From positions 1 through 64,000 of the forward strand of contig MCFE01000446.1 of the NCBI GenBank assembly GCA_002104905.1: a stretch of DNA of 64,000 nt. The letters are read 5' to 3'. Below the pieces are notes generated by a model. It searched no databases, was not told the DNA's origin, and worked only from the letters and a program-made list of their open reading frames with translations. The stretch comes from Basidiobolus meristosporus CBS 931.73 (Eukaryota > Fungi > Basidiobolomycota). A program made the translations under genes and the position numbers. Of the stretch, positions 1 through 64,000 are shown piece after piece (position 1 is the stretch's first letter; the number at the start of each line of letters is the position of its first letter).

Positions 1-679
1 TTACCTTGACGCACTCTGCTCTGCCGCTCATGACGGAGCCTATACTTATACCACTGACAGTTGAAGAAACGCTCTTATCCCTTAGTTTGATTGATGAAAG
101 ATCACTAGTATCGTAAGCTTTGAATCCTTGCATGAGCTCATTTGTAGGCAAATAAATTGCGATTATCAACTAATGCTACGGTATAATCAAAATTTAGTTT
201 AGTGAAAATACAAATCGATTTTATTTATTAAAACATTAGCAGTCTAATAAAATTCACTTTCACGTACAGATAATCGCCAGAATACTCGGCTATTGTTCAA
301 TATATCTATATACAGTAAAAGCACGGATCGATGCAAATAATTATGGAGTATTGTTTGACCATATACTAGTATATACATAGACCAAGAGCTAAGCTAAATA
401 GTGTTACATCAACAATATTCAAAGGTAGCATATAGGTTTCATTCGGTAAGCTTGCGCTCTTACTAACACTAAAGTCCTTTTGCAGTGGCTCCGAATATCA
501 GACATGCACCAAGGACTCGGACTGCGTTTTTCACAACACTAGTTGCGTCAAGAACTACTGTGCCCTCTTTGAAGCATCACTATTTCCAACGTCTACTTTC
601 ACTTTTTCAGTGTCTATTGCTAGCTTTATACTCTGAAGGACTAACTAAGGATGCATTGTTGCCATACCACTTTGTTAAC

Positions 680-685
680 TATAAA
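680..685 (+). promoter_or_regulatory. TATA box of secreted gene A copy 1
   Basis: TATAAA followed by tcggcaaaattt. The same motif (tataaatcggcaaaatt) precedes copy 2 at ~10851. It lies 41 nt before the second ATG (721), the spacing seen at other genes here. Confidence 0.55.
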
Positions 686-699
686 TCGGCAAAATTTGC

Positions 700-1251
700 A
701 TGAGACTCCACCAGCCAGTCATGCAGCTTTCCTTCCTCTTGCTAGTTTCCGCCATCGTTTCGTTGCAAGCAATTTCCGCTACCCCACTCGGTCAATCTCA
801 GGTAGCCTTCACCAATGAGCCATGTGTCGAACAACAGGGTACTTGTTATCTGGACACCTCGGTCCCTAGTCAAGAATACCGGCCGTCAACTGAGGAGGGG
901 GATGATTTGGAGATGAGTGAGCCGATGCAGACAAGCGAGATTTCGGGTGAGCAGCCAAGACTCTCTGGTTTGCAAGGGTTCGACATTTCTAATCTTCAAC
1001 CATCCCAAGCCTTGTTGAACAACATCAATGGCGATTCTTCCAGTAAAGCCAATGCATTGTCCAACTCAAACCAGTTCGACCAAGCGCAAGTCATTGATCA
1101 AACCCTGTACCAGCCCAAGCAGCAACAGCCACAAATTATCATCACTCAGCCAGCAGCGCATGCGCTTAGAGGTGGGTACAAGAAGTATAAGAGATCTGCT
1201 CGTCGCCACTTCAAAGTTAGATATTTCAGTGGAAACAGACATCAAGTCTAG
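700..1251 (+). CDS. Secreted protein A, copy 1 (unknown function; acidic/Gln-rich body, cationic C-terminal tail)
   Basis: Intact 183-aa ORF with signal peptide (MQLSFLLLVSAIVSLQAISA). Paralogue at 10871 keeps the frame, with 14 aa differences over 181 aa. True start is probably Met8 at 721, given TATA spacing. Confidence 0.8.
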   Translation: MRLHQPVMQLSFLLLVSAIVSLQAISATPLGQSQVAFTNEPCVEQQGTCYLDTSVPSQEYRPSTEEGDDLEMSEPMQTSEISGEQPRLSGLQGFDISNLQPSQALLNNINGDSSSKANALSNSNQFDQAQVIDQTLYQPKQQQPQIIITQPAAHALRGGYKKYKRSARRHFKVRYFSGNRHQV

Positions 1252-1600
1252 TAAAAGTAAATTTACGAAATAAAATGAGCAACATATTATCGGTATACTG
1301 ATGATGTACAAGTACTCAAGAATTTGCTGATATGCACACACAGAAATAGTGTCCCTTATCGTTGTACATAATGGCATTATTTGTATTGAAGAGGATTATG
1401 GGCAGCGGTGATAGAACCATATATATATACAGAGACTGTCATTCCAGTGCATGTGTTTTATATGTTACAGGTTTCCTCAATAAAGTCCATAACAGAATCT
1501 AACAAGACTCACTTTATGCCCTCGGCTTAATCTTATTATATAGCCTCCCATGCTATATAGCGGCCTATGCAACTAACTTATTTCTCAGCTATTCTTCAGC

Positions 1601-2098
1601 ATGCGTTCTACTACCGTAGCAGTGATTCTAGGCCTTGCCACTCTTCAAGCTACCGTTGCTGCCCCAATCGGCTGTTCTTCTCCATGTACTCGCGAGTATA
1701 GAAGGGTGCATTATCGCAGCTTACCATGTGCACAGTATGCGAACGATTGCTACCAAAACGTTCGAGTTTTGCCTATTGTTAAGACGTCCAATGTTCAATC
1801 CCCGTTATTGCGCCAGGTTTTCACCACGGTGACCAGAAAGCACGATAACCTGAACATTGCTAATGCCAACAGCAATAAAGGCTTCAATGTCAAGTATCAA
1901 GCAGGACCCAGTCTTGAACTGGAGGGTGGGGCCAACGCATTAGAGTATACCAAACAAAAGGGAGCGGAACACTCGGACGATAGTTCTTTCTCTCCCTACG
2001 TTCTGATGCAGCCCACCCAAGATGTACAATACACAACCCCTGTGGCAGAGATGCAATGCGTAGAAGATTGTCCAGAGCAAAACGTTCAATATAATTAG
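1601..2098 (+). CDS. Secreted protein B, copy 1 (6 Cys, unknown function)
   Basis: Intact 165-aa ORF, signal peptide MRSTTVAVILGLATLQATVA, TATATA at ~1555, AATAAA downstream. Paralogue at 11774 has 14 aa differences over 165. Confidence 0.85.
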   Translation: MRSTTVAVILGLATLQATVAAPIGCSSPCTREYRRVHYRSLPCAQYANDCYQNVRVLPIVKTSNVQSPLLRQVFTTVTRKHDNLNIANANSNKGFNVKYQAGPSLELEGGANALEYTKQKGAEHSDDSSFSPYVLMQPTQDVQYTTPVAEMQCVEDCPEQNVQYN

Positions 2099-2484
2099 TG
2101 CGATGACAATTACGCCTCACTCCATGAGCTGAAAATGTCTAAGTAGCTATCACCACGCTACAACTGAATATTTTCAATCAATAAAATTCAAATGACATTC
2201 TTATAGTTGTTGTTACTTGTGATTAGCTTTTTACTTTCACGCACCTGTATCATGATCAGAGCTGCGGACATTAATATTAGATATTCACTTACGTACTAAA
2301 ATACTCACCCTCAGTCTTTAGTAATGCTGTCCTCCACCGAAAAGGTTGATATTAGAGAGAATATCTGGTAGTGTTCCACAAGTATTCGAGATTGTCAGAC
2401 TGCTCAGTGGCTGTTAGCATTGTGATATCTCCTCTTAAGGTTGCTGCAATCGCTTTTGTGCAAGCTTTAGGAATATAATAAAAG

Positions 2485-2566
2485 TGATGAGGGTGGGGTT
2501 CGAACCCACGCCTCCGAAGAGACTGCGACCTGAACGCAGCGCCTTAGACCACTCGGCCACCTCACC
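2485..2566 (-). tRNA. tRNA-Leu(CAG), intronless, long variable arm
   Basis: Minus strand GGTGAGG...CCTCATC-A acceptor stem; anticodon arm CTGCG-TTCAGGT-CGCAG; GGTTCGAACCC T-loop; TTTT terminator just downstream; 82 nt. Confidence 0.97.
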
Positions 2567-4241
2567 AGCTTATTCTTGATACAAAGTAAAGAGTTAATGG
2601 ATGTTAAGTGCCATCAACGCGTACAAAGACGACCCAGTAGCCCAAAAAAAAAGACAAATCGCATACACTCCCAATAAGGTAAAAATACGAGCCAAACAAT
2701 CAAATAAAGGAGTTAGAATTGAGAACCCTAACATCTTCTCATACTACCCCGTTGAATCCACTGCTGTTGGTTATGATTACATAGTAATGAATTCAACCCG
2801 CGAAAAGTGCTACATTATACCGGATAAACTAGACTGTTTTCAGTTTTGGAACGTGATCAATATTAACGACAAGCCCACATATCTTAGCACCTACTGTGGT
2901 AGTTGAAGATTCTTTAAAACTAGTCATCCTAACCTTACTTTAGCGGCTCAAGGCCTTCCTTGCTAAAAAAGGTACTTTGGCATTCTATATCAACGACTGA
3001 ACCTCTTGAACCAGCTTTACGACCAATCAAAGGATTGTTGCAATTATGGGTGCAAACAAGAACCATCATCAAAAAAGCAAAGCATCCAGCCGAAGTCAAG
3101 CCCAATATCAGCTAGTTGTTCAAAAAGAATATCATGTGGGACATATGGACTCCAACAGCGAATGTATCGAAGTCTATCTGGAAAAATATGAACACTTGCT
3201 CAAGTGGAAAAATATAATCTATATGTAATAAAAGTGAGCCTTCAGCTTGGATCAATGCAAATAATAATCCGATTACTCATAATTGGGTGACTTTTGTTTA
3301 CGATATTGTAGTCAGTCAGTTGCATGTACCTGAAATACAAAAATATGACAAATCATGCGTATTTCGCTTGAAAGACTAAACCTCCAGGTGGATTACCAAA
3401 GGTGGATGATTACCAATTTAATATAAAGTCGCCAGTGCCTGCATGTTGTATGACCTGAAACTTAGTGATTGATAGTCGTGGGAACTAAGAAGATCCGTCG
3501 GACTACGCATACACAAATATAAAGCCCAAAGAGGAGTGTCGATTCAAGAAACACTTAACGACAAAATTGGATATGCAGCAAAGTGCACCAGAGTGGTGTT
3601 ACATCAACATATTCAAAGTGGCATATAGGTTTCATTCAGTTAGTTTGCACCCTTACTGACGCTAAGTCTTTCTGCAGTGGCTCCAAATATCAGGCATGCA
3701 CCAAGACTCGACTGCGTTTTGACAACACTAATTGCGCAGAACTACTGTGCCTCTTTTAAGCATCACTATTTCCAACGTCTACTTCACTTTTCAGTGTCTA
3801 TTGCTAGCTTATACTCTAAAGCGACTTGGTTGACATTATATGCTGCATATACTAATTTCGTGTATGCACTATCTCACATGAGGTAAAGTAGTCAACGGCG
3901 AGGCACCCAGGTTAATCAATCTAGCTCGCATAAAGCTAATTGAGTGGGATCGCAGAAGGTGATATAAATCGGAGTACAAGAAGTCACGCCACTTTAAAGA
4001 TACTAGGATTAGCACTAGTATGCTCCAGAAATCATGTTGAGTTCCACAAAATAATGGAAGAAAATTGAAAAAATAGAACTATGACATGTGTGAGGGAATG
4101 CAAAATACCGATGGTACTTCAAACAGTATAGTAATTGTGTGAGTCATGACCTGATTAATCCATGAAATATATAATTGTAATTTCCCAGCTAACCCATATT
4201 GTATGCTATATAACAGCCCACAGATACGTTATTCACTCCAC

Positions 4242-4725
4242 ATGCGCTTTATTACTGTAGCAGTATCTAGACCTTGCCGCGAATCAAGTTGCCGCTTGCT
4301 GCCCTAATCGGCTATTCTTCTACCATGCACTCGCGAATATAGAAGGGTTCATCGATCGCAGTTTACCATGTGTACAGTATGCGAACGATTGACCTACCAA
4401 AACGTTCGTGTTTTGCCAGTCGTTTTAAGACGCCTAATGTCCGATCCCCGTTATTGCGTCAGGGTTTCACCACCGTGACCTAGAAAGCAAGTTAACCTGA
4501 GCATTGCTAATGCCAGCAGCAATAAGGGCTTCAATGCATCAAGTATCAAGCAGGGCCCAGTCTTCGAACTGGAGGGTCGGGGCAACTGACATTACGAATA
4601 TGCCAAGCAAAATGACTGATAGTTCTTTCTCTCCCTACGTTCTGATGCAGCCCACCCAAGATGTACAGTACACAACCCTAGTAATAGAGATACAATGCAT
4701 AAAAGAACAAAATATTCAATACACT
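4242..4725 (+). pseudogene. Pseudogene of secreted protein B
   Basis: Clear nucleotide homology to 1601-2098, with many 1-2 bp indels and an internal deletion. Confidence 0.8.
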
Positions 4726-5203
4726 CATTGTGACTGATAATTGCGCCTAATCAGATAAATCAACCTTAACTGAGAATATTGAGTAGGCAAGACAAATAAG
4801 CACTATTTGCACGACTACCCTACTCTCACAGTCATCATAGACTTTCAATCCACGGTAGACACAGTTTACCAGTCCAATAAGAATTCGACATTATGACAAT
4901 ACCTCACAACGACACTCACCGTAGGAACAGGGACACTTTACATTTGGTTGGTAGCAAGGTGAATAGTGAATGCAACATAGCCGGGATAGAGAAGCTCAAT
5001 ACAGCGTTGTGTATCAACTACCGCATTTGGAGAGACTGGTGGGCTCTTACATTGAGATGTCAGTGAGCCCTTTTCAGCGCCAGTTTCAATGTTTGTGTAC
5101 TCATTCCATCGAACTGTAAATAGTATGTATCGATATTGGGAGTTAAATTGCCGTTTAAGTCAACATACCATTGTATAATTCGTGAGACGCAAAACGACTC
5201 ATA

Positions 5204-6150
5204 CTACGATTTCTCAAGCAAGGGCTTGAAGCGTGCACACAGGAATGGCACTGTTCTTACGTAGTTGGTTATTTCATAGTCAATAACTCTAGTCCGGAGT
5301 AGTATATATAATACTGTTATTTTCGTCGATTTCAATATTATGGGATTTGGCCACGAAATGAATGAAAATTTTTATCCATTTTTTTCCTATAAATATGGGG
5401 CATCTGTCGTTTGGTATCGTTACGACTGTACTTTACAGGATTATGTATATAGTACATTCCCAGTCTTTGTTTCCCAACAAAGACACTAATACCAAGCTGG
5501 TAGATGAGATGTAGTGCGCTGTCCGTAAAGGGAAGTGTGAGCAGTGGCCAATCGGTCTTTCGGGACCATAGGACCTGCTCAGTTGATGAACTTGCCGGTT
5601 GATTATTCCAACAGCCTGGCGAGGACGGTCTGCACATTCTGACAGCTTGTTGTTAACCAAATATCACTCAAAAATCAAATCAAAATACCAATCTCTCTCG
5701 CTACATATACATATTGAAAATCAGCAAGCAATGAAAAGAAAAACACTTAATTTTGATTGCAAAATGACATACTTGTTTAATTACCATTACAGTTTTCTGA
5801 TCATTAAAATCAAATTCATAACCGAATGTTTAAGTGGACACACAACTTTGCATAAAAAAGGAAAAGATAAAGTCGGTAGTCGAACTTTATTGTAGCGGCT
5901 ACTGGTGACCATCCACTCAGACTTGCCAACCTCTGACTGCTCCAGTGCGCTTGGTTTTCGTTGCTCTGTTGCCAGCCTCACGCGTTCCCCAAGTCTTTAA
6001 TAATCTTGCCATCTCACAATTACTTGAAGATGCCAATGTCAACACTAGGCTCCAGAGGACAACGCCCTCGACATGGATCGAAATCATCAGCAGGGACCCA
6101 CTACTCAAGCCTTCACCCAACCAGTTCTCCAGAAGCTTGAGCTACAGATA
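5204..6150 (-). pseudogene. Decayed membrane-protein (possibly 7TM/GPCR-like) coding remnant
   Basis: Minus-strand fragments include hydrophobic stretches and an open C-terminal frame ..NPIILKSTKITVLYILL..YEITNYVRTVPFLCARFKPLLEKS*. Homologous copies at ~14.9-15.7 kb and 28.5-28.85 kb. Family assignment is weak. Confidence 0.3.
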
Positions 6151-6299
6151 GACGCCACTCTACCCAACTGCTCAATTATTCGAAAATCCAAATTTAACGA
6201 AAGATAGAATGAAGGGGCTAAGGGTTATGGGATTGAGATTATTTATTACAATGCTTTAATATTCATTACCATCGCTTTAAGCTACCTTTACTGTTCCTT

Positions 6300-6960
6300 A
6301 GTAGACCCATACCACACTCACATACCTCAGGAATGACTGTATGGTGACACTCCTGCGTAATGATTTCGGGCAATAGCTATCTGTGCTGGGGCATAGGGCC
6401 AGTGGGGGGGTACAGAGAGGCATTGTAATTATCAATATATTTATCTCGCTTCTAGCTCGATCCCCTAGTACCACATACATATCCCCTAGTACCACAGACA
6501 CTGTTTCAAAGGTGAAGTCCTTACTCCGGTAAGTCAGGTCCAAAAGCGTACGTGTTCTCTTAAAATATGCCTTGCATTGTTGTATACTACACTCACATCT
6601 CTGTAACCATGGTCTATGGGTAGACAAATGCGCCAAAGAAAACGCTCAATCCGGAAGAAGAGTGTTTGACACGGTTATTCTGGAGATTGCCGACTTGATT
6701 CCTCATAGCTCATCTTACAATGAAAAGTGCGGAGTTTGGCTGGCATACCAACGCATACACCGAAGTATTGAGGATGCATGGCTGTTATCGTACCTCTATT
6801 TCTCATCCAAAAAGGCTTCATTGAAATGAATGAACAAACCTGCGGTGTTACATACTCAGTTTTCCTGCCACCAACGCAGTGAATGTAGCCTCGATTCGGG
6901 TCTATCATCTCAGCCACCACTATGCCAAGACTTAACCCGCAGCTGATGCACCACTCTTAA
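6300..6960 (-). pseudogene. Decayed coding remnant, membrane-protein-like
   Basis: Broken frames with hydrophobic segments (e.g. SGLSVFFGAFVYP); duplicated at ~15.9-16.6 kb. Identity uncertain. Confidence 0.22.
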
Positions 6961-8070
6961 GACATGAACAACTTGAATGGATTGATGGCCTAACCGAATA
7001 TTTTGTTATGGATTGACAAGGACAATGAACAGCACTTATTGATTCATTAAATGGCACTTTGCTCATTTCACCAGTACTCTTGGTTCAACTCTAAGTAGGG
7101 CAATAGTGGCAATACCAATGCTACCTAAAAGTCTAACAACGCACTTGTATGCACAAGCTCATGTCGTGATATGAGGGAAAGAGGATCAGGCAGTTAGTGC
7201 CCAGATGGTAAATGTCTTAATCTTCAGTGTGTATTTCCACGGGTAAAGTCTTATTAATGTAAGCTGCGGATAAACATCACCACTAGTCACTACTTTAATG
7301 AATGGAAAGTAGTAAGCTTCTTATCCACAAAGCCATTGCATACCACTTAGTCATATCTATATTTACTTGTATGTGGAATGACGAAAAATCAAAGAGTCAT
7401 CCAACAAACACTTGCGTGTTATTGCAAATAGCGGCATCTAGATTTAAAATCAAGATTCATCGGTATTTTTGGGGTTCTCTAGCTAGTGTTTATCGCAGAC
7501 CATGTGCAACAATGTTATATATCATTTATACTTTATAAGCGACAGTGCTACCTAGGGCGTTGCATATGTTGATTGAATATCATTACCGCTTTAAGTCTCA
7601 AACGGTATTCACTCTCATTCCATTGTTACAGAGTGCTTAGCCACAACAGCCATAGAATGTACATGCTACAGTAAACGTAATTATCAACATTGTCTATGCA
7701 TCTCGAGGTCCTGATTTACTTTCCCGTTAGAGACCAAAGATGCCTTATTGGTGTAGAACTACCCCTACACAATAGCATATCTGATGAGCAACCCGGTTTA
7801 TGGATTTTGATTTTGTGTATTAATACCACATTAACTCTGTACCACTATGCCATAATGCTGCAGCTTTGTGGAACTGGTTTACATTACCCAGGTAGCCTTC
7901 TGAGCTGGTTTACATTACCCGGGTAACTTTCTTCTCTTGCACAACCATTTGTAGAGCTAGCCACAGCGACTATTGACAAAAGTATGTGCAACAATGGGGA
8001 AATGACGCCTATATATTGAGCTCACCTTGCTGCTAGACATCATTCACACACTAAGCTCTCAATCAAAACA

Positions 8071-8268
8071 ATGATGAAGAAGTTTGCAGTCTCCCTGATG
8101 GTCGCCTTTCTTGTGGCCAGCTCCAGTTCCGGCTCCGTAGATGCTCTCTCGTGCCAAGCCCAAGGGAACTCAAGAGGCTCCTTGTGCATTTCCGGTAGCT
8201 GCCCCACCGGTTGGAGATCCGTCTTCTGGGATACTGGATGCAAGTCTGGCCAGAGATGCTGTATCTGA
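8071..8268 (+). CDS. Small secreted cysteine-rich peptide with beta-defensin-like Cys spacing
   Basis: 65 aa: signal peptide plus 40-aa mature part, C-x10-C-x4-C-x12-C-x5-CC. TATATA ~60 nt upstream, AATAAA right after the stop. Confidence 0.8.
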   Translation: MMKKFAVSLMVAFLVASSSSGSVDALSCQAQGNSRGSLCISGSCPTGWRSVFWDTGCKSGQRCCI

Positions 8269-9331
8269 TGATTAATAAATCTATTACGTTCAATGTTGAA
8301 TGCTATAAATAATGCAAGTATACAAAGTAGCTGGATAAAGAAGTAAACAGTGTATGTTGGGGTATTCTAACCATACATGCTACACATCATTTACAACAGT
8401 ATAAATAAAAGTGCTACTCTGTCAAAAACCTCTGGTGGATGCTGGACAATAAGTATAAATACACTAGTAGATGTATGTGACTATTTATTCCCATAATATC
8501 AGGGCCTGGGATCCCATTATAATCACTAATTAGTCTTAGTGCTTCTGTTTGATGCTTCCTATTCTGTTTATAGAATCATCAACCTAGACTAGTGCTTCCA
8601 ACAGTAATACTTGTGTGTGAATTTCATGATAGCATATTACCAAATCTTGTGAGAGGTTATTCACCCTATTCACCCTATTCACCCTATTAGGATCACTTAA
8701 CCTACAGGCAAGCTCCCAAATACATAAACTGCCAATAGATAGTAATATAAGGGTAAAAAAAATCTAGCAAAATACCTATATGGCTGCAGGAGTCCTCAAA
8801 ATAAGAGTTCTAGATAATCTATTTTTCCTGCTTAGAAACACGTTGATTTCTTCAGCACCTACATAGATCAGCGCAATAGCTGTTGCAGATTCAAAGTGGC
8901 GTCCGGCTGATAGATGCTTAACGGTCTCAAGGTTATTTAGGATATACGCTGAGTTCTAGATTGTTTGGCAACATAAATTAAACAAAGCCTTTTCTAAAGG
9001 AAGCCAACGCTACTAAGGCAAAAGCAAAGACCTCAGGGGTGCCATATCATATTGACCGCAACAGAAAAGGATTGTCTTCAGGAGTGCGGAGCGTGCGACA
9101 CGATACTGATTGCTGGAACGGATGCCTGTACATGGCAGTTATACACGTATATCTGATCAAAACACTTAAACAATCAAAGTAGCAGCTCACACATGTGTTA
9201 GATGCTCACAGTGCAATGAGCATAATACAGCTGGGTCAAAGGAATGTTTATTACTTCTCAATGCTTCAGCTAAATATCCATAACAGCAACATCTCCAAGA
9301 GTCCACCGGCTACGTAGGCACCAACCAAACC

Positions 9332-9550
9332 CTACGAGATTACCCATGTCTGGCTATCCACACAGGCGGTCCCCTTTCTCCCTTCGAGGATCTGCTTGAA
9401 GGACAGCTCGCCAGTTCCGGGTCCTCTCCAAGTCCAGCGAATCCCTTTGACTGTGACTGAGGCGTAGTTCCCGTTGTTAGCTCTCTTGGCTCTGGCAATT
9501 TCTTCTCTGACATCGGCAGAATACAAACGGGCTTCTTGATCGGATACCAT
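9332..9550 (-). CDS. Small hypothetical protein (72 aa)
   Basis: ATG at 9550 (MVSDQEARLYSADVREEIARAKR..); ATATAAA ~56 nt upstream on the minus strand; gene-like composition. Confidence 0.5.
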   Translation of the reverse strand: MVSDQEARLYSADVREEIARAKRANNGNYASVTVKGIRWTWRGPGTGELSFKQILEGRKGTACVDSQTWVIS

Positions 9551-9829
9551 GGCTGAGGAAGTGGAGTGCAATAAGTCTTGAGACTGACAAGCCCACACCT
9601 GCTGCTTTATATCACCTTATCCAGGTGGTGGCTTAGTGTTAGCCGCTTCATGTGCCCTTTTCTAATAAGTACAGCGGCTTCCTACCTAAAGTGCTGAGTC
9701 TTAGGCCAAGCTTGGAGAAATGATCCAGAAATCATGAATGGTTACAGTTGAGGCCAAATCTGCAACATTACCTGAGGAAACCAGTACTAGCTAAACACAT
9801 CCATGAATATTTCCTTCTTGCCGACACCG

Positions 9830-10718
9830 TCTCTATGCACCATGCCGGTCATTGGTGACAAGGATTTGCACCAATCAGCAATGAGTCTGTTCTTGAAATA
9901 ACAGGTTATGTAATCAACCTGCCCAAAAGAATGACCGTGGTAGTCGGTGGCTGGGCTCTTAATCCGACGCTGTACTCCATCTGTGGCAGGGTAAAGTTTG
10001 CAATAGATAAGTGCATGTGTCTTGCAAGAAAGCATCGCCATCCAAGCTATTGATTGTAGCAGCATAGATAAAGCGTAACACAAATAAAGTGAACAGTCAC
10101 ATTTGGCTTGTTTCTTGACAAATAACTAATTGAAAACGCGTGCACTACAACAAGAAATTCCAAGGCAGCCTATCCCGAGCGCTATCCACTCAATATCCCC
10201 AACTCTTGGCAAACAACTGACCAATTTATTCTTGCCTGTACTGTGCTGTACACCCCAGGACAGTCGTATTGTTCACCAATCAGCAACAGCCCTAGGTTCT
10301 TGTAATAACAGGTTAATTTGATACGCCTGCCCCAAAGCTTAACTGTGGTGGCTGCTCTCCAGTTGCGGCAGGGTCAGTTCAGCAATATTTATAAGCATAT
10401 GTATAGCAAGAAAGCAACACTACCAAAGGACAATACCTTCCAGGTAATGATAAGGACTATCGTAAGAGATACTTGCCTTAAAGATGTAACAAAGATACCA
10501 AGCTCACAGGACAAAGTACCATCCAGAAAAGCTACACTGATGCAAAGGGAGTACCAAAACCCATTGAAATTGACCGAAATCACCTTGGAGCTATCGACGG
10601 TAATGTTTAGGCTCATTAGTAAACAATTACCAAAGTCCTTACCAATATGGATAGCTATTGCAAAAACTGAGAGAATTGTGAATGATATTAAGGATATCAT
10701 TGACCAGATCGCCCTCAT
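9830..10718 (-). pseudogene. 7TM/GPCR-like pseudogene
   Basis: First 109 codons give three TM-like helices with an Asp in helix 2 and a Cys before helix 3 (SCELGIFVTSLRQVSLTIVLII). The same frame continues through stops to further hydrophobic segments and LLIGANP. Confidence 0.4.
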
Positions 10719-10870
10719 TCTTTACACTTTGAAGTGCAGCCTATACTGTGTAGCCTTGGTACGAAGAGGTAAAGTAGCAAAGGTCAAATCAATCTAGCTC
10801 GCATAAAGCTAGCGCTATGAACGAAGCCTAATTGAGTGGGATCGAGGTGATATAAATCGGCAAAATTCGC

Positions 10871-11416
10871 ATGAGACTCCACCAGCCAGTCATGCAGCTT
10901 TCCTTCCTCTTGCTAGTTTCCGCCATCGCTTCGTTGCAAGCAATCTCCGCTACCCCACTCGGTGACTCCCAGGTAGCCTTCACCAATGAGCCATGCGTCG
11001 AACAACAGGGTGCTTGTTATCAGGACACTTCGGCCCCCAGTCAAGAATACCAGCCGTCAACTGAGGAGGGAGATGATTCGGAGATGAGTGAGCCAATGCA
11101 GACAAGCGAGACTTCGGGTGAGCAGCCAGGATTCTCTGGGTTGCAAGGGTTCGATATTTCCAATCTTCAACCATCCCAAGCCTTGCTGGACAAAATCAAT
11201 GGCCATTCCTCCAGTAAAGCCAATGCCTTGTCCAACTCAAACCAATTCGACCAAGCGCAAGTCATTGATCAAACCCTGTACCAGCCCAAGCAGCAACAGC
11301 CACAAATTATCATCACTCAGCCAGCAGCGCGTGCTCTTAGAGGTGGGTACAAGAAGTATAAGAGATCTGCTCGTCGCCACTTCAAAGTGAGATATTTCAG
11401 TGGAAACAGACATTAA
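10871..11416 (+). CDS. Secreted protein A, copy 2
   Basis: Intact 181-aa ORF, ~92% aa identity to copy 1; CAA/TAA difference shortens it by 2 aa. Confidence 0.8.
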   Translation: MRLHQPVMQLSFLLLVSAIASLQAISATPLGDSQVAFTNEPCVEQQGACYQDTSAPSQEYQPSTEEGDDSEMSEPMQTSETSGEQPGFSGLQGFDISNLQPSQALLDKINGHSSSKANALSNSNQFDQAQVIDQTLYQPKQQQPQIIITQPAARALRGGYKKYKRSARRHFKVRYFSGNRH

Positions 11417-11773
11417 GTCCAGTAAAAGCAAATTTACGAAATAAAATGAGCAATATATTACTAGGCATACTGATGATGTACAAGTATTCAAGAATTTGCT
11501 GATATGCACACGCAGAAATAGCGTTCCTTATCGTTGTAAATAGTGGCATGATTTGTATTGAAGAGAATTATGGGTTGTGGTGATAGAACCTTATAATATA
11601 TACAGAGGCTGTCATTCCAGCGCATGTGTTTTATATGTTACAGGTTTCCTCTGCAAAGTCCATAACAGAATGTAACAAGACTCACTTTATGCCCTCAGTT
11701 TAACCTTATTATATAGCCTCCCATGCTATATAGCGTCGTATGCAACTAACTTATTTCTCAGCTATTCTTCAGC

Positions 11774-12271
11774 ATGCGCTCTACTACCGTAGCAGTGATT
11801 CTAAGCCTTGCCGCTCTTCAAGTTGCCGTTGCTGCCCCAATCGGCTGTTCTTCTCCATGTACTCGCGAGTATAGAGGGGTTCATTATCGCAGCTTACCAT
11901 GTGCACAGTATGCGAGCGGTTGCTACCAAAACGCTCGAGTTTTGCCTGTTGTTAAGACGACGAATGTCGAATCCCCGTTATTGCGCCAGGTTTTCACCAC
12001 GGTGACCAGAAAGCACGATAACCTGAACATTGCTAACGCCAACAGCAACAAAGGCTTCAATGTCAAGTATCAAGCAGGGCCCAGTCTCGAACTGGAGGGT
12101 GGGGCCAACGCATTAGAATACGCCAAGCAAAAGGGAGCGGAACACTCGGAAGATAGTTCTTTCTCTCCCTACGTTCTGATGCAGCCCACTCAAGATGTAC
12201 AATACACGGCCCCTGTGGCAGAGATGCAATGCGTAGAAGATTGTCCAGAGCAAAACGTTCAATACAATTAG
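11774..12271 (+). CDS. Secreted protein B, copy 2
   Basis: Intact 165-aa ORF with signal peptide; all 6 Cys conserved with copy 1. Confidence 0.85.
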   Translation: MRSTTVAVILSLAALQVAVAAPIGCSSPCTREYRGVHYRSLPCAQYASGCYQNARVLPVVKTTNVESPLLRQVFTTVTRKHDNLNIANANSNKGFNVKYQAGPSLELEGGANALEYAKQKGAEHSEDSSFSPYVLMQPTQDVQYTAPVAEMQCVEDCPEQNVQYN

Positions 12272-12641
12272 TGCGATGACATGAGCTGAAGATGTAGGTA
12301 GTCATCACCACGCTACAACTGAAAATTCTCAATCAATAAAATTCAAATGACATTCTTAGTACTTGTTGTTACTTGTGATTAGCTTTTTACTTGCACACAC
12401 CTGTATCATGATCAGAGCTGCGGGCATTAATATTAGATATTCGCTTACGTACTAACATACTCACCCTCAGTCTTTAGTGATGCTGCCCTCCACCGAAAAG
12501 CTTGATATTAGAGAGAATGTCTGGCAGGATACCGGATTGACTTTGGTAACACAAAGATTCGCGATTGACAGACTGCCCAGTGACTGTTAGCATTGTGATA
12601 TTTCCTCTTATCGTTTTTGTGCAAGCTAAGAGTAAAATGGA

Positions 12642-12723
12642 TGATGAGGGTGGGGTTCGAACCCACGCCTCCGAAGAGACTGCGACCTGAACGCAGCGCC
12701 TTAGACCACTCGGCCACCTCACC
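12642..12723 (-). tRNA. tRNA-Leu(CAG), second copy
   Basis: Identical 82-nt sequence to 2485-2566; TTTT a few nt downstream. Confidence 0.97.
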
Positions 12724-13075
12724 AGCTTGTACTTGGTCATTACGAAAGAGTTTGAAAGCAAATATTCTTGAAGTACTACCTTCGCTCGAAGCAAGCATCA
12801 TAAAGTATCTTTTCCTATTGTTTTGTCGTAATTGTCTAGATGATACTGAGTAGTGAGTAATGGTCGTTCAAGACACTGTTGTTATCGATGCACAAATGTA
12901 AGAGATATGGCTTAGTAATGAATCCAATCCAAGAAAAGTACTACTTTATACCGGATGAACCAGACTGTTTAAATCATTTCTGGGTTCTTCCCGAAACGTG
13001 ATTGATATTAAAGTTGCATGTTGTGTGACTTATAAACCAAGAAAGTATAATAACGAATATAAAGGCCGTAGAGGA

Positions 13076-13333
13076 GTGTCTACTCAAGATATCCTCTTAG
13101 CCAGTGCTTTGATACTTGCATCCTCTTTTGCCGCTCCTCTTGAACGCAACCAACACAATACTACGGCAACCCCCGAGTATGTAGAGCTATATAAAAACGT
13201 AAAGGCGTGTAGTGAAGAATTTCCATCTTCATTCTGGACAGGAAGTAAGGTTCGCAGAATGCGTGAGGATGATCCAGGAGCTTTCTCAAAGCCTAGGTAC
13301 ACAGAGTGGAAGCGTGGCAAAGCGTGTTCTTGA
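13076..13333 (+). pseudogene. Secreted-protein-like gene C lacking an ATG (pseudogene or non-AUG start)
   Basis: Open frame (V)STQDILLASALILASSFA-APLERNQH.. with a signal-peptide-like segment; TATAAA at 13031 and 13058; no in-frame ATG before the signal. Confidence 0.45.
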
Positions 13334-14097
13334 TGCAACTCATGGGATCGACATATTTTTTGTCGCCCTGGATTGCTTTTAGAAGACAGAAAAAGCCGGG
13401 AGAACTTAAGCCTAGTCTGTGGGGTTACCCAGCAAAAAGGGAGAGGAGCAAGTGTGGAAACAGTAACTTTCAAGGAATTTAGTGGCATGGTGGAGTAGGG
13501 ATTATCTCGTATAGTATTGGATATGCAGCACAAAGTGGTGTCACATCAACAATATACAAGGGCAGCATATAAGTATCATTCGGTCACTCTTACTAACGCT
13601 TAAGTCATGTTGTAGTGGCTCCGAACTCGGACTGTTGCGCCAAGAACATCTAAGCATCACTATCGCCAACGTCGCCTTTCTCTTTCTTCAGTATCTACTT
13701 CTAGCTTTATACTATAAAGAATTTGGTTGACATTAAATGCTGATTACTATTTCGTGTATGCACTGTCTCACGAGAATCACCAGCTAGGCATAAGGATCAT
13801 TTTTAAGAAATAGCAAACGGTGAGGCACCCAGGCTAAATCAAGAGTGGGATCGAGAAGGTGATATAAATCGGGAGAGTACAAGAAGTCACGCCGCTTTAA
13901 AGATACTAGGATTAGCACTAGTATGCTCCAGAAATGAATGCAGAATGCTGATGGAGCCCAAACAATCATTAGGAGTGTGCCCGCAACAGCATAGCGATAG
14001 TGATGAGTTAATGAAGCTGATTAATCCATGAAATAAGTTATAGCAATTTGTCCAGCCAAGCCTATATACCAGCCCACTAATACGTTATTCACTCCAC

Positions 14098-14516
14098 ATG
14101 CGCTTTATTACCGTAGCAGTGATTCTAGACCTTGCCGCAATCGGCGGTTACTCTCCATGCACTCGCGAGTATAGAGGGGTTCATTATCGCAGTTTACCAT
14201 GTATACAGTATGCGAATGATTGCTACCAAAACGTTGTTAAGACGTCCAATGTTCAATCCCCGTTATTGTGCCAGGGTTGACCACGGTGACCAGAAAGCAC
14301 AACAACCTGAACATTGCTAATGCCAACAGCAATAAAGGCTTCAATGTCAAGTATCAAGCAGGACCCAGTCTCGAACCGGAGGGTGGGGCCAACGCACTGA
14401 AATACGCCAAGCAAAAGCGAGCGAAACACCCGGACAATAGCTCTTCGTATCCCTACGTTCTGATGTAGTCCACCCAAGATGTAGCAGAGACCGAACAAAA
14501 TGTTCAATACAATTAG
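14098..14516 (+). pseudogene. Pseudogene of secreted protein B
   Basis: Homologous to B with deletions in the signal and middle regions, a frameshift and a CAG>TAG stop at ~14466. Confidence 0.85.
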
Positions 14517-16879
14517 TGTGCTGACAATTCCCCCAACAGATAAATCAGCCTAAACTGAGGATATTGGGTAGGCAAAACAAATAAACATTCTTTGCACGAC
14601 TACTCTACTTTCACAGTCTCATTGACTATCAATCCATCGCAGATACAGTGTACTAGTTCAAAAAAAATCGACAGACACCAAAGGAATAGGGGCACTCCAC
14701 ATTTGGTTGGTGGCAAGAGAGAAGTCCAAACAGCATTGTGTATCAACAACCGCATTTGAAGATACTTTGGGATGTCAGTAAAGCCATGTTCAATGTTTAC
14801 GTACTTACTCCATCGAACTTTAAAATAAATGTATCAATATTGGGAGGTAAATTGCCGTAAGTCAACATACCATTGTATTATTCGTGAGACGCAAAACGAC
14901 TCGTACTACGATTTCTCATGCAAGGGCTTGAAGCGTGCACTCAGGAATGGCACTGGTTATTTCATAGTCAATGTTTGCAGTCCACGACAGTACATATAAT
15001 ACATTTAGTTTCGTCGATTTCAATATTATGGGATTAGGCAACGAAATGCGGGAAAATTTCTATGGAATCTTTTCCTTTAAATAGAGAGCATCTGTTGTCT
15101 GGTATCGTTACGACTGTACTTTACAGGATTATGTATGTATTACATTCCCAGTACACTAAAGGACGGTTTGCACATTCTGACAGTTTGTTGTTATCCAACT
15201 ATCATTCAAAAATCAAATCAAATCAAAATATCAATCAATCAATCACTTTGAAAATTGGCAAGCAATGAAATGAAAACCGCTTAAAATTTTGATTGCAAAA
15301 TGACATACTTGTTTGATTACAATTACAGTTTTCTGATCATTAAAATCAAATTCATAACTGAATGTTTAAGTGGGCACACAACTTTGCATAAAAAAAGGAA
15401 AAGATTAAGTTGGTAGTTGGACTTTATTGTAGTGGCTACTGATGACCATCCACTCAGACTTGCCAACCTCTGACTGCTCCAGTGTGCTAGGTTTTTGTTG
15501 CTCTGTTGCCAGCCTCACACCTTCCCCAAGTCTTTAATAACCTTGCCATCTCACAATTACTTGAAGATGCCCATGTCAACACTAGACTCTAAGAAACATG
15601 GATAGAAATCATCAGCAGTGACCCACTACTCAAGCCTTCACCCAACCAGTTCTCCAGAAGCTTGTGCTACAGATAGATGCACCACTCTACCCAACTGTTA
15701 ACTTATTCAAAAATCAAAATGAAGGGGCTAAGAGTTATTTATTGCAATGCTTTAATATGTATTATCAACTCTTTAAGCTACCTTTGCTGTTCCTCCCTGA
15801 AGGATTCTTGTATATTGCACAAGACTATGTAAAATATTTGATGTTGTAGTATGCACTGGGCAGGTTACTGTGTTGATAGAGCTTGATCAATATGGACCAA
15901 GTAGATCCATACTACACCCACATACCTCAGAATGACTGTACTAATGACACTTCTGCATATGCAAGCCTTTCATAATGATTTTGGTCAACAATTATCTGTG
16001 CCAGGGCATAGGTTTGGTGGGGGGGTATAAAGAGGCATTGTAATTATCAAACTAGTCTATCTAGCTTCTAGCTCAATTCCCTAGTACTACAGACACTATT
16101 TCAATGTCATTTCTAGGTGAAGTCCTCACTCCCATCCAAACATCTATGTGTTCTCTTTGAAATATGCCTTTCTTTGCTGTATACCACAATCCCATCTCAA
16201 TAGCTATGGTGAATGGGTAGGCAGATGCTTCAAAGAAAATGCTCAATCCAGAAGAAATGTGTTTGTCACTGTTATTCTGGAGATTACCAACTTGATTTTC
16301 TATAGCTCATCTCATGCCAGAGTAGTGCATGGAAGATCTACACAATGATTCATCAGAAAGTGTGGATTTTGCCTGGCATATGAACACAGACACTGAAATA
16401 TTGAGGATGCGTGGGGTTACCATACAACTATTCCTCATCCAACAAGGCTTCATTCAAATGAATGAGCAAACCTGCAGTGTTAGATATACTGACATTGCTT
16501 TCAGTTTTCTTCCTACCATTGCAGTGACTGCATCCTCATTCAGGGTCTATCATCTCGGCTTGCCACTGCACCTACAATGCCAATACTTAGCCCACAGCTG
16601 ATGCAACACTTTAGAGACTCAAGCAACTTGAAAGTTCCAGCTTTGAAATATAGACTGATGGCCTGATTGAATAACTGGTCTGCTTTAACTAGGATAATGA
16701 CTACAATTCTGGCAATGATGAGCGCTTGTCAATCCATAGAATAGAGAGTCTCTATTAACCAGACAACTGTGCCCAGTGCTGCTATCACAGCACCATCATA
16801 CTGCTTAGTTGGTTTGGGCACCTGAGGAATACAAAGTGAACCATTGGTAGCTTACATTGCTCACTCCTCCAGTACTCAG

Positions 16880-17520
16880 TTGTGCAGCCTTAAATGAAAG
16901 CATCTGTTGTGCATCAACATTTAAACTTGGCCAATTTCACTCTGTTAGAAAATCTAGTACCCTAACTGATTTTTCCTAACCTAAACATAACCAATCCCTG
17001 TTGTAGTTTATTTTATCACTGCTCAGAATCTATTTATAGCTGTCACACCTGATCAATTTTCATGTGGTCATTACATCCTCAACTGATCTGCTAAGCCTTT
17101 CCAAGTGTTTAGTCATCAGAGACTTATCCAGCCACTTAGTGCTTGCCAAGACATCAGCCAATTAATGATGCAGCATTTCTTTTATCTTATGCACCTATCA
17201 ACACCCCAACAGATATCAATTAGTCCAGTCTCTTAGTGCTTACTAATGCAACTCAATCAGAAAAGTATAAATAAAGTTTACTGAACCTTTTGGTTAAGTG
17301 TGTGTCTCAACAAAATTATAATTCAACAAATCCATTCTAGCTTCTACCCAAGCTTAGCATATCTAGCACTCTCAAGAACACCAAGCCTAGCCTGTATAGC
17401 AAACCTACTCTGTTGCCTTTATAGCCCTACTCAACTATATGCAAAACCAACATTTAGACCAGAACTCCTCTGCTAATATTTCTGTCACCCCTGATAATTC
17501 TAAGATTATTTGGCCTATCT
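16880..17520. repeat. Unclassified dispersed repeat fragments
   Basis: ~16915-17000 matches ~47595-47690, and ~17380-17510 matches ~49735-49890; CpG-depleted. Confidence 0.6.
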
Positions 17521-18724
17521 TACTATTCTCTCAAAACTTCACTGCTGCCAGTATAATTGATTCTGAATACTGCTCTTTGCCTATTTCTTTATGAATACCA
17601 CAATTCAGCACATGCTTGGGTAGTGCCCTTCCTAATACCTGATGTTCTCCTGCTTTATACTCATGGCTCCCTGGATGGCTATCAACATGTTCTTGGGAGG
17701 TCTATTGCCTTTTGGTTTAACATCTCTGCCATTTAGTGACTGAGAGCTTATGGCATTGCTAATATATTACCTTAGTGTATCAATTATAAACTGGCATTCA
17801 CCTACTTACCTAGCTCCTGAATATTGCATAGAGAGCAGGTCATGTGTAAATCACCTGGCTTTTCAAACCTGATAATCTAAGAGCACACAGGTCACATGAC
17901 AATGGCATGGCAGAAATTTGGTGGCATCTTATATATTGGTGCACTCAACTTTCAAGTATTTCACAGCTTCTTATATGACTTTTATGTTCAGGTTGGGGTC
18001 TTGATATATGCTTCATAGCCTCATGCCCCATTGCTGCAATAAGCACTTCTATGAGCTTAATTTATGGCCACATTGTCTCACTCAAAAGAATATGCAATTT
18101 TCATGCATTGTCAGGTAAAAAAATAGCATTACAGTGACACTTCTAATTCTTCCTTGCAGCAAGTTGTGTTTTTTATATTATGTAATACAACTTACATATC
18201 AATCAAACATAGTTTTGACTCAGATAATAGTTTTTTAATACAAATATGTAACTTATTTTATATTCTAGTTTATGTTCATATTAATCAACACCGTTAAATA
18301 CATTTTTGGTTTAGCAAAAATATTTTTTACAAAATTATTTTTAACTTTGACTAAACTTTGGTTTGAAACCTTTTTCCCAGTATTATTTCTAACTTTGATC
18401 AACACACAAGAGTCTTATATGGCAATTGTAGGTAGTTATGAGCCTGAAGATACAGATCCCAGCCTTTGACTCTTGGGGATAGACAGAAGAGCTGATGTCA
18501 GATTCCAGGCTGGCCCTGGCCTGAGTAAGAAGGTGAATCTTTGAGTTTTATTGATTTGAAGTTGAAGAGTTGTAGGAATAGTGATTGTTAAGGGTATTAT
18601 TGGGTATTTATCACAGCGCTTCAACTGCTGCAACTATCAACATGTGGTTTTTCAAGCTGTAAATTCCATATATATAGTGAATTGTAACTTTGGGTCTATT
18701 TTCTTTTTAGGCCATCATTACATG

Positions 18725-19050
18725 ACTGCTACCAGCCAGTCCAAGTGCCATTATTGTGTCAAGTGCTCACCACTGTTACCAAAAACATGGTAATGTGAAC
18801 ACTGCTAATGCTAATAGTGAAAAAAGTCTTGAAGCCAAGCTGGCTCTAGCCTCAAAGTAGATGGTTCAGCCAGTGCATCCAAGTATGCCAAACAGAAGTG
18901 TGCTGAGCACTCAGACAATGGTTCTAATTACCCCATTGTCATGATTTAGCCTGCACAAGATGAGACATACACTACACCAGTAGTAGATACCAATGTGTTG
19001 AAGGATGTGCTGATCAGGACACCAGATGGAATACAAGAGATTGGCACAAA
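18725..19050 (+). pseudogene. 5'-truncated diverged B-family pseudogene
   Basis: Matches the C-terminal two thirds of B and is a tandem duplicate (~817 bp offset) of 19545-19885; CpG-decayed. Confidence 0.75.
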
Positions 19051-19380
19051 TATTCAAGTGGAAATAGACACAATAAACATCATTTCATTTGACCACATTA
19101 TATCAAAATGCAACATTAGCACATACTTTGTAAGTCACTATACCTCAGCTGGAATTTCAAAAGCATATGAGCATCTATTGGAATACCTATTGTACTGTAT
19201 TCATGTAAACTATGCAATATCAATGCAATTGAGCCAATGATGGTAGAGAGAATGCTAATTTGAGTTCTGATAAGTTAACTAACTATTGCTACCATCAATG
19301 TTGTAACCATGTTATAGCAGTTCCCATGCTATATATCCCAGAGTGAATTTAGCAATGAACTTGGTAGCTCTCAAAGAGGC

Positions 19381-19885
19381 ATACATTCATTGTAGCATTG
19401 ATCTTGGGCCTTGCCACTCTTCAAACCACTGTTGCTGCTCCAGTCACATGCTTCAAATCATGCAACTGTGAGCATAGAAGAGTCCACTATTGCAGGTATT
19501 CATGCTCAGACTAAGCAAGCAACTGCTACCAGCAAGCCCAGGTTCAGCCCACTGTTGAAATGCCAAATATCCAAGTGCCATTGTTACGTCAGGTGTTCAC
19601 CACCATGACCAGAAAGCATCACAATCAGAACACTGCCAATGCAAATAGTGACAAGAGTCTTGATGCTCAGTTTCAAGCAGGCCCTAGCCTCAAAGTAGAA
19701 GGTTCAGCTGGCACATCCAAGTATGCCAAACTGGAGAGTGCTGAGCACTCAGACAATGGCTCTAACTATCCCATCATTATGATTTAGCCTGCACAAGATG
19801 AGGCATACACAACACCAGTAGTAGACATGCAATGCATTGAAGGATGTGCTGATCAGGATACTGGAAGGAATACAAGAGATTGGCT
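19381..19885 (+). pseudogene. Diverged B-family pseudogene (B2 subfamily)
   Basis: Frame VALILGLATLQTTVAAPVTCFKSCNCEHRRVHYCRYSCSD*..QCIEGC aligns with B; ATG lost, two stops, CpG>TpG changes. Confidence 0.85.
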
Positions 19886-20136
19886 CAGACACTCTAGTGG
19901 AAGTAGTCACAATGAACATCATTTCACTTGACCACCTTATATTAAAATGGAACATTAGCATAGATTTGTAAATCACAATACTACAGCTGGAATTTAAAAA
20001 CCATATGAGAATTTATTGGCATATTAATTGTACTGTAACTATATAAACTATGCAATATCAATGCAATTGAGCCAATGATGGTAGAGAATGCTGCCTTTTG
20101 ATCTGAGCAAAGTTAAATAACTATTACTACCATCAA

Positions 20137-21493
20137 CAACACCCATGGAATAATATGCCAAGGATGCTTTATGGAATCAAGTGAGCCCAGTAAACCATCC
20201 ACTAGTGAATGATGTAATGTTGTGGCTAGAGAAGTGGCATGTTTCCACTAATATCAGTAATGGGGGCTTTGAGGATTTATTACTACTACTTGCCAAAATC
20301 ATTGCAGGATGCAACTGACCATGTACATGGTTTCAAGTGGGCAACTGTCATGTGGCTGGCAACATATGACCCAGAGATTGTCTTGATTCCAGCATGTGTT
20401 GACAGTTGCATGGCATTCACATCCAAAAATGACACCATTGCAATGTGTCCAAATTGTCAGGAAGAAACCACCATTGAGAAAAAATATTGTTCACACTCCA
20501 GATATATTCTGGAAATACCCCACTTAAAGAAGCTCATGCAGTCAAACAGATATTACAAAGCTAAAAAGTACTGCACTCAGTATCAATTAAGTGCAAACTT
20601 ATCCAATATATTCAATACACACACTTGCTGAATTTCTCAGGGTCACAAGCCAATTTCTACACCATTCAATACGGAATTCACGCAAACAAGAGCCTATGTG
20701 CACCTATAAAGGGGACTAGAATCCAGTAGGAAGAAGGAATATATTGACTAAATACTAGAAAGTACTCTGTGGATATTCAGAAGGTATTCATGGCAGAAGT
20801 GGTGGCAACCAAGCATATGTTTGCAGGATGTATATGTTACCAGCAATACAAGGCATAAGACATCTTTGCAAGTGTCATGCTAAAAAGCTGTAAAGTTGAG
20901 GTGACAGAAGTATGTCTATTAGTGCAGGTGTGCATGTTTGTTGAGGTTAATAAGCAGGAAGTCAGAGTAATTTTTGATTCAAATTATATGTGGAATACCC
21001 AAGGTAGTAGTAGGTAAGCAGATAAAGAGGGGTGATTCTACAGTGGAATATGTTAATTGATCAAGGGGAGGTAGAAAAAGGAAATATCATTTGGTAAATT
21101 GGTATAGTAGCATTATAGAGAACTAGCTGTAGGCTGTCATACTGCTGTAATAATACTATTGGATGCTTGCAATGAGATCATCAAACACTGTCAAGTTTCT
21201 CACCATAAAGGCAATTTGGAAGTACTAGCTGGTTAGATCAACTCAAATAATTTTAGAGCGCACCAAGACTGCAACAATGCCATGCCATCCTTGGCAAAAC
21301 ACTGAGCAAACACTGTTATGTTGTTCTACTTTATTTGGCTGTAAAATTTGCCAAATGCTGTTGTGATCCTATCTTTAGATTGTGTAGATGGTCATTAACT
21401 CCAAGCTGCTGGTATTTTAGCGGTCCCCTGATGGGATCTAGACAGCAGATCTGATTGGATCCACCTGCAGGGCCAAATTATATTTTCATAGGG
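20137..21493 (+). mobile_element. Internally deleted, left-truncated copy of the Tnp2/CACTA-like transposon
   Basis: Matches ~56250-56740, then ~58150-58375 and 59447-60083 without the LTR; ends TTTTCATAGGG at 21493. Confidence 0.85.
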
Positions 21494-21499
21494 TCTAGT

Positions 21500-22300
21500 G
21501 CAAGTATCCCTTTTTTCATTTTGATGTTGCTAAGGCCTTTGATTCAGCTGACAGAAATCTGCATTGATCCAAGCTGAAATGCTTCTCCAGTACATCTCTC
21601 ACTCTCCTTGTCAGGTCTCTGTTTCTGGATCCACAGCAAGAATTTGCACCCAAGTGAGCAATCAATTGTGTTCTCAGTTGCTAGTGGAGTAGGTCAAGGC
21701 TCTGTGCTTTGTCCTATACTATTTGCCATGTTCCTGAATGACTTTCCAAAACTCTCAGCTGACAGCCTGGTTACCCTCTTTACTGATGACATCAGAATAT
21801 CTTCCTCCAACATGCAGTAAGACTCACAGACAATTCACCGGTATCTGGAGAAGAATAATCTCCAGCTTTCATTACATAGTCAGTACCTTTGGGTTGTCCC
21901 ATCTTCATAGAGAACTGCAAACTATCTACTTAGCTTTCTGCTACATGTCTTGGCTTTCCTTTCCTTCCTACTGGACTAGATTCTGGAGCACACTCAAGAA
22001 GTGTATTATTCTGGCAAGACAGGCACTTCACAAGCTACTGACTGTTATTCCTTCTACAACTTCAGCTCCCAGCAGCCTCCTTCTACTCAAGCAGTTTGTC
22101 TTCCTTGTGCTTGAATTTGGTTTACCACTTCTCTATCTTACTTTTAGAGACTGTGCTAAGCTTGACTAGTTTGCAGAGATCCAGATAACAAGAAGCTTGC
22201 TTGTTACACTCTGCAGTCAGAAAAACCCAAGCTGGCAAACCTGAAGTACTTGACAGACCTTTAGCAGCAATATCTGAAGTAGCACACTCCCTTTAAGATG
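21500..22300 (+). mobile_element. Degenerate LINE (non-LTR) reverse transcriptase fragment
   Basis: Motifs FDVAKAFD, SGVGQGSVLCPILF..FLND, LFTDD; frameshifts and stops. Confidence 0.85.
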
Positions 22301-22439
22301 AATATCAATCCTTATTATATTCCCCTTATCAGTGTTGTTTACAAATCATTCTAACCCCTCTTGCTGCCCCCTTCCCACTGAACAATGTCTTGAGCACCAA
22401 AGAACTATCATCTCTCCTTATTAACTTACCAATAAATTC

Positions 22440-22734
22440 CCCTCACCTACACACTCTGGTATCAAAGCTACAACAGTAGTGCTGGCTTCTTTTAGGGTTA
22501 CAACTGAAGGCTGAATGGAAATAAATCATTTTGTATGCATGAGAAGTACAAGGATTGTTAGAGTAAGGAGTGTGAAAAAGAGGCAATAGCCAATCAATGA
22601 ACACAAATGTGGGAGGTGATTGAGTGTCCAGGATCCAAAAGTAAGAGAATTGGCTAAGAACCAATCAAATGCCACTTATGTATTGTTGTGATGAAAAATT
22701 CAATGAGTTCTAACATTGAGATTTTTCACAAGGG
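22440..22734 (-). mobile_element. Inverted left-end fragment of the Tnp2/CACTA-like family
   Basis: Reverse complement matches ~53340-53560 and ~45850-46060; ends in TIR-like TTTTCACAAGGG. Confidence 0.65.
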
Positions 22735-23711
22735 TATGGGCTGGGACAAACATTGATCTAGGGTGCAGCAACTTCTATCAGTCACTGCAAGCTAGTATAT
22801 ACCATTGACTGTTTTCAGTTGGAACTGGCTAACAGTATGCAGCCAAAGTAAGTACACCACTGAAGTCAATAGATAAGGAATGAGAAAGAAGTAATTGCAA
22901 TCAGTATACAGGTGCAGAGGAGTAAATTAAGTAACTGGGATCAGAAAGTGCAAGAAAAATCAGGAAATCAATTAGTAGAAGCTAAGGGAACATTAGATTG
23001 TCAGATTTAAAATGACTTTGTGCTATTTTGACTACTTTTCTGAACTAGGTATGTAGTGCAATCCTAGTCTTTGCTTCTCAACTATGGCCCCAATACCAAA
23101 CAGGTAAATGAATGCTGTAAAGGACAAATAAGTAGTGACCAATGGCACTATGAAAACAAAGTGGCCAAAAATTGCCAAATCACTCACAGAGGGAAATGTC
23201 ATAATACATGGGAATTAGATGCTGTATCAATTACTTGCTCAAAAATAGATGCGGCATACAGGCCTGATCCACGTAGAGCGCAATTAAAATAAGCAAGGAG
23301 AGATGAAACGTCATTGTTCCAGCGCGGGCCAAAGAAAAGCGCCTTTTGACAGTTCAATTGGGGGAATTATTATTGATGTATTACAGACCATTCAAATGGG
23401 AGAAGTGGACTAATAACTTCAGCGTGGGGTGAAACATGGCGAATGCTACGGAATTTTCACACATGATGATGGCAACAATTTTATCTAGCCTTGCAAACAC
23501 TAGCCTCATCTTTGGATGAATATATACATCAATATTGATCGAGAATCCGCAGTAGGTTTTTCCCAATTCTGTGAGTTTGTCGCCTGCCATTTCAGGATGA
23601 CCAGATTCGGTCAAGAAATAAGGTTACTTGATGTAGCATGCCAGAAAAGGAACTTCTGTCCTCCATCAAAGAGCGATAAAGCCGCCAGAAGAATGTTCGC
23701 CCAATCCTCAA

Positions 23712-26700
23712 ATGACTACACCGTCTCAGAAGTCCATCGAACAGGATGCGGTGTTGGATGCGGAGAAAGATGAGTCGGAGTCTGAAAGAGTGAGTAGTAA
23801 CAAGAAGGTATCTTTCCTTGAGCTCTTTCAGTTCGCGACCACTTTCGATTGGCTTCTCGTGAGCACGGGAATTATTTGCTCTGTTGCAATGGGCGCTGCG
23901 AGACCTCTCATGACGTTCGTGTATTTTCCCAAACACCTTCTGCAAAGCTGTCGCAGGTCACTAAACTAGACTATTTATAGCATCATCTTCGGTGATCTGA
24001 TCAATGTTTTCCTGCTTTCCCCTGACGATTTCGCCACTGACTTGGAGCGAGAGAACTTTGTCAAAGGAAAAATTAACGGGTTTTCCCTTTATTTTATCTA
24101 CCTCGCCATCGGCGTGGCCATCACCTCTTACACCTATATGAGCTGCTGGATCTGGGCTGGGGAGCGCCAGACGCGATACATTCGCGAGCAGTATTTGGCA
24201 GCTGTTCTTCGTCAAGAAATCGCCTGGTTCGACGGCCTGGGCGCGGGTGAGATCACCACCCGAATCACCAATGATACGCATCTGATTCGGGACGGCATCA
24301 CCGAGAAGATCCCTCACACCGCGTCATACCTCTCGACGTTCATTGCCGCTTTCGTGGTGGCGTTCACCAGGAATTGGCAACTCACACTGGTCCTCTGCTG
24401 CATCATCCCAATGATTGCCATGTGCATTGGCATTCTCAGCATTTTGAGTACGAAGTACGCCAAGCGAGCCCTTGATTTTTATTGCCTCTGCGGAACCCTC
24501 GCCGAGGAGGTAATCTCATCGATCCGGAACGCCGTTGCGTTCGGACAACAGAAAAAGCTAGCGACCATGTACAGCAAAAACATCGCCAATGCCAAGCGAG
24601 AGTCGATCAAAAAGGAGATTTTCAATGCGATCGGGATGGCAGCGATGTTTTTCATCACCTACGCAGCCTACTCCCTCGCATTCTACTATGGTGGCAAGTT
24701 GATCCTCGAGAAGAAACTAGACGCTGGAGGCATGATGAATGTCCTCTTTGCCGTGATCATCGGCGCTTTCTCCCTTGGCAACATAGGGCCAAATGTTCAA
24801 GCATTCAGTCTTGCTCAAGGCGCTGCAGAGAAGCTATACGCTGTCATCCATCGCGTTCCGACCATCGACTCATCATCAAACAAAGGCGTCCAACCAGCCG
24901 CCAAAACCAAAGGCACCATCAGCTTTCAAAATGTGACCTTCCACTATCCTTCACGCCCAAACACCGACGTCCTCAATGGCGTAAGCTTTTCGGTAACGGC
25001 TGGAAACACTGTTGCTCTGGTTGGCCCCAGTGGCTCCGGAAAATCCACCATCGTTCAATTGCTCGAGCGCTTTTATGATCCGACGCAAGGTAGGATCCTG
25101 CTAGACGGCCTGCCAATCGACCAATACAACATCCGTTGGCTCAGAAGGCAGATAGGACTGGTCTCACAGGAGCCAACGCTCTTCAAGTGCACAGTTGCAC
25201 AAAACATTGCTCATGGCTTGATTGGAACCCCGCACGAGAGCTGCAACGAAGAAAAGAAGATGGAGCTCATCATTGAAGCCTGTAAAATTTCCAATGCACA
25301 CAACTTCATCATGGATTTGCCCCAACAGTACGACACTCAGGTGGGCGAGCGGGGTTTCCTTCTCTCCGGCGGCCAGAAGCAACGAATTGCTATTGCAAGA
25401 GCTGTGGTGAAGGATCCCTCCATCCTGTTGCTTGACGAGGCAACCTCCGCCCTAGATACCCAATCCGAGGGGATCGTTCAACTAGCGTTGGAACAAGCGA
25501 GTGCTGGTAGAACGACCATTGTTATTGCGCACAGACTTTCGACCATTCGCAACGCAGATACCATTATCGTAATGGACAAAGGGAGGATCATGGAAACCGG
25601 CAACCACACCTCGCTGCTGCATACCAACGGTGTATATCGAAGGCTAGTCGAGCTTCAGAAAATCAAGGAGCAAACTTCCCCGGCGGATACCTATCGTCCT
25701 GAGCTGAGAGAAGATGACATCCATCCTATCTCCACGAACAACTCGATCTATTCCACCGACAATACGGGTGTCGAGACAGGAGTTGAGAGAAAATACTCCT
25801 TCTGGTACGTGGCCTATCGCGTATTCAGCTTGAACATGCCGGAGGCCGGCTTCATCTTTGGTGGCTTGCTCGGAGCAATTGTTTCTGGCTCCATCCTTCC
25901 TTTGTACGCCATCGTGTTCTCAAAAATCATCAACGCCTTTTCGAAGCCGGAAATCAGCATAGACGACATCAACTTTTGGGCCTTGATATTTCTGCTCATC
26001 GGCGTCGCTAGCTTCTTTGCCCAGCTGGTCCAGGTGTCGTTCTTTGGCATATCTGGGGAGAGACTGACTGAACGGTTGAGGAACATGCTGTTCGCGTGTA
26101 TCATGCGCCAGGAGATTGGCTGGTTCGACGGAGAAAACAATAGCACTGGCGCATTGGTGTCTTCTCTAGCCACCGATGCGACAAATGTGCAAGGGATGAG
26201 CGGGTCCACCCTTGGATCAGCGTTGCAGGCCTTGGTCATCATCGGTGTGGGCTTCATCGTTGCGTTGGCTTACGGCTGGCAGATGACCTTGGTGGTGATG
26301 GTTTCCATTCCGGTTTTAATCGGCGCAGGGATTGTGAAGATGCGGCTGTTTATGAATTTCCAGCAGGACACCAGGACGATCTATGAAAAATCGGCTCAGC
26401 TAGCGTGTGAGGCGGCTAGCTCCATCAGAACGGTAGCGTCCCTAACCCGAGAGCAAGATGTCACCCACACGTATCACGTCAGTCTCGAGGAGCCCCATAG
26501 GGCGGGCAAGAAGAACGCATTTATTGCTTCGCTGGTTTTCGCCGGATCCCAGTCTGTGATTTACCTTATCAACTGTCTCGCATTCTGGTATGGAGGCAAC
26601 CTTTTCGCCGAGGGGAAATATACCGAGGAGCAGTTCTTCGTCGTCTTCATGGCCATTGTGACGGGTGCTCAGAGCGCGGGAAATGCGTTTGCCTTCGTGC

Positions 26701-27551
26701 CTAACATTGGCAGGGCTAAGGCATCTGCCTCGAGTATTTTTGCTCTACTGGATCGGGTGCCACTTATCGACACCTGGAAAGAGTTAGGAAAGAGAGTGGA
26801 ACACATCAGTGGCCACATAGAGTTGAGGAATGTTCATTTTACATACCCAACCCGTCCCGAGATCCCGGTCTTGCGTGGCTTGAATCTGACCGTGATGCCC
26901 GGGCAGTTCGCTGCCCTAGTAGGCCCATCTGGATGCGGTAAGAGCACGGTTGTCGGGTTGGTTGAGCGCTTTTATGATGTGCAATCAGGAAGCGTCCTGC
27001 TGGATGGCGAAGACATTCGCAACTCAAACATCAATGATATTCGCAAGCAGATCGCCCTTGTAAGCCAAGACGTCTCGTTGTACGACATGTCCATCGCGGA
27101 GAACATCCGCTTTGGTCTGGTGGGTCGCATTCCAAGCCAAGCTGAAATCGAGGAGGCGGCCAAGAAGGCGAACATCCACGAGTTCATTCTGGGTCTTCCT
27201 CAAGGCTATGACACGCAATTAGGCAACAAAGGCTGCCAACTCTCCGGTGGTCAGAAGCAACGTATCGCCATTGCACGCGCGCTAATTAGAAATCCGAAGA
27301 TTCTGCTGCTCGACGAAGCGACCAGCGCTCTGGATGCCCAGTCGGAAAAAGTCGTCCAAGCCGCACTTGACAATGCAGCCAAAGGCCGTACGACCATCGC
27401 GGTGGCCCATCGGCTATCTACCATTCAGAGGGCGGATACAATCTTCGTCATCAATAACGGGGCTGTAGCGGAAAAAGGAACTCATGAAGAGCTACTGGCC
27501 CTGCACGGACAATACCACAACCTTGTATATCAGCAAAACCTGGCTTCCTAA
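23712..27551 (+). CDS. Full-size ABCB/MDR1 (P-glycoprotein-like) multidrug transporter, 2 exons (intron 23915-23980), ~1257 aa
   Basis: TMD-NBD-TMD-NBD layout; Walker A GPSGSGKST and GPSGCGKST; LSGGQKQRIAIARA twice; LLLDEATSALD twice. Splicing restores PLMTIIFGDL. Confidence 0.97.
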
Positions 27552-28524
27552 ACCACTCAGAACCCGATTCTGTCCATATTTCCTTTCATTCAACCGACCA
27601 GAAAGTCCAACCAATTTGCCTGCCTCCCTACGAACTGACATCGCTGGCAATGAGAAGTCAGACTTGAAGTTCATCAGCCATGCCAACCCTGGCGTATATA
27701 GCGAATGGAAATCCGATAAATCCATTACAATGACCGACATTAACCGCGGTGGCGCTAAGACTAGTATGTTGAAAAGCATCTTTCAATAGAAGCTCAACAA
27801 TGTGTTTGATGCTTCCAACAACTACGCCTCCATCCAGCACATCCTAAAACCTGGCAACCTCAAGGGGACCTTTCCAAAAATGGCTGGGACTTCAACTACT
27901 CCTTTGGAAGCTGTACTACCGCACCCAAGGCCAACATTCGCGAATGTTGTTACGACAAGCATTGAAGTCTAATAAACTTTCCTTGCTGAGGTGAACCAGC
28001 CTCTTTCTTCCCACGCTAACACTAACGTTTCAGTAAACGCCTACATCGAGTCCAGCCTATTGTCCCTCGAAGAAAATGTGGTACAGAGTGCATGTTGCCG
28101 GCCAATTTAGGGAGAAGCTACCGTGGGAATACAACCCGTAAAGCTAGTCATCCAGGGTTTAGTATGTGAAACGAATAGCCTGACTTGGCCATGATGCCTG
28201 GATACTATCATCAACTACATTTTGACCGCACATTTCACCTGATCTAAATTTGACCCTCATTTTTTTGGGGGATTCGTTGGATGTTTGGAACTTGACTGTT
28301 GCCAATAATTAGTTAAGCACCTTAGCCCGCATATGATGGTTTTATTCTTGAAATAAATTTGAACTTGTGAGAGTACTGAGCCATTCCCATTTCATCCAAC
28401 CATTAACATTGGCCTTGTGAGTGGATGTTTCACCACCTCTCACTTGCTACTGTACGCACGGCTAGTGTATGAACAAGGATATCTAGTAACAATTATCAAA
28501 ATTTAAAGTAATGGGAAAGCGTAA

Positions 28525-28850
28525 AAATGACTCATACTACGACATCTCAAGCAAGCGCTTGCAGCGTGCACACAGGAATGGCACTTTTCTAACGTAGACT
28601 GTTATTTCATAGTCATGCTCCACTCCAACCATCTGAATTATATACCACTTTTATTTTTTGCTTCTCCGGTATTATGGGATTTGGATCTGAAAATCTTTTG
28701 TCAATAATCGGTAGCTTGGATTTTGAGTGCATAAGATTGGTTGGCAGCCGAGCTTTCCTGCTACCATCCACTCAAACTTGCCAACTTCTGACTGCGCTGG
28801 TATGCTTTGCTTTAATTCATTGATCTGCGTTACATATTCACCCATGTATT
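28525..28850 (-). repeat. Third, deleted copy of the 5.2-5.95 kb remnant
   Basis: Matches 5190-5350 and 5905-5945; minus frame DYEITVYVRKVPFLCARCKRLLEMS*. Confidence 0.7.
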
Positions 28851-28877
28851 CGCCAGTTTCTTCAGCTGATTATCAAC

Positions 28878-29135
28878 ATGCGTAACTGTCCAATCGGCGG
28901 TTCCTCCCCATGTGCCTGACAACATAGAAGTGTTCATTACCGTAGGTCACCATGTGCACGGCATCCAAAAGACTACTACCTGAATGCCCATAAAATGTTC
29001 AATATTTCGTCAACAAATGCGCAAGATCTATTGTTGCATCAGGTGATCACCACCGGGACCAGAACACACGACATTGCTCACATTAGCAGCGATAAAGACC
29101 TCAATGCCAAATATCAAGCAGGCGAGGCTAGCGTC
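28878..29135 (+). pseudogene. Distal, highly decayed B-family pseudogene
   Basis: ATGCGT..CCAATCGGCGGTTCCTCCCCATGT..AATGCCAAATATCAAGCAGGC aligns to B; signal peptide deleted. Confidence 0.7.
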
Positions 29136-30260
29136 TAAGTACCATATACAACAAAAGGCTAAAAGCTATCTTCGTTTATTCCAAGACGCTCCCGGTCACC
29201 CTGGTATGTCAATAGTTGTTGAATGTATGGGGGATACACTGACTGGGAATACGACAGCGAGTGGAATGTGATATATCTTGCTTCTTGATGACACACAGGA
29301 GTACGTACTGTTTGGTCCTACTCAACCTGATACAAGCTCGAATGAAAGCAACCTTCCAATTCAATATCTATTGATTACCATACTAGTGGTTACCCAACAT
29401 ACAGCTTAGACATAAATCCCCTAACATCTCACTACAGGCAATGTCCTAGAGAACCCTGAATATCTGGTTCGGTATCTGTGCTTGCGGTGGCATGATGGAC
29501 TGTCTGCAATGTATAGATCTATTTGTGATAGATAACTATGCCAAAAAAGAATTACTGACTATCCATATATAGCTATTCTACCATGGGGCCATCATGCTTA
29601 TCATATCACAACTGCTCCTATCTCAGAAACAATCGGTCACGACAAAATAATTGGTGTTACCAAGCATTCGTCTCCGAGCCTGGGTTTCTAGCATCGTTTT
29701 AGTGGGGATATAACCAAGCATGCCACCTCGGTAGGTAACTATATTTGGATTAATTGTCGAACAAGTTGATGGGGAGCTACACTTCCGGAAACTGCACACT
29801 AATACAAAGACTCACAGTTGCATGGTGTTGTCAGTCCAAAGGGTAGCGACAATTATTCAACATGTCGTACAATGTATGTAGATTAGGTAGTTCCCAATGT
29901 TCTTTTGACTATCTGATTGGTACTACGCTCGAACAGTATCCCTCTTGGAATCGATTCTCCAGTGTATAATAGTAATATAGCCACACTTGACAAGATGCCA
30001 CAAAGAAGTTGGTTGGGCAGAGATGGGAAAGCACACATGCATATAGCACGCTATATAGATATTTATTTGCACCGTTTGCAACCCAAATTATTGGTGCCAC
30101 TCCAAGTGCATCCTATCTATTTTTAGAGAGAAGGGTCATGAGTATCATTTGACCGTTATGAATGATATTTACCGTACCAGCGCACCATAATAGGAGGCTG
30201 TTATCTACATCCGTCTCTATATAAGGCTACAGCAGAAGTGTAAGTTCGACATATTCAGCT

Positions 30261-30524
30261 ATGAAGTTCACCTATCCATTAGTATTAATCACTCTCTTCG
30301 TGGCTCTTGCCATAAGTTTGGTTCAAGCAGGTACTCTCCCCTCCAAAGGTGTTAGCCATAATGGAGGTCAAGGAGTAAAACCCAAGCCCGTAGAGAAGCC
30401 AAAGGCGGTAGTAAAACCTAAACCAGTGACCAAGAAACCAAACACTGATGACAAGAAGAAAGTTCCTGCCCCAGGAAAGGGAAAGGGGAATGAAAAGAAG
30501 CCCGTACCTAAAGGCCACCATTAG
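30261..30524 (+). CDS. Small secreted Lys/Pro-rich protein (87 aa)
   Basis: Signal peptide MKFTYPLVLITLFVALAISLVQA; KPKP repeats; TATATAA ~44 nt upstream; AATAAA downstream. Confidence 0.8.
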   Translation: MKFTYPLVLITLFVALAISLVQAGTLPSKGVSHNGGQGVKPKPVEKPKAVVKPKPVTKKPNTDDKKKVPAPGKGKGNEKKPVPKGHH

Positions 30525-31418
30525 GTATTCCGATGAAGCCAGAAGCAGTAGGTACATGTTGAAATCGATGTAACACGAAGTGATTGACACCCGTCAATAA
30601 AAGCTACTTAAAACCCAACCGTTTAGTTGATAAATATTTTTCAGGATAGTTGGGTTAGAGACATCGGTACCAAAGCCAACCTCTAACCTTTACTCTTGTT
30701 AGAATTGGAACAGTGAGATATGCTGATAGTTGGCGTTTTCAGTGAGTGTCTGATTAATAGCCCATAGGAGTTCTACACCGAGTTGTAGTTCGGATATATT
30801 TATATATGGGTGTATTCCTATTCTAAGGGAAATAGAATCCACAGTGTTCGTTTCCTCTGCAATTAGTGTTGAAACTACGAAAATCGATTTCAGTGCAAAT
30901 AAACTATCTAAAACCCTCACATTTCAAGGATGCATCCCCTGCTCTAACGTTGACACCTAAATTTACAAGGCTCAATACAGTACTCATAGTTTGGAATAGA
31001 GTATGAATAAAAGCTCATCGGCTAATCCTAGAGACTGCCGCTCAAATGAATAGACATTTGCTAAATTTACCTTCAATTCGGCCAGCCTATTAGTGACACT
31101 CCAGTTGACTCTGCTACATCCTTACACCATGCAAGCCAGTTAAGGAACAAATTAGGTTAGGCGTTGTGCGGATGATCAAGCGCAAAGCGAATTACAGACT
31201 ACCGACCCCGCCCTATATTTATCCGGATGGATCATTTGCGATGGTCTAACTGACGAATCTTGCGTCATTTCGATGGCCAACCATGATCCACTGTTCTGGG
31301 TTTGAAGTCCGATGTTTCTCCTTTGATTGGTCAAGTAGTTACGCCTTAGGCACAAGGTGCAGGCTCTACCATGGTTTATAAAAGGTCCTTTTTCTGTTAA
31401 ATCCCAAGCAACAACAAG

Positions 31419-31787
31419 ATGGTTTCAAGAATCGCCCTACCCATTCTCCTTATGATGCTAGTCACATGGTCTTGTGCAGCTTCTCAGCAACGGTGTAACC
31501 CAAGTGCTCGTATCAACTGTCCACAAGGATACGACTGTAAGCCAGATCATCCAGGGCTTCTTGGCGGGAACGGAGTATGCGTTCGCATCTGTAATCCAAG
31601 TGCCCGCATCAATTGTCCACGAGGATTCGACTGCAAGCCGGATCACCCAGGACTTCCTGGAGGGAATGGGATGTGCGTCCGCATCTGTAATCCAAGTGCT
31701 CGCATCAACTGTCCCTGGGGATTCAGCTGTAAGCTGGACCAACCAGTACTTCCTGGTGGGAGTGGAGTATGCGAACGCGATAATTAA
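31419..31787 (+). CDS. Secreted Cys-rich protein with three tandem 32-aa modules
   Basis: Signal peptide plus 3 x (C-x7-C-x5-C-x13-C), encoded by 96-bp repeats from 31494; TATAAAA ~41 nt upstream. Confidence 0.88.
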   Translation: MVSRIALPILLMMLVTWSCAASQQRCNPSARINCPQGYDCKPDHPGLLGGNGVCVRICNPSARINCPRGFDCKPDHPGLPGGNGMCVRICNPSARINCPWGFSCKLDQPVLPGGSGVCERDN

Positions 31788-33317
31788 ACGCTCTAAAGCC
31801 AAGCGCATTTGAAGGTGACATTGAAGGGAAAGCGCCTCAATAAATATACTACCTTTAATCATATTTACAATATCACCATGATCCACACTGAATGGATAGC
31901 GCAGATTGCTTCCTGAACTTAACCATGAGTGTTGGTAATCAAGTGTGAATTTACTGAACCAGTTTTGTCGGCTTCTTGTTGATTAGAGTTTGGGTTTTTT
32001 TGACACAGAGCCACCGCCATATTGGATTTACACACATCAGGATCATTTGGTCCATTCAGCAGTGCAAAAGGGAAATGATGCTAAGCATTACTTCATTGCA
32101 TGGAGAACAAATACATTCAATACTGATGCAAAAGTTTTGAGAGAATTAAAAATCATGTATATATATTGTTGTATTGCGTGACTGATCTACCATGTGGCGA
32201 AGACCTCAACACTAGCTTTACCTAAATACTCTAATCAGCATGTGCATCCGGTCCTGCTGGAATTCAAAATGCCTAGGCCATAGACCAAAGATTTTCATGA
32301 TCAGATTCCACCTGCGTAATGATTGATTTCATCAGCATGGTTGTAAGCAATAGTCTGAATATTGCTTTAAGCCTGAAATTAGTCAATTGCCTTCTAAAAG
32401 CACGACTCGCCTATGAAGTATTTTTAGTACCCTGCCTGAGAATCAACCAAAGCTCTTGGCAAAGCATACATATCCACCCACCATTCCCCTATCGAACTAT
32501 ATATGGATCTCTTACCATGGGCATTGGATAAGAATCCCATCATTTATGGTACTAATCTAGATGTACGTCCGGTCAGCATATCTAATTACAGGTTTGAGAA
32601 ACACTTTGGTCGTCAATCCCACCTTGTGTAATAAGTAGTACTGGAATATAACCCATTGCTGAATACCAATCGATATGGCCGATTCAAGGCTACAATTTGA
32701 ATAAGCTTCTGGCACCCCAATTGTCTCAGTCTAAGTGATGGGAAAAAGCAACTTCAAACCAGGACGTTCATCGATACAATTTCCCCATTCTGCTCGGGGG
32801 TACTCGCTTTCGAATGGTGTGGTTGATCAACATCTCGCTGCTAAATGCTCAGCTTGTCCTGCATATCCAATCGTCATCGAGTGTAATCAATTGAATTAAT
32901 GATCCCAGCGATGCTCCCATTCATTGGTCAATCTCTATCAATGGGTGGCGATCAATTTCGCCCAAAGCAACGGTTGATTTGATTTACACAGAAATGCTTT
33001 CAGCCGAGAACTTCCAGTGACCCACCCATTTAATGGCCAACTTTGAGGGATATTACCTTGGCTCAGGTGCACACGACAGAGTGGCTTATGGCCCCTTCGA
33101 CGCACGGTGCTCGTCAATCATATGTTTTGTATGGCTGCGGATCCGATATGTAGATGTGTGGGAGCGTGATGAGCTAAGAAATCTGTTTAGCCCCATACAG
33201 CCCAGTGCTTGTTCTCTGCCTGTTTGGCGCTGATGCATTTATAAGCTAGATGGGCAACTTGTCTTGATGGCAAGTATTTAAGTGGAAGGCGCATCAGGAA
33301 GAGCACCAAGCCCAACA

Positions 33318-34185
33318 ATGCCTACCAATTCAGCTCTCGGCGGTACTCCCAAGCTTTACTATTTCGATATCGGAGGTGAGCGTTGGCGATGCGACACCCC
33401 AAATTTCCTCCGCTGATCATCTCTTATATAGCTTCTGGGCGTGGTGAGAATCTCCGCGTTCTCTTTGCCGATGCCGGGATCCAGTACGACCAGAAAAATC
33501 TTCCCCTAAATGAGGAATGGGTCGCTTTCAAGGAAGATTTGAAGAAGAGCGGAAAGAATCCTGCCGGCACCGTGCCTGTTCTCGAGCTCAACGGTGAGAG
33601 CCACTTTGGAACTCTCCCACTTCTTCGCTACCTCGCCGCGAAACTTGGTAATTCGTGAAGCTACCCTAACCAGTGAGATATATCTCGCTCGGTACTAATC
33701 GATTCCTCAGGAGCCTACAAGGGTAAGACGCCCGAAGAGGATTTGTTTATCGATTCAGTTTCGGATTTCGTCGCTGACTGGCGCTCCAGCTGGGTTGCTG
33801 TCTTCCTAAACGAGAAGGATAAGGCAGCGTACGCTCAGAAGGAGTTGCCAAACAATGTGGAGGTGATCGAAAAGTTGCTCGGAAAATATGATGGCCCTTA
33901 CTTCCTAGGGGATAACGTAATCTCTTCAACCAGCCTTCGTGACTGCCAAATTCCTACTTACATGCTCCTTCAACCCAGTTCACTTACGCAGATATCCTGG
34001 CCTACCAGATCGTACATGACGAGGAGTTGCTAGACAAGCTTCAGGTGAGCTGTGATCTTCTTGCCTATCCCAGAACTCCTTCTAACTTCCCCTTTTCTCT
34101 CCAGAAATATCCCAACCTTGTCCGCCTAAAAGATGCAGTTGAGGCACGCCCACGTCTTGCCGAGTACTTCTCCCAAAGGGAGTGA
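33318..34185 (+). CDS. Glutathione S-transferase, 5 exons (33318-33375, 33432-33647, 33711-33916, 33979-34044, 34105-34185), 208 aa
   Basis: KLYYFD..GRGENLR, GTVPVLE, GPYFLGDNFTYADI, KYPNL..RPRLAEY; four GT-AG introns splice in frame. Confidence 0.93.
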
Positions 34186-34719
34186 AGTAAGACTGACGAA
34201 TTACTCACATTGACAGTGCAATGGACATTCCCCAAGGTGATATGAATAAAGCATTGTCTTTCTAACTCTAACATCCTCGTAGCCCCAATAAACGCCATTA
34301 CCGGTATGATGGTTAACTTGTTGAAATCCAAATCGATCCAATTTATTCATTTGGTCATGCTGGACATTGAGTCCTGTAAAGCTACAGTATTTTTCATCCA
34401 TTTTGGTCATGCTGGTCATTGAGATCATGAATATTATCCTAGTCCTGTGGAACTACAGTATTTTCTACCCATCCTTTACCCCAGTACAGCCTGGCCAAAT
34501 ATTCGGCAAGTTTGATTCTCGAAAGAGTAAAAATAGCTTGAATACAGTGATGTGCATTAATCTTCGACTGAAACATGAAACGAACTGTCAACGTTGATGA
34601 GCTAAGAAACCCGTTATGTACGAAATCACATGACGTCACACGATTGCCTAGAATTTAGGAAATCACCCGCTGAGCAATACTTTTCTTCGAAGACACAAAC
34701 CACTCGGCATACTCTGAAG

Positions 34720-36096
34720 ATGAAGTTCAATAGTGCTCCGAAATGCCCGCGTTGCGCAAAAACCGTTTACATGGCCGAGCAAGTAAATACCTGGTTTAGC
34801 TCCTGGCTGTCAATACACTTGTTTATTCACGCGATGCTGTAGATAATTGGACCTGGTGGGCCTTGGCATAAGCGTTGCTTACGCTGCAAAGTAAAGTTTT
34901 TGGAATGCTTCTGGTTTTCGATAGCTCATAGTAACCCAGTTTCTTAGACTTGCGATAAATCCCTCGATTCTACGACCCTTTCAGAGCGGGAAAATGAGGT
35001 ACTCTTCTAGTCTCTCAAGACTTCTGGCCTGTATTAACGAGGCCCTTTTTTAGGTTTACTGTAAGGTATGCTACAACCGCCTATACGGGCCCAAAGGTAA
35101 GAATAGTTAACGGAACCTTGTATGAACGACCCATCGTTTCCTTTCCCTGCTAACCGTATGACACTTCACTTCATATTGCCAGGATGGGGTGCTGCCAACA
35201 TGTCGACGGAGACACAGATCCATCGTTTCGAAAACAGCTCAAGCGAAGAAGTGAACCTTAGAGCCTCGCCTTCCCCTGAACTTCCCATAAGCTCACTGAG
35301 ACTTTCTCCTGAAGCACCTACTCTTCCTCCCAGAAGTCCAGCCTCGGAAAGCGTTTCGAGGGCCCCCGCCTTGCCCAGCAGAAACAAGAACCTTGAAAGT
35401 ACTTCGAATACTCCCCCTCTACCTCCCAGGAATACAACCGAGTCACGAGGATCCAGCAACAATCCATTCTCCCAGGACACTCGTGATGCCGAGCCAGCAC
35501 GCAGCGAAGTAGACATCTCCAAAATCGCCAAGAATTTCGAGTCCAAACCTACTCACGCGCCCTCACCATCCAGCTCTCGTCTATTCCCACCCCGATCCAC
35601 TTCCCCCGCTAACCACAGCTCAGAAAAAAGCGTCCCAGCATTTCTCTCCGGGCATGGGGCGAAGAGGTCAAGTACCACGGCCACCACATTCTTGTCGAAC
35701 GCGAATAATCACCCAAGACCAGCCGCCACCGGTGCGCCTAACACTACCACCAACAACAACGTCCCCACGAAATCCTTCAGTTTACATCGCACTAGTCATT
35801 CGTTCTCTGGTATTGGTGGCCCCAACAAGAGATTTAGCAACCTAGGGGGAGGCGGGGACATCTGCCCCAGATGTCAAAAGGTTGTTTACGCTGCAGAGAG
35901 CGCAATGGGAGCGGGGGTAAAGTATCACAAACTATGCCTTCGCTGCTCCCAATGCAGCAAAAGCTTGGATTCCAGCAATATGAGGGAACGAGAGGGCACC
36001 TTATATTGCAAGCCATGCTACGCAAAACTATACGGACCCAAGGGCTACGGATACGGCGAGGGAGCGGCCTTCCTAACGACCGAAGGTGCAGTGTGA
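34720..36096 (+). CDS. Double LIM-domain protein (CRP/CRIP-like) with long Pro/Ser-rich linker, 5 exons, ~372 aa
   Basis: N-terminal LIM assembled from exons 34720-34782, 34843-34890, 34948-34998, 35054-35096; last exon from 35183 holds the C-terminal LIM CPRC..HKLCLRCSQC..CKPCY and the GPKGYG tail. Confidence 0.92.
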
Positions 36097-36633
36097 AGAG
36101 CCACGTGTACAAACCTATGTTTTTAAATAAACCCCTTTTCAACCCAATCGCATGGTGAATTAGCTAACAATAGCCCTTTATTCACTGGGTGAAGTCTGCA
36201 TAGCAACCGTATCTCAAACGATCATGCAGGTGGGAGTTTCCATATATACATGCATACGGGTGGATGGTTCCCATCAGTGGTGAGTTGGCTGACATAAAAA
36301 TAGGAGCATCTGAGAATCACTCAAGCGCCGATCACAGGATAGCTTCCACCTAAAGTTACAACCAGAAGCCAATCTCGCCTGGCGGATTAAAATAGGGGCG
36401 TTCGGGTTTAGTGCCTGGTAAATTGGTTAACATGTGCGGGATAAATATAGGCACCGATGCGACTCTTCGATGGTCAAATTTAACGTCGTCGTCACAATAG
36501 GCTCTCCAACAATGCGTGCATCTGCATGAATCTCCTCACCCGTTGACGGTCTCATAAATAGCACTTGTGCGAAGTATAAAACGCCCCGACAACCACCTGC
36601 CACCAACCAGCCATCCTTCCCGCAACCTTCACC

Positions 36634-37077
36634 ATGATCAAGTTTTTCAAGTCCAAGCCCTCGAAAAACGCTAGCAGTGCAGTTACGAGCACTGATGGTA
36701 TGCGGGAGGATATCAACGAGATTGTCGACACGATGGATCAAGGAGCACTCATCAGTATAGTGGACTCTCGGTACCCCTCGGATTCCATGAAAGAAGCTTG
36801 CCAAAGGAGCAGATGGAGAAACAGCTACTCGGCGCCTGGTTGCACCCTCGCCAAGCGCTCTTCCATCGCCTCTTCCTCGGCGTCGATCTCCTCATCCTCG
36901 TCCGAAGAGAGTGTCCTTCATATGAGGAATGGCGTGCAATGGGTGGTCTCCCGGAACAAGCGAAACAACCAGTTGGAAGTCCGAGTATTCCATGATGGCC
37001 AAGCACTCCGGCCTCATGAGACCATGTACCACCTATCACTAGCGAGGAAATACCAGCAATTCTTGAATCAGCACTAG
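36634..37077 (+). CDS. Hypothetical protein (147 aa)
   Basis: Intronless ATG ORF in the gene island; TATAAAA ~60 nt upstream; no recognised motif. Confidence 0.65.
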   Translation: MIKFFKSKPSKNASSAVTSTDGMREDINEIVDTMDQGALISIVDSRYPSDSMKEACQRSRWRNSYSAPGCTLAKRSSIASSSASISSSSSEESVLHMRNGVQWVVSRNKRNNQLEVRVFHDGQALRPHETMYHLSLARKYQQFLNQH

Positions 37078-37245
37078 ACCCCAACAACGATTGGATGGCG
37101 CTTTATTGTATATAGATATATATATATACCCTTTCTCCTTGGATTTATGAACAGATCACATATATATATAAAGATTGGCTGTATAAAACCCTCACTTCGA
37201 GTAACCATCTGTCATGACACCTAATACTTGATGAGTAACCGTGAC

Positions 37246-38013
37246 CTAACCAGACTTCATCAATGCGTCAAAGAATTCAGGGGTCGCGGTCTGAGTGTAG
37301 TCGCTGGACTCCGCAGGGCCGTATGCAGAACGAATGGGCAGCACTCCTGACCAAACCTTCTGGTTCAGCTCCTCGCTGCTCACATCCTCTTTGTCATCCT
37401 TTGGGGCCCCGGCTCTAACTTTGGCACTGGCAGTTTCGATTTGAACGGCGATGACCCCGGTGCTTTGCAGATCGATCTTCCCTGGGGGCTTGCTATCTTC
37501 CCACCTATCCGCAGTCCGATCGCCATGCTGTGGGAGAAAGCAACCGGAGGCCTGGTTGGTGATGTATTTCAGAGCAGTCAATTTCTCTTCCGGGTCAGTC
37601 ACCAGCCTGCCGTAGCCAAAAACGCACGCGGAGCGGTAGTTGAAGGAGTTGTGGAACGGGTTGATGGCATAGACGATGCCATCCAAGTGGGTGACCGTGA
37701 TATTGACCTTGGGCCTGGGGGCGTCTGAATTGCGGGGCCCCAGTGCTTTGATCAGTCTTCCGCTTATGTAGCCGTGCAGGTAAACCGTATCCTCGATGCG
37801 GGAGTATGCCATGGGCATCACGAGTGGCCAATCCTCCGGCTCTTGCGAGGCATCTTCCACCGTGTAGGGAAGTGCAAAGCCAACGTGGGCAACCAAGCCC
37901 TCGTCGAGGATCTTGTATATGGTAGGCTTGTCGTATTTACCACGCTCTGGCATGCGCTTGACCTTATTGATCGAGCGAGAGGTGGTGGGTGTGAATTCTG
38001 GCTGGGTGGACAT
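37246..38013 (-). CDS. Pyridoxamine 5'-phosphate oxidase-like flavin-nucleotide-binding protein (NimA/Pyridox_ox_2-like)
   Basis: R.PERGKYD..IYKILDEG.VAHVGF, PMAY, VYLHG, ITVTHLDG, HNSFNYRSACVFG, SAKVR.G.P; TATAA upstream. Confidence 0.88.
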   Translation of the reverse strand: MSTQPEFTPTTSRSINKVKRMPERGKYDKPTIYKILDEGLVAHVGFALPYTVEDASQEPEDWPLVMPMAYSRIEDTVYLHGYISGRLIKALGPRNSDAPRPKVNITVTHLDGIVYAINPFHNSFNYRSACVFGYGRLVTDPEEKLTALKYITNQASGCFLPQHGDRTADRWEDSKPPGKIDLQSTGVIAVQIETASAKVRAGAPKDDKEDVSSEELNQKVWSGVLPIRSAYGPAESSDYTQTATPEFFDALMKSG

Positions 38014-38386
38014 GTTGGCTAATCGATGGGAGAAGGTGGATGGAGGCTGCCTCCTTATAAAGGATTTGCTTAGTAATCTCCACTAGGTCAGATTCCTACC
38101 CACGCTGGGTGTCCAGACAGCGATTGGCGTGGTGATACAGAGCCTGTATTCCGCTGTGAAGGGGCGGTCGATTATTTGCGATGACTTCTTGTCAGTCACC
38201 GTAGCCGGAGTTGGGTGGCGGTGGCTTTCTGAGAAGTATCCAATTCACCGGATGCCATCCCTTCCCACTTCAGGGCAGTCACCTTAACCGGGTTGGTGAT
38301 CTTCCTACGCATGATCCAACCTGGATCCTCCCATCGTGCCGAATTCCGAGCAAATTTTCCTTCGAGCCCCCAATCCGGCCCACAAC

Positions 38387-39381
38387 ATGTATCTCCTTTA
38401 CTTGGTCCGCTTCGGGTACCTACTGATCACCGCCTCCGCCATATGCGCTTCGACCTTGCCGCAACTACGCGTCTCCATACTGGACTACGGTAAGCTCAAC
38501 GAAAGTCCCGGCTTACCAACCAAATACAAGGGCACTTGGATCGCTACTCTGCGCAATGTCCAGGTTCCGAAGCGTTGGTTCCAGCATTTCTATCTGTTCG
38601 GGGTGATGTGGAACCTATGGTTGTTGCTGGAGCTCACGGGCTGGCTGTGCTGGGCCAAGCGCGGTCTCCTGCTGAGCTTGCTGTACACGTGGGATACCCC
38701 AACCGAGGTGGATTACCTAGGCTCGGCAGAGATTGCGCTCTACGCTCTGGTGTTGACTCAGTTGCAGCTGGCCCGCAGGACGTACGAAGTGTTTTTTGTG
38801 GAGAAGCCCTCGGAGGCGAAGATGCATCTCGGCCATTATCTCGTTGGCCTTTGCTTCTACCTAGCGGTAAGCCTTTCGGTGTGGTTGGAGGCGGCGGGGA
38901 ATCTGGGCCTGTACAGCACAGGTAAGTTCGACCTGAGCCAAGGAATAGAGCCGGCGCCAACCCGAATTTTCTTCCATTTCTAGCGGGACCGAAACTATCT
39001 GTCGCTCAGCTGTTCACCAGACCTGTGCCCCTGCTCTGCGGCACCGTGTTGTTCGGGTACTTCTCCTACCGACAGTACCGTTGCCACCTCATCTTGGCCC
39101 AGCTACGTCCCGGCCCTAGCAAGCCTGGACCCCCGAAGTATTTCATCCCGAGAGGCGATCTGTTCGAGTACGTGACGGGAGCACATTACTTTTGCGAGAT
39201 CATGATCTACTTCGCCCTCTGGTGGCTGGTTGGCCTCACGAACATCACCATGGGCCTGAGCTTCTCATGGGTTCTCATCAACCTAGGGATCATCGCCAGG
39301 GAGACCCACGGCTGGTACCAAAGCAAGTTCGGCGCCAGCTACCCGCCGAGCCGACGAATCCTATTCCCGTTCCTCTACTGA
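38387..39381 (+). CDS. DFG10: Polyprenol reductase (SRD5A3/DFG10, steroid 5-alpha-reductase family), intron 38922-38983, ~310 aa
   Basis: DYGK, VPKRWFQHFY, ARRTYE, KMHLGHYLVG..FY, Q.RCH.ILA.LR, IPRGDLFEYV..AHYFCE, TH.WY..KF, PFLY end. Confidence 0.9.
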
Positions 39382-39485
39382 ATAAATCCACGAGTAGCGA
39401 AGCGGTGAAAAGAGCAAGCATTGAGGTTTATTTAATTACACATTTTGAGAAGAGGACAAAAAGGCAAATGAGGGAGGGGAATGAG

Positions 39486-40475
39486 TTATACAAGAAGGAC
39501 CGCGTTGATGCACCCGTCGTTTTCGGGGTTGTTCGTGATTTGGGCGTATTTTCCCCACACGACCTTACCGCCGGTTGTGACGAGCCCCAGTTCGCTCACG
39601 TTCACCTCGATCACCGTACCCTTCGTGAGAACACCCAGCTGGGTGAAGAACGGACTCTGAGGGTTTTTCTTCACCCCGATGATGGGAAGGTGGAAGGTGG
39701 CCCCGAGCTCGGGATGGGTGACGTGGGCCTTCTTGTAACGAAGGGCCATGGGTCGGATGAAGCGTTCGTACTTGGGTGGCTTACGGGTGAACCCGTCCCC
39801 GACGAAGGTCGCCTTGGTGACCATTCTCTTCCACTGCTTCGTCTTGCTCTTACCGGTCTTGATCACCTTGAACATCTCGTCCTCGGCGATACCCCGGACC
39901 TTGGGCAGAGGCACGTTCCACTTGCCCGCCTTCTCCTTACGCTTCTGTTTGACCATATTCGAGAGCACCTTGGCCCGTTTCTCTCCGTCACGGTCCAACA
40001 GGTAGGCAGGTACCGCGCCGGTGGGCACCGCGTCGTCGCTCTTCTGCTTCGCCGACTTCTCTTCGTGCTGTTTGATGGCCTTCTTCATCTGGATCTTCTC
40101 CGAGTGGCGCTTCTTATTGTACATCTTCGCCTTCAGACCATGGATCTTCTGGGCGTACGCCGCGTTCTTGTGAACCTCACGCGCTTCTCTCTTACGCCTG
40201 AGGGTGAGGGAGGGGAAAAGGAAGGGAGGGGTGGAGGGTAAGTGGTTGGCCTAAAGGGGAACTTCTCGTCAGGTGCAACTTACTTGCGCTCTTCATGATC
40301 CATACGACGTCCATGACGCTTGATGGACTCTTCAATGTGTTCGTTTTGAGGCTAGGAAGCAATGGCTGGGTAAGTCAAAGGAAGCAAGTGCCGAGGTGAA
40401 GGTCGGGTTGTCGTTGGAGGGGAAAGAAACTGGGCGAGGGCGGGGCGGGGCAGGGCAAGGAACAACACCTACCAT
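39486..40475 (-). CDS. NSA2: Ribosome biogenesis protein NSA2, 3 exons (40475-40473, 40351-40284, 40197-39486), 260 aa
   Basis: Spliced [26 protein letters not shown]; [12 protein letters not shown]; [11 protein letters not shown]; [22 protein letters not shown]. Confidence 0.97.
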
Positions 40476-41117
40476 ATTGGAAGCTTTCTAAACGGACAAA
40501 GTGGAGTTCTGGGAAAGAAGCCAAACCGGAGTTCGCTTCAGGTGGAGAAGAAATATTTGGGAGGGGGGGGGAGGGACGGTGAGAAGGAGGGGGATGGCAG
40601 GAGGGATTTTTTTTTCTTTTCTTTCACTTTCTTTTCAAAATTTCCCCTCCTCTCCCCTCCCCTCCTGATCCGCCGTGACAGGTGACTTCAACTCGAAGTT
40701 CGGTTAGGTTCGTGGTTACGCGTCGGGATTTTGGTTAAGTGTCGGGTTAGGGGTTCCGATTTTTTTCTCGCTCCACGACAGATGGATTTTTTTTCAGGGA
40801 TCCCGTGATCCGCAATCCACCCACCCACCCTGATTTTATGCGATGAAGTTGAAGTACCGTGACAGTGCCATGGAGTCGTATATTTGGCGTTGCCTCAAAC
40901 AATATTGACAGTCCTGGGGCATCGCAATGTGCATCCTCTCAGTAGCCAATGATGTTGTAACCAGTCATGGATGATGCCATAATTTAATGAGATGTGCGGT
41001 ATTCCACTTACTATGGGCGGCCATCAAAAGTGGCATAACATGCGAGCCCTGGTTGAGTTGTCAATTCCCACCCAAGAATTACTATCAACGGATATTTCCC
41101 CTGCCTCAGTCTAGCTC

Positions 41118-42794
41118 TTACATTTTTCGTGAACGCATTGGAGCAACCTCCCTCCTTCCCTCCCTCGCCCACATACCGGGTATTACCAACAACTCTATCA
41201 GTCGGTATGCACTTTCCCAGGTGTCGTGGCTGGTTGGGGGACTACAGGTTCTCCCCCCCCTAACGACGCTCTTCGGAAGCCCAGGAACGAATAGCTCAGC
41301 CGTCTCCAAGTCTTGGTGTGAAGCTGGAACGTACGATTTGGTGGCGTGGTCCAACGTGACTGCCCCGCTAACTATATGAGGTGCCCCCGTGGGATTTTGA
41401 CGAAGGTAGAACGGGAATGGCGTTGGCTCCCTGGTACCTTTCGCGTATCCGCCACAGGAGCCGGAGTGAGTGGGCCAGATGTGTTGGAGACGTAGTGCCG
41501 CATCCAGGTAGAGCCCGTAGCTTCCGGAGCGCCTGGTGAGGTATCTAGCCAGTGCAAAGCAAACCAGCGAGAAGGAGAGGAGCACACCGACAACTGCCCA
41601 AAATCTCCGGTCCACCACCAACTCCTCGCCAGAAACTTCCCACATCATCAGCTCCTGGGCGAACGCTCCCTGCCAATAGAGCAGCTGGACCATCATGAGA
41701 TCCGCCGATGTGAGGGCCTCTCGCACTCGCTGTATCCCCGTCATCTTCTCGCCCCGGGAGATGCCCTCCGCATCACTGGGCGCCATTCTCGAGCCCAACA
41801 TCCAGAAATCCTGGATAAACTCCACCTCCACGTAACGGCCCAACTCTGCGTAATTGTACATTTCCCCCATCGGCCCGCGATACCCAGCAACTATGGCTTG
41901 GTGGCATCCGTTTCTGTGGCACCACTTCAGCCCGGATTCCATGCTCAATTCCACCCAGATACTGCCATCGTAGGTTTGCCATTGGGCTAGGCAGCTTTGA
42001 TCGGCTGGAGTGATGCCGATCGCGGGCAGCAAGTGCATGATGGAGGTAATCTCATCATAGTTGAGCTCCATCGTGATTTTGATAAGATTCCCCTTGGTTG
42101 CTTGGGTGAACTTTGGGTGGTAGCGCGTCCTTGGGATTGGGTCATCAGAAGAATCTACGTAGGGCACGGTGCAGTTTTCTCCACTGTGCCAGGGCTTGGT
42201 TGGGTCCACGTCGGGGGTTATCGAGATCGATACCAGATGGATTTCACTCTGTACGAACTCCCCCGGGAACTGAACACTCTCCCGAGCACCTGGCAACTGG
42301 TTCTCCAAAGAAAAGGAGTGACTAAGGCCAGTCCACCTGCTACGTGGCTTCATGAACACCGCGCCGGAGGCGGGGAATTCCGCGGGGATGGTCACCTGTC
42401 CCGTATATACCGGTCCGGTCATGCTCTTGACGATGTAAGGGGACAGTTTGTCCAGGTATGCTACCCCACTACCACTCAGGAGCAGCCCAACCAGTAGGAT
42501 TCTTAACCAACCACCTGCAGGCAGCCATTGTCGCCATGTCCATTTGGCGGCGGCGGGTGTGTCTCCCAGTAAAATCGATAGGCCGGCCACCACCGGGCCC
42601 CGGGAGGCCAACTGGGCGCGGAGTAGACAAAGCACCCCGTTGCCAAGTAACGCCAGGGTGAGACTGAGCACAAGTACCGCTTCGCTGATCCCCAATCCAG
42701 CTGATGCGGTATAGGTCACCTGCGCGTTGACCGCGTCGGTGGCATTGGCGGCCAGGGTGGCTTGGAATTTCTCCCCGAAGTCACTAAAAGTCAT
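41118..42794 (-). CDS. Orphan multi-pass membrane protein (558 aa; two N-terminal TMs, large luminal domain, C-terminal TM)
   Basis: Long intronless ORF with TATATA ~95 nt upstream and a decayed tandem paralogue; no family recognised. Confidence 0.8.
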   Translation of the reverse strand: MTFSDFGEKFQATLAANATDAVNAQVTYTASAGLGISEAVLVLSLTLALLGNGVLCLLRAQLASRGPVVAGLSILLGDTPAAAKWTWRQWLPAGGWLRILLVGLLLSGSGVAYLDKLSPYIVKSMTGPVYTGQVTIPAEFPASGAVFMKPRSRWTGLSHSFSLENQLPGARESVQFPGEFVQSEIHLVSISITPDVDPTKPWHSGENCTVPYVDSSDDPIPRTRYHPKFTQATKGNLIKITMELNYDEITSIMHLLPAIGITPADQSCLAQWQTYDGSIWVELSMESGLKWCHRNGCHQAIVAGYRGPMGEMYNYAELGRYVEVEFIQDFWMLGSRMAPSDAEGISRGEKMTGIQRVREALTSADLMMVQLLYWQGAFAQELMMWEVSGEELVVDRRFWAVVGVLLSFSLVCFALARYLTRRSGSYGLYLDAALRLQHIWPTHSGSCGGYAKGTREPTPFPFYLRQNPTGAPHIVSGAVTLDHATKSYVPASHQDLETAELFVPGLPKSVVRGGRTCSPPTSHDTWESAYRLIELLVIPGMWAREGRREVAPMRSRKM

Positions 42795-43199
42795 CGGTAC
42801 TAGTGGTGAAGGTCGGTATGGTCAATCAGATGTTGGAAAGGACAGATCTTATCTGGAAAGCTTTGGCTACCATGCGGAGCGCTTCTATATACCGCGACCA
42901 GTTGCGCCACTGAGACCTGGTGGGAAATCCCGACTGGATCCAGATCCGGTTTTGGGGATCTTCTGGCCTGTCTGGTGCAGACAAAAGCGGTGGATTCAGG
43001 TGGAGCCCGATGGAATCTTTGTAGATTCGATGATCCGGTTTCTCCGGAACCACCTTCCCTTGCCGTGCATGGTCGAATCCCTGCGATCCTCTAATGACAG
43101 CGGTGTAACCACCGGCATGTGTATGAAGGTGTAGCCGGTGGCTTTCTATGTTCCGTCGGACTTGATTGAAGGGATACAGTGGGAACATGTCTATCCTGG

Positions 43200-44132
43200 T
43201 TTCCGCCGCACTATTTCCTTAGGGTCTCACCGTTGTCACCCGACGGTGTGAAAATACGGATTTCCTCTGTGACCTGGACATATGATTTGGTCGGTCCTCG
43301 AAAAGTTCGGTGCTCCCTACCCCTTCACAATCCACGACCTCCCACCTCCCACCTCATAATCCCAGCCGTTGCATCCTGCAACTCCGTAGAAGGGCTCGAA
43401 GCACCCTGGACATTCGGTGAAAAATCTCGATTCCCTTTCTTCCGGTACTCCTGTCCCTTCTGGCTTCACCATGGTGGATTTTCTTTAATCGATTCCCATC
43501 GTCCATCATTTCATCTAGCTGTATATGGTGTGACCGAAATGGATTCCAGACACCGCGGGTACGGTTGTATAAATCGGGTTTGGGTCCCACTTGTACGGAT
43601 CCACCTCCTGATTCTACCTACCAACCTTGTGCCATCTGATAATTCATGCCGCATGATTTCCGATCCCCTTGCCCTGGTGGGCCTTTTTGTGTAGGGAAGA
43701 TCAGGATTTGCAGATTTCAAACTGTGGGCCATGGTCAACCAACCCCATCTCCCTCAACCTGCAGAACATACCATGCTAGATGGTGTCTGGTAATGGCAAC
43801 AGATCCCCACAAAAGTAGTCATGCTCCCTAGTAAACACAGAACATGCCAAAATTGGTAACTCTGCTGAAAGTCACCCCAGTAATAGCGCAAGCAATTGGG
43901 CCACATTGGATGTGGGGTCCTGCATAGAGTGGTCCAAAATCTCCCAACTTCCTGCCTTGGAGGTTGTGAAGGCTCCTGCTGTGCCAATTTCCTGGAACAG
44001 ATCCTTTGCCAGGACCCACTTGGAATACTCCACCAAAATGTCCAACACCCAGGCCATCAAAATCAGATGGGTGGTTGAAAAGCCCTCAAATCTGGTGCAT
44101 ATGCTCTTGGATCCTTTCTGAGCCTGGTCCAT
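43200..44132 (-). pseudogene. Pseudogenised tandem paralogue of the 558-aa membrane protein
   Basis: Colinear fragments: LLALLLGD vs LSILLGD; RWGWLTMAHSLKSANPDLP vs RWTGLSHSFSLENQLP; VDPYKWD..TTVP vs VDPTKPW..CTVP; DQIICPGHRG vs HQAIVAGYRG. Stops and frameshifts throughout. Confidence 0.7.
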
Positions 44133-44859
44133 GTTCTAAATATGTGTATCACCTTTACTTTGGATAAACCATTGGATAAGTCCAAGTGATCTAGCAGCCC
44201 TCCCAATCACTTTTGGTAGCTCCAAAACTCTCACACAAGAATGGACTCAGCAAAACAGTGCAAGTTCAGTCCACATACAAAAATAGGGCCCATGTTGTGG
44301 TCATATGGGTGCCCTGAACTCATAGACTAAGTCTCAGATTCTTGGCTCAAGCTCTAAAAGTATACTTCAAGACCTTTGTGTTTTAGGAGTTTTGGAGACA
44401 TTAGAAGTGATTGGGAGAGCAGACAGAACATGCAACTTTTGACTTTGTGATTTGTTGAATGTAACAGTGGTGTATATACTTCTAGATGGTCTTGTGAAAG
44501 AAAAATGAGTAGATATGTAGGCTAGTAATTAAATAGCCAAGTTAGGTGAGTATCTAGGTGTAAATATAAAACTTGCTTCACTCCCACTCAATTAAACACT
44601 TATATTGGCTAGGCCTCAATGTGACCCAAGATACTTAAATCTGGCTCTAGCCAATGGTAATGTGAGCATATCTGCAATTAGTTCATATGTGGGACAATAA
44701 TCCAAGTTAGCCAAGTTATTTGCCATAACATTCCAGAAGAAATGTTTCCCACTATCTTCCTACTTGGCTTTTCTAGGAAAAGCTGGATCTCTTCCTAATT
44801 TAGTACATCTGTGACTATCTTGAAATATATTGGGAGGGGTTTTTTTTACCTGTAACCAG

Positions 44860-45355
44860 GTCTTCATAGCACTTTCTTAGTCAAACTGGCTCTTTGGAAA
44901 CATCACAGGCTACCATATACTCTGCCTCTGTGGTGGAAAGTGCCATGGTTAGTTGCTTATTTGAGTTCCATGAGGTGGCACCTGTGTTCTGAAGTATGGT
45001 GTGTCATGTGATTGATCTTCTTACTTCTGGTTTTGTCCCCAATCTGTAGCAGGGTATTCCAAATGACCCTGGTCTGAAATCCTCTAAGTGCATCTTAGGC
45101 AGATATCAGCAGTTCCTTTCAGTATTTTAAAGTCCAGCAACTGTTGCTAATTGGCTGGATCCAAAGCTCTAAATATAATAGCAGATAACCCCCACTGCAT
45201 ATGAGATATAGAGAAGTGTTCCTGGCACCATTTACAGGTGACTGATTACCATAGATTGATCTAGGGTTTCTATATATTTCAATGGTAGCAAGCTGTCATG
45301 GTTTGGTGGATTTTTGACCAAGTTGAGATTTGTCTGTATTAGGGTGGCTGCTGGG
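44860..45355 (-). mobile_element. Ty1/copia RT-RNase H fragment
   Basis: TNLNLVK, ATSWNSNKQLTMALSTTEAEYMVAC; homologous to the copia at 53.1 kb and 60.1-60.45 kb. Confidence 0.85.
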
Positions 45356-45721
45356 TTGTATTGTAGAAACTTTTAATTGCACCTAATTATTCACCTACTT
45401 AGTCATCTAGATTGCTACTTCCAAATCTCCCAAATAACTAACCAAATTCCTTATTGATATTTACTTATAATAGTCTCACCAAACATCAGGTACCCAGTGA
45501 TCTAAAAGCTCTGGCAATATTGGAAGTCATGGGAGGACAAGTTGAGTATGAGGCCTTCACCTGGTGACTTGATTGATACAAATGTAGTATTGATACTTTG
45601 ATATGATTTTAGCAAGACAACACACTATATGCACTGAGTTAGATCTCAAGAGCATGTGTGCAAAGTCTGGGACTGTTTGGACATCTGTGAGAAAGCTCAT
45701 GTTCAAGGTACATGATGTTTT

Positions 45722-47520
45722 CTTTATGAGAAATAATTGTAATAATCTAGTCAAAAAACCATCACAAAGTTAAAATCCAGTGACTAAGAGGTATTGATCC
45801 TGTCAGGACACTGTGCACAGACTTTAAAAAATAATTGCACCCCAGATTTCACAAAAAACTTGGTCAACATTTTTCATCACAACAATACACAATTGGCTTT
45901 TGATTGGTTCCTTGCCATTTCTCTCACTTTCTGACCCCAGACACTGAGTTACCTCCTATGTTTGTGTACATTGATTGGCAATTGCCTCTTTTGCACACTC
46001 ATTTCTCATCACTTAACCAATGCACTTACTTTTCATGCATACAAACTGATTTATTTCAATTCAATAGTCAGGTTTACTTCCGCTGAAGCTTCAGTTGTAC
46101 CTCAATTGCCAATTGTACTGACCTATACAAGTCCTTATACCCAACACCAACATTAGGCCCAACCTCATACTCAACAAGCAACTCCATTAAAATCCACCAC
46201 TCAAAAAGTATATCTGCTGTAGCACCTTATTTGCATTACTTTGGCAGGAACCCTATGGCTTTATGCTACTGTTCAATCACTTCTTGGCTTAGCCAATACT
46301 CTTACTTTTCATGCATGTAAATTGGTTCATTATGGTTGAATCTTTTGTTTTGACTCAATTGCAACTGCACTGTCCTATACAAGTCCCTTTAGCAAACACT
46401 AGTGTTAAGCCCAACCGCACACTTAGCAAGTAACTACATTAGGATCACCTATCCAATAAGTATTTCTGCTGTAAGACCCTTGATCCATGACTTTGGTGGG
46501 AACCATATGGCTTTATCCCATTATCCACTTACTGGTTCCCATATATCCTGGTCTTCAGCAGGCACTACAGAGTCAAGCACCTCATCTGCCAGTCTTTGCA
46601 ATAAGCCCTTGCAATACTTAGGTGCATTTTCTTGTGCACTGCTCTGGAAGAAGTGCTGCAATCTCTTGGTGTGCCTATTGATGTTCTGAAATTCCACTGT
46701 AGGCAATGTGAAAGTCTTCTGAGCTCTTGGTGCTGTTGCTTTGTCATTCAGTGGGATCTCCACTCTGTCTACAATGAAGGATGTGGAGGCTGCAGAAGAC
46801 AAATTGCCTTTCACTGCAAACTCATCTACCTCACTGAAGTGTTGCTCCACTGACGGTGCTTCCAACTGATGTTAAAACAGCTGTTTGTGTCTTGGTAGTT
46901 CTTCTTGGCTATGATGTGATTCAGACTGTTCCAGGCTTACAGCATTCATTGGTGAGAACTACAGCTTTTCTCTCATGCTTCTCTATCTCTGAACTTGGTA
47001 GACTTTTTCCTCTTTACCTTTACCTTTATTACTCTAATGTCATTCACTGCTGATTTAACTGAGTGCTTTGAGTACTGTACTACATTTTCTACTTGTTACA
47101 TACTGCACTGGTGCATCTGCATCTGCCAGCATGTCCCTCACCATAACTTCTCTGGTTACCTGATATTTCTTTGCCACTTTCTCAGCACTTAGCCCTGCTT
47201 GCAATGGAATCTTGGGGAAGCTGCTAGTTTTAGCTATGGAACCCTTTTACTTCTGCCTTTGATAGTTCCTGTTATTCTTAAGATACTTTCCTAGCATATC
47301 AATGCTAGCCCAAAATCTGTTTGCTGGTATAAGTCCAGGATAATGCACATGGTACAGATCAAGCACATTCTGCCCAGCCTTGAGTTCCTGATGGTCTCAA
47401 TGTATGCAGCCTCAAGGGGAAGGCATTCTAGGCTTTTTACAGCCTCTTGGATATTAGCCTGCTCTTGGTCATTGCTCTCAACAGCCCACAGATCTTCATT
47501 AACTTGTGATTTTGGGCTTT
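45722..47520. mobile_element. Left arm (decayed TIR plus accessory ORF on minus strand) of a Tnp2/CACTA-like family member
   Basis: Begins CTTTATGAGAAATAATTG (vs CCCTATGAAAAATTACTG) and is colinear with ~53224-54960. Confidence 0.75.
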
Positions 47521-48024
47521 GGTATAGGTACCACAGACTCTCCCACCCTTACTTTGTTAGGTTTTTTTGTGGTCTTCATCTTTGGTGTTGTACTTCAACA
47601 TCTAAAACTTGGCCAATTTTACTCTTTTAGAAATTTTAGTACCCTGACTGATTTTCCTTAACCCAAACATACCTAATCTGTTGTGTTGTATTATAATTAG
47701 CTTGGGGCTTGTTCAACAATGTAGCGGCTTATTAACAATATATTACAACTTCCAGTATGCCTATACTGAAATGGTTTACTGGGAGTCTGATATACCAATA
47801 GAAGATATAACTTTCACTAGTATCCTCAATCTTAGGCTCAAAATATACTGTAGGCAGTGTTTCTCACTTGTACAGCAGTGTTCTGACCTTCTATTGACTA
47901 TTGGGCCTATTTACTTTTATAGTAACCTTTTCTTATCTGGAAGTCACTTTCCTAGCTGAGAGAACTATTACTAATCTGGAAATTCTGAACTCCACTTCAA
48001 CCTAGCATGGTGTGGTGTAGAACT

Positions 48025-48245
48025 CTTTAAAGAGGTCTTTACACCTAAAGGGGTGTCTAAAGGGGTGTCTTTAGAGTAAAGGGGCTTCTTACAGTGGTCT
48101 CCAAAGTGGTCTTTACACTAAAGGGGTACCCAAGGGGGCTGCTTTAGGGTAAGGGGTTCTTAAAGGGGTCTCTAAGGGGGTGATTAGACTAAAGGGGTGT
48201 CTCAAGGGTTATCTTTAGAGTAAAGGGGTTTCTCAGAGGGGCCTT
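48025..48245. repeat. Higher-order G-tract tandem repeat (~70 bp x3, built of short TAAAGGGGT-like monomers)
   Basis: Visible repetition of taaagggg and of gtcttta(c/g)a at ~70 bp period. Confidence 0.8.
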
Positions 48246-48560
48246 TCTGACAGAAAAGCGGTAGTTATCTTGTAGAACTTAGATTGGATTTTTGTGAGCT
48301 TTGCAGTTCCTTTACTGATGTAGTACCAATCAAAGTCAGAATACTAAGCAGTGCAAGTGATACAGGGGAAGTCTTATAACCTTTAAACTTGTAATCCTAG
48401 TATGGAGATTCTGGAAAAGATGCTCTCCTTTATTTTTCAGCTGGGCAAGACATATATAAAGTTCTGAAGGATCAAAGTTTCTGGACTATTGCGCAAGCAA
48501 TACACCTGATACAAAGCTATAACTTTGCAGCAGCGCAGATCTAACATAGGCAAGCACCAC

Positions 48561-49364
48561 TGTGGTAGGGTAAACATACCTCCCACAGACAAGTTTATTC
48601 ATATAGTCATTATGATATATTTATCCATATTTTATCTTATCAGTATTATCCCATTCTTCTTCTGCCCATATTATCAGTATTATCCCCATATGATGTTTAC
48701 CCTGATTAGTTATTAGCATTAGTTATCCCAGATGTTATTCAGCTTTGTGATCAGTAGATGTATCTATATAAGGCAAGTACCCGCGTCAGTACCTGTGACA
48801 CATGACCTAGGTCTGTGTTACCATCCCTACCATTTCAATACCATATATGGTATTTCTATGTTGTACAGGTTTCAGACTACTGATTCCTGATTGGTTGAGA
48901 GTGCTGTGCCTTTTAGAACCTTCCAGGACATTCTTGGCATATTTTTAGCACATAGTGATGTCATCAGGAATTCCACTGATACATAGAATCTTCTAGAACC
49001 ATGTCATTAGTAATCACTTGGCAATCAGGAAAAGTATTTAAGGGAAAGCAATCCCTCATCAATAAATCATCCCTTCTATCAGTAACACTTCTACCTTATT
49101 GATTAGCAGTTGATCACTGCACCTGCCTTCAACAGTACATCTCAGACCTGCCATCAAGGAGCTTTTCAGGGTAGTGCACAAGACACACAGAGGCCTTTGG
49201 AGACACTTGGAGCACCTAGGAAGCTAGAGAAGCAGGAGTTTTTACCATAGTGACATATTGACAAAGACACCAGCAGTTTAGACACAGAGGTTATTGCACC
49301 CATCAGACACCTCACACACCTTGAGTTGTGTAGCTTCTCCCAGGAGTACCTCTACACCACCACA
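48561..49364 (+). mobile_element. Solo LTR (804 bp)
   Basis: TGTGGTAGGG...TACACCACCACA ends; near-TSD ccac/ccgc; core shared with 58376-59446; AATAAA at ~49040. Confidence 0.85.
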
Positions 49365-50348
49365 CCGCCAAGAATATCACATGCTTTGATTGGCTGGCTT
49401 AAAAGTTACAAGTAATCAAAGTAACCACAGTAATCCTAGTAATAGAGGCCTGGTTTACATGGTAATTCAACTCTTTTGATCATAACTCCTTGAGTACTGC
49501 TACAAATAGGCTGTAATTTGAAAAATGTGTTGGCTATGAAGTGTTCTGCATGACATAATATTCTTGGGTGGATTGCTTGTCAGGGTCTTGAGCTTTTGTC
49601 CTTCAAAGTAGGAATTTCTTGATCATTTATTTATGTGTTACTGTAGCAAAAGCAAAATAAAGAAATGAGTGCCTTATTGGGTTTGGGATATTGTAGTAAT
49701 GGAATACTTTGCAAATCTGTTGTAGTTTCCACCCAAGCCTAGCAAATCTTGTACTCCCAAGAAGATTAATCCTAACCTACATAGCAAACCAACTCTGTTG
49801 CCTTTATAGCTAAACCCAGCTGTATACACACCAATATTAGACCAGAATCTCCCTGCTAATATTTCTGCCACACTCTGACAATTCTAGGATTCTGCATTTA
49901 TATGCCCCTTTGGTTCAGTTAAGCCATTCAGGAGTCTTATTACACTTTTCTCTTTGATACAACATTTCTTGTTGAATTCTGCTACATTCAACCATTTTAC
50001 AGGATATCCTGAGCAGTAAGCAATCCACATCTTTCTATGTTGGAAGAAAGCCAAAGAGATCAGGAAGAACTGACTGAACAGCTTGAAAGCATCATGCTTG
50101 AATGAAACACCTTGATGCTTGAGCACTCAAAGCTTGACAAGACAAGATCTGACAATTATTATAGAGATGAACTCCCTGAGTTATATCCTGTTAGCAGGAA
50201 AAAACTGGGATGATCAAAGAAGCTCTGAAGAATGTGGCCATAGTAATTGACAGCATTGAAAATCTGCCAAGCCTTACTCAGTAGCAGCCACCAAGTAATC
50301 ATGCCTTTGGATCCTCCAGACCTACATCTCCTGCTAAACCTGCCCCAG

Positions 50349-50857
50349 TGTGGTGGTGTATATATCCAAGGGAGAGTTATGTCCAACACTTCTTTAGTGT
50401 TTTGTATATGGGGTGCTCACTAGGTGGATAGCATCTGGCAAAACCTTGCTAGGAATACTTGGGTTCTGTCATGACTCCAATGTGAAGGGGAATAAAGCCA
50501 CAAGATTGTCAAGGGAAAACTATTGAGCTACAGTCCCCAACTTAGTTTGCATCCTGACAAAAGTATGTGCCAAATTCAGCATCTGTTGATATGACAATGT
50601 AATAAAGCTTCCAAAGTCAAAACAACAGTAAACTCCACCAGCAGGGACTTGACAAGAATGCAGCTATGGTTCATATTTTTAATGACAAAAAAGTATTTTT
50701 GCCTGTCAAAGAACAAACTTGGAAAATATCAAATAAAATAAAAGATACCTACTCTGAGTACTCACAGGTAGTGCCTCCATAGTCAAGTTGCTGTCAGAGC
50801 AGTTTCCTGGAAGTGTCCTGTGGTCTAGGATTGGAATATCAGGTAGTGGCAGGTAGC
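50349..50857 (-). mobile_element. Inverted 3' half of an LTR, truncated by a DNA-transposon end
   Basis: Reverse complement of ~58930-59446, starting TGTGGTGGTGTATA. Confidence 0.85.
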
Positions 50858-52580
50858 CCCTGTGAAAACTAATTTGGTCCTGCAGGTGGATCCAATCTGG
50901 ATCAGCCGTCAGGATCCCATTTGGAGACCATCATAATACCAGCAGCTTGCTATTAATGACCCTCTTAACAATTTTATGACAGGATCACAACGGCAATTGG
51001 CAAATTTTACTACCCAATAAAGTTAAAAAACTTGATGGGGTTTGATTGGTGCTGTGGCAATATTTGAATGGCATTGTTGCAGTCTTATTGCACTCAACAA
51101 CTATTTTAAATGGATCTAACTGGCTAGTACATCCAGTTGCATTATATGGCAAAAAATGTGACTGTGTTTTAACAGCCTCATTGCAAGTCTTTATTTGCAT
51201 TATCATGGCAGTATTACAGCCAAAAGCTAGTTCTGTATAATGTTACCATACCATTTCACCAGGTGTTATTCCCTTTTTCCACCTCCCCTTGCACAACTCA
51301 TATATTCCATTGTAGAGTAGCCCCTGTTTATTTGCTAACCCACTATACCTTGGTTATCCCACATATAGTTCAAATCAAAAAAAACTATGGCCTCCTGCTT
51401 ACAATCCTCTACAAACACACACACCTGCCGCAATTGACATACTTCTATCACCTCAACTTTACGGCTTTTTGGTGTGATACTTGCAAAGTTGCCGTATACC
51501 TTGGACTGCTGGTAACATATACATATCGCAAACATATGCTTGGTTGCCACCACTTCTGCCATGGATACCTCCTGAATATTTGCAAAGAACTTTTTGGTAT
51601 TTAGCCAATATACTCCTTCTCCCTACTAGATTCTAGTCCCCCTTATAGGTGTGCTCTGGCTCTTGTTTGTGCATATTCTGTGTAGAATGGTGCAGAATTG
51701 TCTTATGACCAAGAGAAGCCCAGCCTACTTTGGTAGATGCTTTCCTAATAGAAATTAGTTGCTTGATGCACCAAACCCAGCTTTGCATTGCTTAACTGAT
51801 TACCCACTTGTTGGGGCTGCTTAGCTTCTTAATTCCATAGGCATAGGTGTTGCCATGTGCACATCTGTCCTCAGTATTTTCCACCACTTCCTGGCTGTCC
51901 TCAATGTACCAACTCATCACATCCATCACAGAACATGAAGGTAATATTCTTGATGAGATTGGGATATGGTAATACCTGCAACTTGACTTTTCTCCCTATC
52001 TCCCCACACATTTGCTCCATAGGAAACTCCCAAAAGGTGAAGCAAGGCACAATACTCTCCACACACCAAGCAAGAGGGAGTAGAGAATGGATACAGTAGC
52101 GGCAGAGATCTACATGTTCAGCTTTATGTTTGTAGTATAGCCACTCAAATCCTGTTACAAACTCCTTGCACAACATTTGTAGATTGAGTCAAGTTGACAT
52201 TGGTGATCTGCTTCTGGATAAATATTCCTACAATGTCCACATATGACTCCCAATGCTTCCAATGTACTCCTGGTAGGAATGGCTTCACAATGTACTTTAA
52301 TAAATACATATCTGGCTCATCCGGTCTTTGCATTTGTATTGTTGCATATGTGTATGAATATTGATTGGAGCCTGTGAGAAGTACTTAGGGTAGCAGATAC
52401 TCCGTAAAATCTTGCCAATTCTTTCAAACTTCTCTAGTATCTCAAAGGGCTCATATAGCTTGAAATGCCCCATGTACAATTTGGTCATCAGCAGAGGGAT
52501 ATTATTGAAAAGCAAATGCATTGCTCCCAGTGGAAAACATTTGCTCCAACAGATACCCTCTATCTTAAGTATCTCCACAC
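50858..52580 (-). mobile_element. Right half of the Tnp2/CACTA-like transposon, inverted, without the LTR insertion
   Basis: CCCTGTGAAAA terminus at 50858; transposase motifs LPLGAMHLLFNNI and GPCFTFWEFPME on the minus strand; shows the empty site ggtatacggcaact. Confidence 0.88.
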
Positions 52581-53259
52581 ACTATCTGAGACTATAGGCG
52601 CTTTCTATAGATTTTACTTTAGGGGTAATATTCAAACACAGTGCCTGATAGTGCCAGTAGACCCAGATAGTGCCATACATTTTTGTGACATGTTACAAGC
52701 CGCAGAAGCTAGATTCAGAGTGCCATGGGTATTGAGTGCCAGATGCACTTCTTCACTCCTTCTGTGCTCTTACCCATTATGCACAATACTGATCCCAAAA
52801 AAAAGGCAAAAAATGGGCTTTATCCAGTACAATGGGTGAAACACCAGGGCTGTTTTGCCTGAAAATGAACAACATTTTTCACACAGTGGGGCCAAGTATC
52901 AGTCCACTTGGCCTCCTTGGCACACCAAGGCATCATATGGCTCTCATGGCTGAATAAGGCACTATCCAGTGGAAGAAGTCTAATATCTATGTGCTTAGTT
53001 CTAGCATGAAAAGTTGGATTTCTACCTAATTGTATACATCCTTGATTATCTTGAAATGGAGTAATAGGCATTTTTTTGACATAGGCCTAAATCTGTTAAA
53101 AGCCTCCCTATTCACATTGCTTCTTTTGTAGCTTCACAGGCTGCCATATACTCTGCCTCTGTGGTAGAAAGTGCTACAGTTGGTGGCTTTCTTGAATTCC
53201 ATGAAACTGCTCCTTTACAGTAACCCTATGAAAAATTACTGTAATGATCCTGTCAAAAG

Positions 53260-55163
53260 GCAGTCACAAAGTTAGAGTCCCGTGACTATGAGATACTGAT
53301 CCTGTCAGGACATTGTCCAGAGACTGCTGAAAATAATTGCACCTCAGATTTTACAAAAAACTTGGTCAACATTTTTGATCACAACAATGTATAGGTGTCT
53401 TTGATTGGTTCACTCCCAATTTGCTCACTATCTGATCCCAGACACTCTATCACCTCCTATATTTGTGTGCATTGATTGGCTATTGCCTCTTTTCACACTA
53501 CTTGCTTCCTGACTTAGCTGTTTCTCTTACTTTTCACACGCACAAATTGATTTATTTCCTTTGAAACTTCAGTTGTACCTCAGTAGCCAATTGTATTGAC
53601 CTATACAAGTCCCTATACCCTACACTAGTATTAAGCCCAGCCCCATACTCCACAAGTAACTCCTTTAAAATCCACCACTTAATTAGTATATCTGCTGTGA
53701 CGCTCTGTTTCCACAACTTTGATGGGAACCCAACAGCTTTATGCCACTGTTCATTCACTGGTTCCCACATGTCCTAGTCTTCAGCCAGCACTGCAAGGTC
53801 TAGCATCTCATCTGCCAGTCTTTGCAATAAATCCTTGCAATATTCAAGTGAGTTTTCTTGAGCACAGCTTGTGAAGAAGCTCTGCAACCTCTTGGTGTGC
53901 CTATAAATGTTCCAAAGTTCCACTGAAGGCATTGTGATAGTTTTTTGAGTTCTTGACATTGTAGCCTTGTCTGTCAGTGGGATCTATACTCTGTCTACAA
54001 TGGAGGATGTGGAAACTGTGGTAGACAAATTGCCTTTTTCAGCAAACTCATCTACCTTGCTGGAGTGTAGGGCAGCTAGCTGTGCTTCCAACTCTTGTGA
54101 AAACAGTTGTTTACTTGTTGGTAATTCTTCTTGGCTATGAAAGGATTCAGTCTGTCCCAGGCTTGCAGCATTAATTAGAATACCTGCAGTTTTTTTGCAT
54201 GCCTCCCTGACTCAGGCTTGTGTAGACATTTTTCCCTTTACCTTTTCCATTATCACTGCCAGGTCTTTCACTGCTACATTGTCTGAGTGCTTCTTGTAAT
54301 GTACTACATTTTCTCCTTGATAAATTCTGTGCTGACATATCTGTTTTGGCCTGCTTGTCCTTTGCTGGCACTCTTCTGGAGACCTGATGATTCTTTTCCA
54401 CTGATTTCAAGCTCTCAACTGTAGTAGTAGCAGGCTCCTGTAAAAGCCGCTGGTTTTTAACACTGCCAGGTCCTTCACTGCTACGTTGACTGAGTGCTTC
54501 TTGAGGGATACTATGCTTTTCCTTGATGAATGTTGTGCTGGTGCATCTGTGTCTGCCTGCTTGTCCCTAATGGGCACTCTTCTAGCTACCTGACATCTCT
54601 TTGATGTTTGTCTGGAGCTTTTGGCTCTGCTTGTAACAGGCTCTTGAGGAAGCCGCTGGTTTTTAGCCATGGCACCTTTGTTCTTCTGCCTTTGATAGTT
54701 TCTGCTATTCCTGAGATACTTTCTTAGCATACCAATACTGGCCAAAAATCCATTTGCCTGTTTGAATCCAGGAATAATGCTCATGGAACAAGTCAAGTGC
54801 ATTCCACCTGGCCTTGAGTTCCTGATGGTTCCATGGTATGCCAGCCTTAAGGTGATGGTGTGCTAGACTTCTAACAGCCTCCTGAATATTGGCCCACTCT
54901 GCATTATTGCACTCAATGGCTTCACAGATCTTCAATGTCTTTTGATTTTTAGACTTTGGTGTAAACACCACATTGTCTCCTTCCCACACTGTGATAGGTC
55001 TTTCTGTGTGCTTTATCTTTGAGCACTGTTGTTGTGCTTCAAAGACTGTATAATGTTCCTCTGCTGTTACATTGGGTAGCAGCTCAAATCTTGGCTGTGA
55101 CATTGAGCTACTTGAGTTCCTTCTTTGCATCAAAGATACCGCTTTCTCTACCTGGAATATCAA
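53260..55163 (-). pseudogene. Accessory ORF of the DNA transposon, divergent from the transposase
   Basis: Broken frames ..VRSLAHHHLKAGIPWNHQ..KW.. and RHTKRLQSFF..LQRLADE..; conserved in the 45.7-47.5 kb copy. Confidence 0.65.
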
Positions 55164-55840
55164 TAGCTCTATATGTATTATCCACTCATCCTATTTCTGG
55201 ACTATTTCCTGATTTCTCTGGGCCTTTGCATCCTATCCTATCAGCCACTGCACCTAATTGCTTCATTAGTGCTTTGGCATGAGCTGACAATATACTTGCT
55301 AATATGGATGGTGGTGACATTATGATAGCCACTTGCTGGTCTCCACTTAGTGTACTGCATTTGCTACACTTGCACCTGCCTTAGCATAACAGTCTGCTTG
55401 TGGCTCCACAGAGGTTCTCAATTACCTACTTGACTGAGAGCCTGAGCAGTCCGCATTATCAACTTCAGTGGGCACACTGCCAACATGGCCTTTTTTGGAT
55501 GTAGCCCTACTTGTTGCACTGAATATCAAAGCAAGCTGTTGTCCAACCATTGTTCTGTTGCCATCAGCAGTGGGGCTTGGTTGGGAACCAGACAACTTTG
55601 CTTTATTTTTGGGTGGTATATATCTGGAAGTGAGTCAAACCAAAGAGGAAATAGTGTATATATACACATGTATGTGGTGCCACAACTTTATTTATAATGC
55701 ATACTATGGTGAGTTGTCATTGAATCTAACATTAATGTAGGTGCAATGTCTCAAGTACAAGACTTTCTTAAATTCACAAGAGTATTGACCAAAAAGTGAT
55801 ATAAAAGTGTTATGTTGTTGAAGGTCAAATTGCTTGCCCC

Positions 55841-58300
55841 ATGAACAAGACTACTTTGACTCAATGCCATAAGAGAAGAGAAAAAAGACCATGCGGCTAT
55901 TGTAACAAGCTACTCAGCCATGAAGCATGCAGACAGCATAGGAAGTATTACAAGAATCATGGGCAGTGTATTGCTATCCAAGTCATATTTGACCATTCAT
56001 TGATCACTACTGTACCAACATTATCTTGCCGGCCAGTTAATACTTCTATATGGGTACCTGGCCATCTTTGTCACCTTGAGCAAACTGAATCAGGTGAGTA
56101 TGCAACCCCTTTAGGCTTGCCTTAGCCTTCTGAATATGGCACACAGAGTGATAGCTCTGACAAAGAAGGTTCACTGATGGATTGCGAGCCTATCTCCCCT
56201 AACAGCAGTACCATGTATGAGCTTGGTCAAATCCTAATATGCAATGAGACAACACCCATTGAAATAAATGCCAAGAATACTTTATGGAGCCAAGTGAGCC
56301 CAGTAATCCATCTACTGGTGAATGATGTAGTGTTGTGGCTAGAGTAGTGGCGTGTTTCCACTAATGTTAGTTATGGGGGCTTGGAGGATATATTGCTACT
56401 TCTTGCCAAAATCATTCCAGGATGCAACTTACCATGTACATGATACAAATGGACAACTGTCATGTGGCTGACAACATAAGATCCTGAGACTGTCCTGATT
56501 CCAGCATGTGGTAACGGTGACATGGCATTCACATCTAAAAATGCTATCATTGCAATGTGTCCAAATTGTCAGGAATCCACTACCATTGAGGGAAATATTG
56601 TTTGCACCCCAGATATATTCCAGTAATACCCTGTCTGAAGAAGCTTATAAAGTCCAACAAATATTGCAAAGCTATACAGCACTGCACTCAGTAGCAATCA
56701 TGTGCAAACATATCCAATATAATCAATGGCAAACATTTCAAACAGCTAAGACGCAAGGGCTACACTGAAGGTATGTATGACCATGCCTTTGCCTTAGCTC
56801 CTGATGGATTCTCATTAAGGAAGTACTCTACCAGCAATTCCTGCTGGCCACTGATTCTCATCAATCTGATTATGCCACCCATCTTACAATATCAGAGCAA
56901 TAACCTGATGGTAGTCTCACCAGTATCTGGACCTAAATCTCCATCCAACCTGGATACCTACCTGTATCCATAGCTGGATGAGTTTCATATGCTTTCCAGT
57001 GGGATAACAGTTAGTGGCTGTCAAGTAAAAGTGCATATTATTATCTGCTTTGGAGATACCCCAGCCGTCAGCAAGATAGCAGGTTTTTCCAGGCACAATG
57101 GATGGCATTGCTGTCCAATGTGTGAGATCCAGGGGATTTACTCTATTACTCACACACATTATTGTTACCCAAACATCAGCACTAAGCACATCATCTTTCC
57201 ACAGAGAGAATGTACAAAAGTCAGCATGCAATTGCAGCAAAGTTGACAAGGTATTAGCCATTGGCCAGAATATGGAATCAATCAGAAACCAGCAATACTT
57301 CAAGATAGAGGGTATCTGTTGGAACAAAAGCTTACCACTGGGAGCAATGAATTTGTTTTTCAACAATATCCCTATACTGATGACCATGCTGTACATGGGG
57401 CACTCCAAGCTAAGTGAGCCCTTTGAGATACCAGAGAAACTTGAAAGAATTGACAAGATATTACAGAGTATCTGCTACCCTAATCACTTCACACAGGCTC
57501 CAATCAGTATTCATACACATATGCAACAATGCAAATGCAAAGACTGGATGAACTAGATATGCATTTATTCAAGTGGTGTTCTGAAGCCATTCCTACCAAG
57601 AGTACATTGGAAACATTGGGAGTCATATATGGACATTGTAAGAATATTTATCAAGAGGCAGATCATCAAAGCCAACTTGACACATGTACAACTGTTGTGC
57701 AAGGAGTTTGTAATAGGATTTGAGCGGCTATACTACAAATATAAAGCTGAACATGTAGATCTCTGCTGCTACTGTATCCATTCTCTACTCCATCTTGCAC
57801 AGTGTACAGTGAATATTGGGCCTTGCTACACCTTTTGGGAGTTTCCAATGGAGCCAATGTGTGGGGAGATAGGAAGACAAGTCAAGTTGCAGGTACTCCC
57901 ATATCCCAATACCATTGAGAATACTACCTTCAAGTCCATCATGGATGTGATGAGTTGGCATATGGAGGACAGCCAGGAAGAGCTAGAAAATACTGCTGAC
58001 AAATGTGCACATGGAGACACCTATGTCTATGGCATTAAGAAGCTAAGCAGCCCCAATGAGTGGGTAATCAGTTAATTAGTGCAAAGTTGGATTGGGTGCA
58101 ACAAGCAACTAATTTTTATTAGGAAAACTCTACCAAGATATGCTGGATTTCACTTAGTCACAAGCCAACTTCAACATCATTCAACACAGTGTTCACACAA
58201 ACATGAGCCAGAGCACACCTATAAAGGGGACTAGAATCCAGCAGAGAGAAGGAATATATTGGCTAAATATCAAGATGTTCTTTGCAGATATTCAGGAGGT
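55841..58300 (+). pseudogene. Tnp2/CACTA-like transposase pseudogene
   Basis: N-terminal CGYCNK..RQH; LAPDGF..WPLILINL.MPP..GPKSP.NLDTYLYP; GDTPAVSKIAGF..HNG..CCPMCEIQG; LHLA..IGPCYTFWEFPME. Confidence 0.88.
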
Positions 58301-58375
58301 ATTCACGGCAGAAGTGGTGACAACAAAGCATATGTTTGCAAGATGTATACATTACCAGCAGTCCAAGGTATACGG

Positions 58376-59446
58376 TGTAGTGGGGTGACAGTGACACCCA
58401 CTGACAGATGTGCTCATTCCCTTATTTTCTACTTCCCTATATTGCTACTACACTTATTTTAGTTTTATCCCATTTGTCTTACCCAATCAGTACTATCCCA
58501 TAAGCCGGTTGACTATCACACCTGCTTACCTTATTGCATAAGTTACCCCTCACTTTATGTAAGATTACTAGCTATAAGTACTTCTATATTAGGCAAGTAC
58601 CCACGCTAGTACCCGTGACACATGATCAGCCCGTGTCACCATCCCTACCATTTCCATACCATATATGGTATCCCCATGTTACACAGGTTTCAGAATACTG
58701 ATTCCTGATTGGTTGGATGTGCTGTGCCTCTTAGAACCATCCGGCACCTACTTAGAACATTCTTAGGTCATTCTGATGTCATTAAGATTTCTATTGATCT
58801 CCGGAACCTTCTGGAACACCATGATTAGTAATCACTTAGCCAGTGAGAAAAATATATAAGGGAGGCTATCCCTCAACAATAAATCATCATCCCTTTTATC
58901 AATATACCGACTTGTTGATTAGTGTGATCACTGCTACCTGCTGCTACCTGAACTTCCAACCCTAGACCACAGGACACTCCTAGGAAACCGCGCTGACAGC
59001 CAACTGACCTTGGAGGCACTACTTGTGAGGAATACTCAGAGTAGGTATCTTTTATTATATTTGATTCTTTCCCAAGTTTGTTCTTGTACAGGCAAAGATA
59101 CTTTTCTGTCTTTGTAACTATTGACCACAGCTGCATTCTTATCAAGTCCCTGCTGGTGGAGTTTACAGTTGTTTTGACTTTGGAAGCTTTAGTACATTGT
59201 CATCTCAAAGGACGCTGAACCCAGCACATACTTTTGTTAAGACGCCAACTAAGTTGGGGATTGTAGCTCAATAGTTTTCCCTTGACAAGCTTGTGGCTTT
59301 ATTCCCCTTCACATTAGATTAGAGACAGAACCCAAGTATTCCTAGCAAGCTTTTGCCAGAGGTTATCGCACCCAGTGAACACCCCACACACAAAACACTT
59401 GAGAAGTGTTGGACGTATCTCTCCCTTGGACTTATACACCACCACA
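58376..59446 (+). mobile_element. Solo LTR (1071 bp) with perfect 4-bp TSD ACGG
   Basis: TGTAGTGG...CCACCACA ends; ACGG at 58372-58375 and 59447-59450; TATATAA at ~58854 followed by AATAAA; empty site visible in the 51.5 kb copy. Confidence 0.93.
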
Positions 59447-62400
59447 ACGGCAACTTTGCAAGTACCACACCAAAAAGCCGTAAAGTTGAGGTGATAGAAG
59501 TATGTCAATTGCAGCAGGTGTGTGTGTTTGAAGAGGATAGTAGGCAGGAGGCCATAGTTTTTTTGATTTAAACTATATGTGGGATACCCAAGGCATAGTG
59601 GGTAAGCAAATTACCAGGGGTGACTCTACAGTGGAATATATGAATAGTGCAAGGAGAGGTAGAAAAAGGAAATACCATTTGGTAAATTAGTATGGTAGAA
59701 TTATACAGAACCCATTGTAGGCCACCATACTGCCAATATAATGCCATCAGAGTCTTGCTTAGAGCTTGTTAAAATACTGTCAGGTTTCTTGCCACATAAG
59801 GCAATTAGATTTCCTAGCCAGTTGGATCCATATAAAATAGTTGAAGAGTGCAAAATGACTGCAACAATACCACACAGTTATTGTCACAGCACCAATCAAA
59901 TACTGTCAAGTTTTATCACCATATTTGGTAGTACAATTGGCAAAATACTGTTGTGATCCTGTCATAAGATTGTTATGAGGGTCATTAACTCCAAGCTGCT
60001 GGTATTATGATGTTCTCTTAGCGGGATCTTGATGGCTGATCTGGATTGGATCCACCTGCAGGACCAAATTACTTTTCATAGGGCAGTAAAGAAAGGTGCA
60101 TCCTGCTGGATCTTCTGTCTTACAAATTTTGTCCCCAACAATTATCAGAGTATCCCACAAGATCCTGTTCTAAATCCTTATAAGTGTATCTTAAGCAGAT
60201 ATCAAAAGTTCCTTTTAGGTATCTAAAAATCTGCATAGCTACTGCAATATGATCAGATCAATAGTACTGATTATGTTGGTTGACAACTCCCACTCAATAA
60301 AAATATCTGGACATGCTCCAGGCATGATATGCATCAGACTTCTGACAATAGACTGATATGGAAAGTCAGGGCTCTCTAATGGCATTGAGCACTCTTGATT
60401 TGGTTGAGTTTTGACCAGGTTAAGGTTTGTCTCCATAGGGGTAGCTGTTGGTCTACAGTCTTCCATTTGCTACTTCTTTAGTATATCTTGAATATACTTG
60501 GATTAGTATTGGGTGATAATATGGGTACTTCTGTCTATGGAGAACTTAATCCATAAGTAATAACTGAGTTCTCCAAGATTGGACATCTTGAACTCCTTAG
60601 ATAGGCTGGATTAAGTCTCTTCCAATGTTGCTAGATTATTGGCAGCTATAATAAGATTACCCACATTTACAGCTAATAGTACTGGAATTACTCTATCTGG
60701 CTTATAGTAGATACTATAGTCAGCATTACTCCTTTGAAACTCAAAGATTCCAAACAAGAATCTATCTTGCAATTGCAGGGTCTTAGTGATTGTTTGAGAT
60801 CAAATAGAGACTTTTTAACCTAAAAGGCCAAATGGGGGTTATCTTAGTCCACAAATCCTTCAGGCTGGCCCATATACACATCCTCATCAAGTTCTCCATT
60901 CAAAAATGCAGCTTTTACATCCATTTAATGAATAAAAAACATATATTTGGCAGCAATAGCCAATAATAACCTGATGGAATTAAACTTGGCTACCAGTGCA
61001 AAGGCCTCAGTATAGTCTAATCTGTTTGCTTGAGAGTATTCTTTGTCCACAAGTCTTGCTTTGTATCTTTCAACTGTATCATCAGCCTGGTATTTGTCCT
61101 GAAGACCCATCTGCATGCAATTGATCATTGGCTAACTGGTAATTTGCCTAAGTCCCAACTTTGATTTTTCATTGGGGCCTGATACTCCTCAGTCATTGCA
61201 GATCTCCAAAACTTGGTCTCAGGGCTATTTAAGGCCTCTTTTACAATCTGGGGCTCATCAATATGGACTAAATAGGTATAGGCTAAGTTTGTACCCTCAT
61301 TGATAAAGTAATTTGGGCTGTTTCTTGTCCAGTTGGATCTCTGGGCATTTGATACTGGTATGATCACTTCTGGGATATTCCTGGGCACCAATTCATGCTG
61401 AAGTACAGTTATAGAGTCCTCTGCAGTGAGAAATTCTTCATTGCTTTGCTCTGATTCAATTCTGACAATTAATGGACTTGAAATCAGATTTTGTCATCAT
61501 GTGATATCATTTTTGTGAAAATTATGAATTTTCATCAAACAACTCATTGCTGGACTTGATCAGCTTCCTTGCTTTTGTATTTTAGAGTCTCTATGCGTTA
61601 CCTATCTTGAAGTAGCCCAAAAATATGCATTTTACACTTCTTGGCTCAAGTTTTGGCTGATTTCTGGGCAGTTTCTTGGCATGTGCTATGCATCCAAATA
61701 TCCTTAGGTGCTCTGCACTTGGTCTGTATCCATACCATGTTTCAAATGAAGTATGATCACAAAGTATTCTGCTATAACTTCTATTTCAAGGTATACAGCT
61801 GTGGCAACTGATTCTGCTCAAAAATCATAGGATATATTTTGATTGTGGATCATAGATCTTGCCATATCAGTTATCAATCTGTTTGCACATCTGGCTACTC
61901 TACTTTGCTGTGGGGAGTATGCTGCAGTAGTCTCTTGCTTTATCCCATGAATCTTGCAGAAGTGGATGAAGAGTTTTGAGGTATAATCTTCATTGTTGTC
62001 AAACATATTTTCTTGATCTTGTCACCAGTTTCTCTCTCCACCATGGCTTCAAACCCCCTGAACTTAGATAGAGCTTCTTCCTCTCTCTCCATGAAGTAAT
62101 CCCACATGTATCTTGTATAATCATAAATAAAAGTGATTAAATACTTCATCCCGCCTAAGGATGAATTTTGCATAGATCCACACAGATCTGAGTGAGTTAG
62201 ATCTAATTTTTTCCTAGTTTTGATCAGCCCAGAGCCCTTGAATAGCTGCCTGGCTTGTTTCCCAAATATGCAAGCTTCACAGTGCTCCAAATTAGTGGGG
62301 GGGAGCTACTATTACTCCGGAAATTAGCTGACCTTTGATCATTTTGCACAAATAATAAAATTTATGTGTCCAAATGTCCTGTGCCAAAGCATTGGTCTTT

Positions 62401-64000
62401 ATTCACTTAAGCTACTTACATTAGCTTCCAGATATGATGGAATATAAGTCAACTTGTATATATTTTGATTGCTGATACCCACAGCAATATGGGTACCATT
62501 TTAATCAGTGATCCTGTGACCAGAATTGTCAAAGCTGAAACTGAGTTCTTCCACAGTGGCCTTGCTCGCAGATAGTAGGCTCTTGGCTACTTGTTGTACA
62601 TAGAGTACTTCTTTAAAAGTCAATATATGGCCTCCTTCACTGCTTTTGGGTTACTTGGATAGTTCCTTCTCCCACCGCATCAAGTGTTATATTGTCACCC
62701 ATGAGAACCTTCTGCATTGGGATTTCTTGATATTGGGTAAAAAGTTCTTTTTGGTGTCTAAAGTGTTGAAATGCTCTAGAGTAAGTAGACCACATCTGAG
62801 AATCCTTATTTGCGGTCATATCTAATGCAGATATGAATGGTCTATCCTCATTTGTTGCAGCATTTCCATATTCAGGCTTTTATTACCATATTATCTCTCT
62901 TTTTGAGAAACTGGTCTTACGTGTGTCCTTTCCGTTTGCAGTAGTTGCAAGACAGTCTGTTGTTGCCTTTTTGGGTCTTTGGTACCTCCTTTATTGGTTA
63001 TCATTGCTTATAAAAGCATTTTGTTCTTCCTTCTTATTGGTGCTTGATTCTCTTAATTCTTAATCCAGGAGCCTTCCATATATGTATTTAAGGCCAAATT
63101 TTCAGCTCTGGACTCTAGGGCTGATACAAAGCCCTGAAACTCACCTTTTGGGCTATTCAGGATGGTAACTATCATATTCTCATCAGTAGTTGGCTCACCC
63201 ACAGATTCCATCTCATCTATCAGCAGGGTAATTCTGTTTATTAGATTTTTCATTTCTTCTGACTGCATCTTTGTAGTAAAGAATATTTGTCTCAGATACA
63301 TTTTCTTTGAAGCTGAATATGACTAGTAGGTATCATCTAATGCCTTTCAGGCATTCTTTGCTGTTTTGCACCTAAGCATTGAATTAGCAATTTGTCATTA
63401 ATAATAAGGCCAATGCAGTTAAAGGCACTCTGTTCTTTCTTCTGGTACTTTATGGCTTCCTGTCCCCCTGGTGTGATCTAAAAGATGTTGCTCTGAAGCA
63501 TGTGCATTGACCCAATGCATGTTGACTCAATGTGGGGCACTCTGGTAAAGGTTGTTGACGTAGTCTGGACTGATGTGTGCCGGCGTGCTGTGGTTGCAAG
63601 AGATGGTAAGGAATCCAGCAAGGCGTGCTGGCGCAATCTGGACAATGTTGCTCATGGTCTGTATTCTTCCTGCTGAAGCTCACCATCTGATTCCTCAAGG
63701 TATTCACTTACCCTCTGTCTGATACTTTGGAGCTGTTGCCTGGAAGAGTCCTGTGTATATTGCTCTTGGAAGCCACTTAGCGCTACCAATATACCACATA
63801 GTACATTGGACATGTGAGGCAAAAACTCATTCAAAGTCTCTTTGGTTCCCAAAGTTGAGGCACAAACAGACACATCCGGCCCGTACTGTGCAAATTGCGC
63901 GCAAAATTGTTCCCACGCGGCTTCTTCATCAAATCCACTCACTCTCAGCTCATTCTTGATTTCAATACTTGTCTTGTTTTATATCTTCTTACATACATTG

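Follow-up and report, generated by a model that had tools for sequence, protein, structure and literature searches.

A dead CMC transposon with a 6-bp target-site duplication in a copia retrotransposon of Basidiobolus meristosporus

The 64,000-nucleotide stretch of Basidiobolus meristosporus DNA analysed here (hereafter, the window) contains what is most probably (probability about 0.85) one old, dead and formerly autonomous transposon of the CMC group (CACTA/EnSpm-Mirage-Chapaev), which inserted in a copia retrotransposon with a 6-bp target-site duplication. The duplication at this insertion (53224-60083) is confirmed as genuine, and the element that carries it is an ordinary dead CMC element. 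In the wider CMCT clade, target-site duplications measure 2-5 bp and most termini read CA...TG (PMC12730594); the 6 bp measured at this insertion lie outside that published range. The element departs in two ways from what has been published for CMC elements (CAC/CA ends, 2-5 bp): in its CCC...GGG ends and in the length of its duplication.

The ends of the element and the target-site duplication

The element spans 6860 bp (53224-60083) and has exact 11-bp inverted ends, CCCTATGAAAA, which can be read directly. The left terminal inverted repeat occupies 53224-53234 (+) and the right one, the reverse complement of CCCTATGAAAA, 60073-60083 (-). The hexamer CAGTAA adjoins the left tip at 53218-53223, and an identical CAGTAA lies directly outside the right tip at 60084-60089. 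The sequence-only reading had described these 11-bp repeats with CAGTAA on both sides, and both copies of the hexamer are present at these positions.

That reading had also held that the boundaries are well fixed and that four further partial copies exist. BLAST recovers the four copies (at ~20.1, 22.5, 45.7 and 50.9 kb) with 74-87% identity, and they provide four other tips in the window, two left and two right. Copy A (20136-21493, +) is internally deleted and keeps an intact right tip at 21493; copy C (50858-52572, -) consists of the 3' part of the transposase gene and the right tip, at 50858. Copy B (45722-47584, +) retains the left tip and the side of the accessory gene, its tip at 45722 having decayed to CTTTATGAG, and fragment D (22499-22733, -) has its left tip at 22733, where it reads CCTTGTGAAAAA. 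Homology with copies B and D begins exactly at the left terminal repeat of the complete element, and homology with copies A and C stops exactly at the right one. The ends of the element are therefore fixed, because the partial copies lose similarity exactly at CCC/GGG. These are the ends of the complete copy and of both other right tips, and both other left tips are decayed (CTT and CCT).

With the tips fixed, k = 6 is the only length at which the end of the left flank reads the same as the start of the right flank. A shorter duplication of 3 or 4 bp extended by chance is ruled out, since the left flank ends in GTAA and the right flank begins with CAGT. Only one duplication was said to be measurable here, and this holds: neither a search for CCCT[AG]...[CT]AGGG pairs nor a relaxed search for tips found a second two-ended copy in the window. 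The other target flanks of the partial copies, sought through the nested repeats, are absent from the window. In metagenome contigs, an exact 19-mer conserved in the three right ends had no match and a protein-based scan found no further copies.

The host of the insertion is a decayed copia retrotransposon on the minus strand. Its RNase H part (52820-53217) lies on the downstream side of the transposon, and its upstream part, at 60090-64000, reaches the end of the window. Removing the element together with one CAGTAA had been claimed to restore the copia frame; it does so, giving GCTFLYCKGAVSW with the RNase H frame restored and a spacing of 13 residues, the same as in a second copia RNase H of the window (~44.9 kb). 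The frame is kept when the element is removed with 0, 3, 6 or 9 bases, and in a DNA alignment with a 70%-identical copia paralogue the removals of 3 and 6 bases score equally, so that only the protein spacing separates these two.

Genes and subterminal repeats

The dead transposase gene (55805-58072, +) is in pieces that lie in two reading frames and contain several in-frame stops. The Transposase_21-type motifs reported from the letters are borne out by Pfam in colinear pieces: Transposase_21 (PF02992) matches 56695-56970 with 36.1 bits, above the cut-off of 28.6, and a second match to the same family (15.7 bits on 56974-57243) is colinear with the first. No other Pfam family exceeds the cut-off in the reading frames of the element. 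The catalytic core (56797-57123, +) includes the first D in APDGF (56797-811), the second D in FGDTPA (57049-66) and the C(2)C motif CPMC (57112-23); it is followed at 57779-57853 (+) by the H(3)H motif HSLLH (57779-93) and by the catalytic E in FPME (57842-53). In an alignment with 12 Tnp2-type relatives, all five motifs fall in conserved columns. The Pfam content of such relatives is Transposase_21 with or without DUF4218, PF02992 being found in most of the full-length relatives that were scanned. These are unnamed or 'Transposase family tnp2' proteins from Agaricomycetes and metagenomes; the nearest at full length are Tnp2 proteins of mushroom fungi, at ~30-37% identity. A word search for homologous proteins with a 172-residue piece, under a length limit that leaves out full-length transposases, returned nothing.

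In three copies the right tip runs directly into the 3' region of the transposase, with the same junction. This contiguity ties the tips to the transposase.

Remnants of a second, accessory gene lie head-to-head with the transposase at 53555-55190 (-). They are broken into several frames and include a ~206-bp tandem duplication (54250-54674). This gene matches no Pfam family, and its look-alikes in the Atlas are only unnamed hypothetical proteins. The subterminal repeats, also noticed in the sequence-only reading, are real: the window has five exact copies of GATCCTGTCA, each located subterminally in a copy of the element, and three of the five belong to the element at 53224-60083. Two of these are in its left subterminal region (53246-53307, +, at 53246-55 and 53298-307) and one is on the right (59955-59964, +), so that all three share one orientation. 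The right one falls inside a 27-nt direct repeat (53233-59 versus 59942-68).

Comparison with known transposons

The element has the Transposase_21 homology and the C(2)C, H(3)H and E motifs that define CMC transposases. Its ends are CCC...GGG rather than the CAC...GTG of the group, and its only measurable insertion has a duplication of 6 bp rather than 2-4 bp. With CACTA/EnSpm elements, including the fungal EnSpm, it has in common Transposase_21, the D/D/C(2)C/H(3)H/E motifs, short subterminal repeats, a second gene and short inverted ends. It differs from them in its ends (CCC...GGG instead of CAC...GTG), in its duplication (6 bp at the single insertion that can be measured, against 3 bp, range 2-4) and in its second gene, which belongs to no named family and faces the transposase head-to-head. 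In CACTA/EnSpm elements in the narrow sense, a second protein encoded by the element binds arrays of subterminal repeats; here there are a second gene and only three GATCCTGTCA copies in a single orientation. The difference at the ends is small: the first five bases, CCCTA, are one position away from CACTA. The ends of Transib read CACTATG and also resemble those of the element, CCCTATG. The branch of Transib and RAG1 shares with the element the C(2)C and H(3-4)H motifs (PMC12730594), and its duplication of 5 bp, the longest so far in the CMCT clade, is one that the 6 bp of the element exceed. Chapaev, known from animals, likewise has a CMC-type DDE transposase but differs in its invariable CAC...GTG ends and in its duplications of 3-4 bp (PMC4079192). 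Large expansions of CMC-EnSpm have already been reported in Basidiobolus genomes (PMC5751038).

Outside the CMC group, IS3EU and hAT6 share the 6-bp duplication length with the element but no transposase homology. Neither the transposase types nor the terminal motifs proper to IS3EU, hAT6 or Dada were found in the element.

Alternative explanations of the 6-bp duplication

The repeated CAGTAA could have arisen without any duplication upon insertion, either by coincidence or as a tandem repeat that pre-existed in copia, the uninterrupted site then reading CAGTAACAGTAA. Nothing beyond a small prior speaks for this, and we find it hardly credible. The rate at which chance would produce such a match is about 3-4e-4: six identical bases are expected to flank two fixed points with a probability of 2.7e-4 given the base composition, and the empirical rate of 6-bp flank matches in the window is 3.2-4.2e-4. 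Keeping both CAGTAA copies in the rebuilt site would moreover add two residues to the 13-residue spacing seen in the paralogous copia. It is also very improbable that the tips and the duplication come from another superfamily (IS3EU, hAT6 or Dada), the Tnp2 gene being a passenger or a nested element. The length of the duplication would fit, since 6 bp is typical of IS3EU and hAT6 (PMC12730594), but the element shows no transposase homology other than Transposase_21, its right tip is contiguous with the 3' region of the transposase in three independent copies, and no second, internal pair of inverted ends surrounds the gene. For IS3EU, the ends TAYGG..CCRTA and inverted repeats of more than 30 bp (PMC12730594) are absent here.

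If the duplication was indeed made by the CMC element, its length may be either a property of the family or a peculiarity of this insertion. DDE transposons usually hold to one duplication length per family, which counts for a family-wide trait: a CMC subfamily with CCCTATGAAAA ends would always join 6 bp apart, with a stagger wider than any described. The one clean case is 6 bp, the ends are atypical as well (CCC, not CAC), and even the nearest relatives of the transposase are distant (45% identity to one cluster and about 30-40% to the rest). This is nevertheless a single measurement, and we regard the family-wide reading as a tentative one, more probably wrong than right. We give even odds to the view that the insertion is an outlier in a family whose norm is 4 bp, as in Chapaev, either through a rare 6-bp stagger at this site or, in a variant of this view, through a duplication of 4 bp next to which one tip carried two extra bases, either untemplated or derived from the donor. 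Variation of this kind has a precedent in the fungal DNA transposons KDZ2 and KDZ3, which vary between 4 and 8 bp within a family (10.1101/2025.05.19.654958), although a departure by two bases is unusual among DDE transposases. For the variant, the site can be read as CAGT+AA or as CA+GTAA, and neither the sequence nor the empty site would look any different; it needs, however, one more coincidence with a probability of 1 in 16, and the four other tips are all free of extra bases. The earlier proposal that the element may represent a new lineage whose cleavage stagger differs is accordingly not established: it rests on one insertion, and the window has no second complete copy.

Classifications of DNA transposons make use of duplication length, which mirrors the geometry of the complex between transposase and target. 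How the stagger is set is of some wider interest in the CMCT clade, which includes Transib and the ancestor of RAG1. A CMC lineage with a fixed 6-bp duplication, if it existed, would take the CMCT clade beyond its 2-5 bp. It would be a genuine if small novelty, on a par with the hAT5, hAT6 and hAT7 variants, and could help to ask which transposase residues set the stagger. The present result, a single well-documented case of a dead CMC element inserted with a 6-bp duplication, is useful for annotating the repeats of this genome.

History and decay of the element

Without the later insertion of a long terminal repeat (LTR), the element measures ~5.8 kb, with a Tnp2/Transposase_21 DDE transposase encoded on the plus strand and the second gene head-to-head on the minus strand. 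By analogy with the CMC family, it presumably moved by cut-and-paste: the transposase would have bound the ends, and probably the GATCCTGTCA subterminal motifs as well, and then excised the element. Its two 3' ends would have been joined to the target strands at staggered positions, and gap repair would have duplicated the bases between them. The joins probably fell 6 bp apart in the RNase H coding region of copia, a spacing recorded by the CAGTAA on both sides. The copy later decayed through a methylation-type loss of C to T, which left stops and frameshifts, and it also received a solo LTR.

The element is dead, as indicated by its many stops, by a CpG observed/expected ratio of 0.08 (versus 0.96 in a neighbouring gene) and by the nested solo LTR. 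The latter (58376-59446, +) has TG...CA ends, makes up about 1.07 kb of the element and is not transposon sequence; copies A and C join directly across the point where it sits. It is flanked by a 4-bp duplication of its own, ACGG, at 58372-75 and 59447-50 (span 58372-59450). Pieces related to this solo LTR occur elsewhere in the window, at 48763-49126 and 50349-50857.

Element boundaries and family copies

The transposon, read from the sequence as 6860 bp long (53224-60083), carries 11-bp inverted ends: CCCTATGAAAA at the left tip and its exact reverse complement at the right. CAGTAA lies directly outside both tips (53218-23 on the left, 60084-89 on the right), as the sequence-only reading had stated. 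BLAST of the element against the window recovered four further pieces of the family, 74-87% identical to it, matching the partial copies proposed near 20.1k, 22.4k, 45.7k and 50.9k: copy A (20136-21493), internally deleted and with its right tip at 21493; fragment D (22499-22733, minus strand), with a left tip at 22733; copy B (45722-47584), whose left tip has decayed to CTTTATGAG; and copy C (50858-52572, minus strand), with its right tip at 50858. In alignments with 20 flanking bases, similarity starts or stops exactly at CCC/GGG in all piece tips, so the boundaries of the element are fixed rather than chosen. The transposase 3' region is directly continuous with the right tip, with an identical junction, in the element, copy A and copy C; tips and transposase thus belong to one element. 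Subterminal repeats were also found as claimed: the 10-mer GATCCTGTCA has five exact occurrences in the window, all within subterminal parts of element copies, including three in the element in a single orientation (23 and 75 bases from the left tip, 129 from the right). Tip searches found no second complete (two-ended) copy in the window, none of the partial copies has its opposite flank there, and the outside collections scanned (metagenome contigs) yielded no further family copies.

A canonical CACTA-type tip, CACTATGAAAAC, occurs at 23146-23156 on the plus strand, with one mismatch relative to the family's tip. The sequence that follows it has no BLAST similarity to the element, and this tip may be due to chance or belong to another CMC (CACTA/EnSpm-Mirage-Chapaev) family. 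The right-tip flank of copy A (21600-22100) resembles, in one translated stretch judged by eye, a fragment of a non-LTR retrotransposon reverse transcriptase.

The target-site duplication

In a k-bp duplication, the k bases adjoining the left tip on the outside must be identical to the k bases adjoining the right tip. This holds at k = 6 only; at k = 4, GTAA faces CAGT, and at k = 3, TAA faces CAG. The chance of six identical bases at two fixed points is 2.7e-4 from composition and 3.2-4.2e-4 empirically in the window. The host, a decayed copia on the minus strand, keeps its frame when the element is removed with 0, 3, 6 or 9 bases. Removal of six gives GCTFLYCKGAVSW, with the 13-residue spacing to the SW of the conserved motif that is also present in the only other copia RNase H of the window (~44.9 kb, ~70% DNA identity), in agreement with the earlier claim that removing the element and one CAGTAA restores the copia frame; in the DNA alignment to this paralogue, removals of 3 and 6 bases are inseparable. 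With k = 6 the only fit, a chance probability of ~3-4e-4, and copia frame and spacing in agreement, we conclude that 6 bp were duplicated by the insertion of the element, as had been proposed. A duplication of 3 or 4 bp extended by chance was rejected: the flanks mismatch at both lengths, and two extra bases at one tip would be needed.

Transposase, accessory gene and proposed mechanism

The transposase remains (55805-58072, plus strand) occupy two reading frames with several in-frame stops. Pfam Transposase_21 (Tnp2) scores 36.1 bits on 56695-56970 (cut-off 28.6), and the next piece is colinear at 15.7 bits. The longest open piece (172 residues), used as query in a full HMMER search, returned 805 relatives at E <= 0.001. 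The sole close one (45% identity) is a single-member cluster from a 1.6-kb ENA contig; the remainder show about 25-44% identity across the matched stretch. Most long relatives scanned contain Transposase_21, some with an added DUF4218. The named ones come from Agaricomycetes (Schizophyllum, Agrocybe, Botryobasidium) or from metagenomes, where they are labelled 'Transposase family tnp2'. An alignment of the window pieces with 12 relatives matched APDGF, FGDTPA, CPMC, HSLLH and FPME to the columns conserved as D, D, C(2)C, H(3)H and E, the signature that defines CMC (summarised in PMC12730594). The Transposase_21-type motifs noted earlier are therefore present, and, judged by transposase sequence and motifs, the element is a member of the CMC group.

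Remnants of an accessory gene (53555-55190, minus strand) lie head-to-head with the transposase. They match no Pfam family, and their Atlas look-alikes are all unnamed. They include a ~206-bp tandem duplication (54250-54674) with units 71-91% identical.

By analogy with the family, a DDE transposase would bind the inverted ends, perhaps with the second protein and the subterminal motifs also taking part. After excising the element, the transposase would join the 3' ends of the element to offset points on the two target strands, and gap repair would yield the target duplication. The stagger in this insertion was 6 bp.

Family norm or single event

Published duplications are 3 bp for CACTA/EnSpm, 2 bp (TA) for ESTA and CNEST, 2-3 bp for Plavaka, and 3-4 bp for Chapaev, whose ends are invariably CAC...GTG (PMC4079192). 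Across the CMCT clade as a whole, Transib included, duplications span 2-5 bp and ends are mostly CA...TG (PMC12730594; 10.1101/2025.05.19.654958); in contrast, the element has CCC ends and a 6-bp duplication, both atypical. Basidiobolus genomes carry huge CMC-EnSpm expansions, whose tips and duplications were not described (Muszewska et al., PMC5751038).

Six base pairs could be the norm of the element's subfamily, to which we give a probability of roughly 0.3. An unusual event in a family that otherwise duplicates 3-4 bp has about an even chance of being the explanation, and length does vary within families of other fungal DNA transposons (KDZ2/3, 4-8 bp; 10.1101/2025.05.19.654958). A 4-bp duplication with two extra bases at one tip would leave an identical sequence, but it depends on an additional coincidence of 1 in 16, and the four other tips all lack extra bases; it shares the remainder of our estimates with other readings. 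A new cleavage stagger is a reasonable hypothesis, resting on one measured insertion. The element itself is of a known kind; it is dead, and its ends are atypical.

Decay and order of insertions

Copies A and C run uninterrupted through the point that corresponds to 58375/59451, where the element has a 1071-bp segment (58376-59446; 58372-59450 with flanks) with TG...CA ends and ACGG on both sides. The segment is thus a solo LTR nested in the transposon, with a duplication of 4 bp; without it, the transposon is ~5.8 kb long. Pieces of related LTRs occur at 48763-49126 and at 50349-50857, and the second of these adjoins the tip of copy C. The CpG observed/expected ratio is 0.08 in the element versus 0.96 in the reading frame of the ABC transporter nearby. 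Such depletion is consistent with prolonged methylation-type decay, which accounts for the many stops in the element; the element is dead. The nested solo LTR has a higher ratio (0.28) and is therefore younger; its ACGG duplication contains a CpG.

The right tip of copy C meets, base for base, an LTR of the nested LTR's family from ~position 558 (window 50349-50858), and this abutment in mid-LTR indicates that copy C inserted into the LTR. The opposite flank of copy C may be located beyond the window, in the final 9.6 kb of the scaffold (64001-73629), and, if found, would provide a second measurable duplication for the family. Copy C stops at 52572/52573, which corresponds to element position ~4072 and lies just ~250 bp past the point where the copia coding sequence ends. 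This means either that copia, with an LTR of very small size, inserted into copy C, or that one of them is truncated. The insertions seem to have followed the order LTR, copy C, copia, element and solo LTR.

Other features of the window

Two SRP RNA genes (5869-6168 and 15406-15695, minus strand; 164 and 110 bits, one copy thus scoring much lower) and two tRNA matches with equal scores (2485-2566 and 12642-12723, minus strand) are spaced by ~9.5 kb and ~10.2 kb, respectively, pointing to a segmental duplication about 10 kb in size. A U3 snoRNA lies at 5422-5647. GC-rich islands (24042-27551 and 36000-44000; 51-55% GC, CpG observed/expected 0.8-0.96) are surrounded by repeat DNA of about 40% GC and a ratio of about 0.1. 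Their genes are long and apparently intron-poor, and encode an ABC transporter (MDR type), a LIM-domain protein and a Pyridox_ox_2 protein.
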